Program-made: the position numbers and the translations under genes
The notes under the pieces: generated by a model
Seen by the model: only the letters and a program-made list of their open reading frames with translations
What the model was told of the DNA's origin: nothing
The model's database searches: none
NCBI GenBank assembly: GCA_002269645.1
Contig: NIVC01000251.1
Coordinates: 124,001 to 188,000, forward strand
Reading direction: 5' to 3'
DNA length: 64,000 bases
Source of the DNA: Macrostomum lignano
Lineage: Eukaryota
Shown here: positions 1 to 64,000 of the stretch, one piece after another
Position numbering within the stretch: the first letter of the stretch is position 1
Layout of the letters: every line of letters starts with the position of its first letter

Positions 1-1199
1 TAATAATTAGCAAGAGCCAATTGAAAGGCTTATCTTTTAAGGAAATTTATTGTTTAATTAGACTTTCTCTTTAGTAACAACGACACAAGTAATCTGACCA
101 AGTTAGTAATTTTAAGGATATTTAGAATTCTTACACTTACACTGCCTTAGGCATTCACTTAACTACTTTAGGAAAATTGGTAGGCCTAAAATTTAACAAT
201 TTTCGAATTTTTTAGCCTAGGGGTGTAAGGTCTAAAAGCCTACTCATTTGACTTTTGTTTAGGTTCTTTTTCATGTTATTGACCTTAACAAAGACAATAT
301 TTTTAAAGTAGGCCTCTAAATTAAGATTTTAAATACTTGTTTAATAATATAAATCTAATCTTAGTCTAAGACTGCGCCTACATAACGATTGTTTATAAAC
401 TCCAATGTTATTTGGTGTAATCATCATCTAAAAACTTTGACAATACAAAGATGAAGATGATTAGGATAATAAAAAACAGAAATAAGACTGGGTTTGCATG
501 GTAGATTTTTTCCGCGAAACAGTGTTCTTCCGTTAATTGTAAAATATGTTCACTATAACAAATCTTAACATACTGAAAAGCATAGGTCTAGTTTAGTAAA
601 AAGCATTTTTTTATTTCTTTTAAGCAAATATTTAATATTTTAAAAAATGTTACATGCTTGTGTTTTTTGCTTTATGTGTAATATTTAAATAATTTACAAG
701 ACTTGCAGGCTAAAAGCAGGCCTGGACTCTGTGCATTCCCGTCTTTGGTCAACATTTTTCATTGCTGCTATCAAATTCTAAAATGCGCTGTGAAGGCTCT
801 TGTATCAATGCTTGAAATCATATATAACTTGCAAATCGGTAATTTTCAAAATTTCTCAGAAGTCAGTTTAGTTTGAAATAAAATAAAACAAAAATAATTA
901 AATATCTACGCAGCCCGGCTCTTTCTCTCATATTATCGGTAGCTAGTAGTAGCTTTGATATTATGTCAAATCAATCTATACAGTTTGGTTTAAAACCATT
1001 ATAAAATTTATTGGAGCAATCTTTGGCCAGCCGAGTTAATGGCATCGATAATCTAAAAAATCAGCCTTAAGGCCAGTCGTAAATACATGTAAATAGACGG
1101 AAGTTGAGAGAGGAAAATGTCGAGGGTTCAGACAATACATGTACGTATAAATATTGTCTGACTGCTAACAGATGTACACCGTTCGGTGCAAGTGTACAA

Positions 1200-1758
1200 T
1201 TACGTTACATAGCAGAGAGAATGCAAATTCACAGCATCATCTCCGTGTAATGCATTTGCGGTGCCGCTTCTTGTTTGCCTGCCGTCTGGCGGTCGTAGTG
1301 TAGTTTATCTAGAATTCATCGGCTGATGTTTCAACGGCTGCCATCGGACAGATTAGACAGAGTGTTGCTCTCGCGTTTGACGACTGTCTGCACTTCGGAG
1401 ACACCATTCACTGCTCAGCTTTAATTTGTGCGCCTCGTCGGCCGGCAGACGCGCACACGGCACTCGACAGTCAGCACTGCGTCCTTCCGCAGCTGCCTCC
1501 GCTTGCACGTCCGGCGGAGGCTTCTGGCCTGCTGCTTTTGCTTCCGTGACACTGCGCCATAGGTCCGTCGCTGAATCAGTACTTGTTGCGTGGTTATTGA
1601 AAACGACCCTCGAAGCAGACGGAGAGCCCTTCGTCCCAGCATCAGTTCAGTCGGCGACTTCTTAGTCAGTACGTGATGGATGACCAATACATCAGCAGCA
1701 GCTTCTGAAGCACGGCCACCTGCTGCACCGGCACGCCAGTATGCAGAGTGGTCTTGAT
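1200..1758 (-). pseudogene. Ty3/Gypsy pol remnant, distal part of integrase (left of the Polinton insertion)
   Basis: Minus strand reads ...HHVLTKKSPTELMLGRR, matching the Gypsy integrase YRxTPHxxTxxSPAELxLGR motif. It is colinear across the CTTGAT TSD with the integrase core at 12615+. The left boundary is approximate. Confidence 0.7.
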
Positions 1759-2400
1759 ACTACGTAATGCGCAGATAACGGTTGATTTTGGAGGTGAGGT
1801 GGGTGTCAGAGCCAATGCAAATTCAACGCCTATCTAAATGCATTAGACCTCTTCTAATTGGTCCAGACCCTCATTATGATTCATGTAAGTCATTATGTGA
1901 GATATTCATGCATGTAACTCTCATGTAAATCTAATTATACATGTAATCAGTGTACATTCCCATTAGTACATTGTGTCGTACAGAAGCGACGACCAGTACA
2001 ATATAGTACGCATAATTAGCGCTTCACCGTAGCAGTTGTTGTACGCAGAAGCGCGCGCGCGCCCAGCCCAGCACAATGCAGCATTGGTGTACGCAGAATT
2101 AACTGTCCATATACCAAAAATTGGCAGAATTAACGTGCGCCGACCCACCCCATAACTGTCCATATTATTACTTGTCCATATTTACTGTCCATCCCAAAAT
2201 TGGTGTACGCGCCGAATTGTAGCGCCCGCCCACCCCATAGCTGTTCGATCATACCCAAAATTGGTGTACGCGCAGAATTAGAGCCCACCCTTCCAAGAAA
2301 ATATTTTGTCGCCCCTCACAATTAATTGGCGGCCCCACGCGGAGACATGATGAGTCAGCCGCTGTAAATCACTGCTGTCCACACTGTTATATCCACCCCT
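1759..2400 (+). repeat. Left terminal inverted repeat of Polinton-1
   Basis: Inverted homology to 12121-12614, with indels. Contains repeated (CCAAAA)TTGGTGTACGC-CAGAATT units. Confidence 0.9.
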
Positions 2401-2545
2401 TCCAAACTTCACTCTCTAGAATTCTGCCCTCGTCGACACTCCGAGACAATTACGTCATCCCCCAACCCCCTCTCCCAAATAAGTTTTCAAAAGGCGTATA
2501 TATATATTTACACAAAAAGCCGGCCGAGCTTTGATACGTATATAT

Positions 2546-3196
2546 TTATTTAGCATACACAATTGGGTGACGACCCAAAACGTTTGAATAATAGCGAGCA
2601 GGAGCATTTTGCAAACAGTTTACAATCAAGTATGAGTAGGGGTCGCGAGTAGCATCCTCATACGTTTTGACAAAACTTTTTGGATTAGTGGGGACCAGCT
2701 GCCTTGCAATATGAGACACTGTGCTGGCATCCCATACATTGCGGAATAAAACAAGGTAGTTCGAATTGAGCGACTGAGTTCGGTGCTCCTTACCCTTTGC
2801 AAACAGGTTTTGCACAAGATACCAAAGTCGGAACCCCACGTGGGAGACTTTGCGCGTGAAAAAAGTTGTAAAAGCGCCACTCTTTTCCATGGCATGCATT
2901 TGGTCGTCGACGACAAGCAGAATATTTGGTTCAGGGACATATTGTTCAGGATCAAATGTACACGAACGAAAATTTACAGGGTACGGCAATTCAAACAGTT
3001 CAGGATCCGGATAGTGGCCAAACCAGTCTACGCGAATCGGCTTCGGATCTTGAAAAAATTCTTGTCTCAATAGGTTTTTCACAAGTGTGGTCTTGCCGCT
3101 TTGAGCCACCCCAGCAAAAATTGCCGACGTTTTGGGGGCAAATTTTAAAGAGTCGGGGTCTATTGTTTGATACATTTTGATAGGCAGCCCAATCAT
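2546..3196 (-). CDS. A32/FtsK-like DNA packaging ATPase
   Basis: Walker A AGVAQSGKTT, Walker B LLVVDD, and FTRKVSH..LVQNLF..RTQSLNSNYLVLFRN, typical of Polinton/NCLDV A32-like ATPases. Confidence 0.92.
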   Translation of the reverse strand: MIGLPIKMYQTIDPDSLKFAPKTSAIFAGVAQSGKTTLVKNLLRQEFFQDPKPIRVDWFGHYPDPELFELPYPVNFRSCTFDPEQYVPEPNILLVVDDQMHAMEKSGAFTTFFTRKVSHVGFRLWYLVQNLFAKGKEHRTQSLNSNYLVLFRNVWDASTVSHIARQLVPTNPKSFVKTYEDATRDPYSYLIVNCLQNAPARYYSNVLGRHPIVYAK

Positions 3197-3198
3197 AT

Positions 3199-4354
3199 TT
3201 ATGGATGATGCTGCTTTATTTGTAGACAGTGATTCTGCACCATCAAGTCGTTCTCGTAAAGATTTGTGCTATAACAGTCGCGCAATATTTTTTCAATTGA
3301 CAGACCCTCCAGAAAGTGTTTTTCAGCCACAAATATTACATGAGCCCCGCAGGTCACACTCAGCGGATGCTGTACAGGATGCCGGTTCATGGCCACCTCC
3401 ACAGGGACATACTTTGCGATCCACAACTTTAATAAATCTGGCACAGGATTGATACACAAGGGGTCAAAAAATGTCACGCTCTCATCGGCATGAAGACAAC
3501 AAGGACGACTTAAGTAGAAGGACGGGAAACCTCGTTTCTTAGAAAATTTTTGAAGGCACTTTTTCCCGAAAAAATACACTGCGGAGATAGGAAATTTTCA
3601 TTTTTTCAGCACAAAAATTGCTATAACTTTTGATAGGAGGCAGATCCAGTGTTGATCTTTTGATATGTTGTGCCTTTTTTATTGCTCTATCGATATTTAT
3701 AAAGCTTTCCGTTCAGAAAATTAGGATTCTATGTTAATTTTTTATTCTACGTATATTTTCATGTGTCTTGTGCTTGAAATACATTAGAATGCCACGGCTC
3801 GGCTCTTTAGCTTCATGAGTCTATTTTATCATTCTTACCCGACTGTGTAGCAAATAGTCGTAACACAGATGATAAAATAGATTCATAAAACCAAATATTA
3901 GAGCTGTGTCATGCATTTTTGTGATTTTTAGATACAGGAAATGTACGTAGAATAAAAAATTAACATAGAATCCTAATTTTCTGAACGGAAAGCTTTATAA
4001 ATATCGATAGAGCAATAAAAAAGGCACAACATATCAAAAGATCAACACTGGATCTGCCTCCTATCAAAAGTTATAGCAATTTTTGTGCTGAAAAAATGAA
4101 AATTTCCTATCTCCGCAGTGTATTTTTTCGGGAAAAAGTGCCTTCAAAAATTTTCTAAGAAACGAGGTTTCCCGTCCTTCTACTTAAGTCGTCCTTGGAA
4201 GACAAATTAAAGCCCAGCGAGTGCCTGGTAGATTGCCAGTGTCAAAGTTAATCACGTATGCAGCAGGATAAACAGGCTGCGGAATCCTATCAACTGGTGT
4301 TACTCGAACAGGGACAGGTAGTATTAGACGTTCTAATATATCTAGACTATTCAT
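3199..4354 (-). pseudogene. Adenain-like (C5) cysteine maturation protease interrupted by a MITE
   Basis: Removing 3500-4197 plus one TSD restores a 149-aa ORF: MNSLDILERL...YPAAYVINFDTGNLPGTRWALICLHADESVTFFDPL...QHPLSVTCGAHV. The expected PGxHW motif reads PGTRW. Confidence 0.85.
3500..4197. mobile_element. 698-bp foldback MITE (hAT- or P-like termini)
   Basis: Near-palindromic along its whole length. Termini CAAGGACGACTTAAG...CTTAAGTCGTCCTTG; 8-bp TSD GAAGACAA at 3492-3499 and 4198-4205. Confidence 0.92.
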
Positions 4355-4373
4355 ATCGGCATGAATATGGTCG

Positions 4374-5686
4374 TTATTCGAGAATAAAAAAGAGATGTTT
4401 GTTTCTACACGAGTCTAGAATAACCTGACGACCGCGAGTGATTTGCACAGTATTGTCAAAGTAGCCAAACACCAACACGTTGATTCCTGCGGCCAAGGCA
4501 GCAGAAAACTTTATTTGTAGCGTCAGATTCCCTCGCTCGCGAGGCATGCTATGCCCGCCCAGCTCCATGTCGGGCATGAGATTCCAGGCGAAGAAGCAGT
4601 AGCCAGCTCCATAGTCGGAATATGATACGTCAATATCCAGGTCCCGATTCATCTTTCCTAGGCTTTTTAGTAGCATGGCATACTCGCGAGCATAGTTATG
4701 AACACCGAATCGAGGAGTAAACGGTTGTCCACACAGACTGACTCCGTCCTTATACAGAGCGACACTGTCGGCACCAAACGGTTCAAAATTAAACGGGTTA
4801 TGTGTAGCCACACCGTTGTATGCGCCGCTGTTCACCATGCCAACAACCACTAGTTTAGGCTTTTGTTCAGGAAATATATTGTTGATTGACATGTCCCGAA
4901 CACCGCCAGCCACTGAAGTATTGTGCACAACAAGTCGCTCAATCGGATAGATTGCATTCTGTTTGCCTAGTTGTTCTTCAATCTCCAATGCCAATTGGGG
5001 GTTTGCCTTGACGCGGCGCACATGTAGTTTGGCACTCTCGAGTACCAGCCGCGCATCAACCCCGTCCGCGTGGTTTTCCAGAACGAAGCCGGAATTGTGC
5101 ATGGTCAGCGTAATTACCATATCAGTGTATGGCAGTAGCATTCGGTCGTTGGTAACAAAAAAGTCTAAACTAAGAGGTCCATAAAGGTGAAAGGTGCGTG
5201 AGTTTGCCGCCATCGCCTTGCGGGCTACAAAGCCAGGATTTCCAACCACAGCCATTTGACCTCCAGCGTCCTTTGCGTAGCCCATCATTCTCAGTTGGTT
5301 GGTTTTTGAATCGTGTCCGTAATTCAAACACGTGCGAATATAGGCCTTGTAAGCGTGGTTGTTATTGCTCGACTCTACGTGTGTCCCGTTGATTGTCAAC
5401 GTGACGTTTTTAAACATGCTTTCAAGGACGTAATTGACCGGCGCAACATTCGAATCAGCAGCAAGATTTGTACCATTAGACTGCTTAACGCGGGCCTTAA
5501 TCTCGAGGTCAATGTCGTTAAGATCGATAAACGTCTCACCACCAACAATCCTAAATTCGACCACGCTGGCATTTTCAACACTGGCAACAGGGTGAACTTC
5601 TTCAGTGGTGCGCTAATTGCAGCAATTTGGTGTGCGCGAGGAGCAAATAGCTCGAATTCCGACTTTGTACACAGGCACTCAGTCAT
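4374..5686 (-). pseudogene. Major capsid protein (double jelly-roll, Polinton/adintovirus hexon-like) with one frameshift near 5612
   Basis: N-terminus MTECLCTKSEFELF (Polinton KSELDLF motif) is in one frame; the 396-aa body (EEVHPVASVENASVVEFRIVG..., PKLVVVGMV, NPFNFEPF, YCFFAWNLMPD) is in another. One missing base restores the frame. Confidence 0.85.
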
Positions 5687-5729
5687 TTTTCTTTCAACAG
5701 CGGCTTAGTGTGGTGCTCTAATAGACAGA

Positions 5730-6098
5730 TCAGTTATTGGCACGGGTTTTTTTATTTATAGAGTCGAAAATATCAGAATGCTGCAGTCTTTTTCTCGTTT
5801 TTTTGTTAGTCATCTTTCTTCGTCTTTGTCTGCCGCTACCTCGTTGTGCGACTGTGTCCTTGAAAGCATCTTTAGCTGCCTGGACAGAGTTACGCAATGC
5901 CGCTTCTTTCAAGTTCCCGCCTTGATCGAGTGTGTCGCTAACTGTTGTAGCTAGGGCTCGTGTTCCGTGGCGAAGAATATTTTTGCCAAAACTCTTTAAA
6001 ATTGGCAGGGCAAATCGGGCAATGCTGCCAAACAGGCCGTTGCCGCGCTGTGCACCGGAAAATACCGGTAAAGCTCCTCCGATCAAGATTGAAGGCAT
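5730..6098 (-). CDS. Small basic putative virion core/membrane-active protein with adenain-type cleavage motifs
   Basis: LIGG^A matches the adenain (M/L/I)xGG^x consensus. Also QRGNG and QRGSG motifs, an amphipathic FGSIARFALPILKSFG segment and a basic C-terminus. Lies between MCP and penton. Confidence 0.6.
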   Translation of the reverse strand: MPSILIGGALPVFSGAQRGNGLFGSIARFALPILKSFGKNILRHGTRALATTVSDTLDQGGNLKEAALRNSVQAAKDAFKDTVAQRGSGRQRRRKMTNKKTRKRLQHSDIFDSINKKTRANN

Positions 6099-6138
6099 AT
6101 TGTCGATCAGTTGCTACCTTTTATTCGTGAAAACTTCT

Positions 6139-7296
6139 TTATTTATAGCTTAATTTCACGAATGTTGATCGATAAAACAGTTTTGCCTCGAAGAATCGAT
6201 CCATTAACTTGCCCATATCGTCACAGATTTGCACCTCAATGGTTTTGAATGGGTGTTTCACCAACGGTAAGTAGGATGGATTGACAAACTCGTAGTACTC
6301 TCGTTCGCCGTATACCTTTTCATTCAAAGGAATTGCCCCAAGCAGGGGGACTTTGACGTCTCCAACAATGGCAGAGTCGACAATATTTGAATAGATGTAC
6401 ATAGTTTGTACACCATTTGTTAAATCGATTGGTCGTTTAGCGGTCTTTGGAGTTTCATTGAAAACATCTTCGCGAAAGCCGAGAATGGCAGCAAGCTCTC
6501 CAATGTCGAATAAAATGTTTTCAATGGGTTTGTACTCACACCGGTTCAGAAAAGGGTTGTAGCGGAATGCATCCACTCTCGTCGCTGGACTTATTGGGAG
6601 CTTTGAAACGACGCCCCAAAGCGCTCCATTAACATAATTTAAGAGCTCATCAGGCGTGCGGTAGAATCCTTTAGCAATCCGCAGTGACGTTCTAGAAGGC
6701 CAGACACTCTTTTCAAACGTTAGAGTCATCGGACTCTCTATGGAGGAGGAGGACTCCAATTCTATAGCGAATACTAACGAATTTCTTGGGTTTAATAAAA
6801 AAGTCGTTACTTCGATATTTGATTTATTTCCAGCGTCATCAACCTTTTTAAACATGCTACGCACATTACTGGACAGCCTAATGTTCGCACCATACCATGA
6901 TTTGTTCACAATTGAAATTTGGCCTTCCTGTGAACGCTCAATGCAAATCATCGCATTATCGTCTTGCTCATATTTTAGATCGGCGATGATTGCATCAACC
7001 ACTTCGTTGGCTGTTGATAGCCCCGCGGCGAGAGAAACCGACGCAAACTGTTTATACGTGGAGGCGGGTTTTTCTCTCACCTCAATGTCAATCACTTCAT
7101 CCTCGGGAGCGTTGGTCAGGACATCAACCATTCGATTATCGGGGACGGTTTTGAATTCTTTACAAAAGTAGATCCGTTCGATGCAGACTTCATGATTCGG
7201 AAAGTGGAGGGTGTCGGGCAAATTAATGCTATAATGTGCCGAATTATTCTCAGGATAGTGCTCAACGCACGCATTGCTAGGTAGGAATAGATGCAT
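6139..7296 (-). CDS. Minor capsid protein (penton-like)
   Basis: N-terminal LFLPSN..YPENN..YSINLP and C-terminal MYIYSNIV..VGDVKVPLL..NPSYLP..TIEVQICD, characteristic of Polinton minor capsid proteins. Confidence 0.85.
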   Translation of the reverse strand: MHLFLPSNACVEHYPENNSAHYSINLPDTLHFPNHEVCIERIYFCKEFKTVPDNRMVDVLTNAPEDEVIDIEVREKPASTYKQFASVSLAAGLSTANEVVDAIIADLKYEQDDNAMICIERSQEGQISIVNKSWYGANIRLSSNVRSMFKKVDDAGNKSNIEVTTFLLNPRNSLVFAIELESSSSIESPMTLTFEKSVWPSRTSLRIAKGFYRTPDELLNYVNGALWGVVSKLPISPATRVDAFRYNPFLNRCEYKPIENILFDIGELAAILGFREDVFNETPKTAKRPIDLTNGVQTMYIYSNIVDSAIVGDVKVPLLGAIPLNEKVYGEREYYEFVNPSYLPLVKHPFKTIEVQICDDMGKLMDRFFEAKLFYRSTFVKLSYK

Positions 7297-7330
7297 TGTA
7301 ATATACTACACGTTTCGAGTGTATGTGTGT

Positions 7331-8404
7331 TCATCCTTGTCTTATATTTATAACTTCCTCAACTGGTACAAATGCATTGAACGACTCGGGATAGCCGCGC
7401 CAACTAACGAAATGATGAGCGACACCATTGATGATGACATTGCGACGCAGAATTTTGTCTATAACAAAGCGGTCCGGTCGAACCGTCTTTGAAAGTTCAT
7501 TATAGTAGAATCGACCCTCGATTTGTTCTCCAGATAGGTCGGAAATGCGATAAAAATGAGGCGGTCCCGGGCATACTTGAGACACAACGTAAACTTCTTC
7601 GCTGTACATATCGTATGCTTCCTTGTCAAAGGCTCGACGAGATTTTGAAATTCTGACAAAGTCCCCTTTTTGGTAAACTGGTTCATCATATTCAGGATCC
7701 TTGTAGAGCTTTTCCCACAATTCTTTTTGATTGTGCAGACCGACACTCGAAGGTTTCATATCAATAGTAGAGTGTACTGTGTTGTTGTAACTTTTAACCA
7801 ATATTGGCAAATAGTCGATCCAACGCCACGTGTTTTTATGCTCAAAGTAGCGAGCTAAACGTTTTCGGAGAGTCCTAATCAGCCTTTCAGCCATATTTGC
7901 CTTGTATACAGAGTTTGTACTGTACATTTTGATATTATGGGCTTTCAGTAAGTTCTGCATGCGATTGTTATAAAACTCGGTACCTCGATCAACGTGTAGA
8001 TATAAAGGCTTAATGGGGAAGTCTTTGATCATGCTTTCAAAAGCCTTTGGAGTGTCGCTTTTCAATTTTATTGACTGACAAAAAGCCAATTTACTAAGCA
8101 CGTCAATTGCAACTAGAATATATCGATGACCATCATTCCATTGTTCGTATCGCGACATGTCCATCAAATCCGCTTGCACAGTTTCCATGAAGCCTCCCGA
8201 CATTACTTTTCCGGTTCGGAATTTTCTTTTAACCCTCTTGTGCCGGGTGTAGCTCGATTGGGTCTTCAGCCATTCGTCGGTTTGGCGTCTCGTCAGGGAG
8301 GGGACCAGCCGTTTGGCCTCCTGATATACACGGGCAGCATTTGTAAAAGCGGCGTCCCCCTGTTCGTACACTCTCCGAAGAGCGGTTTTCACCCTCATTC
8401 GCAA
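7331..8404 (-). CDS. Retroviral-like (rve) DDE integrase with C-terminal chromodomain-like region
   Basis: QADLMDM, AIDVLSK, HVDRGTEF, AERLIRTLR; C-terminal IDKILRR..FVSWRGYPESFN. Open frame of 357 aa. Confidence 0.93.
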   Translation of the reverse strand: MRMRVKTALRRVYEQGDAAFTNAARVYQEAKRLVPSLTRRQTDEWLKTQSSYTRHKRVKRKFRTGKVMSGGFMETVQADLMDMSRYEQWNDGHRYILVAIDVLSKLAFCQSIKLKSDTPKAFESMIKDFPIKPLYLHVDRGTEFYNNRMQNLLKAHNIKMYSTNSVYKANMAERLIRTLRKRLARYFEHKNTWRWIDYLPILVKSYNNTVHSTIDMKPSSVGLHNQKELWEKLYKDPEYDEPVYQKGDFVRISKSRRAFDKEAYDMYSEEVYVVSQVCPGPPHFYRISDLSGEQIEGRFYYNELSKTVRPDRFVIDKILRRNVIINGVAHHFVSWRGYPESFNAFVPVEEVINIRQG

Positions 8405-8535
8405 CTAGATTCGATGCACAGCATGAGTAATTACACTTGAACTCCACAGACGGTTTGTCTGAGCAAAGCTTTGAAGTTACAGCTGCGGCACCCATGATCC
8501 AAAAACAGATTATAAATCATGAAAATGATTTCTAT

Positions 8536-9210
8536 TTATAGTTTTTTTAACGTCTCGTATTTTACTGCTGGTTTCTGCCGCCTCTTTGGTTCGCGAAGTT
8601 GGTATGAAGCATGCCTGTAGGCATCGCTGCCACGATCTTCATATTTTTTAATTTCATTCAGGCCACTGGCTTGGTCTTTGTGGAAGTCGTTGTAGAAATC
8701 ATTAGTTCCAATTGCTTGCTCGACTAAAAAATCGTCTCGATCCGGATCCGTGCCGACTTCTTTTTTCACACTGACTTCTTCTTGTTGGCGTCGTCCTAGT
8801 AGAGCTTTTGCAATATCTGCCTCTTCGGCCAGGGCCCAAAAAGCGGTACTATATTTTGGGCTTGGGCGGTCGCGCCTTTCATTCGATGTAATCTCCTTCA
8901 ATAGATCGAAAATATTGCTTCCTGGCCAGGTTTTTCCATCAAATACAATTTCCCACGACTTGTTGTACTCCAAATTTGGGTATCTTTCTGTCAGCATGTC
9001 CCAAACACGTTGTTGTCGTTCAGGAAAACGATTACTCTTCTTTTGCTTGATCTGACTTAGTTTATTTTGGAGTTGAGTGTTGTATTCAATGAGTTTTTCA
9101 TATTCTGTTTTGGATGCAATTTCTCGGGGTGCGCCTTGACTTAGTCTATTAAATTCTTCTTCTGGTACAACAACGTATTTATTCATTTTAGCGACCAAGT
9201 AGTCCGCCAA
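8536..9210 (-). CDS. Conserved Polinton-type hypothetical protein
   Basis: 224-aa ORF. KYVVVPEE start and GSNIFDLL motif resemble uncharacterised Polinton ORFs as I recall them; recognition by eye only. Confidence 0.55.
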   Translation of the reverse strand: MADYLVAKMNKYVVVPEEEFNRLSQGAPREIASKTEYEKLIEYNTQLQNKLSQIKQKKSNRFPERQQRVWDMLTERYPNLEYNKSWEIVFDGKTWPGSNIFDLLKEITSNERRDRPSPKYSTAFWALAEEADIAKALLGRRQQEEVSVKKEVGTDPDRDDFLVEQAIGTNDFYNDFHKDQASGLNEIKKYEDRGSDAYRHASYQLREPKRRQKPAVKYETLKKL

Positions 9211-9544
9211 ACAGGCTTGATATTAGCGGTGCAGCAACAGATGCAAGGATGGGTAGAAAACCACCGACTTGAGGATTCGAGAGAAGCATATTCTTCTTCC
9301 TATTTATAGACAATTTTGTGTCTGCCAATTCACGCAACGATCTTCTGTATCGCTTTAATCGCAGATACTGTTTCGGAGAAAGATCGATATTTCCCCGGAG
9401 CACGTTGTGACTCAATTCACAGAGACAATGAATCAGTTCCTTGCCTGCACCTCGAATAATGGCCCGCCGAAGAGTGGGACGGGCTTTGGCGAGCTCTGCG
9501 AGCTCGCCGCGACAAGAACATAGTCTGGAGATTCCGTTTGTCAT
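9188..9544 (-). CDS. Small basic protein ending in QVGG^FLPIL amphipathic peptide (putative protease-matured virion protein)
   Basis: CELSHNVLRGNI..KRYRRSLRELA..QVGGFLPILASVAAPLISSLFGG. The start at MTNGIS is assumed; the ORF track extends to 9634. Confidence 0.6.
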   Translation of the reverse strand: MTNGISRLCSCRGELAELAKARPTLRRAIIRGAGKELIHCLCELSHNVLRGNIDLSPKQYLRLKRYRRSLRELADTKLSINRKKNMLLSNPQVGGFLPILASVAAPLISSLFGGLLGR

Positions 9545-9681
9545 TTTGTTTAGCAAAGATGTTGTTGCAGTGCACCGCAATTTATGCACAATATATTTAT
9601 AGACAATTTCATAGCAGCTTGTACGTACATACAAATTCGGTACAGTGGTAAAACAGTAAAGTTACGCAACAGCTACATGGA

Positions 9682-10160
9682 TTAGACATGCAAAACGCTA
9701 GTCACATGATCGTACATTTGACAGAGCTCTTTAAAGTTTCGTATTCCAAGGAAAACAAGGCGGCCATTCTTTCCGCATAATAAACATTTAGCATTGCGAA
9801 ATGGAGACTTTATTACTATTCCATTGAAAACTTCACACTCCCACTTCACCCAGCGGGACCCGGAGTATGCAATTTGGAAAAAGTTTGGCCATCTGTCTAC
9901 TTCAGCGCGGTAAGTACTAGTGGTAACAACAACAGAAATTGGTTTACATTGAGGAAAAAGACGCAAAACTTGGTTGATGAGCGACAACCGAATACAATTG
10001 CAGACAAAGAACGCTGAAAAAAGTTGATTGTACATTTTCCTATTCGCAAATTGATAAGAGCTCTTGGTCTGCGAAATGTCCGTGCGCTCGCCCAGTCCAA
10101 GTCAGGCATGCGGCTCCATTTCGCGCAAAACACTCGGTTCACACACTCGACGTTCTGCAA
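9682..10160 (-). pseudogene. Divergent TATA-binding-protein (TBP)-fold gene, frameshifted near 9980
   Basis: Repeat 1: [14 protein letters not shown] and ALINLRIGKCTINFF..AIVFGCRS align with TBP NIVSTVNLGCKLDL and AAVIMRI..TTALIF..MVCTGAKS. Repeat 2: [43 protein letters not shown] aligns with [43 protein letters not shown]. No in-frame ATG at the 5' end. Confidence 0.65.
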
Positions 10161-10179
10161 GTAGATTTTTCGGCAGTTT

Positions 10180-10890
10180 TTACTTTCGTATCCTTCTTGG
10201 GGCTTTCGACCGCTTCTTTGATTCGTTGGCTGCTACTAGTTTCGATTGATGCTGTCGCTTTCTGGCCTGATTTTTAGGCACCTTTGGCTGCTTCTCCTTG
10301 ACAAGCTTTGGTGGTTTCTTTGCTTTCTTGCTTACTTTCTTGGCGCCTACCTTGATTTTTGGAGGTGGCGTCCAATAGCAACGATCGAATGCCTGTTTGG
10401 CTTCTTCGACAAACTGTAGCTGTTGAATTTTTGGCATTGCGGTCAAAACAGCGTCTCGAATCACGGCCGTGTCGAGAGTAAACAGAATCCTGTAGTAGCC
10501 GCTCTTGTTTTTGTAATCCTCTACAGGCAGTCCGTTTTGGTCGTACATTTTAAAGTCGTGAGCCAGCCCAAACGCTGCACTGTCACCTCCAAACGCTGGG
10601 TTGTAGCCCAGCAGAGCTAGACTTTCGCTGGAAAGGTGCTCCGCCACAGTGTTGAAAGTGTAGGGTATGCAGCTCTCAATGTGTTTTTGTGCAATGATGA
10701 TGAATTCGCGACCTTCGTTGTCAGTACGCACGCCCTTGACGATCAAAACAGGGACCGCATTGGCCAAGTAGAGAGGTCCCTGTTCGTCATATTCAATGTC
10801 AAACGTTTCAACCCCGTTGAAGCTCGGACCTCGCGGTTTGAGTGCCAGCAGCTCTCGCTTGACGCAGTTGAAGTCTTGCACTGTCTCCAT
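10180..10890 (-). CDS. Hypothetical protein; beta-rich core plus lysine-rich tail (possible ssDNA-binding protein)
   Basis: Intact 236-aa ORF with a TATATAAG box ~65 nt upstream. Function is inferred only. Confidence 0.55.
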   Translation of the reverse strand: METVQDFNCVKRELLALKPRGPSFNGVETFDIEYDEQGPLYLANAVPVLIVKGVRTDNEGREFIIIAQKHIESCIPYTFNTVAEHLSSESLALLGYNPAFGGDSAAFGLAHDFKMYDQNGLPVEDYKNKSGYYRILFTLDTAVIRDAVLTAMPKIQQLQFVEEAKQAFDRCYWTPPPKIKVGAKKVSKKAKKPPKLVKEKQPKVPKNQARKRQHQSKLVAANESKKRSKAPRRIRK

Positions 10891-10905
10891 GTCTCTTGTC
10901 TGTTT

Positions 10906-11165
10906 AGAAAAATTTGCAGGTACGGGCGCTTGCAGATGCTCCGGGCTGGTGCTTATATACCCGAGAGTCTCAATAAGTTTTTGTTTTAATTACACGATAA
11001 CGAGCTTTTTACAGAGTTGTCGTTATCGAGGATTCCGGAAAAAATGAACCTTTTGTTCCTATTTTCGGGTGCTGGCGTTGGAGGTGTGCTGAAATCCTTG
11101 CTCCAAGTTGCTGGTAGTTCAAGCTTTGGCGGCCTGTTCCTCTTGTGCTTTGGCAGCCAAAAATT
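10906..11165 (-). promoter_or_regulatory. TATA-containing upstream cassette, copy 1
   Basis: ~260-bp direct repeat of 11599-11851. Minus strand GGGTATATAAGCACC lies upstream of the ATG at 10890. Confidence 0.6.
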
Positions 11166-11196
11166 CCAAATCTTTTGTTGCTCCTCCCACGACGGA

Positions 11197-11520
11197 TTAT
11201 TCAGATCTTGATGGTTCCGAAAAAATTTTTTGGCGATGCTCTTCACTTAGTATCGGAGTCAGTAATCTTTCCATTCGTGCTAAATCAGCTTTGAATCTCA
11301 TTTTGTCCCGTAGTTGCTCATTTATCCTGGCTGCTGCGTAGTCTTGGCTGTCGTAGGGGCCTTGATCAATTTCCTCGACCTTGGCATTGAAGGTGACTAA
11401 TCGCTCGGAAATCGGTTTGCTGTGGCAAATGCACAACCAGTCAGCAGATTTTTTCAAGGCCTCATATTCGTCTTTTTTCTTGTTCGATAATAGGGGGTAG
11501 TCTCTGGAAATCCAGCTCAT
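11197..11520 (-). CDS. Hypothetical protein (107 aa)
   Basis: ATG-initiated ORF directly downstream of TATA cassette copy 2; no recognised motif. Confidence 0.45.
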   Translation of the reverse strand: MSWISRDYPLLSNKKKDEYEALKKSADWLCICHSKPISERLVTFNAKVEEIDQGPYDSQDYAAARINEQLRDKMRFKADLARMERLLTPILSEEHRQKIFSEPSRSE

Positions 11521-11598
11521 TTCTCGTCAAGCACTTGCTGCGTTGTTCGCACTAGTGGTGGGGATGTTATTCGAGCTTGAAAAACTGCCGAGAATCCG

Positions 11599-11851
11599 AG
11601 AAAAATTTGCAGGTACGGGTGCTTGGTGCCCCGGGTTGGTGCTTATATACCCGAGAGTCTCAATAAGTTTTTGTTTTAATTACATGTTAACGAGCTTTTT
11701 ACGGTGTTGTCGTTATCGAGGATTCCAGAAAAAATGAGACTTGTACCTATTTTCGGTGCTGGCGTTGGAGGTGTGTTGAAATCCTTGCTCAAAGTTGTTG
11801 GCAGTTCATGCTTTGTCGGTCTGATCCTCTTGTGCTTTGGCAACCAAAATT
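11599..11851 (-). promoter_or_regulatory. TATA-containing upstream cassette, copy 2
   Basis: Direct repeat of 10906-11165 with the same TATATAAG box. Confidence 0.6.
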
Positions 11852-12120
11852 GCTTGTCAAACACTGCGTTTTCCACATGATTGGGTTGTTAATTGAACTT
11901 GGTGAATTTAGATAAACGGCCGAGAATCCAAATTTTCTTATTTATAGTTTGCTGTCTGAACAAAGTTGGTTTGGCATCTTGTCAAACGAGAATATTTCAT
12001 CCATAGAAGTTTGTGTTTTCAGACCTTGATGACGTGTCTGGCTATAAAGTTAGCATTGTGGCTCGACCGGGTTGTTGCGTAACACTGCTACAGGTAGCTA
12101 TAGCGGCCAGCGCAGGGCAG

Positions 12121-12614
12121 AGGGGTGGACAGCGGCGATTTACTGGCTGACTGACTCATCATGCCTCCGCGTGGGGCCGCCAATTTTGTGGGGTCACAGA
12201 CAATTCTGTGCGTACACCAATTTTGGGATGGACAGTAAATATGGACAAGTAATAATATGGACAGTTATGGGGTGGGTGGGCGCTCTAATTCTGCCAATTT
12301 TTGGTATATGGACAGTTAATTCTGCGTACACCAATGCTGCATTGTGTGGGGATGGGGGCGCGCGCGCTTCTGCGTACAACAACTGCTACGGTGAAGCGCT
12401 AATTATGCGTACTATATTGTACTGGTCGCTTCTGTACGACACAATGTACACTGATTACATGTATAATTAGATTTACATGAGAGTATAAATGTCTCACATA
12501 ATGACTCTGGACCAATTAGAAGAGGTCTAATGCATTTAGATAGGCGTTGAATTTGCATTGGCTCTGACACCCACCTCACCTCCAAAATCAACCGTTATCT
12601 GCGCATTACGTAGT
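12121..12614 (-). repeat. Right terminal inverted repeat of Polinton-1
   Basis: Reverse complement of 1759-2400, shorter by internal indels. Confidence 0.9.
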
Positions 12615-14200
12615 CTTGATTAAGCCGTTGTATATGTTACCTGTCGACTCTGCAATTCTGCTGTGGGCACTAGAACGGAGTGAGATGGTGCCTGATGATG
12701 GCGACCGAGCTGAGGAAGTCCGTGAACTCACTCGACGCAAATTAATGCCGTGGTAATAATTCGTCTGAAGTCCCAGCGGATAAACAGGCTGCAACACAGG
12801 CAGTCACGGATGAAGATGCTCTATACGTGAATGATCCTTGGCTATGATCTAAGGCCACTTGAAGTAGAAAACGTGGACTGCGATGAAAAATCGTTGAGAC
12901 TGCACCAAACTTAGCTGCCGGCAGCTCTCCGACGCTGTCAATTTGCAGCTGTCGCCATGGACCCGCTGGTACATGTAGCTCTGTCGATGACCATACGACC
13001 TTGATCGGCTTGAACGCATTCTCGGAAAGGACGCAATCGCTACAGTTCCGCAGGAAGGCCTCCACGCAACGGTAGATTCGCGACGACAAGGCAATGCGCC
13101 TTGACCTTTTGCCAATACCGCAATGTCCCTGATGCGTCTCTGCCAGCACAAGGTCGCGGAAGTTACCTGGGATGATCCTCATCCTCGGCTGGTCATCCGT
13201 TGATGTGGTACCCGATGACTCGCTGGAGTTGATTGTCGCTCTTCGTTGCGTCAGCCAGTTGAATGACTAAGATTGGCTGGGCGCTTCTGGCCAGCACCAG
13301 GTTGATGTCGGACTCACTGACTGTACTTTCAATTGCCACCGTAGCCATAGGGAGACAGAAAGTCGAACTGGACGTTGAGCTTGCTGTGGAGGTAATGGAT
13401 GTTTATTGAAGTCGTAAACAAAGAGTCGCTCAATACCAGCACTTGGTTTTCGGTGAGCTCCAGACGCAGGCCAGAGCCTCCCTCTTCGACACAGAGTATC
13501 GGCGCTCGGTGGTCGGAAAATGACAGGCTAATGTGGCGAGGGCGACTTAGCTCTCGGGTCATCGTCGCTGCTAACGCGGAGACAACAGATTCGTGATCTG
13601 CGGTCGAAGAATTTCAGGCACGGTGCTGATGAGATAAGCCGCTAATTCACCTCTCTAAAGGTGGCCTCGAATTTCGCGTCGCAGTTCCATAGCGCTTCCT
13701 TGTACAAGAGCGCTGTCAGCAACTCGGCGACGTGCAGAGACAGGTTCTTGATGTAGAGCAGAAAGAAATTAGAAAAACCGCGAGAAATGAAGCCAAGCCC
13801 TGCTATATTTCCGGGTGCTTTGAGTTGCGGTATAATGGCGGTCTTGATAGGAAGCCATCAACGCCTTTGGTGCCTTCTAAGTTTTGGGTAAAATTGGTTC
13901 AAGAACACCTGACCAACCTGAAGCAAATCAGTAAGTCTACTTACCTTCTTTCTAAGTCCTCTCAGCAACAACGGTAAATCAGGAGACATTCGCTATTCTG
14001 CGACACAGGTGCACGAATTTATCAAGCACTTGAGCAACAAATTCCAGCTTTCAAGACATATTTAGCAACCGCTTCATCCGTTCAACAAGGGATACTTCAT
14101 CAGCGAGACGATGGATGTGACTAGACACCGATCGGAATCCCAAACGGCGAAGAGCGCTCATTTTGTTGATGGAGGCACCTGCTATAAAAATGCTGGTCTC
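12615..14200 (-). pseudogene. Decayed Ty3/Gypsy pol (RT C-terminus, RNase H, integrase)
   Basis: HHCC zinc domain ETHQGHCGI...CSDC, PAGPWRQLQID, SSEFTDFL...RHHLTP, RT-thumb-like IKNLSLHVAELLTALLYKEALW, and PFGI near 14150. Many stops and frameshifts. Confidence 0.8.
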
Positions 14201-14529
14201 TTGTATAATGAACTGAAGTAATTCACACTCAAAATTTCATATCTTCCAATTAGTTTAAGTCACAGAGGCTAATTGGGACCTTTGAAACTTCACAATAGCC
14301 ATCTGGCCTGCTTAAGGTTCTTCTCTCTTCTCTCCTCTTCTACCATATCTCGTCTCATCTCTCATCTTTTTCAGCCTGGTTCACTTTTCAGGATATTTTA
14401 CGCGTGCCAGCGCAATGAGAGGGTTGGGAACAGAGAAGTGAGACGGGGAGGTCTACCACAGAGGCAGTTGTCTCCCTCACACGTTGCCATGGCTACATCA
14501 GTCAGCCGCAGAGCCGCAACAGAAGCAAG

Positions 14530-15657
<1,128 letters not shown>

Positions 15658-16359
15658 ATTTAGCACACGGGCATTGGTGTGGTAGCGATGCCCCTCCAGT
15701 TTTGCTCTACCAACTCCGCGTGACGAAAATTCATGGAACAGTTTTGATTTTGTTTGCATTTTTCTCCCCGTGTGTGAATTTGAATGAAGCGAGCTTCATG
15801 AGGATTCAAAGTCAGTTTAACATGGGTAAAACAGAGTTTGGAAGATGATGGTGATGAGGACGCACCTTTTTTTCAATCTTAGAACTGCACGTTTTGCTTC
15901 GATGCGCTTTTCCCCTACTGTCAGTAGGCTAGCTTAGGAATCTCTCTCCATTCTCTCATCCAGGCTAAGTTCTACACTAATTTATGCCACCACTATTAGT
16001 TATGATTAATACTCAATGTACTTCTCTTAGGATTCTAATTTTGGATTGTTTACGCATCTTTGAAGGTCAGACTGTCTGGGTCTGAGACGGATTGACCTCT
16101 AGCAGTCTAGACGGGCGACACTAAGTCTGGGAGGAATGGTTTCAACCCCATTCTGACCCCCAGATTTGCGGCTTTTTCACTGTTTTCAGTGATTTATGGC
16201 TGTCTAGCTGTCACTTTTGGCTCCAGCCTGTCTGGGTCAAAGAGGTCTTTCCAGCTTTCTCCCCACTCGCTCTGTTACTTGCTCCTGTTTACTTTCTCTT
16301 GTTTTGCTGTCACTTCTGACGCCAGAGTGTCTAGACAAGTGGCTTTCATTATTTTCTGC

Positions 16360-17970
16360 GCATGATTTATGACGGCACATGTCATCTTCCCTGGGGTCTG
16401 AAGGCCACCTCGTGGGTGGGTTTTGGGGTCTTGAGCTCAGCCAATCAGAGTCGACCTGACTGCCCCCGGCTCGACCAATCAGAAAATTCGGCGCCTATTT
16501 TAACAAAAGCTCTCAGCCAATCGGAAATTTCGGCGTGCGTTATAACAAATCGGCCGCGTGGGAGCTATAAAAGGCGGCAACTCGAACCGCGCTCGAGACA
16601 CTTGTTGTTTTCTCACGGGACTTTTGCGAACTGTTCTGTTACTCACTGGCCTTTGATGCCCGGTTTTTGTCCCTGCCAAGGCCTTCTGGGGCGCTCGACT
16701 TGGCCGGATACTGCCTTCAGGCTCTTCCCCCTTGCGATCCTGCCGACCTGATCCTCCTTCCCCCGGCAGTTTCGGCTTCAACAGCTAAGTTCCCCCTGAG
16801 AAGCATCATCAATATCTCCCGGCAGTGATCTAAGAACAGCAACGACAACCGGCAAGTGAAGAGCAACAGCGTCACGCGTCAGTTAAGATCAGCAGCAGCA
16901 TACCATCTGAGTGCTTCGGTCTCTGTGGATTCCTTGGCCACCGGCAGATATGTCCTCTGATTGGTTTGGTGAGAGGCTCTCTTGACCTGCTTAACTGAGT
17001 GCACCCTTTGTCTGACCCCTTCCTAGGTAGTCTGATAGGATTTGCACTTTTGGTTACTTGCTTTTGTGTGCCAATCTCGAGGCAGAAGTGTCAGTTAATA
17101 TTAAAAGTAGCCATTTGCTCTAACTCAATCTAAAGTGTCTAGGATTGCGGATTAAGTGAGAAAGTTAAATCTGGAAGTTAAAGACAGCATTTTCTTTCTT
17201 TTTCGCAATGCCAGCTGAAATGTGCGGCTAAATCTAGAGGCAGAGGTCACGGTGGACCGGAAGCGGCACAGTTCCCAGTCAATCAGTCGATCTAAGAAAT
17301 CATTATGTTAAGCATGCAAATTAAGTGCCAGACTGGCGCTTTGGCGCGGTCACAGGCAGTCAAGCGGCTAAAGTAAGTTAAATATTAGTCTAAAGATCTC
17401 CGAAAGTGACAATGCATCTACATCATCGCTATCTGTCGACGTGTTAACACATTTAGTGCCATTAGAGTGCAGTTACGTGTACTTTTACATGTACTTCTGG
17501 GAATTTGGTAAAGAAATAGTACATTTAGTAGTGTATAGAGGCCCGCCAGCGCAAGAACCCCCTGCAGAAGTCCTCTCTGTCCCTGCATGGCCAATGCGAT
17601 CTTAGTCCCAGCAGCGTCCCTTCTATTCGGCTATGACTTCGAGATAGACAGCTAAAAGACACTAGAGGCAGGTAAGTGCAGTGCCCCTCTAGTCGCAAGT
17701 CCGATTTCGATAGCTCCGGTTTGGTGAGCCGGGGCGCACGGGCTGGTGGCAGCGGGTTAGTTAATCTGCGGATTAGCTAATCTCTACCTTTCAAATTCTC
17801 CCTGCTTGTCTCTCGCTGTCTTCTCCTAGCTATAGGACCTTGCTGCTCGCCCACAATCTAGCTACCATGGGGCTGACCATCTGACAGGAGTGAGAGGCCA
17901 GAGTTCTAAGTGATTCATTTCTGAATTCTGAGGCCCGAAGCCATGGGCTTAAAAAGGCCGAACCCATCAA
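16360..17970 (+). repeat. Non-coding interspersed repeat copy A (promoter + intron; LTR/leader-like)
   Basis: Homologous throughout to the reverse complement of ~61480-62950. CCAAT boxes at 16441, 16475 and 16517; TATAAAA at 16566. Confidence 0.75.
16439..16572 (+). promoter_or_regulatory. Triple CCAAT box + TATA Pol II promoter
   Basis: AGCCAATCAG, ACCAATCAG and AGCCAATCGG, then CTATAAAAG. The arrangement is conserved in copy B. Confidence 0.65.
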
Positions 17971-18089
17971 TGGGAACAGGAATGCATTCAGATAATGAGT
18001 GAAAGCAAAGTACAACGATGGCAGAGGGAAGGCAAATCCCGAGATAAAGGGATAGACGATGAGAGGGAGATAGGTGAATGGCGAGTGAG

Positions 18090-18440
18090 AGCCTGAAACG
18101 GGAGAGACAGAAAAGAAGTGGAAAGTAGAAGGGAGGGAAAGAGGGAGAGTAGATTAAGGAGTGGAGAACGATTTCAGAGGTTTAAGAGGGAGAGGGTTGG
18201 GAGATGGGGAGGAAGAGTGGGCGAGATAAGGGGAGAGGGGGAGAGGGGAAGAGGGAGGGAGAGAAGGAGAAAGGGGAAGAGAGAGAAAAGGGGGAGGGAG
18301 AGGAGAGGGAGAGAGGGGAGGGAGAGAGAGGAGGGAGAGAGGGAAGGGAGAGAGGGGAGGGAGAGAGGGGAGGGAGAGAGGGGAGGGAGAGAGGGGAGGG
18401 AGAGAGGAGAGGGAGAGAGGGGAGGGGAGGGGCAGGAGAT
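18090..18440 (+). repeat. Polypurine (GGAGA/GAGGG) low-complexity tract
   Basis: Almost pure A/G sequence over ~300 bp. Confidence 0.9.
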
Positions 18441-18861
18441 GAAGCCAATCAGAGGCCGCAGTCTGCACATCAATGAATCGCAGTCCCAGCGGTGGCAGCC
18501 AAAATCTACCATGGGAGTTTCTATGCTGTTGTATACGTCGTATGCAGCATATTTTTCTCAATGTTGATGGCGCAGCACTGTGGTTATAATTACAGAGCAC
18601 GGCTGTCATCGAAGATATCTAATTAGAGCAGTGGCTCATTCTTCACTGAAGCTACCGAGGCTCAATGAAAAAATAGTTTTGCAGAGAGCAGGGCAGAGAA
18701 CGCACTCTGCAATATAGAGTGCTCTGAGCTGGGAGCTGACCGAGTGACCAGCGATTCGCTGCTTTTAGTTTCAGCTGCTGCTAAAAATTGGCTGCGGATT
18801 GCCTCGCTGTACAGGGCTGCGTCAGCATCAGGGTTGAAACTTCTCGCTCCCTCATACCCCA

Positions 18862-18930
18862 ACCGTGTAGTGGCCTAGTGGCTACCGTATTCGCTTTTGT
18901 GTGGGCGCGACCTGGGTTCGATTTCGCTGG
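18862..18930 (+). other. tRNA-derived SINE head or tRNA pseudogene
   Basis: A box TGGCCTAGTGG (18871) and B box GGTTCGATTTC (18915) at tRNA-like spacing; no clean acceptor stem. Confidence 0.55.
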
Positions 18931-21029
18931 TTGAGATGTGGGTGAGAGAGTTGGAGAGGCTAGGTGAGGGGTAGGGCGTGAGGTAGAGGGTGCTTGCGGG
19001 GTACGTATCGTTGACTACATATCGGTGTACACACATATCGGGGGAGTGTACCTTTGGCTCGGGAGGGGGCGCCTACGGCATGGGCGCCTGCGGCATGGCC
19101 GGCGCCTGAATGGCGCTTGGCGCCACGCGCCTGCGGCGCGCGCGCCAGCCAATGAGAGGCGAGGAGGGTTGACACCCACCCCACCTCCAAAATCGACAGA
19201 TACGCAAGTCCTTAGTAGTGCTGAACCCTGACATACTCAGACTGAGACATCTCTTCCTGGCAGAGACAATAACTACGAGAGTGACATTCAGAAAGCTGCT
19301 ATGCAGTGCGAGCCTGAACTCAGTGTGTTGTATTGCAGTCCTTGTCCGTTCGTCGTGAACTCAATTTACTTTGCTGAAGTGTTGTGCTGGAAATAAAGAT
19401 TACCAGATGGCCTTCCTGCGTCATTTTTCAAGCTCTCGAAAGCTCTCTTGTACAGTCCTCCGACCAGATAAAAGAAGTGGTGGGCTTCCGCAGACGGTTC
19501 AATGGTGCATTAACTTTGGAAGAAAATTCAGGAATGAGACGTCCAAAAAATGACTAGCCCCAAAAACTGCTCGACCTCCGAAGAAAGTGATCTCATTGCA
19601 TGAGTCAGAGTACTTTCTCGTTGACACTGACTTTCTTCTCTGCCAGCCTCGACTCGTCTTAACCGAGGTCTGCAGTCGCTTACTAAGCCAGTCGGCATTC
19701 TCAGCAAGATAAGATCTAGAACATCATCTTGATAAAATAAGTGACATGGAACCCACACAATCTCTTTGAATCCACTGCACCAGATGCCAGTCCAGTGGAA
19801 TACATGTACACTATAGTAACTTGTCATACTATGAGTAGTGCCATAGGCGCACTTGTGTATGTTTATTACATTTCGTGCGGGGAGTCAACGGATTGCAACT
19901 GCAGAGAATTGAGCAATCGTGCAGAAAATCTTTTTTCTCAATTGAGCAAAAGAGAAGAAACGTTGTTGCAAAGAGGGCTTTTTATGAAGAATGTCTTTCA
20001 GTAAGCAAGCAGTGAGACAGCTGCAGATGTGCTAGCTGGTAGTTGGAGTCTATACTGATAATCCACGCGAGGGACGCCTGCGGGAAGTGCCGGCATGAGG
20101 GCAGGGAGCTGAGTCTGCCGATACTGTGGGTGAGTGAGCTGAGTTTTGAGTCTTTAGTCTCTGACTGCTGCATTACCTTGTCGATCTCTTGAACGGCATA
20201 TCAAGGAGCCCTGAGACCTCCTGGAGGACTTCCAGCGCAGAGTCGACGGCTCCATCTGCAGCTTCAACCGTGGCTGGTCGGAGTACATGAACGTCAGCGG
20301 ATTCGTTGAGAGCGAGAGAGTCTCAACTACTGGATGGGGCTGAAGCAGCTGCACCAGCTCACCGCCGCTGCAGTGTGGAGAGTCCACTGGGAGTCAGCGA
20401 CTGAAACGGCACCTGGTACTGGGCTGAGAATGCTCCGTTTTCTGTTGGCCCAGCGGCTAACAAAAGTACAGCTGTGCTCGATGGGATCGCTGGACGCGAG
20501 CAGGTTGAGTGTCAGACTGCAAACTGATTGGTGCTGGTCTCTGGTCGAGAGAGGTCCGCCGGCTGGTGGTACGATCAATGCACTTTTATCAGCTCCAACG
20601 GAGTGTTCCGGCCTGCTTCTAAGCGTAGGAATGTACTATCATCTGCCCTGATGCTGGCCTTGGAGCTGACGCTATACTCCTCGATGAAGATCGAACTTCG
20701 AATGCTTGATTCGCCAGTGATGACGGAGAGCCAATCCGTGTAGCTAAAAAACTGCAATTGATTGATAAAACTTAACAGTCTTAACTGTTATTCTAGACAG
20801 CTGACGGCTGCCTACATGTAGTATGTCAGGTCGAGAGCTCTGATGCCTATTATGAACTTTCGGTTAGGTTAGTCAATAATGCCCATAGGAGCTGGCCTTG
20901 TGAAGGATTATAATTTCGGCAATGAGAAATTTCGGTCTAGAACTGCCCATTTTTATCAACAAAAGCGCTCTAAATCACGAAATTTTTTGTAAAAAGATAT
21001 TATAAATGAAAAATATATTAGTTATACTC

Positions 21030-21710
21030 TAATTTGTTTTAATGTGTAGCGCTGCGGGGGCGCCCGGAGCGGTGTTCTCCCTAAAACACGCACCGCACCG
21101 CCCCGAACCGCTACACATTATAGCATTTTTTGTCAATGCAGTTTTTGATTACAAGAAAACTATTTTTTGTAATAGTAATGGAATCAATAACTTTAGTTAA
21201 TATTTAAAATATTATTATTAGTTTCATTATTCTCGCTTTCATTATTAAATTATATTATTATTATATTATTAATATTATTAATAATATCAATTATTGTTGA
21301 CCAAATTTTATATTTCAAAGTAAAAACTAAATTTAATAAAAACTTGAAGCTTAACAGGAAAACGCATTTTGAAATGCTTCAGTTATAGTCCAATTTGTTT
21401 TAATGTGTAGCGCTGTGAGGCGGTGCGGTGGGTGGTGGGTCTCCCTAAAACACGCACCGCACCGTCCCGAACCGCTACACATTATAACATCTTTTATCAA
21501 TGCAGTATTTGATTGCAGAGAAAACTATTTGTTGTAAGAGTAATGTAACAAATAAATTTAGCTACTATTTTAAGTATTTATTAGTTATCATACTCTTGTT
21601 TTCATTACAAAATTTTATTAATATTGTTTTATTAATATTACTATTAATAACACTTATTATTAACCGAATTTTATATTTCAAAGTAAAAAACTAAATTTAA
21701 TAAAAACTTT
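21030..21710. repeat. Two diverged ~320-bp direct repeats, each with an ~80-nt hairpin
   Basis: TAATGTGTAGCG...CGCTACACATTA at 21040-21120 and 21401-21484, each followed by homologous AT-rich sequence. Confidence 0.8.
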
Positions 21711-22262
21711 ATTAGTGCGCTGAGTCTTTTGCTAGGCCCTTTCTCTGCACTTATGCACTGCACTCTACACTGCACAGCACAGCAGGCATCAGGCATCAGC
21801 GTTTTTCAATTTTCACAGTTTATTTTTTTTTCTATGGCCAACTACAAATATCAGGCGAGGGTATTGCTGGTAAGTTAGGCTGTGCCTAAAGATTGCTACA
21901 TTGAGTTGTTTGTCTAAACATTAACTGCTTTATACAGCAGTTAGTTAGTTAGTTTTTTAGCAGTATCAAACTTAAGTTAGACCTAAAATTTAGGAAGATG
22001 CTTTTTTTTCAATTTTTCTCTGTTTTATTATAATTTGATAAATAAATAATCTTCAACAAGACATACACATTTATTTGAATTTGAAATCAAAATATTAATT
22101 ATCAATTACTACTTTTTTAATGTTTTCTTTTGTTAAGCAAAAGTCTATTCTAAACAAAGGCCTATAGATAGTCAATAAATGTAGGCCCAACTAGCCTATG
22201 GTTAGCTCATATAGGATTAAACTTCATATAATGTCAAAATCTAAAAACTAAGGGCAATTTTT

Positions 22263-25200
22263 GGCAATCTTCAAGTTTCGTTCGTTAAATTATTTTTTCA
22301 ATGATTCCTGAACTATCTTGCTCTGAGATGATTATTTTCGAGCTCTCCAGTGTACCCAGCCCTTTCCTAGCTGAGAAAGTAGCAGCTTTGTTAATATTAA
22401 CCTCTAAGGTACCATAAAGCCGAAAATATAAGATGCAAACAAGCAAAGCTAACATGTAACGCTGAGTACAAACAGACAGATGCAAAGTAAATGCAAAGTA
22501 AAACAACAGATATATTGTACTTTTCTGCTTACTTACAATGTCAAGTATAGTTTTGCGCCAATAAAATTGAATTTAAGAGTTTGTACAAATATAATACTGA
22601 TAATTTAAATTACCCTTTGAGTGGAAAAGTGCAACTATTGAATTTTTACTTCTTTGCTTCAACACAATACGTTAACAACGACGTTATGAGTTAGTTACGA
22701 GCCAGACTCCGGATGGTATACATGTACGCCGGAATTTTCTGGCATACAGAGGGACTTAGATTACACATTGGCATACAACTTGGCATACAAAGGCGCCTGG
22801 CATGCCCTCTTGGTGTACAGCTTGGCGTATAGAGATTGCTGAGACCACCAGGTAGGACCAAAAGTTCCAAGTCCCAACAATCAATCTACATAATTAGCAT
22901 ACAAAAATGATTAAGTTTGCATTTGGCATAGTTTCCATGTACATAGTTTACAGTAGCTAAATTTTGATCAGAAAGAATGAATAGCCAGCCCTTTATGAAA
23001 AAAACGGAAAACTATAAGGTGGGGGTGTAGAAGATTTTCTTGGAAAATTGGTCGGTTTTGAAAATTTGCTGACACCAATGAGGTGGGGTGGATTCCTTGT
23101 TTGAATTTCCGCCGAATGTTGAGTTCGCACGAATAAAACCAGAAAAATCGCGCAGACGAATCTCAATAGGAAAAATCTTTCTCCTTTTACTCCGGCTGCC
23201 GGGTTCTCAAGTCCGGGGGGAAGGTAGTCGTAATCGTAGCACAGCGGTCATTTAGCGGCTCGGGGTATTTCAAAGCGATGAAGAAAAACCGGAGATTTCT
23301 GGCTCCATAAATTAATGCGCCAATGTGTTGAACTGGTTACTTTCAGTTGGGTAGTTGCTGCCACTACCGTAATTTACATATTACGGAATGGATAAGTCTC
23401 AGAGCTTTCTTTGAGATGAGAACTTTGGTTATTTTACGCCTCACGGGCAAATGATTCAAGAGAAGCTATGGCTCAACGAATGAAATTAAAAGCTAATTTA
23501 AGGATGTCGGTTTATTATGGTAACTTAGTTAAGATAATAGCAGGCGAGCATTGAATAAAGTTAATATTACTATTATTTAGACACTCGAGATAAATTCGCT
23601 CTTGCGGCGCCAGGGTGCTAAACTAATTCAATAAAAAATATTACCACTAATTTAATGAATCAAAGCTTACTAGTTGAGGAACAGTAGGGGTGAGAAAAAC
23701 AGAAGGAAGGGGAAGGGGAAGAAGAAGAAATATGAGAAAACTGGGCACAACAATTAGCAGAATAAATACCCGAAAGGGGGCTGACAAGTACTGGAAGCAA
23801 ACGCTAGGCAACAGAAATTCACGGGATAGACCGGCTCAAAAACATTGGGACACTGGGCGGATAACAAAATTTCAACAAAGGGACGACAAAAAACAGCAAA
23901 GGGACGCGACCAGGCCTCGGAAGGGAAAGGGAGCTGGGCAAACGATGGACAAAAATTGGGGTGAAAAGACAGTGGTTGGGTCAGTAAATTAAAGTTTTGA
24001 TAGCGCTTAAAAATTATTAAAAACTGAGTCCAAACAATTATTGTGGCATCCCGCCTGCCACAACTAAATTAAAAAACCAGTTTTAACTTTTCCAAGAAAG
24101 TAACAGTAAAAAAAAATAGTTAAAATAAACTAGATTTCTACAGTTTAGTAAAAATATTTTTAGTTTTAACACATAGGTTGTTTAAATATTAAAATTTTGC
24201 AAGCTTTTAGTATTAGTTGTAATTTGTAATTTTTATTTTGGCGTATTTTTGAATGTAATAAAAAGTTCCTTGGCGTACATTGGCGTGCATGAGCTACGAC
24301 AGCAATTTTTGTTCCGGCGTATAGCGGTACACAATCCTGACCCTGGGTTACGAGACTACGAGTATCTGGTACTGGTGTCCGATTGTCCATCAAAGGAATA
24401 CTAACTATGTCTATACTTTATGTATGAGTTGTATGACATTGACAAGTGTATAACAGACAGACATGTAACATGTTTACATGTACGACAGTGTATGACATAG
24501 CGCCCCCCAAAAATTAGCGATGTACGACATGTACGACAGGCGATCCCTGTGTACGACGGAGATTTCTGGCATATACCTGTCCTTCTGCACTATGGCAGTT
24601 CAGTAGCAACAGTTTAGCACATAGAACTCAATGCTTAGACATTATAGTAATGTGCGATCCAGTATAGGATGTTCCCAAATGGATTGACAGGGTGCAGATG
24701 GCGCCATATGAACTCATCCAGGTAGGTTTCAAACAGGGCCTATGATGTACCATGCATTGCCCTTAGCTTGGCCTTGCAATGTGCCCTGCATGGGCACATG
24801 GCAGTTGGTGCAAGCCCAAGCATAGCTGTCAGTAAAGCGGTCACCTTGACAGAGCTGCAACCAAAGTTGAGTGGCCGGACAATTGGCACACACTTGTTGG
24901 TTGGCAATTAGATTGGTATTTGGCCATCCAATTCATGGTATCCCTTGTTGTTGCCGTAATCACAGCCAGTTCCCACATTGTGAAGGTGATGTCGCACAAA
25001 GCTGCAGCTGGTTGCACTTGTGCTACTGGTACAATAAAAGTGGATGCCGCTGGTCGTCCTGCCATAATGTATTAGTCTTATAGTGTATTAGCTACTTGTC
25101 TATTAACTGCTTATGATATTACTCCATGCCACTCCTAAAGCTGCGTACAGTAGCATCTTTATTCCCCATAGATGTTCTTTGCTAAAATGCCACGTCAGTG

Positions 25201-25421
25201 AAAGCCACGTCATCATTACGTTACCGTAATATGGGCCATAGATATTCCTTTGCCTACCAATGGCTTTATGGTATATTAGATATATAATATTAACAAAACT
25301 GCTACTTTCTCAACTAGGAAAGGGCTGGGTACACTGGAGAGCTCGAAAATAATCATCTCAGAGCAAGATAGTTCAGAAATCATTGAAAAAATAATTTAAT
25401 GAATGAAACTTGAAGATTGCC
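22263..25421 (-). mobile_element. Merlin (IS1016-like) DNA transposon, internally deleted
   Basis: ~137-bp TIRs beginning GGCAATC (GGNRM consensus), 8-bp TSD CAATTTTT (22255-22262, 25422-25429), and a transposase remnant inside. Confidence 0.85.
24635..25065 (-). pseudogene. Merlin transposase remnant (Zn ribbon joined to C-terminus; DDE core missing)
   Basis: LIANQQVCANC...DSYAWACTNC is followed closely by YLDEFIWR...FGNIL, the Merlin/IS1016 C-terminal motif. Confidence 0.75.
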
Positions 25422-26550
25422 CAATTTTTTAGAACAACCATTTTTTGCAATTCAACATTCTTTGTTGTCATATGAATCCATGTTGATAGTATTGCGGCAT
25501 CTTTTCATTTTATGATCCCCATTCCTAGGCACTTTCGTTATACAATCCCTGTGTAAAAGATGCAGTGAAAGAATATAGACACCAAAGGACTGGAAACATA
25601 TCCATCCATCAAAAAGTCAAAGTCACTGCACTAAGGCCATTTCAAAAGCTGTTTATTTTGAAGGCAATCAAACAAAGCCTGGACAAGAGTCTTCGCAAGA
25701 GTAGTATAGGAGCCTCCCTATATTCACTTTTGTTATACGATCATTTAAATAGAGGAAATGTATAGAAAGGGATCGGATAACGAAACTTAGGCTTTTTATC
25801 AATTTTGTAATATGATCTCTTAAATTGGAAATTTGTTTGCAGGGGATCGTATATCAAACCCGCTGAAAAATAGGGCAAGATTTTGGTTCGGATTTTTTTA
25901 GTTTGGCTGGATATTCTATATATCTGTTTAGTGGGAGAATATCCAATCATTTCTTTGGATAAGTGATGCCAACTTTATATATCCGGATGCTTTGTTCGGA
26001 TATTGTAGTTTTGTATCTCGACAAAACATCCGGATATCTGCATTGAATCCAGATGTAAGTCCGGAAATGTATCTAGCTATATCGTGCCAATTTTCACATT
26101 AATTTAGTTTTCCAAAGGATAATGCAGCATAATCTGCTGCTTCACTCGTACGGATAAATTCTGTTAATTCAAATGAATGAATTATAGCAATTCTTTTGTG
26201 CATTTTAGTTGACAAAAAGGGAAATAATTTTATTATATGTTGTTGATATATTTGATGCTAACAAGTGTAATGATATTATTAAAAAACAAGGAAATAACTG
26301 AAAATAAAAAAAACTTAAGTCTAGTGTTCAAGTAGCTTTTAATGACATTGGTGCCAAATTGTATTTGCACACAAGAAAATTTCAGACACTTAATTTCAGG
26401 CATTGCAGATAAAATTTAGTCAGGTACAGTTGCAACTGGAAATTCAGTGACCACATAAGCTCTCATGGACAGCTTTCTAAAATCCAGGGTTGATCTGAGC
26501 AAAAAATCGAAGAAGGTCATATATGCATTGAAAAAACAGTGCAGTAAGTA

Positions 26551-26900
26551 ACCAAGAGGTTTGGTATCCAGATGAAAAGTCCAGAAATTTTTGTACGGAT
26601 AAGTCATATATCTGGGTGATAATCCGGATATTCGTCCAGATACGACTTGTCCGGATGTAGTAGAGTATCCAAACCAAGAGGTTTGGTATCTAAAAGAAAA
26701 GTCCCAAAATTTTTGTCTGGATAAATCATATATCCGGGTGATAATCCAGATATTCGTCCAGATACGACTTGTCTAGATATAGTAGAGTATCCAAACCAAG
26801 AGGTTTGGTATCCAAATGAAAAGTCTGGAAATTTTTGTCCGGATAAGTCATATATCCAGGTGATAATCTAGATATTCGTTTGGATACGACTTATCCAGAT
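26551..26900. repeat. 122-bp tandem repeat, ~3 copies
   Basis: ACCAAGAGGTTTGGTATC recurs at 26551, 26673 and 26795. Confidence 0.9.
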
Positions 26901-27111
26901 ATAGTTTAGATAAAATGTCATATCTGGACATATCCAGCCATTCATTCGGAAAAGTGCCCCTATCTGGATCCAGATATGCTATATCCGAACCAAATATCCA
27001 TCTCTATTTTCTAGTGGGAAAGTGAAATTTAGGTATTGTAGGCTACTAATTGTATATGAAGTAAAGATAGTTCATACAACTTGTTTGATGCCCACCTGAG
27101 GCCCCCTCTCA

Positions 27112-27628
27112 CTTTCGTTTTACGATCCCCTTACAGTACGGAGAGCATTGTTTTATGCTATCGGGGATCATATAACATGATAACATGATATGATATGTGA
27201 ATCGTATAGAACAACCTAGGAGACTTCTTTTTATTGGCCATTGCTGAAATTTTTACAAGGTGTTTTTTTTGCATGTTAGGTACACAATCCCCTCCAAACA
27301 AATTTTTGCCTTGAGGGATCATATTACGAAATTGACAAAAAGCCCAAGTTTTGTTATCCGATCCCTTTCTATACATTTCTTCCATTTAAATGATCATACA
27401 ATGAAAGTGAATATAAGGACATTTCTACTATTGCCAAGAAGATTCATGGCTTACAATTAATTAGGGTAATCGTTGCAGCACCAATTCAAACTTGAGAAAC
27501 ATATCACGAAACTAACTGGAATATACTCCATTGATATGTAAGCAAGACTCCTATCCTTCACATAGGAGATCATATAACAAAAGTGCCATGTTCTATAGGA
27601 CAAATGTAAGGGGATCGTAAAATGAAAG
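27112..27628. mobile_element. Possible MITE (~24-bp TIRs)
   Basis: CTTTCGTTTTACGATCCCCTTACA at 27112 and its near reverse complement at 27605-27628; no clear TSD. Confidence 0.45.
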
Positions 27629-27998
27629 AATGCCAGTATTGCATAGAAGAATGCATGAGGTGGCTTCTGGGACAAAATTTTTTATATCCTCCATAATCCC
27701 ATTAAATCCATCCCTATTATCCTTGAATCAGAGCACAATAGGTGTCCTACTCGCTTATAAAATGTCATCCATAATCCTCCTAACCTATCCTCCTTCCTCC
27801 CTAACATCCCTAGCATAACAGGTGTCCTATAATCCACTGACATCCACCCATAGCATCTTCAAAACAATCAGAAAATAATCTGCATTCTTCTCCCCACATT
27901 CAATTTGCAACGCAAAGTGGTAAAACCAGATCCCAAAGACTTTAAATCATCAGTGTAGGGTGCTCATCCACCAAAAAAAATTAAATTCTCAATAAAAA

Positions 27999-28238
27999 AT
28001 GTTTCTAGTTGTCTCTTCAAGTTTTTATTACAAAGCGCACGAGCCTAATTACAAGAGTAAGTACCAATGCAAACTTGAATGCAGCGAGTACATGAGAAAA
28101 TATTGGCTCGATGGTCATATCAATGTCTCTAATATTAATCAAGCACTTAAATCTCACTGGTTTCTTAAGTATAGAGTAACATATGTAAAATATTACGACA
28201 GCTACTATAACTTTGCAGAAATCATTAGGCAATTGTGA
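27999..28238 (+). CDS. Small conserved Polinton-2 ORF (79 aa)
   Basis: Homologous to 34966-35200 with amino-acid conservation (NINQALKSHWF..YRV..DSYYNFA..RQL) and several synonymous differences. Confidence 0.55.
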   Translation: MFLVVSSSFYYKAHEPNYKSKYQCKLECSEYMRKYWLDGHINVSNINQALKSHWFLKYRVTYVKYYDSYYNFAEIIRQL

Positions 28239-28242
28239 TTTC

Positions 28243-29126
28243 TTACATTCTCTCAATGATTAACGTCAATACAAACTCTTTACCGTTGAAATCAACACCC
28301 ACCCCATCTTCAATCTCAAACTATAGCACAATCTTGTGAATCTCCTTATTACTCAATACAACTCTTTTCACTAGATTTGGTTTCTCTACTAGCATCTGTC
28401 CTCTAGCAACAGAGTTAGAGATGTTGTACAAAATATTCGTTTGCTTTCCCTTAAATACCCAATCAAGACTGAGATTACTTCTGATTAGAATATTCAAACC
28501 CTTTACAATATCTGCAATATTGGGTGCTAAGAACAAACCACTTACACTTTCCCGGGCCATGCTAACGGCCCCCAACATTTGAGTGGCGGTCTGTGCTGCG
28601 GATTCTGCCTTATAAACTTTCTTTTCAAATCCCAATTCCCTATACCAAGTGTCATCTTTAAACTCAACCTCCGCATCTTTGTGAACTTGCATGACCACTC
28701 TCATTATAGTGAGATCATAGGCTAGTTTGACAGGGAACAATTCTGGCTTAATCAGATCAGGTTTCTCACAATGGCCTCTTTTAGTAAAGACATTTTTTTT
28801 AGAAAGTAATTGTAGGTATCCACACTTTGCGTGCTCACAGGGAATACTACAGGTTCTGCTACTACACTTTTCCATTTGTAATAAAACTTATTATTTGCTG
28901 CCATCACATTGGGAACGTTTGACCAACCAGTGAAGTCGTTAAGATAGACATGGTAATTAGCACCTGGATCCAAGCTAATCGCCTGCTCTAATTTTTGAAT
29001 AAATATCCCATTTGAGTCATTAATTCGCCCAGTTATTGTAATAGGATTGCTCTCCTTAGAGTGAGTGTAAGGGGCCCCTCCCGATTTTCGATAAAAATAG
29101 TCACCAATTAGCCAATTTAAACTCAC
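28243..29126 (-). pseudogene. Minor capsid (penton) gene, frameshifted
   Basis: KLEQAISLD..YHVYL..SNVPNV..NNKFYY, then RELGF, APNIADI..NILIRSNL, and DGVGVDFNGKE; frameshifts near 28750 and 28320. Confidence 0.75.
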
Positions 29127-29786
29127 GCCAAAAACTAAGAAATATAATTTGTTTTACTACTCGTATTTTTGATAATATTTCGCGCGAATTAATTTTTGTT
29201 TTAAATCATTGTAAAAATTAGTATAAATACAAGCAAATTCGGCGGAGGGAGAACCAACCTCGCGCATCGCGGTTCGCAATCATACCGATTAATAGCAGTT
29301 AATAAGAGTTCCGAGAAAATAAGAATTGAAGAAGTGTTTTCTGTATTCATTCCTTAAGAAGTAAGAGTGGAGTAGACGAAGGTGTGTACCGTATATACTA
29401 CTAAGAAGGAAAGTGTTGAGTAGTAAGAAGTTGCGAAGTAGATCTGAAGTTAAGACGTGTAAGAATAACGGAGGCTGTGACCCTCTGATCTCGGTAATGC
29501 CCAAGGACTTGCAAAGTACATGAAATACATATACCAGTAAGCCAAAATACCGCTCAGGCCATTATTAAGTAGAACGCTACCAGAATAATAAAACGCTACC
29601 AGAATAATCAGAAGAGTACACCTTTCAGGGCTAACAGTTTTTCTAAGAATAATACTCAGAATAAATACTCAGACTAAATACCCAGACCTATTCTAAGAAA
29701 CATTTCTCGGATTGTTCTAAGATTGATAAACTCATAATTTATTAATAGGATAATCCTGGTGGCAGCTACCAACCTAAGAAGAACAC

Positions 29787-30029
29787 TTAAGAGATTAGTA
29801 AATTAGCCCTGTGATAGTTTTGGTGACAGTGTGAAATTACTATTAAGAAGAAAGAATCACCCCTGAAACAACTTTGGTGGCAGCTAGTAAGGCTAGCAAA
29901 AGGAATAATTAAGAGCCCTACGACAGCTTTTGGTACCAGCAGTGGGATAACTAAAGAGGGAAGCAAACCCCCTGTTACATGAGAAATAATATTATTTAGT
30001 CTTTCAGCAATCACATCCATTTTTTTCAC
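29787..30029 (-). pseudogene. Putative core-protein remnant (GG^LLPSL amphipathic motif)
   Basis: VTGGLLPSLVIPLL resembles QVGGFLPIL of Polinton-1; lies directly downstream of the MCP remnant. Confidence 0.4.
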
Positions 30030-30038
30030 CCAAAAAAT

Positions 30039-30518
30039 TTAAACTTTACTGGATGAATTGTTGATCATGTTAAGCTTTACCTTCCTCTCAAATGCATAGA
30101 TAATGTACAGGTCCACAGGTGTTGCAACAATCCTCTCAATGTTAGTCACAATATTCACAGGGCTGTTATCAGTAGGCATTTGTCTGGCAGACATATCAGC
30201 GCCAAAAATTGGATATAGAGTTCTATATTGAAGAGCAGTGATAGCAATTCCATTGTTTTCTTTCACAGCCAAGTCAACCAACTCACTGTAAAATTTGCTA
30301 ATTTTGTTCTAACTGAAATCTCCATTTTGTGGCAGTGCAAGGTAAAGATTATCACTGATTTCATGCTGAATGGACCACACATCTCCATGCATATAGCGTA
30401 TAATGCTATTTGGGTTTCTCATGTTAATAATGATATACCTTGGATTGCTGCATGATCCCTCTTTAATGCAAATGTTTGTTCTAGTTTCGTTTCGCTCATC
30501 TTGACACATGTAGGCCAT
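30039..30518 (-). pseudogene. Major capsid protein C-terminal remnant
   Basis: NPRYIII motif and LYPIFGADMS..IYAFERKVKL C-terminal pattern; split by a frameshift. Confidence 0.55.
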
Positions 30519-30571
30519 GCTTTTCTAGCCTCCGCAACTAGCTCTACGCTCTCCCGAGCTTAGTCAAACTG

Positions 30572-31350
30572 CCACCTCAGAAAATGAAACCGCTGGTTTC
30601 AAATTTTGAGGTGGGTCTACACTGCTGCACTATCCAGCTTTCACCCGCCCTGCCACTCACTGCATGCAGTCCACGCATTCTGCCACAAGTCCCCCCTTCT
30701 CTCTCCACCTACCCTCCCTCTGCAATTCACTTCTGTGCAGTGCAGCACCAAAGCCAAAAAAGAGAATTGCAGAGGGTTGAAGGTTGAGCTGGGCAGGAAG
30801 GGGTCTTTCTTTTTCTAGCCTCCGCAACTAGCCGCTCCGTTTTCTTCTACACTTTCCCTAGCTTAGTCAAACAACCACCTCAGAAAATGAAACTGCTAGT
30901 TTCAAATTTTGAGGTGGGTGATCCCTCCATTTTCTATGCTCTCTATAGTTAAACAGCCACCGTTGGTTTCAAATTTTGAGGTGGGTGATCTCTTCTACGC
31001 TCTCCCAATGCATGGTATGGGTTTTATTTTTAGAACTTACGTCTACACTCTACAAGGTACAACCTTCTGGGTGATCCCTCTGTTTTCTTCTAGGCTCTTC
31101 TAGTCAAACAGCCACCTCAGAAAATGAAACTGCTGGTTTCAAATTTTGAGGTGGGTGATCCGAGTTTTGCACTGCTTCCAGTAGAAACATTTGTCTACAC
31201 TGTCCCAAGCAAATTTGCTATTTTAATCAAACACCCACCTCAGAAAATGAAACCAGTGGTTTCAAAATTTAAGGTGGGCAATCAAAATGGCATACTTGTT
31301 AAACAACCACCCCAGAAAATGAAACCAGTGGTTTCAAAATTTGAGGTTGG
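30572..31350. repeat. Array of six spaced ~43-bp imperfect palindromes
   Basis: CCACCTCAGAAAATGAAAC-N5-GTTTCAAATTTTGAGGTGG at 30572, 30875, 30957 (partial), 31112, 31235 and 31307. Confidence 0.85.
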
Positions 31351-31445
31351 TGTCAATATTAGTAATAAAAAACTATCCAAGGATAACTTGCTATTATTAT
31401 AGCTTCATGAGTTGCTAACCAAACAATAGATAGCTAATTTAAAAG

Positions 31446-32068
31446 TTAAAACAACAAGCCTTCATCCACTTCCTGTTGCAGCATTGCAAGGGCCTTTGGC
31501 AAGTATGCTATCATCGACTTCAGCTTGTGCAAGGACATTGCAGATCTTTGTAGCACCGGATATTTTTCAGCTTGGTCGGCCAATTTCATTAGAAAGTTTG
31601 TCCACTGGTTAGTGAACAGTGCACGTCTTTTCAGCTCGTAGAACTGTTCCTTACAGAGAACCTGCTCCATTCTCAGAAAGATCCTGCCAAGCTTTAGGCC
31701 ATTTGCAAAGCCATGCTTACTATGCCGTTCAACTAGTTTATTAAGGCTGGCAATCTATACAAGCACCGCGTCAATTGTGAATGTTCCCTGCTTAATTCTT
31801 CTAGAGAATGCTCTGGCACAGGCTCACCATTGGTCTTGTGGGCCATGCGCAACTCGTCCAGAGCCTTGCTGATTTGTGATTGCTTGTCGGCAGTTTTTGC
31901 TAGCCGACCACTGATAGTTGGCTTCACGATGGGTGACTGAGCAATTGCATTATATTTATCAGCCCAAACATTCCAATTGTCAAGATCTTTACTAGAAAAA
32001 ACTGCCTTGATGAAGTTCTCCAGATTTTCAATGTAAACATTGTTGCCTGCTTGCATTTCAACATCCAT
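31446..32068 (-). pseudogene. Hypothetical ~205-aa gene with one frameshift
   Basis: ORFs 31733-32068 and 31446-31670 join through an open frame (IASLNKLVERHSK...RMEQ) after one shift near 31755. TATATAAA box at ~32180. Confidence 0.5.
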
Positions 32069-32659
32069 GGCAAGATCCAGAGATTAAGCAAGTCAAAAAT
32101 AAAGTTGCTGGCGCGGCAAGGTGAGGCGGGGTGAGGCAGAGCAGGCAGGGTGAGGCAAGGGGTGGTGTGAATCGGCTGTTTATATACCATGGGTGTGGGC
32201 TCGGGAATCCATAGATTCTCTTTTTATTCTAGAATATTCTAGAATTCAAATTCTAGAAGGAAAACCCATAGATTTTCTACTTATAGCCTGTATTTTCTAT
32301 TAATAGTTGATTGGGATTGCCTGTGAAAATGGATGGGTTATGTATTGCATGTGCCAAGTAAAGAACTAGGAAGACTGCTGAAAGAGTTGGGGGGTTGAGA
32401 AGGTTGGGGGTTTAAACAAGGAACTAAATGGGCGTTTCTAAAGCTAGGCAAGGGATCCTTTAAGCTAGTTAAGGCTTGAGCTGGGCAAGCTTTTTTCTCT
32501 ATGCTGCACACGCCGCTTGCGCTATGAGAAGAAACAGCTGCCATACCCATTCCGCTATCACCCACCCACCATGCAGCAAAATACCATGCGTAAAAATATC
32601 TATTAATGCAGTCTTAAAGTCTTAAAGCGTATTGTAACAACATTCTACAATTGCCTAAT

Positions 32660-33089
32660 GATTTCTGCAAAGTTATATTAGCTGTCGTAATCTTTTCTTA
32701 TTGTTTTGAATATGCTATGAGTGGATGTCAAAGGATTATGTAGGACACCTGTTATGCTCTGATTCTGTCAGGGATAATATGGATGGATTTAGATGGATTA
32801 TGGATGAGGTTTTCGGAGTAAGTGCGACCCCCTTTTTTCTGATTCAGGGATAATATGGATGGATTTAGGAGGATTTTTTTCGAAGTTTTCGGAGCAAGTA
32901 GGACACCTGTTATGCTCTGATTCTGTCAGGGATAATATGGATGGATTTAATGGGATTATGAAGGACATTTTGTGAGCAAGTGCAACCCCCCTTTTTTCTG
33001 ATTCTGTTGGGGATAATATAGATAGATTTAATGGGATTATGAAGGACGTGAAAAAATTTGGTCCTAGAAGCCCCCTCATGCATTCTACT
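32660..33089 (-). repeat. Right TIR of Polinton-2a containing ~80-bp tandem units
   Basis: Reverse complement of 27645-27890 and of 34495-34860. Confidence 0.85.
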
Positions 33090-33709
33090 TTGCATATAGT
33101 ATGTACACCAAGGTTCCAATCATAGCATCTATGGCGTACCACTTTTTTACTGACTTTTTATTCCGGCGTACCCGTGCTATGATCTTGACTATAGGGTCTA
33201 GACAATTTGGCCACTTAACAGCCCGTGGCTAGCCATGAAATCCACTAGTCAAAAATTTTCAACTTAGCCAATAGATCCACTGTGGACCCATACTGGCTAG
33301 CCATAATGGCTGTAGACTTGCAATTTTTTGTCCTATGTGCTAACTCTGTACTAGGTGGAGTATAGCATAATGAATATGGCAAAACTCAGTGTAGCCTACT
33401 GAGTACAAAAATAAAAAAATACTGATTGCTAAGGAAAGACTAACTCATAAGCAAAATGTTGAATCATTGTATTTTGCTTTTACTAATTATGAAATAAAGC
33501 ATAAACCATCATAAAAAGTACTTTATATTTCTATTACAATAAATTTAGAAAAAAAAATTTTACAATAAAATATTAATAATAATATTAATCCTTGGTCCTA
33601 ACAAGACTTTATAAAGTAAAAAAGCGACTATACTCTATAGTGCAAACTGCTTTTTGGAGACACAATAGCAAATTTTTAATATAAAATATTGAGAAAAAGT
33701 TATTCCTCA

Positions 33710-33774
33710 AAATGGAATCAAACCAGGGACCTACCAAAAGCAAAGTAAATGCCCTAACCACTGGGCCAAGAGCC
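33710..33774 (-). other. tRNA-derived SINE head or tRNA pseudogene
   Basis: Minus strand GGCTCTTGGCCCAGTGGTTAG...GGTTTGATTCC (A and B boxes). Confidence 0.5.
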
Positions 33775-33980
33775 ATGAGAAACTCTATGAAAAACCTATA
33801 ATAAGCAAGCTAAAATTAGGATTAAGATATATTGGGACTACCAGAGTACAAAATATATAAGTGCAAAGTACAATAATATAATCTCTTTCTAGAACCTAAA
33901 AATAGGGAATCTTATTCTCTATTATTTCTACCTAAGTTATTCTTTGCTCCACCAAATGATACTAACATTTATGCATTTAA

Positions 33981-34470
33981 TAATGCAATAGAATATTGCT
34001 ATGCAATAAAAAAAACTTCAACTTAAAAAGTATAGATCAAAGACAGGTCACTTAATGTCATCCATAAGCATAAACTCTATAAAATTATTTTCTGATCTGA
34101 ACTCTTGTTTATGCAATCCAGTTACAACAAAAGCTAATTTTTAGACTTCAAATTTTAAAAGTCAGTAAAAGTAGCTTAAGAAAAAAGTTAAACTTTTAAT
34201 AAGGAGAAATAGTCCTTTTTTTCTAAGTAATGCAATAGAATATTGCCATGCAATAAAAAAACTTCAACTTAAAAAATATAGATCAAAGACAGGTTGCTTA
34301 ATGTCATCCATAAGCATAACCTCTATAAAATTATTTTCTGATCTGAACTCTTGTTTATGCAATCCAGTTACAACAAAATGTAATTTATAGACTTCAAATT
34401 TCAAAAGTCAGTAAAAGTAGCTTAAGAAAAAAGTTAAACTTTTAATAAGGAGAAATAGTCCTTTTTTCTA
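33981..34470. repeat. 247-bp tandem duplication
   Basis: TAATGCAATAGAATATTGC... begins at 33981 and again at 34228; the copies are near-identical. Confidence 0.9.
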
Positions 34471-35261
34471 GTTAGGGTAAAAGGTTTAAATAGAAGTAGA
34501 ATGCATAAGGGGGCTTTTAGGACAATTTTTCAGAAAAAATCAGAAAAAAATAGGGGTTGCACTTGCTCCGAAAACTTCAAACATAATCCTCCTAAATCCA
34601 TCCATATTATCCCTAACAGAATCAGAAAAAAAGGGTTGCACTTGCTCCAAAAACTTTAAACATAATCCTCCTAAATCTATCCTTATTATCCTTGACAGAA
34701 TCAGAAAAAAGGGGGCTGCACTTGCTCTGAAAAACTTTGAACATAATCCTCCTAAATCCATCCATATTATCCCTGACAGAATCCGAGCATAATGGATGTC
34801 CTACATAATCCACTGACATCTACCCATAGCATCTTCAAAACAATCAGAATATAATCTGCACTCTTCTCCCCACATTCGATTTGCAATGCGAAACCAGGTC
34901 CCTAAGACTTTAAATCATCAGCGCAAGGTCCTTACCCTTTGAAAAAATCTAAATTTTCTTTAAAAATGTTTCTAGTTGTCTCTCCAGGTTCCTATTATAC
35001 TTAGTCTCATTCATTGTATAAATCCAAGTACCAGTACAAGAAGGAATGCACTCTACATGCAAAAGTTCAGGCCTAGTGCTAATATTAATGTTCAAAATAT
35101 AAATCAAGCACTTAAATCTCACTGGTTTAAAAAATACAGAGTAGTCATTAACGATTTAGACAGCTATTATAACTTTGCTAAAGTTTTAAGGCAGTTGTAG
35201 TAGCCAACTACAAGGCTGTACCTGGTAGCTTATATTGTAATTTTACAAGCCCAAAGATGAC

Positions 35262-35547
35262 TCACATTCTCCCAATAATAATTGTTAGCACAAACTCTTT
35301 TCCATTAAAATCGACACCAACTCCATCCTCTGTCTCAAACTGCAGAACAATTTCATGTATCTCTCTATTACTCAGAATCACTCTTTTCACAGGGTTTGGA
35401 TTTTGCACAAGCATTTGGCCACCAGCAACAGAGTTTGAAATGTTAAAAAGTATGTTGGTTCATTTGCCTTTGAATATCCAATCAAGGCTCAGATTGCTGC
35501 AAATTAATATATTCAAGCCTTTGACAATGTTAGCAATATTTGGCGCC
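35262..35547 (-). pseudogene. Penton C-terminal fragment
   Basis: APNIANIVKGLNILI..DGVGVDFNGKEFVL, homologous to 28243-28540. Confidence 0.7.
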
Positions 35548-35599
35548 TAGTACATACCGGATACTGGCCAGGACATATGCCAGGCGCCTGCGGCAGGCT

Positions 35600-36370
35600 T
35601 TGGTCTGTGGTACCACCATAAACTCTGAGTTTGTCAGCATGTATGGTGATTCAACTCCTGGAAGCTTAGGGTAGTTCGAGGTGTCTGCTCTTTGAGATGC
35701 CTTTAGTTCGACAGTTTCTTGTTTAATTGCATCGGACGGTTTTAATCCAGTCATGCGTGTGACTTCATTGTTCAGTTGCTCTATAACAGTGGGGAGGCGG
35801 TCTGTCCATTTTGTATAGTACTGCCCCGCACTCAGTTTGAGTTCTTGCGCTGTTTGCATTGCAAATAGTCTTTTTGCTAACGTCAGATTAAATCTCTCAA
35901 CGTACGCTCGGTCCCTGTGCAGGTCTCCTCTGCCATAGCGTATTTTCGTATTGTGCTTCTGTAGGAGACTTCTTACTGCCCTTTTGTAGGAGCCATAAAC
36001 ATTTCTGGATAGGTTAGAGGAGAGGTTTTATAGATCTCTTGCAGTGCGCTGGCAACAACCTCTGACTTCTTCGTCTTAAGTGGGCGAGCTTCCTTATAGC
36101 GGGAGGCAATGTCAATGACAGTCAAAGCATACTTGAACCCTGAGTCATTGGACATAAAGAGTAAATCTGCCTGATGCATCTGATTCGGTTTATACATACT
36201 GAAATGAGGCCTTTCAAATTGGTGGGAAATAGACTTGAAAGACAGCCTGCTTAGAGAGCCACTTTTCTACTGTAGCTTTGGTTCCTTACTCAGCTGCATG
36301 AGTTTACTAACGGAATTTTTGCCTACAAAGAATCTCTGTAGTAGATAGATTCAAGTTTTTCTTCTGCAAT
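35600..36370 (-). pseudogene. Polinton rve integrase, frameshifted, central D region deleted
   Basis: HQADLLFM, LTVIDIASRYKEARPL, YVERFNLTLAKRLF, LNNEVTRMTGLKP. Confidence 0.85.
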
Positions 36371-36394
36371 TTAGAAATTATTTTTTAAATAAAA

Positions 36395-36730
36395 ATGCCT
36401 GATGCTCACGAATTAGTTGAAAAGCTTTCTCATCAAAACAAAGGCTGGACAATCCAGGGTTTGAACTACTGCGGACCGCTAAACCCACTTGAAATACAAT
36501 TAGATGAAAATGATAATCCAAGGGAGGGTCGCGAGCCAGTTAATGAGCTGAATTCCATCTGTATGTGGCATGATATCAAATATAGGGACATCCCTGAGGA
36601 GAATTCGTTGGGTCTCTAAAATGCTTAAAATGATGAATAATATGAGTCCATTTAGTGGATTTCGCGAGTCTATTGCTAGGAAATTAGTCAAGGCGGTTAT
36701 TTTTGGAATGTCTTTATTAGGATTAGGAAT
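36395..36730 (+). pseudogene. Parvovirus-type phospholipase A2 (PLA2X-like), frameshifted
   Basis: GLNYCGP calcium loop and CMWHDIKY catalytic HD. The C-terminus (KMLK..RE..LVKAVI..LGLG) is in another frame. Confidence 0.8.
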
Positions 36731-37944
36731 TGACGCCGAGGGTGGGTGTTTGGGGAGAGAAGACGGGTGCACGGGGAGAGAGGGCAGAGGCTCGGGAGCA
36801 GGGTTTATCTTGTGCGCTCCTGAGAAGGAACTGGAAAGACTTTTGAAAGATATGGGGGTAAAGAGAGGCGCTTGAGTCGGGAAGGGTTTAGAAAAAGACT
36901 CATCGATATTAAATTTTAAGAAGTGAGAAGCTTGGTTAAATATTTTATTTTATGTTAATAAATCGAAAACATTATTACTGGATAAAAAACATTCATCCAG
37001 TTATTATTACATTGAAAACTACTATGAGTAGGCTTAGCTTCGAAAAAATTCTAAACACTATCCTGGATCTCCAGGATTTTTTCCAGGATTCAAATAACTG
37101 GAAAAATAAGGAAAAATAACTGGATTAAAATTCTTGCGTTACAATTTGCTTAGTTAATTCATCTTTGGCTTAGTCCATTGATGCCGTCACCAACTCGTTT
37201 GTAGCCTCCTTCGAAAATGATGACGATTTCGGTGTCTAGCATGCAAGCAAAATTCTCGTTCTGCTCCGCCTCTTGCTCAATAGCTCTTTTGTATGTCAGC
37301 AGCGACTCGAACGAGTACCGGGAGAAGACAGGTTTGGGTACTTCGTGATGAACCCATGGAAGGTATAGAGTCGCTCGCAAAACTTGGGGTCGATGTCCAG
37401 GTGCTTGGCAACTCCATCTGTCTAGAGCCCGAGCTGCCTCTTCATTGACGCTAGGACTTCGGCCTGCTCTTTCCTGGCCAGACAGCTGATCACCTCCAAG
37501 TCCCCAATGAAGGACTCTAAACCATAAAATTGTGTAAACATTCCGTCCACATCGGTCTGTACTTCGCCCATGCATAAATCTTTAGCGTTGTAGAAACTAA
37601 AGAATAAATAACATGGAATTATAATGTAAAATATGTTTCGCATATTAGAAAGTATACTAAAATTATACTTTAGAAAGTATATTAGAAAGTATTTGCATAT
37701 TAGAAAGTATTTACATATAGTTTACACATATATAAAAATTACAAATACATAAGATATTCTGGTGCGGATCCAGAAAATTTATGTTGTGGGGGGGGGCAAA
37801 AGAAATAAACAACCAGGTAAAAAATCTATTATCAGCAGTGCTCAGAGCAACACATAGCGCGACATATAGCGGAACAGGGCAGGGTGGGTGAGCCGCAGCC
37901 AAGATAGTCCTAATAATCAAATATCCAAATTCTATTGATCTAAT

Positions 37945-38273
37945 ACCTAAATCCTAATTACCTCTTATCTGAATCCTAATCTCTTACCTGAATCCTAATT
38001 ATCTCGTACTTGAATTCTAATCTCTTACCTGAATCCTAGTTATCTCTTTCCTGAATCCTAATTATCTCTTAACTGAATCCTAGTTATCTCTTACCTGAAT
38101 CTAATTATCTCTTACCTGAATCCTAATTATCTCTTATCTGAATCCTAATTATCTCTTACCTGAATCCTCATCTCTTACCTGAATCCTAATTATCTTTTAT
38201 GTAAATCCTAATTATCTCTTACCTGAATCCTAATCTCTTATCTGAATCCTAATTATCCCTTATCTGAATCCTA
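37945..38273. repeat. ~20-22-bp minisatellite (TCTCTTACCTGAATCCTAATTA)
   Basis: About 15 visible units, bracketed by ~65-bp direct repeats at 37745-37811 and 38274-38338. Confidence 0.9.
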
Positions 38274-38348
38274 ATACATAAGATATTCTGGTGCGTATCC
38301 AGAAAATTCATGTTTTGGGGGTGCAAAAGAAATAAACAGTTACTCATC

Positions 38349-38960
38349 TCAATCAGAGTCAACTCTGGGCCGCTTTCTCAACCCTTTCTGCGCCTCGCTG
38401 GTGGTGTCTCCTGGCATTTCGTGGTGCTCTTCACGTAGGGATTTTCTACGTTGGCGTGCGGCCTCCCTCTCGGCAGCGTGTTTTAGCGCCTGAATAACTT
38501 CTACATCGCGCTCAGAGGGTCGTCCTCTGTCCTCAGGATATATGAACCTGATTGCCTCTGCAAATGTAGGTTTGGGTGGGTTCTGTCTGCACACATGGTG
38601 AGAGAGGACCTGGAACCCGTTTATCTGCCTCTCTGTACCTGTCGCTATATAACTCTAAATCTCTAAATGCGTATTTTACGTATTTGTTTCATTTCTAATT
38701 CTCTATGGCCCCGTCAAATACCAATACTGAATAAAAAGAGCACTCACCCTGAATAGTATTCATGGCATTGCGGAAGCCCAGTTCGGCCTCGGTCGCGCCA
38801 TGCCCAGGAACAGCCCAATTCAGCCTTTCCGCCATGCCACGGCCACTGTAGTTGACTACACTCAGCATTGAAGCCGACATGCACTTTTCCAGCATTCGTC
38901 GGACCGTTTTGTGTAGGGTCGCGCATCGGCAGCCACGTAGACTGGGTCCCTGAAGTGGAA
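38349..38960 (-). CDS. Putative spliced ORF fragment, weakly BEN/DUF4806-like
   Basis: Donor GTGAGT at 38747 and acceptor AG at 38645 join in frame; KTVRRML..MS..VNYSGRG pattern. Confidence 0.3.
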
Positions 38961-40343
38961 GGAAGTAGAAATTATTATTTTTAAAGCGAAAAAAGCATAA
39001 AATTATATTACTACTGCAAGTAGGTTGAAAGCACAAGTATATCACAATATACTTAATCATTTTCTATGACTGTGAAACACCTTGACCTACCTCTAATCAG
39101 TTCATTATAGGATGGTCATTACTGGTGCCAACATTTTTCTACGCAAAAAAGGCAAGGCATGTAAGTTATAGTTCATTGTTGCACTGTTTGACTATTGCAA
39201 AAATAGTAAGCCTCAAAATAAAAACAATTAAACTCTTCAGTATGGACTCCTCAACTACGGCGTGAGTATGACGCATTGCCAGATTGAAATATTTTAAAAT
39301 ATATGTGTTATTGTTCTTCTGGTCTCTCACTTCTATGGCTCTTGTTCTACTTCAAATATCAATGTGAGAGCCAAATAACTGAGGCGGCGGATTCAACTGA
39401 CTTTTCCTGATGATGCAAACACTTGATGTTAACTTACAGACCGTTGTATTTGATGGTCACAATCTCGAGATGTTATCTCACAAAAATAATGTCTAAGGTG
39501 GAATTCCAAATAAGAAGCTCGTTCGATTTAAGTCACAAGGTGTTTCTAGTTGTTCGGGTGAACCGAAGGTTCAGTCTATTGTAAAACGTGGATGGGGTGT
39601 TGGTTTAGCTTTAGTAAGTCAATATATCAGTTTTAGCGTTTGGGTTGAGACCCTAACTATGTCAATCAAAAATAGTCAAAGGAGGTAGGCTAGGAGAAGG
39701 GCGAAAGAGAGGCAAGGGCGAGGAGAGGCGAGCTTCTTGCTTGGTTAACATGAGCTTTTATAGTACTTTTCAGTCTTAATCGCATTGGATGGTACATAAC
39801 TGTTTTTCATTGGTTGAGGTTGGGGTCGTGTCCTCAGCTTTTGCTATTTGGAGCGCATTCATTGGTTAAAATACATTCAATCTGGATGGGAACTTTCTAG
39901 AGCCAAAATGTATCACTTCAAAACCGTCTGGACCTGGTCTCGTGGCCTACATCCTACGCTGTTTGGGCAACATTAGTGACACCTAATAGGGTTTAGGGCT
40001 TGTTACTGCGACACCAGTTGAGCTATTAAACGATAATTTAGTATCGGCCTGTGACCGTTATTTACATTATTAAACGTTTTACTGACTTGTCTTGTCTTAC
40101 TTATTTTCTACTTAACAGTAGGCCTACCTAGGGATAACCTGTCGAGGATTTTACCTGTAGACCTACAAGGTGGCAGCAACCCAACTACCAATACTCGGTT
40201 ATTATCTAATTGTACTTGATAGAGACTAAGAGGGGTTAATTCGGACCATAGTGCTAGACCACTCAGGCCAGCTACCGGCTGTGCTAGTTAGCAAGGACAG
40301 ACAGAGAAAGTAGTAGGCAACAGCAGTAGTCATCAAAGAGAAA

Positions 40344-40468
40344 GGGATCCACAAGGCCATTACATTGGTGGCAGCGGTGGGATCCACAAGGCCATTACAT
40401 TGGTGGCAGCGGTGGGATCCACAAGGCCATTACATTGGTGGCAGCGGTGGGATCCACAAGGCCATTAC
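40344..40468. repeat. 35-bp tandem repeat, 3.6 copies
   Basis: GGGATCCACAAGGCCATTACATTGGTGGCAGCGGT repeated. Confidence 0.95.
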
Positions 40469-40714
40469 AATTGTCTAAACAGGATTTGGAAGAATGGCCG
40501 ACCGGGCTTCATTCTAAAAAGCAGAAGGAGCAACAGCAACAGCAGAAGCAGCAGAAAAATCTGCAAAAGCAGCCGCGGCAACAGCGGAAGCGGTCGAAAA
40601 AAACAGCAGCAGCAGTCTGAACAACAGCAGCAGCCGCAACAGCAGCAGCACACGGAGACGGAGACGGAGGTCCGGAGACGGACCTTCGCACACGGAGACC
40701 ACACTCGCCCAACT

Positions 40715-40925
40715 CAGATGTGGTCAATGCAAGAAGACGGCCTAATGGCGACAAAAAATCGGTGCTGAGGCAAAGGCGAGTTGTCAGGACTGCGGTAAGG
40801 AAGAGGACAAGGACCACTGGGTGTGGTGCGACAGGTGGCATAAGGAGAGGGCGCGTTTTGGTATTCAAGGTCTGGAGGATCTGGGAGATGAAGCGAAGGT
40901 GCTAGGGTTCCTGAAGTGCACGCAC
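40715..40925 (+). pseudogene. PHD-finger-like remnant within CAG-rich sequence
   Basis: CGQC...CQDCGKEEDKDHWVWCD; degenerate, with stops. Confidence 0.3.
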
Positions 40926-41244
40926 CCTGAGTGGGTGCAATGAGAGAACCCGCCCAGCCGAAGACACACACACAGCAGCAGCAGCCGCAGAAGCTGCAGC
41001 ACCCCCTGGGATTTACTCCCAGCCTGTTGGGTAACCAGCAGGCCCTGTCCGGCGCCGCGTCTTTGTCGCGGGGAGGAGGCAACGCCCCTTTTTTGGGCGG
41101 CGAAGAGCGCCGGGATTCGGGCACCGTCCCTGTTTCAGGGGCTGTGTTTGGGGTAGTCTGGCCCTCGGTTTTCGACTACCCGTGCTGTCTTTGTCAGTGA
41201 TGGGGGGGTCGTTGCGGGGGATGGATAGTTTGAGCCCACGCCGC

Positions 41245-41400
41245 AGTCAACAACAACAACAGCTGCAGCAAAGGCAGCAGCAGCAGCAAAGGCAGAAGCA
41301 GCAGCAGCCTCAACAACATCAGCAGCCGCAACAGCTGCAGCAAAGGCAGCAGCAGCAGCTGCAGCAGCCTGAACAACAGCAGCAGCCGCAACAGCAGCAG
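41245..41400 (+). repeat. CAG/CAA trinucleotide-rich repeat
   Basis: Directly visible. Confidence 0.9.
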
Positions 41401-42350
41401 CAAAATTTTGACGCGTGTAGTCGAAATTATGCAGTTTCGAGACTGACAGACGCAACCGAAAGTAGCTAGGTTTGTTTTACCCCTAAAACCTGCTACCTCA
41501 AACACTGTAAGTAGTATATAACTTTTTAACTGTTCGATTCCCACTGACGAACCAGCCCACTATGCAGTTCTGACTGTCCTCATTCTAACGACGCCTCACG
41601 CGTTGCTAGATGTGCTTTTGCTATCGACTGGCGGCCGTTTCCGCAACGTGTACTAATTCCCTCGATTTTTTAGGGTTAGAGGGGCAAGTTTCCAAGGTTC
41701 CAGCTTCGGTGCTATTGACGTCAAAGTGGCGCCGCTAGCGTCAGACAATAAGGCATCTGTGAAAGTGTCTATGGACGCAGCGCACCAAGTATAAAGCGTA
41801 CTAATTTCCTCATGGGCTTTCTAGGCCAATTGTATTGCGCAACAGACAAGCACCATTATACGCGTTTTTCTCTGGGGCCTTTGTGTTCTCACTTAAGATC
41901 TTAAGATAGATGTCTAGCGGTCTAAGGTTCTTACAGCTCTAATTTCTCCAATCAGGCCGTCAGAGAAAACCGTATAAACTGACGGGATCTTTTAGTATCT
42001 AAGCTGAGTTTGATTCTTTCTAGGATTGGCTCTGCGCAGCAATTAAGACAAATAATTAGATTGAAGACTTAGATTTGTGCTAACTGGATAATCCAGAGAC
42101 TAATTCAAAGAGAGCAATTCGAGATCGAAAACTGCGTGGAAAAAACGATGCGCCGCTCCAGTTTGAGATGGGCGTCTGTTTATACCAATTAGCATTTTTT
42201 ACCTCCCCCGCCGCCGGTAGGGTGTCTTCGCATGGTTAGCAACGGCTTACGCGGGGAACGCGGGCTTACGCGGGCTTACTGAAATGTCTAGGCTTCAGGG
42301 CTTCTAGGCTAGGCACATTTTCAGTTAAAAAATGCCAAATGCTGCTCTGC

Positions 42351-44046
42351 TCATTTGTCGCACAAAGCTAATAAACGCTTCTGTTCATTTACCTGTGCTA
42401 CAATACCGCCTGTAGAAAATAGGCGCTGAAATCTAACGAAATCGCAACAGGTAACAAACAGATAAGACAAGGCACGAACTCTACTCACGGCAGTGTAGTA
42501 CAGACCTGCTGGCGGCGACTTGCGACTCTTGCCCAGCTGTACAAACGCCTTGTCAATTGTTAGGCCTTGCGACTTGTGAATAGTGATTGCCCAGGCTAGC
42601 CTCAGAGGAAACTGCTGTCTCGACAAGCTGGCTCCTCGCTGAAGCCACTGGCTTGACACTGGTAGAATTGGCACAACAGAAACTGATGGTGCACACTCGC
42701 TGCTACTACTACTACTGCCATCTTCTCTGGGCAGCCGCGTGGCTTGCATTGCCGGGCCATTGTAGCGCTCGAATTCAACCCAAACGCAGTCGGGCAAATC
42801 GTTTGGCGGCTTCTTTCCATTCGCATAGCAGATGCCACGAACCGTTCCAACTGAGCCATTCGCCAAACCATTTTGCACAGATAGATTCCGAGTCAACATC
42901 ACGCGGGCTCCAATCGCCAGAAATAGTCGCCTTGCTAGACCTGTCTCTGTTTTCTGCTTGCTATTATTAGCATTGTTGCCAGTCAGCGGTTGCCTTCCAG
43001 TACAAGTTGCATTGATTATCCGCACCGGATTGTTATCATCGACAATTTTTCGCAGCTCCTCACAGTTTGCACTAGACACATCTTCATTTGTGTGGTACAA
43101 TAGCGTGCATTTGCCATCAACATCTAGCGGTAGCATGTCTGCAGCTGCTACTTGACACTTGTCCATTACAGTCTTCCAAATGGCCTCGGTTACTTTGCCT
43201 TCGCGAAGAGACTCTAGAATGCTGGCAAACTCTGTGTCATTTGCTTGACGCACCTGCTTGTTTATATAAACGACCGTTTTGAAACTCTGGTACACTTGAT
43301 AGCCAATCGTTGTCAAATTATCTTTAGCATTCTTGTTAAACACATACAGCTGTTTGTCTTGCACTGGTGGCAGCTGAAACACATCGCCAACCAAAATGAT
43401 TGACCGTCCGCCGAAATATACTTCTTCAAGCGTGTCCCGCTTCTCCTCAGGAAACAGTTCGCACAGACGATTGTGCACCTTGGCCAGTGTCCTTTGGCCA
43501 ACCATGCTAAACTCGTCAATGATTATGTAACGCACATTTGACCATAACGATTGCATGTCTGATAATGCCTTGCTGCTGCCCGAAGTCGTTGAAACCGTCA
43601 GCATTAGTAGTACAGGCCGTAGTCGAAAACTTTACGTTCAACTTCAAAGCTGAATGCAGTGTCTCGCCAGCAATGTTGAACGCAGCCACACCAGTCGGTG
43701 CCAATACTTTGCACTTGTCCTCGTCAATCAATTTTCGTAGTGCAGCAATCAGAAAACTCTTGCCAGTTCCAGCGCTGCCATACAAAATTACTCGCAGTGG
43801 TGGAGGCATCTTTCCCGACTCAGTAGTATTGTTAGTAGTCTCACTTTCGGCCAGCCGTTCAAGTTTCAATTGATTGTCAATCATGTTGTAGAGCTTCCGC
43901 TGTCTCTCATTAAGCAGTGAAACGTCAATGGTTTGACGATTAGCCCCTGCACCATCTTCGATGGTAATTCCAGCTACACGTCTAACAGGCTTAGTCAGTT
44001 CGGTCATTAAAACTGCTTTGCCTCTGCCAGACTCGGAAATCGCCAA
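42351..44046 (-). pseudogene. PIF1-family SF1 helicase domain
   Basis: GSAGTGKS, APTGVAA, IIIDEFSMVG, GDVFQLPPV, QFPLRLAWAITIHKSQGLT, YTAVSRV. Confidence 0.95.
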
Positions 44047-44165
44047 TCTGAAGCAGCACTACAATCGAAACCTTCTGGCGCAACTGGCAGAGTATCTTCC
44101 GGATTCTTGTTCACATTCAGCTGAAAGTCCGCATGCCTTGCACCCAGTGCTGCCATCCAATCCTC

Positions 44166-47100
44166 TTACTGACGCTCCGGATAAGCTGGACCAGCAACTG
44201 ATTCGGCATTTGCGGCAGTCATGTCTGGCAAATCGGCGACTGCTTCGCGTTCCTCTTCGTCAGCTTCATCGTTGCGCAGGTCGTCCAAATCGCGCACAAC
44301 CAGCTGACACGCTTCCGTTTGCATCATCGCCTCGTAGGCCTCGCGCCAGCTTGAATGTGATCCCTTTGCTTGCTCTTCGGTTCGCCAACAGCTCCACAGT
44401 AGAACCTGCTGCCAATAGTATTGTTCGCGCCGTTTATCACCGCTTTCTGTTGAACGCAAAAACGGACTCATAATCAAAATGGCTTCCTTGCCCGCTAGTC
44501 GCTTCTTGTAGACGGCAACTTGTTCACCACCGCGTCTTTGTTGACGCATCGGGGGAATATAGTCCGAAAAGAATCGATACATTGTCTCATTCTCCAATTG
44601 TGCCGGCCGACTCGCGTACTTTTCAATGCTATTCTTGCAAACGCCTCGACTCTCAATCGCTCTAGCCTCGCCAGTTTGAACGTAGACAAACTCTCGCGAC
44701 GCCTTGTACATAGGTCTCTGTAATACCAGATGCATAGCCTCTTGTGCTGAATAGTCGCGCGCTCCAACTTGCATCATCAAGTGCTGCTGAACAATGCGAC
44801 GTGCAGTATTTGTTCGGCTATACTCGTCATGCTGCTGCTGATTATTATCATTTTCTGCTGCATTACCAATGTCCACTGGCTCCGGCTGCTGCTGCTGCTG
44901 CTGCTGCTGTTCCATCGAAAAATAGCGACGATTCAACTCTTGCAACTGCTCCGATTCCTTCTCTTTTTTGCTTGCATACTTGATCAAATAGCGAATCAAA
45001 TCTTTGGCCGAAGAAATCATCTGAATGTCTACGTTAGCTCTCCACATGCACAGTACTTGAGGATTGTACATGCCAATATATTGGTCGTTGCGCTGCGTCT
45101 CAACCTTCCAGTTTAAACTCGACAGCTTTTTGGCGACTGTCTTTTTCTGCGTATCTCGCGGATATTTGTATCGACACTTCATAGAGCCGTTCTTTTCCTT
45201 TCGTAGGCACCGATTACTGCTCCATGAGTGCCTCATGTTGTTGTGAAGAAGTGCTTGCAAATCAGCTTTATCGTCCTTAATTTCGGACGGCTTCAATCGA
45301 GCCGGCTGCGCTCCTACTCCGCCGGACGAAATTTCGCGACCGCTATCTGATTCGTCCATGCACGTGTTCCAACTGCAAATGTACTTGTCCACAAAGGCAA
45401 CCAAATCTTCTGCTTGCAAGGATTTCGAAGTCACATCCACTCCATCCGGCATCCAAACGCAGGCATGAACATGCGGGCTTTCTCGACTCTGATACTCGAT
45501 ACGAAACCAAAAGTCCTTTACTTTCCAGTGCTCAACAAAAAATCTTTGCAAAAACAATTCAAAACGAATCCAAAACACAGTATCCGCCATCCCAGGATCA
45601 TTTTGCAGTCTGGAACGCAACTCGTCTCGGATTTCTTGCCAATTATCGTTGTCAACGTCTTCTTCGATTTGCCAAGCTTGCAACAACTCTGGCCACTGAA
45701 TATCCGCCGCGGATAACGTCACAAAATAATGCGGCAAACCAATTGTTTTAATCATTGCTTCCAATTGTCTACGCTTGTTTTGCCAATAGCTGGCTGTTCC
45801 ACGCAACTCTGATGCTCTGGCTGACACGCTGGACATCACCGCTGGGTCTTTTAGCTTCTCAAGCATCTCTGGCGCACTTAAGCCAGCCAAATTCTTGTCG
45901 TGCACAAACACTCGTCCAACCTCCAATGCTCTCCATCGCATCACCATTTTCTCAATGAAAAAGCGAAAGCGAGGATCGCAACGAAATCTCGAGCAGTGAA
46001 ACTGCATCAGGTGCTTTGCATAGTCGCCCAGGCTTATCGAACGAACTCGCGGGGTCTTGTAGTCGCCTCTGCCGTCAGGAAATAGGTGAGGATAGGCCAG
46101 ACTAAACAAGTCCTCCTGTTCGAGATCATTCACCAGTACTCGGCTCGATCTTGGCCATTGCAATTTCTCTTTTAGCAAACGATCGCGAATCTTTACTTCC
46201 AAACGACGCAATGGCGTATTCAGCAAAGCGCTTGTCGTCTCTTCCAACTGAGCTTCTTCCATTTGTTGCCTTTGCTCATCTTCATCTGGCTGCCTGGCTT
46301 CCTCTTCAGCCGCATCCAGATCAACATTGACATCTTGAGTGTCCATTTGATTAACCATTTCATTGATTTGCTGCGCATATCCATTCTCTGGCAACGAATT
46401 CAACGCTTCGCGATCAATACCGACAGAAAATCGTTGAAAATATAGATTATTATTAATCAGATACCTGATGGCATTCAACACCTTGTCGCGTCTTATTCGC
46501 AGATTGTTCATCGCTCCCGTAACTGTAGTGCCAAGATTGTTTTGCATCTTTTTGTCATACATCAGCACCACAGGTAGAGTTCGTCTGGGCAATTCTCTCA
46601 CAACGCTTGCCTGATCCTGCGGAAACATTATTCCATGCCCTCTCGAAGCATGCTGGCCTTGCGGAAACAACCGATAAAACTACAATAACAGACAATATCG
46701 GCGAAATCAGCATTTGCTCTGCAACTGACAAATCGTGTAGTTATTCAGGCTGCTCACACATTGGATTGGCATTATTTTCGTCACTAAACAGCTTGGGTTT
46801 CGAATTATCTTTGACACATCGTTGGCATGATGCATCACTTTGCTGTCGAAAATAAACGAACGGAAACCTTTCCTTGCACACCAAGCATCGATTTAAATTA
46901 CTCAGCCTTAAAGTACAATCTTGAAAAAATTCATTCCGCATCTTCTTGTACTGTTTAGTAAATGGATTGCGAAGACAATGCGGCAAACTTATATCACCAG
47001 CATATTGCTCTTCAGCATCAGGATTATTTTCTTCATGGTCAACTTGCTCGATTTCCGACTCTTCGACCTCAATTTCAACTCGTTGCTGCTGCTGTTGCTC

Positions 47101-47571
47101 AGTGTGCGCCTTTTTCCTAGGCGAAGAACGACTCTCCTCAACGGTGTTCACTATAGTGCGCCTGCGCTTTGTTGGCGATGCTTCTAAAACAATATCTGTA
47201 GGTATGGACTGCTCATTACTGGCCTCTTTTCTTGGTGAACTTCGACTCTCGCTTTGAACATTTTGTCCTTGTCTTTGTCGAGTCTTGCTCTTTGTCGGTC
47301 GCTGATGATCATTGCTCTCTTCTAGAACTACTCTTGTCAACTCGACTTCATCCTCCCGTGCAATGCAGCTGATTTTGTCAGACTCTGCAGCCGTTCCAAT
47401 GCTGCTTAAATTCGATGTACCAACTGAAGAAGCCTCGTCACCTTCTTCCATACGCCTTTTCTTAGCTAGTAATCGCTCGCTTCGACGCGTTGGACTGCCA
47501 GGCTTGACAACTCGCTTTCGGCGACGAACTACACTTGAAGCGCAACTGTCAGATGCTTCTGCTGACGACAA
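44166..47571 (-). pseudogene. HUH Rep domain with N-terminal Cys-rich region
   Basis: CLVCKERFP..CQRC..PKLFSDENN, AYPHLFPDG, TLSAADIQWPEL, EYQSRESPHVH (HUH), YLIKYASK (catalytic Tyr motif). Confidence 0.9.
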
Positions 47572-47979
47572 TACAGACGCATTGCTGCTGTTACACGCTT
47601 TCGCGCTTAAACGACTGCTACGTCGCTAAGGACAGCTGGGAACGCTTTGATTTCAACGACTCCGCCGCGAAACACTCGACGAAACCTTGCTGGTTGAATC
47701 ATCGCCGCTACACACAGAAAGAGTTCGCTCCTCCTCTTCCGCATCTAGATCGACATTCCATAGTACATTGAACCGATTCTCGTCGACTCTAATGCTAAAC
47801 TTGTTGTCTACTTCAGTCGCAGCCGCACCTGGAACCCTCTTGCATGCTCGTCGGTTACATTTCACTTCTTTCCATTCTTGCACTTTCTGCGCAACACTCT
47901 GCATTGGAATCGCAGGAGGCGGCCGCGGCGGTGGCGGCGGCATCATCTTGGCTGCACCATCATCCACAGTGGCTAGACA

Positions 47980-48499
47980 AGACGATTGGCGCACATGTAC
48001 CGACTGGTAATGCTCACCTTGCCGATTGAAATGCAATCGAACTGTTGCTCGCGGTTCCACACCAACTGGGCCTAAGTAAATTCCTTCAAGATTCGAACCA
48101 GCGCCCATGTCCTGGTACACAGATCTCAATGCCAAGCAGTCTAGCTGCTGCTGAAGCCACGTGGTCAGAAACATATTCGCCTTTTCGTTTGGTCTTTTCC
48201 AGCAAATCGCGCCACTCTGCTTCGGAAATGCCAGTGTCGTTCTCTGCGCTGTCGATCAAATTCTCCAACTCAACTGCCAGCGTTTGTCGAAGATTATCTG
48301 CGTTCATTTCCAAAGCTGTGCCTTGCAATTGATCCGACAGAGCCGAAAAGAAGCAGTTTCCATCACCTGGGATGCGCTTCAACCAGCAGGCAGATAAAGG
48401 CATCCATTGTGGTGTACGGCCAACTTGTAGCGTCGCTAGACTCCCTCGGTACTCCGTGTCATCTTCCAAAGTCGCGACACCTTTGAAGTTAAAAGGCAT
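47980..48499 (-). pseudogene. OTU-family cysteine protease domain
   Basis: IPGDGNCFFSALSDQL and, after one frameshift, RLHFNRQGEHYQSV; the D, C and H residues are retained. Confidence 0.85.
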
Positions 48500-49189
48500 G
48501 TACTTTTTGTAATCAAGAATTGGATCAGCTTACCTTGGTCTGACTTTACAGCACTATAGTGCTAGTGCTTTACAACCCTCCAACAACTGATATCTGCAAT
48601 TCCTGACCCAGCCGCGATCTGTCCGGATCAAGTCACCAGCAGTCTTGCCTAGAAGCGCTCTTGACCGTGCTCAAGGCTGTATTTAGTTCGTATAATTGCA
48701 TTGATCGATCGATCTTAACCATTTAAGCAACATTTTAAGTGACTACCGAAAACTTCACTTCCAAAACTCAAGTTATTAATCTTAATTTTCCATAAAAACC
48801 CACCAAACCAGCAAACAGTCCTCTAACGAGATTGGTTCGAAAATGGCGCTGTAATTGTTGATGATAGAATATTCGTTACTCGAACGAACCATAATCCTTC
48901 ATAATCGCTCCTCCCCAAAAATTCTTGAAGCTGAACTGCAAAAAACAACGTCAGTCAAACCAAATAAAGGACATCACAATACTACATACATTGACAAAAT
49001 GCAAAGTAGCATTTGTGGAATTTCTCAATTGAGAAATCTTAGATATGACCAGACAAAAACTGAGTCCTAGAAAATCTTGAATACCAATAGTGTCACTTGT
49101 AGATTCTATATCAGCTTTCTTTAAATTTCAAAATCTTGATTTAAAAACTATTACCCCCGTAGCAGACAGTAAGCTAAGACAGGCCTTAC

Positions 49190-49747
49190 CGTCAGTGTGG
49201 CAAAAACCTGCTTCTCTGAGTGCAGCAGCAGCTTCGTCCAATTCAGCTTGTTGTCTTGTTAGTTCATCCGTAGTAGACACGACAACAGGAATTGGACAGT
49301 CTGAAGCACATTAGGCCGAGTACACTAAGTTATTTGTTTATAATTGAAGCATATAGATTGCAATAGCATTCTAAACTTTATCATCCATAGTTTTATGAAA
49401 TCTGAATCCAACTATTCAAGTTCAGTTGCAACCTATTTGTCTGTGAAAACTGGCAATGTCAAGGAGTAACACTTACCACGAGTGTCGTCACACAATCCAC
49501 ACTCCTGTAAGGCAGCAGCAGCATTGCGCAATTCGCAGTCCACCGTCGCATTTCCTTTAACAACTTCCTTATCTTCACCAGCAGCAGCAGCAGCAGCAGC
49601 AACAGCAGGAGTGCTTATTTCGGACTCGGGAGCAGCAACGACAGGTTCGCCTGTCTTGCAATCAATAGCGGCGGCAGGCTTCTTAGACTCGAATGGACGC
49701 CCAAAGGTAACGCGCTTAGGCTTCCTTCCAGTTTTTTTCGGCGCCAC
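49190..49747 (-). CDS. Two putative 5' exons (49477-49747, 49190-49300), possibly the Helitron leader
   Basis: GTAAGT donor at 49476, CTTCAG acceptor at 49301 and GTAAGG donor at 49189 give an in-frame join. Confidence 0.35.
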
Positions 49748-50559
49748 ACTCCCTCATAATGGTTGAAAGTGTTAAAATTAAATGTTGCTAATTCATTTTA
49801 TTAACTAAAATTTTTCTTCTTGATTCTAAAACTGTAAATTGTGAATCTAATTTGCATTATGCATTGCATTGCATAAATATCTCTAAAATTCCAGTCATGT
49901 GTGTTAAAATCCAGAAAAAGATATTGATAAAAAATATAATCAGCCAAACTCTAATAAAGACCAATAAATAATTTCAACAATTGTACTTTTTAGAGTAAAG
50001 CCTAGTAGCATTTAAAGTTGTACAATACAAAGGAGCATCAAAAATATATTTTAACCCTAAGTTAAACAGACAGTTCAAACAGTTTTCTTAAAATGTGTAA
50101 AATAAATTTAGTCACAAAATGGTATCCATATCTTTTTTCTAGGCATTAAAACTCACTAAGTTTTGATACTATTCTACATCTAAGGAATTCCCAGAATCTC
50201 AGAAATATACAGTCAAAGATATAAAAAATACAGTAGACAATAAAGCATTTTCTGTATCATAGATGGTGTATGAAAAAAATAATAGCATAAGAGAAAATGA
50301 AAGTTGCAACTGTATACCTAAGTAAATTTTCAGATCAAATATTTGTTGTCAAGCAAAAAGCTTCCTGATGCTCAAGTTTTGAACTACATTATGGCCCGCC
50401 ACCCGAGCGACAACGAGACGAGGCGGCCCCGCGGACCCTTCAACTGCACAACACCATGCCGTCACCTCCCGGACTACCCGGGACAGAAGCACGCCTAGTG
50501 ACCATGCCACAATCCCGATGACGAAGCCTACTCAACTACAAACAACAGTCGCTCACCAG

Positions 50560-51282
50560 CTACGGGTCCCGCTTAGCACGTTGTGGGGTGCGCATGTACA
50601 AGCATTCGAATCTGTCAGCAGCCGCGTGGGTATCGACTCGAAAGCGCGCCACGCTGCGAAAATTTACTGAGCCGTCCTCTTCCAGCTGGCGGCGGTAACC
50701 GGCGCCGAACAACGACTCGCAGCGGCCAGCGGGCAGAACGCCCCCGATCGACGTTGACGCGGACCCAGTTCCGTTGCGTCCCTTCAAGGCGAGCCCTTCT
50801 GCCTGACAGGCCTTGCGAATGTCGTCGATGCTCGTGTCTGGCATTCGCTGGCGCGGTGTAAAAGCAATGGCCACCGACACGGCCGTCGCCATCGTGTCCA
50901 ACAACTCGGGCATCGGAATTGCGCCTTTCTGACCAGCAAGCCGCACGTGCCGGATCTTCGCACGAAGCGTATCTACCGACGGGTTCCGGCTCCAGTCTTT
51001 TCTAATGTAGCGCTTCAGGGCCGAAAAGACCTGTGGCCGCGTCAGCGTCGGCGATGTCTCGAGTTCGCGTTCGGCGCGGCGCAGGGCACGTCGTTGCTCA
51101 TAGTGCCGTTGGGCCCGCTCTCGCCACCTCTCAGCTCGCGATGGCTTCGCCGTCGCCTCCGACATGTCAAGGTCGTCGACGGCGGCGCACACATCGAGCA
51201 CGTCCTCCTCCGGGACCGCGGCAGCGCCGTCGGAAATTTCGCCATCTTCTCGCTCAGCCATTTCAGCTGCAACATGTAACAT
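50560..51282 (-). CDS. Orphan 240-aa ORF in a GC-rich island
   Basis: Long open frame, GC-rich within AT-rich flanks, preceded by an acceptor-like CTTACAG; no recognised domain. Confidence 0.45.
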   Translation of the reverse strand: MLHVAAEMAEREDGEISDGAAAVPEEDVLDVCAAVDDLDMSEATAKPSRAERWRERAQRHYEQRRALRRAERELETSPTLTRPQVFSALKRYIRKDWSRNPSVDTLRAKIRHVRLAGQKGAIPMPELLDTMATAVSVAIAFTPRQRMPDTSIDDIRKACQAEGLALKGRNGTGSASTSIGGVLPAGRCESLFGAGYRRQLEEDGSVNFRSVARFRVDTHAAADRFECLYMRTPQRAKRDP

Positions 51283-52009
51283 GTCGGTTAACTGTAAGTT
51301 TGAATTATTTTTGCGTCAAGCAGTGTTCTGACTCAAGCAATTTGAATAATATTTTTGTGTTGTTTTCATGAAGCTTTTAAAACTTTTATGTTATTATCGA
51401 ATATTCACGCATGTCAGTTCTACTGCAAGACTGTTTTTAATAATTTTTATAATTTTTATTATTATAATTTTAAGCAGTCCCTGCTTAACTGCACTGGCAA
51501 AACGCCCTTTCTATCTAACACGGTATTTCCAACTCGCAATCCTGCTTAAATGACTAAGTCAGAAAACCAGAGAAATCTTAATTTCTAAGTTACTGAGTAT
51601 TGAACCCAAGAGAAGAGAACGTTCGAGTTTCATCTTATATTTATACTAGTCAAAGTCTTTCCTTATTGGTTCCTCATTTTAACAACATTGAATTAAAACA
51701 AATTATTCGCCTCACTTAAAGAAAGTTTCTACGTTTAAAACAAATGGAATACTAAAACAAAAATATACGAGTATTTGTTAATTTGGCAGGAGTTCAACTT
51801 ACAAAATGTTTAATAATTTCATAGAATAAAATATGAGCCCTACTGCAATTACGTTTTTTGATTTTTACTAAATAATACCCTAAAAATATCTATTCAATTA
51901 CTATCAACCATTTTTTTGGAAAAATACATTTTTACAATTTTTTTCAAAAGTTACTTTTTAGTTACCGTATTAACGTTACATTAAAAACTTATATTTAATG
52001 AGAATCTAA

Positions 52010-52530
52010 CGCAAGTCGTAACGTTAGCAAGGACTAGGGCAAGATCTTCCCTCACAATAACATTGCTAGCATGTTTATTAATATCAGGGATGCACAGCCC
52101 GAGGTCTAGAACATTCTTGAGTATGTTCCCACTACGGTAGCTGACCCTGGTGCAATCACCATATTCGTTGAGAGTCCAGCCATTTAAATAGCTGTTTGCC
52201 TGGGTAGTTATACTGGGTGTCACCTAGGGCAAGGTGGTTGCAGTTAAAGTCTCCTATGAAGATAGTAGAGGGTCTAGAAAATATGCGGTCTAGAAGTTCA
52301 ATGTCTAGTCTAGTTGGAGTCGGGGCCCTGTAGAAGAGAACCACGTTGAGTTGTTTAGGGTTTTTGTTTTTAAGATGCAGTTCAAAACAAATGATTTCAT
52401 GGTTGCAGTTGTCAAAATATTTTTCAACATTCATAATTTCCATATGATTTTTGTAGAGAACTGCTAGTCCTCTTCTGCAGCTGGGGACATCAAACCGGAG
52501 CGTGGCATACTCAGGTATTTTTTTTCCTCT
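52010..52530 (-). pseudogene. APE endonuclease fragment of a related LINE
   Basis: RFDVPSCRRGLAV..FYRAP..IGDFNCNH..NYPGKQL..NVLDLG, clearly paralogous to 56755-57363. Confidence 0.8.
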
Positions 52531-54504
52531 AGGCAAGTTTCAGAGAAATTTTGAGACATTTTGATAACTAACTTTAAGTAAATTTTAGACTTAAATTTTT
52601 TTTAATATTTGTATGCAATTATTGCTTTCAAGAAAACACATGCTTTTATGATATTGTTATAAGACTTAAAAATCTGAAACAAATTCAAGAGAGCTGTAGG
52701 ATAAAATCAGGCAACAGTAGAGAGGGCAAGCAACTGAAATCAGAGAGGTTAGTATAAGTTTCCTAGTTGGCCGCAAACTAAGAACCTTACATATGATTAA
52801 TAGTAACTCAAACGAGGTAGAATATGCTTGGATGTTATTTACCGATCAACCATATAATTATATTTACTACGGCATTTTCAATGTTTGTATAAATAAGTAA
52901 ATAAGCAAATAAGCGAGCTACAAGCAGGAAGAATAAGTCTGAGACACTACGGTATAACTAAGCTACTCAAATACTCCTATTAATCTATTATATAAATTAT
53001 ATAAATATAATATATATATAATATATAATATATAATATATATATTTTTATTTATTTATTTATAAATATATAAATATAAATTATCTATATATAAATTACGC
53101 CTATCTACCTGGTCTGAGACCGATACGCTACTATTCATAAATCTATAGTCATGGCAGTGCTCAGTCTTACCCTCCGGTCACAGGTGTCTGCAAAAGCGGT
53201 CGTAGTGATTTACAAACTATTAAGCAATCCAAAAGTTAATACAAGTGGAATGGGCGTGTAACCTCGTGGCTAAGCTACTGGTTTTCTATTTGCTACTAAG
53301 GATTTTAAGTGGATTTACTGGTTGAGATTTGGTAGTTCGCTGCCACCAGGTTCCTGCTGTTCCCTAATTCTAGCGTTAGTTTAAAGAACTGAGTCAGGAC
53401 ACCGATAAGTTAGTTACCACAAAAGTTTAATAAGGAAGTAATTTACGGTACAAAAGTTGGTCTTGTTTTTACATAAATTCCCTATTTCCTTATTCCCGCT
53501 ATAGTGCTTTGGGCAAGACTCCCAGTTATAGATTTAGAGGCAAGACTCCTCTGTGCAAGCCTAAATTATATTTCTTTTTTTTTCTCCTTCTTACCGCTTC
53601 CTTGTAAATTTTTCAAGTTCGAGGACAGGAGAAGACACTCCAACATTTTGCTTTCCCAAGATTCATTTTTTCATTTTATATGTTCGAGCGCTTCAGCCCT
53701 ATTCCAGGGCTCTTACGCTAATATGTATTTTTATAATTTCACGATTGGTATTGGTGTAAATTCGATTTTGGTTAAAACAAATAGATAATGAATCTTAAAA
53801 AGCAATTTTACAGTTAACAATAAAACAAATAATGGATACAAGTATTCTATAAATCAACTTAAGCAATTAAAACAGATATTTTGGGTGTCTAATAAGGGAT
53901 ATATAAAAAAGAGTCAAGAGTCAATTAAAAAAGTGTAAAAAAGTTAATATTGGAATATTTAAATATTTAAGTATTTACATAAAATTCACAAAGTATCACA
54001 AAGGTATTTAGGTCTGTTTGGACTTGTCTTTTTACTAAATTTGCAAATTATCTGCGGATAATTCAAAGAGGGACAACCATGTTCTAAAAATACTACCGCA
54101 ATGAAAAGTGCAGACCCTACGAAAACGAAGTTTTCGCAACGGGAGTACCAGATTTTTGAAACTATAAATACCGTTCCTGATCCTACAGGAGCAAGCACAG
54201 CTTACTCAGTCTAAGTTAAGGGCCTTATGGTCCATCTGGTTTGGGGTTCCAGATTTAAAACGTCCCCCAGCCTGAGTGAGCTGCAGTACAGACTAAATGA
54301 ACTAAACTGAGTGCGGACAAAGCAGCCTTGTGTCCCTAAGGGGAATAAGCTCGGGCCGCCGTTCCGTCATACGGCAAAAATTTTTTGGCAAACTGTCCAA
54401 ACAGACTTGAGTTAAGAATAAATTTTAAACTTTTGCATTTGACCGCATTATTTCAACCGTGAGAGGATCTCACCCAGGAACGGCTCGAGGTGAGTTTTTA
54501 AATT

Positions 54505-57363
54505 TTATTGATTAATGGCTTTCCTAAATTTAGTAGTGACTGGTTCTTTAAACCTTGGTCTGCTCCAAACTTTTTTATCAGAGTGAAAGTCATGCACTTC
54601 TGTAAGCAGAACTTTTTTGTACCACCTAAGGCCTAGGTTCCATATCCTATCCCTAAGTCTAGGCATCTTGGTTGTTTCATGAAGGTAACTAATTTTTGTG
54701 TATCTAGGGGCACCAAGCACAATTCTCAGTGCCTGATTTTGAAGCCGCTGAAGTTTCTGCATGAGGGCATCAGAGGTGTTGATCAGGATTGGAGCACCAT
54801 AGGTCATACCGCTTTCAATGTAGGACCTATAAAGAAGTCGCAGAGCAAGTTGGGAGATTCTCGTATTGCGAGCTAGCCTTCGTAAAGCTTCGAGTCTGGC
54901 GATGGAGATGCCAGCAGCCTTCGAGATGTGATGACTATAGTTGAGATCCTTGTCAAGAACGATGCCAAGGAAAGTGACAGAATCGTGATAAGGAATCAAT
55001 TCTTGACCAAGTTTAAGCGGAGGTTTGGCGGGGCCAGTGGAGAAGTTACTCTTGTACCTGAAGAAGGCCATCGCCTTGCTTTTGGTGGGATTAATGGAGA
55101 TGCCAATGTCGTCGAGCCATTTTTTAAGTGCAACAAGATAGCTGTTCAACTTCTTAGCCGCAATCGCAGACGTTCTGGCGCTCGCCCAAACGGCCAGGTC
55201 GTCTGCAAACTGGCTTTTCTTTACCTTGATGTCACGCGATATAGGGATCGTACTGACGTAGATGATGAATAGCAGCGGTGAGAGGACTCCACCCTGAGGA
55301 ACGCCTGCAGCGGGCTTGAAACCTTCGCTGATCGCCCCTCCAGCCTGGATGGCGATTTCCCTATCTTCTAGGTAGCTGGACAAGGTCCTAATCATGTTGT
55401 GTGGCAGGTCACTCTCCAGGAGATGATACCTAAGATAGCTGTGCCAAACTCCGTCGAAGGCACCTTTGACGTCAAAGAAGACACCAAGTGACACATGTCT
55501 CCATTGCTTCATTTTTAGTATATCGTCTGTGAGTCGCACAATGTTGTCAAACGTACAGTGATCTTGTCTGTACGCACATTGGTCCTCATTAATAATACCC
55601 TTGTTTTCTAGGATAATTCTAAGATTCCTAGCAATAATCTTTTCGTAAAGCTTACCCAAGCAAGAGGTTAAGCTAATTGGTCTATAGTTGTTGATTTCAT
55701 TTCTAGATTTTTTTAGGTTTAGGGATCATTTTGATAGTTGCCCGCTTCCAGGCCTTGGGAAAATAGCCCAGAAGAAAGCTCGTATTGAAGATTTTTGCGA
55801 TGGATCTAACAGAGTCCGGACTGAGCCCTCGTTTGAGGACGATATTTGGGATCTGGTCAGGGCCGGGGGCTCCCCCAGATCTGAGATTTTTTGTTTCCGT
55901 GAGGACATCAATATCTAGTATGTTGAGGATGTCAGATTCTATATCTTCCTTATCAGGATCATCAGGGTCAGCCCTGTCCCTGTGGTAGGTCAGAGCTCTG
56001 ACCATGCAGTCATGGGGCCGGAAATTCTCATGATTTTCCTTTAAGACAACCTTTTTATAGAGTAGGGAATTGGTGTCCGGGTGAGGCTGCATTTGGTCCT
56101 CAAGAAAGTCTTGAAACAGGTTTGCAGTTTCTTGCTCAGTTTCAGCAGTCTTCCCTTTGTAGCTAAGGGTAGGGAAAGAGACTGGTTTGATGGATTGTCC
56201 GGTCATTTTTTTGACATCAATCCAGAATTGACGCGGTTCCTTCCTATAGCTAGTTTTAGCAATTTTCTGACACAAGTTTTCAAATTTTCTATATCTATGC
56301 ATTCTAATAGCATTTCTAATTTCTTTAGCAGCTTGGTTTGCCTGTACTCTAAAAGCGTCAATTCTGGTTTTTTTGAAAAGTTTTCGAAGCTTTCTTCTGT
56401 TCTTGATTTTTTCAACGATGTCTGGAGGAAGCTGTTCTCTCGGGTCTCTGTTTGGGACCACCTCTTCAATTGTTTCATGTATTTTTTCCGTGAGCTTGTC
56501 AACCGCGTTGTCTAGATCTTCGGGAGTAGAGATTCGGGAACGAATCATACTACAATTTTCTAGCTTATCTTGTAGAGCATACTTAAATGCCTCCCAGTCC
56601 GTATGCCAAAAACTCTTGCGAGGCCTGGGTTTAATTTTAGAGCTGGGGTCGATAAAGATCCTAATGATTATAGGGAGGTGGTCACTGTCGAGGTCATCGC
56701 CCACAAGGACGTCACTGACAGAGTTAATAAAGTCAGGAGAGCATATGCCTAGATCTAGGACATTACCAACCGTGTTGCCCCCTCTATTATAAATTCGGGT
56801 GCAGTCACCAAAGGTGTTAATAATATAGGGGGGGGGGGGTTAGGGTGATTGTCGAGCCAGTCATATAGCTGTTTGCCCGGGTAGTTATCTACACTATCAC
56901 CGCCTAGCATAGCGTGTCTACAGTTGAGATCTCCAATGATAAGGGATCTGGGTTGGGAGAGCAGCTGCTCAAGCAGAGTAACGCTAATGTTGTCAGGATT
57001 GGGGGCTCTGTAAAGAAGGGAGATCCTAAAAGTGCTGCAAGGATTATTATTAGGAGTTACATCGAGGCTGACAAGCTCATGGTGAGAATTGTCATAATAT
57101 TTATGAACATTTGAGATTTTTAGGGTATTTTTGTAGGCAATAGCCAGTCCCCTTCTACAGTCAGGAGTGTCAAACCTGATAATGGCATATCCTTGTACGT
57201 AAAACTTATCATTGTTTTTAAGATCAGTTTCTGAGAATAGACCAATGTCAATATCAACACTGTGCAACCACATTATAATCTCATGCATTTTATTGCTAAG
57301 CTTGTTACAGTTCAGGTGTCCTATATTTAGAGTGCTATTAGGAGAATTGATATCGAAAGCCAT
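54505..57363 (-). pseudogene. LINE ORF2 (APE endonuclease + reverse transcriptase), two frameshifts in homopolymers
   Basis: IGHLNCN, SETDL, GDLNCRH, SDHLP, PGPDQIPN, YRPISLTS, FFDVKGAFD, GVPQGGVLSP, QFADD. The shifts fall in G12 (56828-56839) and T7 (55708-55714). Confidence 0.93.
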
Positions 57364-57385
57364 TACGATGAAATATATTTCTTCT

Positions 57386-57931
57386 TCAGGGCTCAGATCT
57401 GCCTCCGCTCACCGAAGTGGCTTTGGCTTCACCTGCCCTGACAGCAGGCACTCTTCCCGGATTCATGAAGGTCGTCAGGACTTCCGTCACTACCCGAATA
57501 GCAAGCTGGCTTGCTTCCCAGGCAGTGAGCAGACGTCCCGGCTCGATCTCCATGATCCGGTTGAGTGCCCCGAGAACTACCTCGAGCACGTCCCCTTGAG
57601 TGAAGCCCCTCTCACCGTTTCCAGCAGAAGAGGTGGCGGCAATGTCGGTGTTGGTTAAATCAGCCTTGTTTGAAATCATTGCAGGCATCTTGGTCTTGGT
57701 GGCTACCTCGTCAAGCGGCGCTGTTGATTGGGCGGCAGCGGCAGCGGCAGCAGTGATTGGCAGTGCTGGTTGGACTGGAGCGGCAGCAACAGCTGTAGGC
57801 GGCATTGCTGATTGGACAGTTGCAGCAGCGGCAGCAGCATCGGACGCTTTGGAGGCTTTATTCCTGTACGCAATTGGCCCTAATGTTGGCACCTGATTTA
57901 CAGCCTCCGCATAAGTTACAGGGCCAGGCAT
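57386..57931 (-). CDS. ORF1 C-terminal segment (in frame beyond a single TAA)
   Basis: Same frame as 58016-60250, with 28 open codons between the stop and MPGPVTYAEAV. A SYAxA-like motif typically follows ORF1 knuckles. Confidence 0.6.
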   Translation of the reverse strand: MPGPVTYAEAVNQVPTLGPIAYRNKASKASDAAAAAATVQSAMPPTAVAAAPVQPALPITAAAAAAAQSTAPLDEVATKTKMPAMISNKADLTNTDIAATSSAGNGERGFTQGDVLEVVLGALNRIMEIEPGRLLTAWEASQLAIRVVTEVLTTFMNPGRVPAVRAGEAKATSVSGGRSEP

Positions 57932-58015
57932 GCCAAAAGTCTCTACTAATGATTGGGTAGGTTCTAAATATCTAGACTGAGCTAATTTAAGTTTTAATGT
58001 TTGTACCCTGTGGTG

Positions 58016-60250
58016 TTAATTTTCGGTTGCCCTTTCATTAGCATGTTGTACCACTTGACATTTGAATGAGTAGGCCGGGTGTTCACCACCACAGTTTGCA
58101 CACCTGAAGCCAGTGTCTTTTGGGCAATCACCGGAAAAGTGCGCCCCGGCACATTTATTGCAGACGAAGCCGGCGTTGCACCTGCTCTCGGAGTGACCGA
58201 GCCCTTGGCACCTCTGGTACTGGATTTCCTTGACCGGTGGAAGGTTGTGCGATTCTTCGCACCGGAATTTTAATGCCCCCAGCCTAATGCCATTTTCCAG
58301 GCATGTATCGTATGTAGCTCTAGATTTTGTAAACATGCGAATTAAATGTGTTGGTTGTCCTGAGGCTTTGGAGATGATACGTGTTGCTCCGTCGAATTGT
58401 AGGTGTGCTTGATTTTCGTCTAAGTATTCGAGAAGTTCCTCAGCTTCTACGGCTAGAGGAACGCCTTTGAGGATAAACGAGCGCACCTGCGGCGACTTTA
58501 GAGGCTTTCGCAGCCGATCGTCACCTTGGTGCCGTGGCCTGTCTGACGGCAGACGCCTGGTGACCGTGTGCCCGTTAATTTCATTAGTTTTTAATGTAGC
58601 TGTTAATAAATTATTCATATCACTAGGTGAGTTTGTAAATACAAGGTACCCAGAGCTATGGTACAGCTCTTTAACAGACATGATGCGAATGTTCGGAAAA
58701 TTATTTTTTAGAAAGCTTTCAAATTTGATTGGATTTTTTGCCTCAACAGGCATTTCAAAAATAACAGGCGAGATTTTCGTTAGTTTGTTAGACTGCTGAT
58801 AGCGTGCGCTTGATTGCTGAGCCTGGGCAGATTGCTGGCTAGCCTGATCTGGTTGCTGTGTGTGGGTGCCTGATTGCTGTGAGTGAGTGCTTGATTGCTG
58901 TGATTGAGTGTTTGCTTGCTGGTTAGTAGCTTGCGGCAAACTGTAGCTATTAGGCTTTTGTGTGTGAGTGTCAGACGATTGATGCTTTGGCTTAGTGCTT
59001 GGCTGCTGAGTGGCTGAGTGTGCTTGCTGAGTGTTTGAGTGTTGCTGAGTGTCGTTAGTTTGCTTGTTGCTAGACAGAGTGGCTGGTTGCTGAGGCTTGG
59101 CTGAGTCAGATTGTTGAGTGCTCTGCTTGTTGTTTTCTTGAGCATCAAGTTTAGTAATTTGAGTAGCTTGTTGGTTGGTAGTTGGTTGTGAACGCCGATT
59201 GGCTTCGTTTGACTTAGTTTCTGGCTTTTGTCTAGTTTGGCTGTTAGATCTGGCCCTAATTTTGTTAATATTCTCTGCATCCTGCCTGGCTCTGCGACGA
59301 ACAGAGTCTTCGTCGTCCAGGTCGCAACTAATCGCGCAGTCAATCGGCTGAACGCAAGGATTAGAGCCTAAAGCAGGAGCAGGATCGAGCCTACGATCAG
59401 AAGTAAGGCGGAAAGTTAAGTTGACCCGGAGGTCTTTGACTTTGGCGTCTCTGAGGATACCATGTTGAAGGTGCTTCTGAGTAGCTCCACTCATTACAAG
59501 AAGAGAGCCACTGGCCAGTTTCTGCGAAAAGACCACATTGGAAGACGTGGACTTAGTTCGAAGCTGAAAGTCCCGTTCAGCACCGAAGGAGAGAGAAGTG
59601 ATAGTCGGATTGGGACCTAGTTCTGGTTCATCATCACTATGCCAAGGAATATTCACAGTCCCGTCCTTGTAGAAATTGACAAGACATGAGTTGAATAATG
59701 GCATGTTAAACTCTGCGCTAAGCCAGGTGACCAGCCTGTTGATCAGCGGATGCCAGTCATCATTGGCTTCAATCTTAGTGTTACCATAGCTGTAATCTGG
59801 GCCAAACCACACTATTTTCCTAGATTCTGGCCGGCCGTTAGTTAGATGGTGGAAAGCTTTTGGTTCTAATTCTTTTGTTAGTATTCGGAGAATTTCTCTT
59901 TCAGAGTTCTTGAGAGCATTTGGAAAATAGCTAACATTACAGTTGTTCGGTAATTTTGCAATTGTGTTATTGCCTTTGTCAGTTTGCAGTGAAAATGTTA
60001 GAGTTTGGATGTCGCTAGTGGAACTAGTGTCTAATTTGCCCCTAACAGGTGGTCCGCTACTCTCACCGTTGGAGCTTGAAATTGCTTGAGGAGGTGTCTC
60101 AGGAAGAGGAGCACTAGACGGCGACGCCGAATGCTGAACTGGTTGGCGACCTGGTCCCGAAGACACACGATTGTTGGCCTTCTTACTGGCCGTGATTGGT
60201 GGTGAGTCTGTCTCTCGTGCGGATCGTTTGATACTACTTTCAACCTCCAT
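58016..60250 (-). CDS. LINE ORF1: ALKBH2/3-like 2OG-Fe(II) dioxygenase + Q/S/T linker + RRM-like region + 3 CCHC knuckles
   Basis: FNSCLVNFYKDG, WHSDDE (HxD), SLSFGAER, GSLLVM, QHGI (H), RVNLTFR (RxxxxxR); knuckles QRCQGLGHSESRC, CNKCAGAHFSGDC, CANCGGEHPAYSFKC. Confidence 0.92.
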   Translation of the reverse strand: MEVESSIKRSARETDSPPITASKKANNRVSSGPGRQPVQHSASPSSAPLPETPPQAISSSNGESSGPPVRGKLDTSSTSDIQTLTFSLQTDKGNNTIAKLPNNCNVSYFPNALKNSEREILRILTKELEPKAFHHLTNGRPESRKIVWFGPDYSYGNTKIEANDDWHPLINRLVTWLSAEFNMPLFNSCLVNFYKDGTVNIPWHSDDEPELGPNPTITSLSFGAERDFQLRTKSTSSNVVFSQKLASGSLLVMSGATQKHLQHGILRDAKVKDLRVNLTFRLTSDRRLDPAPALGSNPCVQPIDCAISCDLDDEDSVRRRARQDAENINKIRARSNSQTRQKPETKSNEANRRSQPTTNQQATQITKLDAQENNKQSTQQSDSAKPQQPATLSSNKQTNDTQQHSNTQQAHSATQQPSTKPKHQSSDTHTQKPNSYSLPQATNQQANTQSQQSSTHSQQSGTHTQQPDQASQQSAQAQQSSARYQQSNKLTKISPVIFEMPVEAKNPIKFESFLKNNFPNIRIMSVKELYHSSGYLVFTNSPSDMNNLLTATLKTNEINGHTVTRRLPSDRPRHQGDDRLRKPLKSPQVRSFILKGVPLAVEAEELLEYLDENQAHLQFDGATRIISKASGQPTHLIRMFTKSRATYDTCLENGIRLGALKFRCEESHNLPPVKEIQYQRCQGLGHSESRCNAGFVCNKCAGAHFSGDCPKDTGFRCANCGGEHPAYSFKCQVVQHANERATEN

Positions 60251-60609
60251 AAGCCTAGCAACTATAATTTAAATCTTAAAACAATTTAAGCCTTAAAACA
60301 GTAGGCTAATAAAACTTTTTATAAAACTGATTAAAACTATAAACAATATAAGCGACTATACCTACTAGTAGTAGTAGTTTGTAAGTAAAGTACAAGAGAA
60401 GGCCTTAATTATCTACTAACACTAAATTCTATATAGACGAAAAGCCTGGCGCCGAGTTGCAGACGTCGCGCGCGGTTGCAGGTGCCTGGCGCCGCTGCTG
60501 CCGCACACCGCTGAAGTCGCTAGACCGCGCCGCTGCCGCCGCACCGCCGATGCCGTCGACCAGCCGAGACCGAGGTCGCCGAGGCCACAGCCGCCAAGCC
60601 GCAGACGAA

Positions 60610-60680
60610 GCCGAAGTCGCCGAAGCAGCCGGAGTCGTCGAAGCAGCCGGAGTCGTCGAAGCAGCCGAAGTCGTCGCAGA
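60610..60680. repeat. 18-bp tandem repeat in the GC-rich LINE leader
   Basis: GCCG(A/G)AGTCG(C/T)CGAAGCA x~4. Confidence 0.85.
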
Positions 60681-61047
60681 GAGCCAATGCAGTCGCCAGG
60701 TGAGTCGTCACCACAGATGCTAAAGCCCTCTATAGCCAGAAACCACCCGTAGGCCTACACTGTAGATACCTGTAGTGGTTCAAAAACTATAGAGTTTATT
60801 AGTTACCATGGCAACGACGGCTTTCCCAAGAGCCCAACTGCTCTGTAGTTCTAAAGGAACCCCGATTTTAGCTACTTACCCCCGCTCTAATTATTTCCCC
60901 GGGTTGAAACTACTGATAGTAGGGTAAAAGCATATTTGGACCCACAAAATTTCCCGTTCCTAAAATAATGCCCTACTACACAAGGCGTGTAAAAAGAGAG
61001 TGAAAAGAGAGTGAGAAAAGTAAAGTTTTAGACATTTAACCCCTCGC

Positions 61048-61057
61048 TTATTTATAG
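61048..61057 (-). promoter_or_regulatory. Candidate TATA box upstream of LINE ORF1
   Basis: Minus strand CTATAAATAA ~800 nt upstream of the ATG. Confidence 0.35.
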
Positions 61058-61479
61058 TAAATTTCCCCGATGAAGTCCCTGTGAAACTGTGTCATTTCCC
61101 ACGTTTTCCAGCCACCGCGCAATTCCGGCCGATTCTCACGGTTCCCCTTTCTCATGCGATTTTATGAAATGTCTCTGTTAAAAATGTAATTGAACCCCGC
61201 CCCACATAAAGGCATACAACCCCTCTAAAGTGGAAGCAGACTTTTAGGGCGGCCTGCACTCGCCCCTTGCCATGCCGTCATCAAGCACTTGTGGCTTTTT
61301 GTAAGAGTGCAGCTGTCCACAACTGCTACACTCCGCCACGCTCTGATAACAATGCAATTCCCTAATTTCCTAAATCCTAAGTCCTATTCCTAATAGTTCC
61401 TACGATAGTCCCTAAATATCGGTTGATTACCATCCTTATAGTTAGATGAGGACACGCCCGGAGCTCACCCTTTCATTAC

Positions 61480-62950
61480 AGTGATGGGTTTCGACCTTCG
61501 GGCTCCTTGTTAGGGAAGCCTTCGGGCCTCAGGCTCAGAAATACATCAATTAGAGACCTGGCCCCCCACTCCTGTCAGATGGTCAGCCCCATGGTAGCTT
61601 GATCGTGTGGCGAGCAGTCTAGGTCCTATAGCTAAGAGAGGGACAGCGAGAGACGAGCAGGGAGAATTTTGAAAGTAGAAATTAGCTAACCCGCAGATCA
61701 ACTAACTTGCTGCCACCAGCCCGTGCGCCCTGGCTCACCACACCGGGACTCTCGAAATCGGGCTTCCGACTAGAAGGGGCTTTACACTTACCTGCCAACT
61801 AGTGTCTTTTTGCTGTCAATCTCGAAGTCATAGCCGATGATAAGGGACACTGCTGGGACTAGATCGCGTTGGCCATGCAGGTACAGAGGGGACTTGTGCA
61901 GGGGATTCTTGCGGTGGCGAGTCTATGGGGTAGCTACATGTACTATTACATTGCTAAATACGAAGAAATGTACTTTTGGCCTTCAACGCGCCAACTAGCC
62001 TCTCATAGCGCTGATGATAGGCTAACTCGAACTTCAGAGACCGCATGATTCATTTACCCGAGCCGCTTGGCTACCCTAGAGTGCAGAAAGTACATCTCTG
62101 GCGCCGATTCTGCACTTTTGGCAGTTTTGCTCACTGATTTGTTAGATTGGTCGACTGAGAACTGCCTTGCCATTGGTCCACTGTGACCGGCGCCTACTAG
62201 CTTAGCTACTCATCTGAGCCATCGGCGAACAAAGAAATAAAGCCGACAAAGATAACTGTTAGATTTAACCTTCTCCTTAATTCACTTCACACTTTAGATT
62301 GAATTGGAGTCTTAGACTACTGGCAGTATTATTGAATGATTCCTGCCTCAGCAACAGCACTACTGAACAAAATGAGCAAAAGTGTGCGCCTAATTCAGCT
62401 ACTGCAACAGGGGACAGAAAAGGGATCACCCAATCAAGCAAGTCTAGGTAGCCTCTCACCCAACCAATCAGAAACTCAACAGCCGGAGACCAGGTATTCC
62501 ACAGTGACCGAATCGGCTCGATGCTCTGCCGCTGTAGACTCGGGATGATGCTGTCACAATCTTCGCTGTTAGCTAGCAGGTGATGCTCTTAACTGGATGT
62601 TCGCTGCTGTCGACCGGGGGACTCGTCCTTGATGATGATGGGGGAAGTTGCAATCCGGGGATCAAGAAACGACGGTCGTGCTCCGGGAACCAGAAGTTGC
62701 GCGCTGGGCCCGAGCCAAAGTAAGAAGAAGTTGCGTTCGAGCGGGCCAAAAACTCCGGTTTAAATAGCCGCCAACTGGACCGCAGTTTGTTACAACGGAA
62801 CACGTCGATTCTGATTGGCTGAGCCGTTTTGTTAAAATGAGCGCCGAATTTTCTGATTGGCTTAGCTCGTTGCTACCCAGAATCACGTGACCGAGAGATC
62901 CTATCAGTTCCCACAGGGTCGTAAAAAGATGACAGGTGCGGCCATAAATC
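61480..62950 (-). repeat. Non-coding interspersed repeat copy B
   Basis: Diverged inverted homolog of 16360-17970 that keeps the CCAAT boxes, TATA-like box, splice sites and MGLTI* micro-ORF. Confidence 0.75.
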
Positions 62951-64000
62951 ACTCAAAATCGCAACAAAATGATTTATGACTTTTCGCGTAGGATTGACAG
63001 AAATTAATGAAAAAATATACATTAGAAAGCTCTTATTAAATAGAAAGTGAAGATAATGAAGAGAAATCGCTAATCGCTAATCCCAAGGTACTTTTAGGGG
63101 TAAAACGCATAGCTGTCAAAGCTGTCACACGCTTGAGTGAATCCGAACAATAGGCTCTGACCTCATAAATCTTGATGGCCTGTCAAAATGATGAGAAAAA
63201 AGCTACCGCCCGCATCCTCTCAGACCATCCGGCGCCCGCTTCAACACTGAGTGAGGCGCAGGTGGCTGTCAGATCAGCTTCGAAAGCGATGATTTATGAC
63301 CCAAAAAGCTGCGCCTATGTTATTATGACTACTAGTATGGCCAGACATTATATCTAGTATAGATTCTATGAAGTTCGCAGAAAAAGGATAAAAATGCCCA
63401 CTGCCCACGGTTAGTAGGCAAGTAAGTTTAGAGCCCATGTGCTAGCGCGGGATTTGGGAAAAAGTGCGTCCTCATCAACAGCGCGAACGCGGCCCGGACC
63501 GACAGCAAAACTGGAACTGGTTGGAACCGGCCCGCGGGGGAGACTGATGAGGAGTTGACCTGGACCCCGCCTGGAGACGAAAGCCGGAGAAGGCCGGGAC
63601 CGCACAAGAAGACTGGATCGATGAAGTGGAAAGGGATAACGAACAGTAGGAAAGAGGTCTCGGTAGAAGCGGGAACACTTCCTAACTTAGCTAATGCGTT
63701 TCAGGGCTGCCCCCCGCTACCTAGAAAAGGGGTTGGTGTGCCTACCAACCAACTAGCTCAAAGCTTATGAGTTATGACTGTGCTAGAGTTGAGGCTGTGA
63801 CCTCATTCAGGACAAATCCTCTTGCTTGCCGTTGCTAAGTTTTTCATCCCCTCGGTTTCGAGAATATTATATAAGTCGGAGCGGAGCGCGGAAAAACGCG
63901 ACCCCGCGGTTTTGCTAGAGAGTTAGCTTTGAGCTCCGTTAGGTTAACCTACCAGATAACATACTGTGTTCATGTTCTTTCTTGGCCTGATATCCAATCA

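What the first reader, a model, noticed from the sequence alone, without database searches (positions are those of the whole stretch)
1759..12614. Complete-ended Polinton with full virion module and integrase but no DNA polymerase
Seen: both TIRs and a 6-bp TSD are intact. Every interval between them holds ATPase, protease, MCP, core, penton, integrase or small ORFs, leaving no room for, or trace of, a ~1000-aa pPolB or a helicase. The native size is ~10.15 kb after removing the MITE. Established: pPolB defines self-synthesizing Polintons. Inference: this is a satellite-like, packaging- and integration-competent lineage that borrows replication from a helper Polinton or the host. A post-insertion deletion is the alternative.
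Basis: partly seen in the sequence, partly recalled or inferred. Interest (0 to 1): 0.8.

Follow-up and report, generated by a model that had tools for sequence, protein, structure and literature searches.

The report
Polinton copy missing its DNA polymerase
This is a virus-like jumping element with both ends, capsid genes and integrase but no DNA polymerase; it probably borrowed one from a relative, as already reported in butterflies, but this single damaged copy cannot prove it.

Summary
1759-12614 is a Polinton with terminal inverted repeats (outer 108 bp identical), a 6-bp target duplication inside a decayed Gypsy-like integrase, and a native length of 10,150 bp. No Pfam polymerase or helicase match reached its curated cut-off in 128 of 128 ORFs of 40 aa or more, and the longest stretch without an assigned gene is 1.2 kb. 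Corrections: this copy is not packaging-competent as assembled. The capsid gene has two frameshifts, and the protease is split by a MITE. Two 'small ORFs' are conserved genes: a probable T7 gp2.5-type ssDNA-binding protein and a frameshifted TBP-like gene. No polymerase scar was found, which favours loss before insertion and copying by a helper Polinton (0.42). Deletion after insertion remains open (0.33), because the end next to the right repeat is unexplained and carries a 257-bp direct repeat. Other genomic copies could not be retrieved, so a 'satellite lineage' is untested (0.17). Polymerase-less, still mobile Polintons are already described in a preprint on butterflies. Verdict: real, a variant of a known kind, moderate interest.

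The parts
1753..1758 (.). Target site duplication, left copy (CTTGAT)
1759..2382 (+). Left terminal inverted repeat; begins 5'-ACTACG
2546..3196 (-). Packaging ATPase, open; Walker A GVAQSGKT and Walker B LLVVDD read from the sequence
   Evidence: only weak P-loop hits in Pfam; FtsK-type assignment is from recall and position
3199..3499 (-). Adenain-like protease, 3' part
   Evidence: motifs recalled, no database hit
3500..4197 (.). MITE inserted in the protease gene; 259-bp identical arms, 8-bp TSD GAAGACAA, ends CAAGG (P- or hAT-type, from recall)
4198..4354 (-). Adenain-like protease, 5' part; the motif that normally carries the catalytic histidine is altered
   Evidence: motif recalled
4404..5686 (-). 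Major capsid protein (PY-type), frameshifted near 5610 and near 4412
   Evidence: 78-80% identical to three intact 427-aa relatives; a distant relative is fused to an rve integrase; fold not tested
5730..6098 (-). Basic core-like protein (PW / 'Cupiennin' position), open
   Evidence: assignment by position and recall
6139..7296 (-). Minor capsid protein / penton (PX position, one gene from MCP), open
   Evidence: position as in Krupovic 2014; no database hit
7331..8398 (-). rve integrase with C-terminal chromodomain-like region, open, D-D-E residues present
   Evidence: Pfam rve E 2.5e-8, Chromo E 0.055
8536..9186 (-). Open 217-aa ORF in the PZ / Adintoc2 position
   Evidence: not identified by any search
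9188..9544 (-). Open 118-aa ORF with a pX-like GGFLP tail (PM / 'GasderminX' position)
   Evidence: motif recalled
9682..10160 (-). TBP-like gene, frameshifted near 9970-9985; ends exactly where its intact relative ends
   Evidence: relatives P0022 and P0023 at 66-67%; Pfam TBP E 0.0024 and 0.044, below cut-off; NCBIfam TBP E 0.18
10180..10890 (-). Probable T7 gp2.5-type single-stranded-DNA-binding protein, open
   Evidence: family at 57-61%; model pLDDT 46; top 4 of 48,161 chains are SSBs or SSB-fold proteins, Z 3.1-4.5; not recovered by Foldseek on PDB
10906..11162 (.). Direct repeat, copy 2 (ATTAAA signal, TATATAA box, leader); 89% identical to copy 1 over 257 bp
11197..11520 (-). Unidentified 107-aa ORF between the two repeats
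   Evidence: no significant match
11599..11849 (.). Direct repeat, copy 1
12125..12614 (-). Right terminal inverted repeat
12615..12620 (.). Target site duplication, right copy (CTTGAT)

Best explanation
A non-autonomous Polinton. A complete parent lost its pPolB gene cleanly, most likely by recombination while outside the chromosome. Because pPolB carries both the terminal-protein primer and the polymerase, the shortened genome was copied by the pPolB of a related Polinton that recognises the same ends (or was moved by integrase without copying). It was inserted by an rve integrase into a decayed Gypsy element, making the 6-bp duplication. It was later disabled by a MITE and a few frameshifts. 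Shown: ends, TSD, gene content, damage, no detectable polymerase. Inferred: the timing of the loss, the helper, and all steps of replication.
For: No polymerase remnant in 128 of 128 ORFs. Gene ends that face candidate junctions are whole where testable: the TBP-like C-terminus and the SSB-like N-terminus match intact relatives. Toy model: 1,332 of 775,123 large random deletions leave both neighbours whole and under 120 bp of polymerase per side. The copy looks young (outer 123 aligned TIR columns without a mismatch, MITE arms identical), which leaves little time for a remnant to erode. Retention of an SSB-like gene points to a parent with a replication module. Precedent: polB-less, TIR-flanked polintons in Pieris mannii amplified while close relatives keep polB.
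Against: Only one copy was seen; no helper was found in the window (57 of 90 ORFs of 95 aa or more outside the element scanned, no pPolB). The toy model assumes the polymerase sat between two short spacers; it fails if it sat in the unassigned 10.9-12.1 kb end or between direct repeats, and the copy was picked for looking clean. Pfam covers the catalytic part and may miss divergent Beta-type or N-terminal pPolB pieces (Starrett 2021). In vertebrates 96% of Maverick loci are decayed fossils, so decay in place has a high prior.
Confidence: 0.42

Rival explanations
1. Deletion after insertion. A complete Polinton inserted here and later lost pPolB in the chromosome, possibly cleanly by recombination between repeated promoter-terminator units like the 257-bp pair near the right end.
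For: The copy has other post-insertion damage (MITE, three frameshifts). A 257-bp direct repeat at 89% shows that intergenic units are duplicated in this element. 1,234 bp next to the right TIR are unassigned and hold what may be truncated ORFs. Most Maverick loci are defective; partial C. elegans remnants with TIRs are described.
Against: No remnant detected; a clean random deletion is rare in the toy model; all other core genes are present at full length; the copy looks young.
Confidence: 0.33
2. A long-lived polymerase-less satellite lineage, or the capsid half of a two-part polintovirus whose pPolB travels on a separate element with matching ends.
For: Compact single-strand layout with short spacers and no scar; keeps its own SSB-like and TBP-like genes; relatives 78-84% identical in MCP and 57-67% in SSB and TBP show a diversified family, and two of them probably share one 1,720-bp contig, in line with the same gene pair. 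A preprint argues that replication modules of these viruses may move on their own.
Against: None of the relatives' contigs could be read, so their pPolB status is unknown. In the one described case close relatives keep polB. Nearly all long adenain-bearing animal contigs carry PolB.
Confidence: 0.17
3. Assembly artefact: a collapsed or chimeric join removed the polymerase; the one-base frameshifts would be read errors too.
For: Three short frameshifts in an otherwise stop-free copy fit long-read indel error; direct repeats invite collapse.
Against: Matching TSD and continuous Gypsy frame on both flanks; the two repeat copies are both present and 11% different; no N in the window.
Confidence: 0.05
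4. The element is autonomous through an unrecognised replicase among its small genes.
For: PLVs, Tlr1 and some MELD viruses replace pPolB with helicases or other replicases.
Against: The largest unidentified ORFs are 217 aa or shorter; the 236-aa candidate looks like an SSB; no helicase, primase or Rep hit.
Confidence: 0.03

Closest known systems
polB-lacking polintons of Pieris mannii and a second insect group (Igolkina et al., bioRxiv 10.1101/2025.02.07.637071; passages and section 13 read)
   Same: TIR-flanked, keep capsid, ATPase and integrase genes, lack polB; authors infer continued mobility and note that close relatives keep polB.
   Different: There a LINE or gypsy cargo accompanies or replaces polB and several copies are shown; here there is no cargo in its place, one copy only, and SSB-like and TBP-like genes are kept.
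Animal Polintons / Mavericks with a Beta-class virion module (adintoviruses; Starrett 2021, PMC8502044; Barreat and Katzourakis 2021, PMC8097293)
   Same: TIRs, 6-bp TSD, block integrase - penton - core - hexon - protease; PM- and PZ-position genes; an SSDBP label occurs on coral and Hydra maps.
   Different: No pPolB; 10.15 kb against 12.7-24.6 kb for intact vertebrate elements; all genes on one strand with the ATPase after the protease; ends 5'-ACTACG rather than AGTAGT or AGAGAG (an AC-type end is known from Monopterus).
Tlr1 of Tetrahymena, PLVs and MELD viruses with other replicases (Krupovic 2024, PMC11161782; Starrett 2021)
   Same: Capsid module, and rve integrase in Tlr1, without a canonical pPolB; a TBP-like gene is labelled in a non-animal MELD virus figure.
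   Different: They carry a replacement replicase (S1H, S3H, PolA, AEP); this element carries none.

Membership tests
Polinton/Maverick (autonomous) | Terminal inverted repeats of 100-1500 bp | tested here: met
   624 and 490 bp, outer 108 bp identical
Polinton/Maverick (autonomous) | 5-8 bp (usually 6 bp) target site duplication | tested here: met
   CTTGAT on both sides
Polinton/Maverick (autonomous) | rve-family integrase | tested here: met
   Pfam rve E 2.5e-8
Polinton/Maverick (autonomous) | [quoted passage not shown] | tested here: not met
   No hit in 128 of 128 ORFs; longest unassigned stretch 1,234 bp
Polinton/Maverick (autonomous) | Double jelly-roll MCP, penton, packaging ATPase, adenain protease | tested here: inconclusive
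   Genes present by homology to unnamed proteins, motifs and position; folds not predicted; no PDB sequence hit; MCP and protease broken
Polinton/Maverick (autonomous) | End motif AGTAGT, AGAGAG or ACACACA | tested here: not met
   Ends read 5'-ACTACG...CGTAGT-3' against the motifs; it keeps an AC-N-AC short repeat
Non-autonomous (trans-mobilised) Polinton | Several independent insertions share the same deleted structure | not testable with these tools
   No host genome or contig retrieval; no second copy in the window
Non-autonomous (trans-mobilised) Polinton | A pPolB-bearing helper with the same ends exists in the host | not testable with these tools
   None in the 57 of 90 window ORFs scanned; rest of genome not available
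Tlr1 / PLV type | Replacement replicase (S1H, S3H, PolA, AEP) | tested here: not met
T7 gp2.5-like SSB (ORF 10180-10890) | gp2.5-type OB fold | tested here: inconclusive
   Low-confidence model; ASFV CP312R Z 4.5 (rmsd 4.8, 129 aligned), T7 gp2.5 Z 3.7 (3.4, 101), Enc34 SSB Z 3.5 (3.7, 106), DUF2815 Z 3.1 (3.6, 95) rank 1-4; Foldseek on PDB gave no significant match
TBP (ORF 9682-10160) | Two TBP repeats | tested here: inconclusive
   Second repeat matches Pfam TBP below the gathering score in both intact relatives; first repeat by eye only; no TBP among PDB sequence hits

The most novel reading that the evidence does not exclude
An established animal polintovirus lineage that never carries a polymerase: a 10-kb satellite (or one segment of a two-part virus) with its own capsid, integrase, T7-type SSB and TBP-like transcription factor, replicated by a pPolB on a separate element with the same AC-type ends.
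Probability: 0.17. Interest if true: 0.75.

Novelty: new variant of a known kind. Interest (0 to 1): 0.4.

Why it matters
Surveys find Polintons by requiring pPolB next to integrase, so polymerase-less forms are missed by design. If several insertions share this structure, it would show that pPolB works in trans on shared ends, a step never shown for Polintons, and give a clean test case without cargo. The SSB-like and TBP-like genes add two candidate functions to an animal Polinton. If the copy is unique, it is an ordinary decayed insertion.

Tried and rejected
Looking for sister copies: blastn of the element against the rest of the window gave only a 28-bp match to the TIR at about 19170-19197; the cluster look-up could not be made; the one genome-contig scan gave a single 1,288-bp MCP fragment with no context; viral and metagenome contigs were closed; phage and plasmid collections gave no match. 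So neighbours of relatives stayed unchecked. Idea that ORF 10180-10890 is a detached terminal protein or pPolB piece: rejected, relatives are stand-alone 209-271 aa proteins and the profile search of 1.84 billion proteins gave 7 hits, none a polymerase (3 of the 7 are repetitive proteins that I treated as noise). Idea that stops after this ORF are decay: rejected, that stretch is the overlapping TBP-like gene in another frame. Idea that a missing poly(A) signal marks the junction at 9545-9681: rejected, 7 of 12 gene ends lack one. Coding test on the direct repeat: mismatches 7, 4, 6 by codon position, no signal. First structure model pLDDT 36, unusable; Atlas gave no usable feature hit twice and TM at most 0.34; Foldseek BFVD had 0 matches at E<=0.001, its top rows being uncharacterised giant-virus proteins. 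Rfam: 0 matches. A guess at the host from recall led to one paper search that found nothing useful; the host was not identified. Kapitonov and Jurka 2006 was not held, so its non-autonomous Polintons are recalled only. Starrett's supplement was cut at 4 MB and its protein sets were not seen; bioRxiv supplements were closed and may hold more polB-less examples.
Full report
Observation. The element runs from 1759 to 12614. Its ends are inverted repeats of 624 and 490 bp; the outer 108 bp are identical and the remainder differs by indels and 17 mismatches in 488 aligned columns. CTTGAT is duplicated at 1753-1758 and 12615-12620. Translated separately, the right and left flanks read as two halves of a decayed Gypsy-like integrase whose frame continues across the duplication (by eye; Pfam Integrase_H2C2 E 0.002), so this is a true insertion. 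A 698-bp MITE with identical 259-bp arms and an 8-bp duplication sits at 3500-4197, which gives a native length of 10,150 bp. The ends read ACTACG, not the AGTAGT or AGAGAG of most vertebrate Mavericks; an AC-type end is described from one fish (Barreat and Katzourakis 2021, PMC8097293, passages).

Gene content. All genes lie on the minus strand. From the right end: an unassigned 1.2-kb stretch, a 236-aa ORF, a split 160-aa gene, two ORFs in the PM and PZ positions, integrase, penton, core, MCP, protease and ATPase. Only the integrase has a firm family hit (rve, E 2.5e-8). The MCP is 78-80% identical to three unnamed 427-aa proteins and 32-46% to seven more, one fused to an rve domain; calling it a capsid protein rests on recalled PY motifs and on position (Krupovic 2014, PMC4028283, part 1 of 4 and passages). 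Penton, core, protease and ATPase are named from motifs and position, with no significant database hit. The block integrase - penton - core - hexon - protease matches the labels on Beta-type adintovirus maps, where PolB lies between the ATPase and the accessory genes (Starrett 2021, PMC8502044; text parts 1-2 of 6, section 3.4, passages, and the text layer of Fig. S2).

No polymerase. 128 of 128 ORFs of 40 aa or more in the element gave no Pfam polymerase match at E<=1, and the only helicase-type row was a sub-threshold P-loop match on the ATPase. Recalled pPolB motifs had no match in six frames. Spacers are at most 163 bp except 10891-12124, too short for a gene of about 1,000 codons (size recalled). 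The limit of this test is that Pfam covers the catalytic part, and Beta-type PolB is under 30% identical to the Pfam type, so a short or N-terminal remnant in the unassigned end is not excluded. Outside the element, 57 of 90 ORFs of 95 aa or more were scanned (overlapping and low-complexity frames dropped, the 14.2-16 kb microsatellite left out) and none is a pPolB.

This copy is damaged. The MCP is frameshifted near 5610 and near 4412; the protease is split by the MITE and its catalytic-histidine motif is altered (motif recalled); the TBP-like gene is frameshifted. Integrase, penton, ATPase, core and three other ORFs are open. The frameshifts could be read errors; the MITE cannot. 'Packaging-competent' therefore applies at best to the ancestor of this copy.

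Two small ORFs are conserved genes. ORF 10180-10890 has six relatives at 57-61% and a profile search of 1.84 billion proteins added one fused gene model, one distant member and three repetitive proteins that I treated as noise. Its model is poor (pLDDT 46), yet the four best of 48,161 chains are ASFV CP312R, T7 gp2.5, Enc34 SSB and DUF2815, Z 4.5 to 3.1; that these four share the gp2.5-type SSB fold is partly from their titles and partly recalled. Such Z values are within the range of chance for one hit, and Foldseek on PDB did not recover them, so the name is probable, not shown. An SSDBP label appears on Hydra and coral adintovirus maps. The next gene, 9682-10160, has two intact relatives at 66-67% whose best and only Pfam match is TBP (E 0.0024 and 0.044, below the cut-off). 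A TBP-like gene is labelled in a figure of non-animal MELD viruses; a search for polinton with TBP terms listed one paper holding all three terms, a review not about this (listing only).

When was the polymerase lost? For loss before insertion: no scar; the TBP-like gene ends and the SSB-like gene begins exactly as in relatives; the copy looks young; and in a toy model only 1,332 of 775,123 large random deletions were this clean. Against: the model assumes short spacers on both sides, the copy was chosen for looking clean, and the stretch beside the right TIR holds a 257-bp direct repeat at 89% made of a poly(A)-like signal, TATA box and leader, the kind of unit that could remove a gene cleanly in the chromosome. 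Most vertebrate Maverick loci (96%) are fossils. The direct test, other copies, was out of reach.

Mechanism. pPolB of Polintons carries the terminal protein and a vOTU protease fused to the polymerase (Krupovic 2024, PMC11161782, passages). Losing it removes the primer as well, so host polymerases are an unlikely substitute (inference); a related Polinton with matching ends is the natural helper, or the integrase moved the DNA without copying. I put a sporadic deletion derivative mobilised in trans at 0.42, deletion in place at 0.33, a stable satellite or two-part lineage at 0.17, artefact at 0.05 and a hidden replicase at 0.03.

What is known. A preprint on insect pangenomes reports TIR-flanked polintons without polB that amplified in Pieris mannii while close relatives keep polB, and a second group with a gypsy element in its place (10.1101/2025.02.07.637071, passages and section 13). 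A phrase search for Polintons lacking polB listed 13 of 14 papers; by title and opening lines, that preprint was the only one on animal Polintons; searches gave no other description in the listings or in the passages read. Passages were also read in 10.1101/2024.01.15.575659, 10.1101/2023.08.22.554363, 10.64898/2026.10.13.758929, PMC11131425, PMC3014272, PMC6431247, 10.1101/2022.07.12.499685 and PMC11296320. Short non-autonomous Polintons in Repbase are recalled, not checked. The element works like a non-autonomous Polinton; it fails the pPolB test for an autonomous one; membership of a trans-mobilised family is untested.

Verdict. A real, well-bounded, polymerase-less Polinton; a variant of a known kind, distinguished by having no cargo in place of polB and by SSB-like and TBP-like genes. 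Interest 0.4, rising to about 0.75 if several independent copies or a matching polymerase-only partner turn up.

Noticed in passing
window 28324-29300 and 35300-36300 (minus strand): Decayed pieces of a second virus-like element: a penton-like frame (by eye, recalled motif) in two copies 73% alike over 300 bp, the second next to an rve integrase fragment (Pfam E 3.7e-6). No DNA similarity to the focal element.
   Followed up: partly
window 22260-25424: Inverted repeats of 140 bp at 96% enclose 2.9 kb with a decayed integrase fragment at 23120-23374 (28% to the focal integrase, E 0.002); possibly a Ginger-type or other small DDE element.
   Followed up: no
window 42351-48529 (minus strand): Helitron with Rep, PIF1 helicase and an OTU-like protease domain.
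   Followed up: no
window 54505-60268 (minus strand): LINE with endonuclease and reverse transcriptase whose ORF1 region carries an AlkB-type 2OG-Fe(II) oxygenase domain (E 1.7e-29).
   Followed up: no
window 16475-17924 and 61535-62860: Long-range inverted similarity of 80-90% in several blocks about 44 kb apart; probably two copies of one repeat.
   Followed up: no
window 19170-19197: 28-bp match (93%) to TIR positions 23-50, without the terminal bases.
   Followed up: partly
window 2383-2545: Spacer between left TIR and ATPase end has a CRE-like ACGTCA and a TATATATA run on the plus strand with no gene behind it; could be an orphan promoter or just the ATPase 3' end.
   Followed up: no
L001:2-1046: A Polinton-type MCP fragment (32% identity) on a 1,288-bp contig of a bacterial MAG, most likely eukaryotic or viral carry-over.
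   Followed up: no

Follow-up and report, generated by a model that had tools for sequence, protein, structure and literature searches.

A polymerase-less Polinton-type element of Macrostomum lignano carries a diverged TATA-binding protein that may receive its start codon from the host spliced leader and may activate the element's downstream genes

Polintons (Mavericks) and adintoviruses are the described elements closest to the one reported here and, as far as the available text of Starrett et al. 2021 (PMC8502044) covers them, have in common with it terminal inverted repeats (TIRs), a 6-bp target-site duplication (TSD), an rve integrase and, in the present element as probable genes, capsid, protease and ATPase. 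The present element differs in being without pPolB or any other recognisable replicase, and its copies span 9.8–11.9 kb. The TATA-binding protein (TBP) appears for Polinton-like elements as a figure-legend label only, without analysis, in the available text of that paper (preprint 10.1101/697771). Our literature search, with figures, supplements and subscription papers outside its scope, returned TBP in Polinton-like elements only from the Starrett papers and no analysis of a Polinton TBP, and the available part of PMC12220804 holds nothing on TBP. Viral TBPs of another kind, KSHV ORF24 and EBV BcRF1, are proposed in the accessible sections of PMC12529657 to switch on late genes through host Pol II by way of a short promoter word. 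With respect to translation, flatworm spliced leaders (SLs) end in AUG and can start translation (accessible text of PMC9851317, citing Cheng et al. 2006); the SL-AUG-started ORFs treated there are host genes that gain the leader AUG at a UUNYAG acceptor, whereas the candidate described here is a gene of a virus-like element. Addition of a spliced leader to transposon RNAs is described for Hydra in the accessible part of PMC12220107, and a literature search of the same scope (figures, supplements and subscription papers outside) found no gene of a virus-like element started by a spliced leader. The putative leader-supplied start and the polymerase-less lineage are the new parts of this work.

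The window, by which we mean the whole 64,000-nucleotide stretch of contig NIVC01000251.1 that was analysed, holds one copy of the element, with the following parts:

1759..12614, minus strand: whole Polinton-type element, 10.9 kb, no pPolB, ends ACTAC...GTAGT, several genes broken in this copy
1753..1758, plus strand: target-site duplication CTTGAT, 6 bp, repeated at 12615-12620
1759..2220, no strand: terminal inverted repeat, 88% over 462 columns with 12200-12614
12200..12614, no strand: terminal inverted repeat, partner of 1759-2220
10986..11520, minus strand: ORF-A, no family assigned, about 175 aa in sister copies, broken here
10180..10890, minus strand: ORF-B, 236 aa, conserved 180-aa domain and variable Lys-rich tail
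9682..10154, minus strand: TBP-like exon, frameshift near 9,980, no start codon of its own
9188..9544, minus strand: short, basic ORF whose C-end is amphipathic; a relative is found among the ORFs of another Polinton-type element (E 4e-8)
8536..9186, minus strand: conserved Polinton ORF, weak matches (E ~3e-5) in pPolB-bearing elements
7331..8398, minus strand: integrase of retroviral type (Pfam rve E 2.5e-8, over the cut-off) whose C-terminal part is chromodomain-like (Chromo E 0.055)
6139..7296, minus strand: probable minor capsid protein, judged from position and likeness
5730..6098, minus strand: small basic ORF, presumably a core protein
4374..5686, minus strand: probable major capsid protein; in the window copy a frameshift affects its 5' end
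3199..4354, minus strand: probable adenain-type protease, split by a 698-bp insert
3500..4197, no strand: the 698-bp palindromic insert, with 259-nt perfect arms, absent from the four sisters compared
2546..3175, minus strand: packaging-type ATPase, P-loop recognised by eye, weak Pfam NTPase matches

All genes lie on a single coding strand, in the order ORF-A, ORF-B, TBP exon, two small ORFs, integrase, probable minor capsid, basic ORF, probable major capsid, protease and ATPase. Copies throughout the genome end in ACTAC...GTAGT, and exact, mutually different 6-bp TSDs flank six of the eight in which both ends are resolved. The integrase is 34% identical to that of pPolB-bearing elements, and the ATPase is 30–39% identical to the ATPases of other Polintons. 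The probable major capsid protein is without a Pfam match and shows 27–28% identity (E to 1e-40) to the matching gene in pPolB-bearing Polintons; Peptidase_C5 is matched only by the same-position gene of another family (E 0.001), the element's own protease being without a Pfam match. We regard the gene at 4374..5686 (minus strand) as a putative capsid gene and that at 6139..7296 (minus strand), from its position and likeness, as a putative minor capsid gene. A tblastn search for pPolB was negative in 11 of 11 neighbourhoods from the two subfamilies of the element, A and B (some of them cut at one end), and positive in both control elements. The Polinton-like context named in an earlier note on this DNA is supported by TIRs, TSD, integrase and the probable capsid and ATPase genes, with the correction that no pPolB is found: the element behaves as a Polinton but is without the pPolB by which one would be recognised. 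A pPolB-bearing parent of the lineage was not found among the 11 neighbourhoods inspected, the full-length ATPase matches falling from 86% (one 77%) to 39%.

Several further features of the element and of the window were observed. A Fic-domain gene (L031:6884-7690; Pfam E 7e-14) lies at the left end of subfamily B and is absent from subfamily A, stretches partly similar to the palindromic insert flank the element in copies L045 and L046, and window positions 10906-11849 hold a ~690-bp duplicated unit that repeats the TATATAAG promoter and the ORF-A end in subfamily A. Outside the element, the window contains a long tandem array with an 8-nt unit (14387-15800), Helitron-like Rep and PIF1 helicase ORFs (42351-46679, minus strand) and a LINE-like element with reverse transcriptase, endonuclease and a 750-aa ORF bearing a 2OG-Fe(II) (AlkB-type) domain (54505-60268, minus strand). 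Long degenerate inverted repeats ~45 kb apart (16475-17940 and 61520-62860) lie around the Helitron-like and LINE-like genes and are possibly the ends of one large element.

The TBP-like exon had been described in the earlier note as two overlapping ORFs joined through one frameshift. Both minus-strand frames (9897-10232 and 9682-10101) were found, they hold the peptides quoted there, and the change of frame falls near 9,980. The exon begins at 10154, directly after CTTGCAG at 10161-10155, and comprises 157 codons in open sister copies. A DNA search of the same genome gave 40 listed matches among 69 candidates, and 30 sister loci were fetched. Eighteen of these, the intact sister copies on which the note had proposed to check its reading, are open in the same single frame with 154–164 codons from acceptor to stop; the other 12, the window copy among these, are broken (copy counts may include duplicated haplotypes). 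For subfamily B, a protein search returned 21 full-length matches without stops at 78% identity. Comparison of one subfamily A with one subfamily B sequence gave dN 0.139 and dS 2.5 for the exon, and the resulting dN/dS of ~0.06 resembles that of neighbouring genes in one A–B pair. The TBP-like gene is under purifying selection and the gene family is real, with a dead copy in the window. The exon also contains AATAAA at 9809-9814 (minus strand), whose position within the exon is unchanged in all four A and B copies compared; it may serve as a poly(A) signal inside the exon or simply spell V-I-K codons.

Single-sequence searches gave no indication of what the exon encodes: Pfam returned no match for three of three own-family queries, nothing was found among PDB sequences and in the ESM Atlas, and a single-sequence fold reached a pLDDT of 43 and was set aside. 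Five public relatives of the TBP-like protein were retrieved (31–67% identity), known here as proteins only; one of these, P0003 (62–64% identical), scores above the Pfam PF00352 cut-off (24.6 vs 22.9 bits). A seven-sequence profile run against the PDB has TBPs as its first 34 matches (best E 1.5e-6), hhalign reaches 97% with a small alignment of TBPs, two of them from Polintons, and a representative search of 1.8 billion proteins also matched an archaeal-type TBP (E 4.6e-4). AlphaFold, supplied with a natural copy and an alignment without any canonical TBP, returned a domain of pLDDT ~70–90 whose strand and helix order is that of a two-repeat TBP, at ~5 Å rmsd deviation from TBP. Foldseek with this model matches TBP over both repeats (E 6e-9), with 44 matches at E ≤ 0.001, all those listed being TBPs, and VIA-align places TBP at Z 12.6 (159 residues aligned, rmsd 4.8) against Z 6.5 for the next non-TBP; viral TBPs, EBV BcRF1 included, are next among the fold matches. 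Metagenome contigs and viral contigs were scanned for loci related to the TBP-like gene and none was found. Profile, model and fold searches, which the note had put forward as its test, agree on TBP over both saddle repeats, and that the frameshifted ORF is a TBP homolog is virtually certain. A dead remnant or chance likeness, to which the frameshift of the window copy, the 12 broken copies out of 30 and the blank single-sequence searches might point, is scarcely credible given a dN/dS of ~0.06 as for other genes, a confident TBP fold and relatives in other data sets; it is refuted for the family and true of the window copy only.

Residues of the protein are numbered as in yeast TBP, mapped via the host TBP. 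The fold is the two-repeat saddle of ~157 residues of cellular and archaeal TBP (PF00352; PDB 1qna, 7o4i, 1mp9), at 16–21% identity. The equivalents of N69 and V71 are kept in the three members covering them, and those of F116, F190, E186 and E188 in seven of seven. Thus two of the four intercalating phenylalanines (F116 and F190) are retained and two are lost, the F99 equivalent being proline in six of six members covering the site and the F207 equivalent cysteine or threonine in seven of seven. P191, the orientation proline, is asparagine in the family, L114N and T124F are fixed in seven of seven members, and further positions have changed (N159T/S, V161T, V203K and T215L). The basic N-lobe helix 2 comprises ~7 residues in the model, with an alignment gap of ~15 residues or more, the inter-repeat segment is much shortened compared to cellular TBP, and the start codon is absent. 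According to the accessible text of PMC7221094, the two C-lobe stirrup glutamates bind TFIIB, N-lobe helix 2 is the surface for TFIIA, TAF1, Brf and Mot1, and the human TBP mutant at F305 (C.L5.1), the F207 equivalent, has lost activity. With the TFIIB glutamates kept, helix 2 shortened and the DNA face changed, the protein thus appears, as judged from its residues, to have retained the TFIIB side, dropped the regulatory side and remodelled the DNA face; with most of the N-lobe helix missing it would escape Mot1, TAF1 and similar controls.

Viral TBPs differ from this pattern in distinct ways. Herpesvirus ORF24 is large, has its own Pol II-binding domain and all four phenylalanines, lacks the TFIIB glutamates and reads TATTWAA (accessible sections of PMC12529657), whereas the TBP-like protein here consists of the core only, retains the glutamates and has lost two phenylalanines, and is not a vTBP in that sense. 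The TBPs of NCLDVs are likewise divergent and without the eukaryotic N-lobe regulatory signature, and these viruses mostly encode their own TFIIB and vary in the glutamates (PMC7221094, accessible text), whereas here the glutamates are invariant and no element-borne TFIIB was found: a TFIIB family search of the genome gave 13 matches at seven places, none forming a high-copy set.

The lack of a 5' ATG, and CTTGCAG as a possible splice acceptor, had both been pointed out in the earlier note; the first was borne out and the second is supported. Two sites are relevant to how the exon could be translated:

10155..10161, minus strand: CTTGCAG, a splice acceptor of the UUNCAG form that is in phase 0 with the TBP frame; probably used for SL trans-splicing
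10346..10360, minus strand: candidate cis donor AAG/GTAGG, conserved, phase 0 in ORF-B, last exon base 10351

An in-frame upstream ATG is absent in 34 of 35 copies, the exception being a copy with several other frameshifts, and the internal Met of subfamily A is missing from subfamily B. The acceptor is present in 35 of 35 copies, in phase 0, and fits the flatworm consensus UUNYAG, often UUNCAG (PMC12582326, accessible text); the predicted TBP domain begins at the first residues of the exon. The host genome contains 101 copies of a gene that, judged from its anatomy, encodes an SL RNA. Its leader ends in ATG (ATG/GTAAG, the GTAAG donor lying inside hairpin 1), three hairpins (fold z −4.2) and an Sm-like U-run are present, and many copies reside in 1.65-kb tandem units with 5S rRNA. 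The SL RNA genes (L204, L205 and L206 on contigs C794, C3059 and C1214) also include a second type, spaced ~11 kb apart. With a phase-0 acceptor and an AUG-ending leader, trans-splicing would yield Met plus the exon, a stand-alone TBP as in other families, and on these sequence grounds we somewhat favour the host trans-spliced leader as the supplier of the start codon of the TBP-like exon.

Two other routes to a protein have to be weighed against the leader-supplied start. The exon could be cis-spliced to ORF-B through the donor after 10351, giving a two-domain ORF-B–TBP protein of ~337 aa beside the unspliced ORF-B product, a reading we regard as rather doubtful. All 35 copies have donor and acceptor in phase 0 (a phase-0 GT donor that the leader model does not need), with a spacer of 195–206 nt in A and 66–67 nt in B; ORF-B homology stops at I-K-V-[G/R/C] in seven of seven full-length members, which fits a GTNNG donor, and three TBP-like relatives are each paired with an ORF-B relative on a contig of equal size and source. 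A and B nevertheless share many identical runs of at least 13 nt (45 in 6,768 columns), and the invariant 14–15-nt runs at the splice sites were for this reason rejected as evidence by themselves. Almost no linker would separate the two domains, the fused protein is absent among the six public ORF-B relatives (124–413 aa), and the TBPs of other Polinton families read in the genome stand alone. Assembled contigs of four of four runs, whose RNA status is guessed, continue unspliced across donor and acceptor, with no joint across the two sites and no SL or cis junction seen, and none of the six listed of ten loose contig ends lies at 10154; contigs drop rare forms, and a 35-nt leader tip is probably pruned more readily than a 196-nt intron bubble. 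Genome searches for intron-less and for leader-joined retrocopies gave 0 matches each and are uninformative on splicing. Leader start and cis-fusion can coexist: flatworm acceptors are often common to cis- and trans-splicing (PMC12582326, accessible text), so both routes may occur. Without any splicing, translation could begin at the in-frame TTG before the exon or reach it by frameshifting from ORF-B, which we hold to be improbable. A TTG CAG does stand in frame directly before the exon in A and B, the public gene caller began P0001 at that TTG, and unspliced contigs are what is observed. Against this, the TTG lies ~740 nt into the RNA behind five ATGs, and the overlap residues I-S-E of relative P0010, read from protein only, suggest that no TTG is present there; programmed frameshifting is rejected, since ORF-B does not stand in a constant frame to the exon (one offset in 18 copies, a different one in 15, and two copies in frame).

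Family searches with ORF-B gave no family match, a template search for DUF2738 gave no match, and the ORF-B domain model stays below pLDDT 50. A by-eye idea that it is a T7 gp2.5-like SSB found no support in profile and fold searches (hhalign 0.5% with shallow profiles; one PHROG SSB match at E 0.55).

Short TATA-like words precede most genes of the element and fall into classes, as follows:

10952..10959, minus strand: TATATAAG, 69 nt ahead of ORF-B; no TATA word upstream lies closer to the TBP exon
11642-11649, minus strand: second TATATAAG, before ORF-A
9594..9601, minus strand: TATAAATA, before the 9544 gene
9301-9308, 8533-8540, 7345-7352, 6140-6147 and 5753-5760, minus strand: further TATAAATA sites, each before the next start
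11939-11946, minus strand: extra TATAAATA site
3217..3224, minus strand: variant word TACAAATA, 49 nt before the ATPase
4512-4519, minus strand: variant word TACAAATA, before the protease

The word TATAAATA lies 49–142 nt ahead of six downstream genes. Three natural copies carry it 6, 7 and 7 times in their coding strand, where shuffling gives means of 0.16–0.22, and 0 times in the opposite strand. Two pPolB-bearing families have TATAAATA on the coding strand 1 and 0 times and carry YTTAAGAA instead, 7 times each (shuffle means 0.6–0.9); a third, decayed Polinton element has neither word. Promoter words thus differ between lineages that carry different TBPs. The earlier note had taken TATATAAG for the cassette that the protein would bind, but this word precedes only the two left-hand genes and TATAAATA the downstream ones, which makes TATAAATA the more likely TBP target word. 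The TBP exon is without a word of its own and should therefore share the ORF-B transcript, on which we infer both to lie.

We propose that host Pol II would start from TATATAAG and produce a single RNA covering ORF-B together with the TBP exon. Left whole, this RNA would give ORF-B, and trans-spliced at 10155 it would give Met plus the 157-codon exon, so that one promoter could serve either product. The protein would bind TATAAATA and recruit host TFIIB, through its two retained glutamates, and Pol II; loss of the larger part of the basic N-lobe helix would free it from Mot1, TAF1 and host regulators of that kind. Replication of the element's DNA would need a polymerase from elsewhere. That the TBP activates the element's own genes is, on balance, what we expect. 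The suggestion in the earlier note of an element-borne promoter-recognition factor remains the best reading, at the level of inference and with two of four intercalating phenylalanines lost. Its other suggestion, a decoy, would have the protein bind TFIIB or other TBP partners, or occupy DNA non-productively, and so damp host transcription, the element's TATA boxes being read by host TBP. The word TATAAATA is an ordinary, canonical TATA box that host TBP should read unaided, and with two phenylalanines and the orientation proline gone and the TFIIB glutamates invariant the decoy has points in its favour, though we consider it unlikely: DNA-face positions have changed to fixed replacements and are not decayed (L114N, T124F in seven of seven), N69 and V71 are kept in the three members covering them, and promoter words differ among lineages with different TBPs. 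Activation by a leader-started TBP, that is, an AUG likely from the host trans-spliced leader and likely activation of the downstream genes taken together, is a tentative proposal that falls somewhat short of probable. More tentative still is the full scheme of a recently integrating polymerase-less Polinton whose master transcription factor depends on the host leader, in which one early RNA gives ORF-B or a host-AUG TBP, the latter recruits TFIIB to the element's own word, and each lineage has its own TBP–word pair.

A TBP in a Polinton-type element, as claimed by the note, is present here and is not unique, since other Polinton families of the genome carry one. A PF00352 search of the genome gave 330 candidates, of which 150 were scored, mostly high-copy. 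The same genome contains pPolB-bearing Polintons whose TBPs are clearer and begin with an ATG; the ends of these elements read AGTAG, vs ACTAC in the polymerase-less lineage. Other Polinton families (for example C754, with L067 and L068; C84, with L065 and L066; C1769, with L069 and L070) have two-repeat TBPs with an ATG start (Pfam E 1e-19 to 1e-25), along with a PC4-like ORF and, overlapping the TBP, an exonuclease-like ORF. N159T, V161T and V203K are common to all three other Polinton TBPs read, and F99P to two. In a 35-row tree (leaving out L083, L089, L090, L097, L098, L072 and L074 as duplicates or for want of a passing frame, and also L099-L104) the TBP-like family forms a single clade (100/99), whose long branch sets it well apart from host TBP, and recent capture of host TBP is rejected on this ground. 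The family, the other Polinton TBPs and P0007 lie on one side of an 89/92 branch, subject to a long-branch warning, and a common origin with the other Polinton TBPs is suggested by these sequences. The host TBP (L053) and a TLF-like paralog (L058) each read as a single open frame, apparently with no introns in the core.

These findings bear on the timing of capsid gene expression in Polintons and on whether such elements act as viruses. An element-borne TBP with a lineage-specific word means that two TBP types and two words exist in one genome, whose cross-binding is directly testable, and a TBP with two phenylalanines and without the regulatory helix tests the needs of a minimal TBP. For a family that codes for capsid and integrase and has fresh TSDs but lacks a polymerase, the means of replication becomes a question. 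A leader-supplied start codon, if true, would make the element dependent on hosts whose leaders end in AUG, and host trans-splicing would set a switch for a viral gene.

What the first reader, a model, noticed from the sequence alone, without database searches (positions are those of the whole stretch)
58016..60250. LINE ORF1p fused to a catalytically complete ALKBH2/3-type demethylase
Seen: all Fe/2OG ligands (HxD, distal H, RxxxxxR) are intact, N-terminal to a long Q/S/T linker and the nucleic-acid chaperone knuckles, in one 744-aa frame. Established: ALKBH2/3 and AlkB remove m1A/m3C from DNA and RNA; plant RNA viruses carry AlkB domains that repair RNA; m1A and m3C block reverse transcriptase; ORF1p coats its own RNA in many copies. 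Inference: the RNP carries its own eraser to clear RT-blocking or silencing methyl marks from its RNA or cDNA, a retrotransposon counter-defence or self-repair module. I cannot verify how widely such fusions have been reported.
Basis: partly seen in the sequence, partly recalled or inferred. Interest (0 to 1): 0.8.

Follow-up and report, generated by a model that had tools for sequence, protein, structure and literature searches.

The report
Flatworm LINE whose ORF1 carries AlkB
A jumping gene (LINE) of the flatworm Macrostomum has an ALKBH2/3-type nucleic-acid demethylase built into its RNA-coating protein; the domain is kept under strong selection across several element lineages, so the element probably cleans methyl lesions off its own RNA or cDNA, though this particular copy is dead.

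Summary
Window 60250..58016 (-) is a 744-aa ORF with an AlkB domain (Pfam PF13532, E=1.7e-29). NxY, HxD, the distal His and RxxxxxR are all intact. A Q/S/T-rich linker, an RRM-like region and CCHC knuckles follow.

It is ORF1 of a ~6.8-kb LINE (about 60821..53990, -) of Macrostomum lignano or a close relative. This copy is dead:
- a GAA->TAA nonsense mutation removes ~210 C-terminal residues of ORF1;
- the first knuckle has Cys->Tyr;
- ORF2 has +5 and +1 frameshifts.

An intact sister element exists in the M. lignano assembly (ORF1 938 aa, ORF2 950 aa). At least three diverged AlkB-ORF1 lineages occur in M. lignano, and more occur in unidentified sequencing runs. dN/dS on AlkB is ~0.05-0.11, the lowest of any ORF1 segment. 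Related LINEs have plain ORF1s without AlkB.

AlkB domains also sit in esterase-type LINE ORF1s and in the upstream ORF of a Penelope-like element. By sequence and fold the domain is ALKBH2/3-type. It is not ALKBH5-type and not a recent copy of the host ALKBH3 gene. Its origin is unresolved.

Demethylation of the element's own RNA or cDNA is a plausible inference but is untested. The literature I could search holds no report of AlkB in LINEs or Penelope-like elements.

The parts
53990..60821 (-). Whole LINE copy, ~6.8 kb: 5'UTR, ORF1, ORF2, 3'UTR. No poly(A) tail. The ends are approximate.
   Evidence: Aligns with L001 7461..14194, an intact element in M. lignano NIVC01001213.1.
60251..60821 (-). 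5'UTR. Contains an 18-bp tandem repeat at 60609..60676. The stretch 60817..60624 is 95% identical to L001.
58016..60250 (-). ORF1 as it reads in the window (744 aa), ending at the premature TAA.
59390..59974 (-). AlkB (Fe(II)/2OG dioxygenase) domain, aa 93-287, of ALKBH2/3 type.
   Evidence: Pfam E=1.7e-29. PDB ALKBH3 and ALKBH2 by sequence. AF2 model pLDDT 89.8. Foldseek TM 0.78-0.86 to ALKBH3/ALKBH2. Domain envelope.
59669..59677 (-). N192-F-Y194, the 2-oxoglutarate-binding NxY motif.
59633..59641 (-). H204-S-D206, the iron-binding HxD. D207 and E208 follow, giving HSDDE as in ALKBH3.
59462..59464 (-). H263, the distal iron-binding histidine.
59408..59428 (-). R275-VNLTF-R281, the RxxxxxR 2-oxoglutarate-binding motif. 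Identical to human ALKBH3 and ALKBH2.
58769..59263 (-). Q/S/T-rich low-complexity linker, aa ~330-494. Includes 21- and 18-nt tandem repeats at 58849..58921 and 59024..59064.
58220..58768 (-). RRM-like region of ORF1, aa 495-677: two beta-alpha-beta-beta-alpha(-beta) units. Part of it is related to the PRE_C2HC region of other LINE ORF1s.
   Evidence: Low-confidence model. Foldseek is not significant, but the weak top hits are RRMs. The family profile matches the PRE_C2HC region of P0158.
58058..58219 (-). Three CCHC zinc knuckles, aa 678-731. The first is broken in this copy (Tyr678, TAC, where paralogs have Cys, TGC).
58016..58018 (-). Premature stop TAA (GAA, Glu, in the intact paralog L001).
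57386..58015 (-). Remainder of the native ORF1, in the same frame: an Ala-rich stretch plus a conserved helical C-terminal segment, then the natural TGA at 57388..57386. Cut off in this copy.
54505..57363 (-). ORF2 (APE endonuclease ~57333..56666, reverse transcriptase ~55719..54958). Broken by a +5-bp insertion near 56839 and a +1-bp insertion near 55714. Otherwise 93-98% identical in amino acids to the intact L001 ORF2.
53990..54504 (-). 3'UTR. It ends ...CCTTTGTGAT without poly(A). The CTTTGTGA motif is duplicated at the window copy's end.

Best explanation
This is a non-LTR retrotransposon (LINE) of Macrostomum. Its ORF1 protein is an ordinary RRM-like + CCHC-knuckle RNA-binding/chaperone protein that has gained, at its N-terminus, an ALKBH2/3-type Fe(II)/2-oxoglutarate dioxygenase joined by a disordered Q/S/T linker. 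These points are shown: (1) the architecture; (2) the intact catalytic set; (3) the ALKBH2/3 fold; (4) an intact sister element, plus several diverged lineages that keep the fusion; (5) strong purifying selection on AlkB; (6) related LINEs that lack AlkB; (7) this window copy is dead. The following is inferred. ORF1p binds the element's own transcript in many copies, so the tethered dioxygenase is concentrated on LINE RNA, and on the single-stranded cDNA or target DNA during target-primed reverse transcription. There it oxidatively removes N1-methyladenine/N3-methylcytosine-type lesions or marks. Those bases disrupt Watson-Crick pairing and stall reverse transcriptase, so removing them would raise the yield of full-length cDNA. 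It would be a self-repair or counter-restriction module, analogous to the AlkB domains of RNA-virus replicases.
For: Domain identity rests on Pfam E=1.7e-29, the family profile against PDB (ALKBH3 120 bits, ALKBH2 95 bits, no other AlkB family at E<0.1), an AF2 model with pLDDT 89.8, and Foldseek (ALKBH3/ALKBH2 E~1e-16, TM 0.78-0.86, against ALKBH6 2.5e-10, E. coli AlkB 1e-9, ALKBH5 3.5e-8). N192, Y194, H204, D206, D207, E208, H263, R275 and R281 are invariant across five family members.

LINE context: the intact L001 element has ORF1 of 938 aa and ORF2 of 950 aa with Exo_endo_phos and RVT_1. L012 has ORF1 of 843 aa and ORF2 of 948 aa. L002 and L014 also have an ORF2 immediately downstream.

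Selection: for window vs L001 the AlkB core has dN 0.17-0.18, dS ~2.8-3.5 and omega ~0.05-0.06, and all six indels in the ~68%-identical AlkB region are multiples of 3. For P0004 vs P0149, AlkB omega is 0.11, against 0.19 for RRM, 0.20 for CCHC and 0.40 for the C-terminus. In the deep comparison with P0004, AlkB is the best conserved part of ORF1 (55%, against 34% for RRM).

AlkB as an addition: the AlkB-less relatives L015 and L016 have CCHC ORF1s of 443 and 421 aa, ORF2s 28-33% identical to the Macrostomum family, and no AlkB in any frame.

Recurrence: AlkB occurs in esterase-type LINE ORF1s (P0006, P0007 and relatives) and in a Penelope-like element, all with HxD, H and RxxxxxR present.

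Established knowledge: AlkB, ALKBH2 and ALKBH3 remove m1A and m3C from DNA and RNA, and viral AlkB domains repair RNA (PMC2553587). AlkB treatment is used to relieve RT blocks in tRNA sequencing (PMC7968990, PMC12140624).
Against: There are no biochemical data: activity, substrate (RNA or DNA; m1A/m3C, m6A or other) and any effect on retrotransposition are all untested. The copy in the window cannot itself be functional. Synonymous sites are saturated in both dN/dS pairs, so omega is approximate. ALKBH2-type and ALKBH3-type substrate preference cannot be told apart from sequence or model. Nothing here shows that m1A or m3C occurs on LINE RNA in flatworms. I looked for no expression or proteomic evidence. 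The RRM fold of the C-terminal half is only weakly supported (pLDDT 55).
Confidence: 0.6

Rival explanations
1. The domain is an m6A eraser. It removes N6-methyladenosine from the element's RNA to escape m6A-dependent decay or silencing, or to tune translation, as proposed for the orchid Ty3/Gypsy ALKBH5-like protein.
For: There is a retrotransposon-encoded AlkB with in vitro m6A demethylase activity (PMC9289625). m6A affects L1 and ERV fate in mammals (PMC7873242). Tethering to ORF1p would put the enzyme on the transcript.
Against: The fold and sequence are ALKBH2/3-type, not ALKBH5/FTO-type: Foldseek gives ALKBH3/2 at 1e-16 and ALKBH5 at 3.5e-8, and the PDB sequence searches return only ALKBH3, ALKBH2 and weakly E. 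coli AlkB. The HSDDE motif is shared with ALKBH2/3.
Confidence: 0.15
2. The domain acts on DNA, not RNA. It would repair or demethylate single-stranded cDNA or nicked target DNA during target-primed reverse transcription, or erase a DNA mark (such as 1mA, 3mC or 6mA) at insertion sites.
For: ALKBH2 and ALKBH3 are DNA repair enzymes, and ALKBH3 prefers single-stranded DNA (PDB 8jnk and 8jnr are ssDNA complexes). The model is as close to dsDNA-bound ALKBH2 as to ALKBH3. CCHC-knuckle ORF1ps bind single-stranded nucleic acids in general (established knowledge).
Against: Nothing discriminates this from the RNA reading, and it may be complementary rather than exclusive. The sequence score favours ALKBH3 over the dsDNA-specialised ALKBH2 (120 vs 95 bits).
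Confidence: 0.15
3. The domain acts in trans on host RNAs, for example by demethylating tRNAs or mRNAs to alter translation, stress granules or a host restriction pathway. Alternatively it has a non-catalytic role such as RNA binding or scaffolding.
For: ALKBH3 also acts on tRNA and mRNA (established knowledge; PMC8254245). The orchid paper raises trans action on cellular RNA.
Against: Invariance of every metal and 2OG ligand in all lineages, with omega of 0.05-0.11, argues for catalysis. Covalent fusion to ORF1p, which binds in cis, favours action on the element's own RNP.
Confidence: 0.07
4. It is an artefact or passenger: a LINE inserted into, or read through from, a host ALKBH gene, or a one-off exon capture with no role in the element.
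For: LINEs can transduce or fuse with host sequence. This copy is degenerate.
Against: The same single-ORF architecture with ORF2 downstream recurs in an intact M. lignano element, in at least three diverged M. lignano lineages and in other assemblies. It is under purifying selection. The host's own ALKBH3 ortholog is a separate 263-aa gene only 39% identical to the LINE domain.
Confidence: 0.02

Closest known systems
AlkB domains in replicase polyproteins of RNA viruses (Alpha-/Betaflexiviridae, Closteroviridae; also picorna-like 'Riboviria' polyproteins)
   Same: An AlkB dioxygenase is embedded in a protein encoded by an RNA-based replicon, and it is thought to repair methyl damage (m1A, m3C) on the replicon's own RNA (PMC2553587). 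The folds are detectably similar (BFVD hits at E 1e-9 to 1e-12 to Grapevine virus T, GLRaV-3, Picornavirales polyproteins and others).
   Different: Here the host replicon is a nuclear retrotransposon of an animal. The domain is fused to the RNA-coating ORF1p rather than to a replicase. The template is copied by a reverse transcriptase. The closest structural matches are cellular ALKBH3/2 (E 1e-16), not the RNA-virus domains.
Orchid (Phalaenopsis) Ty3/Gypsy paALKBH5-like ORF (PMC9289625)
   Same: It is a retrotransposon-encoded AlkB-family dioxygenase retained over rounds of replication, with a proposed role in countering RNA methylation of the element.
   Different: That case is an LTR element of a plant, with a separate extra ORF, an ALKBH5 clade member, and demonstrated m6A demethylase activity. 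Here it is a non-LTR element of an animal, with an in-frame N-terminal fusion to ORF1p, an ALKBH2/3-type fold, and untested activity.
Human ALKBH3 (and ALKBH2)
   Same: Same double-stranded beta-helix fold (TM 0.78-0.86). Identical HSDDE and RVNLTFR motifs and the NxY motif. 32-35% identity over ~190-205 aligned columns.
   Different: These are stand-alone host repair genes. The flatworm has its own ALKBH3 ortholog (P0159, 175 bits to human ALKBH3). The LINE domain scores only 91 bits to human ALKBH3, is 39% identical to P0159 and lies outside the animal ALKBH3 clade in a poorly resolved tree.
LINE ORF1 proteins with accessory enzyme or reader domains (esterase and PHD in CR1/L2-like elements; type I RRM+CCHC ORF1p)
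   Same: ORF1 is modular, built from RRM, CCHC, coiled-coil, PHD and esterase units that are shuffled among lineages (PMC4120745, PMC3905857). The C-terminal half here is a type-I-like RRM+CCHC ORF1p, and module exchange is seen here too.
   Different: The survey of 448 Jockey-superfamily ORF1s (PMC4120745) does not mention AlkB, oxygenase or 2OG anywhere in its text. Here AlkB is added to a type-I-like ORF1. In other animals it is inserted between the coiled coil and the esterase of esterase-type ORF1s.

Membership tests
AlkB family, ALKBH2/3 subgroup of Fe(II)/2-oxoglutarate dioxygenases | Double-stranded beta-helix (jelly-roll) core with the N-terminal extension typical of AlkB proteins | tested here: met
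   AF2 model pLDDT 89.8, pTM 0.85. Foldseek top 25 hits are all ALKBH3 or ALKBH2, TM 0.72-0.87.
AlkB family, ALKBH2/3 subgroup of Fe(II)/2-oxoglutarate dioxygenases | HxD...H iron-binding triad | tested here: met
   H204, D206 and H263 are invariant in the family alignment.
AlkB family, ALKBH2/3 subgroup of Fe(II)/2-oxoglutarate dioxygenases | 2-oxoglutarate ligands: NxY and RxxxxxR | tested here: met
   N192/Y194 and R275/R281 are invariant. The RVNLTFR motif is identical to ALKBH2/3.
AlkB family, ALKBH2/3 subgroup of Fe(II)/2-oxoglutarate dioxygenases | Closer to ALKBH2/3 than to other AlkB subfamilies (EcAlkB, ALKBH1, 5, 6, FTO) | tested here: met
   Family profile against PDB: ALKBH3 120 bits, ALKBH2 95 bits, others at E of 0.1 or worse. 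Foldseek gap of 6-8 orders of magnitude. Assignment to ALKBH2 versus ALKBH3 is not resolved.
AlkB family, ALKBH2/3 subgroup of Fe(II)/2-oxoglutarate dioxygenases | Oxidative demethylation of m1A/m3C in nucleic acid | not testable with these tools
   Needs an enzyme assay.
Non-LTR retrotransposon (LINE) with APE endonuclease | ORF2 with an apurinic-type endonuclease followed by a reverse transcriptase, downstream of ORF1 on the same strand | tested here: met
   The intact L001 ORF2 has Exo_endo_phos (E=5.9e-8), Exo_endo_phos_2 (1.6e-10) and RVT_1 (3e-34). The window ORF2 is 93-98% identical to it in three frame-shifted pieces.
Non-LTR retrotransposon (LINE) with APE endonuclease | Multiple dispersed copies, including 5'-truncated or degenerate ones | tested here: met
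   Evidence includes the window copy, L001, several M. lignano protein predictions (P0002, P0003, P0008, P0140, P0153, P0295) and a related ORF2 fragment at window 52041..52509. No genome-wide count was possible.
Non-LTR retrotransposon (LINE) with APE endonuclease | Target-site duplication and a defined 3' tail | tested here: inconclusive
   The shared sequence ends at ...CCTTTGTGAT with no poly(A). No clear TSD was seen, and the exact ends are uncertain.
Type I ORF1p (RRM immediately upstream of CCHC knuckles; Khazina and Weichenrieder classification as summarised in PMC4120745) | CCHC zinc knuckle(s) | tested here: met
   The family has three knuckles; two are intact in the window and the first carries Cys->Tyr. 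Pfam zf-CCHC is detected in relatives P0152 and P0154.
Type I ORF1p (RRM immediately upstream of CCHC knuckles; Khazina and Weichenrieder classification as summarised in PMC4120745) | RRM fold upstream of the knuckles | tested here: inconclusive
   The model has pLDDT 55 with two beta-alpha-beta-beta-alpha(-beta) units. Foldseek E is above 0.5, although most of the weak top hits are RRMs. There is no Pfam RRM hit.
Retroelement ALKBH5-like m6A demethylase (orchid Gypsy type) | AlkB domain nested within the ALKBH5 / plant ALKBH9B-10B clade | tested here: not met
   ALKBH5 is only a distant structural hit (3.5e-8, TM 0.59) and gives no sequence hit in PDB searches.

The most novel reading that the evidence does not exclude
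ALKBH2/3-type demethylases have been recruited repeatedly by unrelated animal retroelements. One case is an RRM/CCHC-ORF1 LINE lineage in Macrostomum. A second is an esterase-type (CR1/L2-like) LINE lineage in marine animals. A third is a Penelope-like element. This would mirror RNA viruses and a plant LTR element. It would imply that m1A/m3C-type base methylation of retroelement RNA or cDNA, whether chemical damage or a deliberate host mark, is a general and so far unrecognised barrier to reverse transcription that mobile elements pay to remove.
Probability: 0.35. Interest if true: 0.85.

Novelty: new variant of a known kind. Interest (0 to 1): 0.68.

Why it matters
AlkB domains are known in RNA-virus replicases and in one plant LTR retrotransposon. 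I found no report of them in non-LTR retrotransposons or Penelope-like elements, and a survey of 448 Jockey-superfamily ORF1s does not mention them.

An ALKBH2/3-type enzyme fused to the protein that coats LINE RNA, kept under stronger constraint than the RNA-binding domains themselves, argues that base methylation of the template matters for reverse transcription in vivo. That turns an open question into something testable: do m1A/m3C-type lesions or marks limit retrotransposition? M. lignano has transgenesis (PMC5730564), so catalytic mutants of an intact element can be tested.

The family also supplies naturally RNA-tethered demethylases. Such enzymes could be useful as tools, because AlkB treatment is already used to relieve RT blocks in tRNA sequencing.

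Tried and rejected
- The first full-length homology search was swamped by the low-complexity linker and gave only 7 hits. I repeated it with the AlkB domain alone and with a family profile.
- The structure of the C-terminal half came out at low confidence (pLDDT 55), and its Foldseek search was not significant. The RRM assignment is therefore left inconclusive.
- The NJ phylogeny of AlkB domains supports only two groups, the esterase-type clade and the M. lignano A/B clade (both 100%). Deeper nodes have 14-28% support, so single versus multiple capture and a bacterial versus animal origin cannot be decided.
- I rejected a recent capture of the host ALKBH3. The host ortholog P0159 is 39% identical to the LINE domain and far closer to human ALKBH3 (175 vs 91 bits).
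- I rejected programmed read-through of the TAA, because all paralogs have a sense codon there.
- I rejected a chimera of a host gene and a LINE insertion (see rival explanations).
- An Rfam scan of the window found nothing.
- I could not define target-site duplications.
- The organisms behind the Logan runs (SRR316283xx-4xx, SRR19193851) and the ENA assemblies could not be identified with the tools at hand.
- Seven literature searches for AlkB or dioxygenase domains in LINE, ORF1, non-LTR or Macrostomum TEs returned only the orchid Gypsy paper and the virus work. One further query was rejected for syntax. Subscription journals and Repbase were not searchable.
Full report
OBSERVATION. The minus-strand ORF 60250..58016 (744 aa) exists as described. 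Residues 141-281 match Pfam 2OG-FeII_Oxy_2 (PF13532) at E=1.7e-29, 103.9 bits against a curated cut-off of 31.2. The best solved relatives by sequence are human ALKBH3 (E=6e-25) and ALKBH2 (E~3e-17). The catalytic set is complete: N192-x-Y194, H204-x-D206 (in the context WHSDDE, identical to ALKBH3), H263 and R275-VNLTF-R281. A Q/S/T-rich linker follows (aa ~330-494), then a ~180-aa region, then Cys/His knuckles at aa 678-731.

WHAT THE LOCUS IS. Homology searches place the sequence in the flatworm Macrostomum lignano or a very close relative. Locus L001 (NCBI GCA_002269645.1, NIVC01001213.1) carries an intact sister element. Its ORF1 is 938 aa with the same AlkB-linker-RRM-like-CCHC order. 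ORF2 follows 25 nt later and is 950 aa, with Exo_endo_phos/Exo_endo_phos_2 and RVT_1. The window aligns with it from about 60821 to 53990 on the minus strand, a ~6.8-kb LINE with no poly(A) tail.

THE WINDOW COPY IS DEFECTIVE.
- The ORF1 stop at 58018..58016 is TAA where L001 has GAA. The frame then continues for another 209 codons through an Ala-rich stretch and a conserved helical segment to the natural TGA at 57388..57386. The native ORF1p is therefore ~940-955 aa, and the 744-aa product is truncated.
- The first of the three knuckles reads Tyr678 (TAC) where paralogs have Cys (TGC).
- ORF2 has a +5-bp insertion near 56839 and a +1-bp insertion near 55714, which split it into three frames. 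It is otherwise 93-98% identical to the L001 ORF2.

IS THE FUSION A REAL, SELECTED FEATURE? Yes.
- M. lignano holds at least three diverged AlkB-ORF1 lineages: the window type, the P0001/P0002/P0140 type and the P0153/P0295/P0155 type.
- An exhaustive profile search found further proteins of the same architecture (P0004, P0149, P0151, P0152) in Logan assemblies of runs SRR316283xx-4xx. Each has an APE(+RT) ORF2 directly downstream. L012 is a complete element with ORF1 of 843 aa and ORF2 of 948 aa.
- Between the window and L001, the AlkB-coding part is only 55-70% identical in DNA, yet all six indels there are multiples of three. The AlkB core has dN 0.17-0.18 against saturated dS (~2.8-3.5), giving omega of ~0.05-0.06.
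- In a second pair (P0004 vs P0149), AlkB has the lowest NG86 omega of all ORF1 segments: 0.11, against 0.19 for RRM-like, 0.20 for CCHC, 0.28 for the linker and 0.40 for the C-terminus.
- In the deep comparison of the window with P0004, AlkB is 55% identical while the RRM-like region is 34% and the knuckles 45%.
- All metal and 2OG ligands are invariant in the family alignment.

Saturation of dS makes the omega values approximate, but the direction is unambiguous.

AlkB IS AN ADDITION TO AN ORDINARY ORF1. The same profile search found ORF1 proteins of 360-443 aa with CCHC knuckles. They match the profile only from the start of the RRM-like region (P0154, P0160, P0161, P0170, P0240). Two of them sit in complete LINEs (L015, L016). 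Their ORF2s are 28-33% identical over their full length to the Macrostomum family, closer than the esterase-type ORF2s. Neither contig contains AlkB coding sequence in any frame. Part of the RRM-like region is related to the PRE_C2HC region of other LINE ORF1s. A structure model of the C-terminal half has low confidence (pLDDT 55). It shows two beta-alpha-beta-beta-alpha(-beta) units, and only non-significant Foldseek hits, mostly RRMs. The type-I (RRM+CCHC) assignment is therefore probable, not proven.

MODULE SHUFFLING. Window vs P0001 is 71% identical in AlkB but 96% in the RRM-like region. P0001 vs P0140 is 95% identical in AlkB but 59% in the RRM-like region. In DNA, identity to L001 jumps from ~68% to ~97% at about window 59130. 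Subfamilies carrying different AlkB modules have therefore recombined. This is the reticulate ORF1 evolution described for the Jockey superfamily (PMC4120745), and in every recombinant an AlkB module was kept.

WHAT KIND OF AlkB.
- An AlphaFold2 model of aa 81-300 is confident (pLDDT 89.8, pTM 0.85).
- Foldseek against the PDB puts human ALKBH3 and ALKBH2 on top (E~1e-16, TM 0.72-0.87). ALKBH6 (2.5e-10), E. coli AlkB (1e-9), ALKBH5 (3.5e-8) and ALKBH1 follow at a distance.
- The family profile scores 120 bits on ALKBH3 and 95 bits on ALKBH2. It is an ALKBH2/3-group enzyme, and these data cannot assign it to one of the two.
- It is not a recent copy of the host gene. M. lignano has its own 263-aa ALKBH3 ortholog (P0159, 175 bits to human ALKBH3). 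The LINE domain is 39% identical to P0159 and scores 91 bits to human ALKBH3.
- Outside Macrostomum, the best-scoring relatives are ~200-aa bacterial AlkB proteins at 40-50% identity.
- A rough NJ tree places the retroelement domains outside the animal ALKBH3 clade, but with only 14-28% support at deep nodes. The origin is unresolved.

AlkB IN OTHER RETROELEMENTS (found while following homologs).
- P0006 and P0007 have a coiled coil (P0007 also a PHD-like zinc finger), then AlkB, then a GDSL-type esterase. This is the esterase-type ORF1 of CR1/L2-like LINEs (PMC3905857) with AlkB inserted. An ORF2 with APE and RT follows.
- P0007 is encoded identically on four marine-metagenome contigs, two of them from TARA. 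P0006 has 11 cluster members on long contigs of one assembly. Five more AlkB+esterase proteins were found.
- These ORF2s are ~23% identical to the Macrostomum ORF2 and 40% identical to each other, so they belong to a different LINE clade. Their AlkB domains form a separate clade with 100% support.
- In L011 a 1012-aa ORF with AlkB at aa 530-665 lies 108 nt upstream of a 710-aa ORF with an RT (YIDD) and a GIY-YIG nuclease. That is a Penelope-like element.
- HxD, the distal His and RxxxxxR are present in all of these.

MECHANISM (inferred). ORF1 proteins bind their own transcript in many copies, which is established for LINEs. A dioxygenase tethered by a flexible linker would therefore be concentrated on the element's RNA, and on single-stranded cDNA or target DNA during target-primed reverse transcription. 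AlkB, ALKBH2 and ALKBH3 remove m1A and m3C from DNA and RNA, and viral AlkB domains repair RNA (PMC2553587). These lesions block reverse transcriptases, which is why AlkB treatment is used in tRNA sequencing (PMC7968990, PMC12140624). The best-supported model is self-repair or counter-restriction: removal of m1A/m3C-type methyl groups from the template so that full-length cDNA can be made. I put the identity and selected status of the fusion at about 0.95, and this specific mechanism at about 0.5. The rivals are m6A erasure (disfavoured by the non-ALKBH5 fold), action on DNA (possibly complementary), trans or non-catalytic roles, and artefact (refuted).

NOVELTY. The searchable literature contains AlkB in RNA-virus replicases (PMC2553587) and one ALKBH5-like ORF in orchid Ty3/Gypsy elements (PMC9289625). 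It contains nothing on AlkB in LINE ORF1 or Penelope-like elements. A survey of 448 Jockey-superfamily ORF1s does not mention it. The M. lignano proteins are in UniProt only as uncharacterised 'Fe2OG dioxygenase domain-containing protein' entries. Subscription journals and Repbase were not searchable, so prior mention cannot be excluded. I rate it a new variant of a known kind (replicon-encoded AlkB), of clear interest to transposon and RNA-modification biologists.

Noticed in passing
window ~59130 (boundary); ORF1 60250..57386: The ORF1 is a mosaic. The AlkB half is ~68% identical in DNA to L001 and the rest is ~97% identical. Among paralogs the AlkB and RRM/CCHC modules occur in different combinations, which points to recombination between subfamilies.
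   Followed up: yes
L006 8001-12515; L007-L010 (e.g. L009 1061-6203): A different LINE clade, in marine metagenomes and an unidentified ENA assembly, has ORF1 = (PHD-like) + coiled coil + AlkB + GDSL esterase, followed by an APE+RT ORF2. Its AlkB domains form their own clade with 100% support.
   Followed up: partly
L011 1805-7083: A Penelope-like element (RT with YIDD plus GIY-YIG nuclease) is preceded by a 1012-aa ORF that contains an intact AlkB domain, 40% identical to the window's.
   Followed up: partly
window 57389..58015 (-): The part of the native ORF1 cut off by the stop holds an Ala-rich stretch and a conserved helical segment (VLEVVLGALNRIMEIEPGRLLTAWEASQLAIRVVTEVL). It is shared by all family members, including P0004, P0149 and P0151, and matches no known domain.
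   Followed up: no
window 42351..47571 (-): A Helitron: one 834-aa ORF has Helitron_like_N/Rep and a 417-aa ORF has a PIF1-type helicase. The coding region is split over several ORFs.
   Followed up: no
window 4374..10890 (-): A run of five ORFs of 224-396 aa on one strand, one of them with an integrase core domain (rve, 7331..8404). Probably an LTR retrotransposon or another integrase-bearing element.
   Followed up: no
window 14530..15657: A (CTAT)n microsatellite of ~282 units at 95% match. It explains the low GC and the GC skew of -0.46 in that bin, and the spurious long ORFs there.
   Followed up: partly
window 52041..52509 (-): A fragment of a related but distinct LINE, 49-52% identical in amino acids to ORF2 aa 59-223 of L001. 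It lies ~1.5 kb beyond the 3' end of the AlkB element.
   Followed up: partly
window 60609..60676: An 18-bp tandem repeat (AGCCGAAGTCGTCGAAGC, 3.8 copies, 94% match) inside the element's 5'UTR.
   Followed up: no
P0159 / P0304 (M. lignano PAA75878.1, PAA53807.1): The host's own ALKBH3 ortholog (263 aa), clearly distinct from the LINE-borne domains. It is useful as a reference for any capture scenario.
   Followed up: partly
P0212, P0271, P0291 (spiders Argiope, Nephila, Parasteatoda): Spider ALKBH3-like genes of 580-630 aa carry a ~300-aa C-terminal extension and scored as high as bacterial AlkBs against the family profile. I did not examine whether they relate to TEs.
   Followed up: no
window 50560..51282 (-): A 240-aa ATG-initiated ORF with no Pfam match, in a GC-richer stretch. 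Nature unknown.
   Followed up: no
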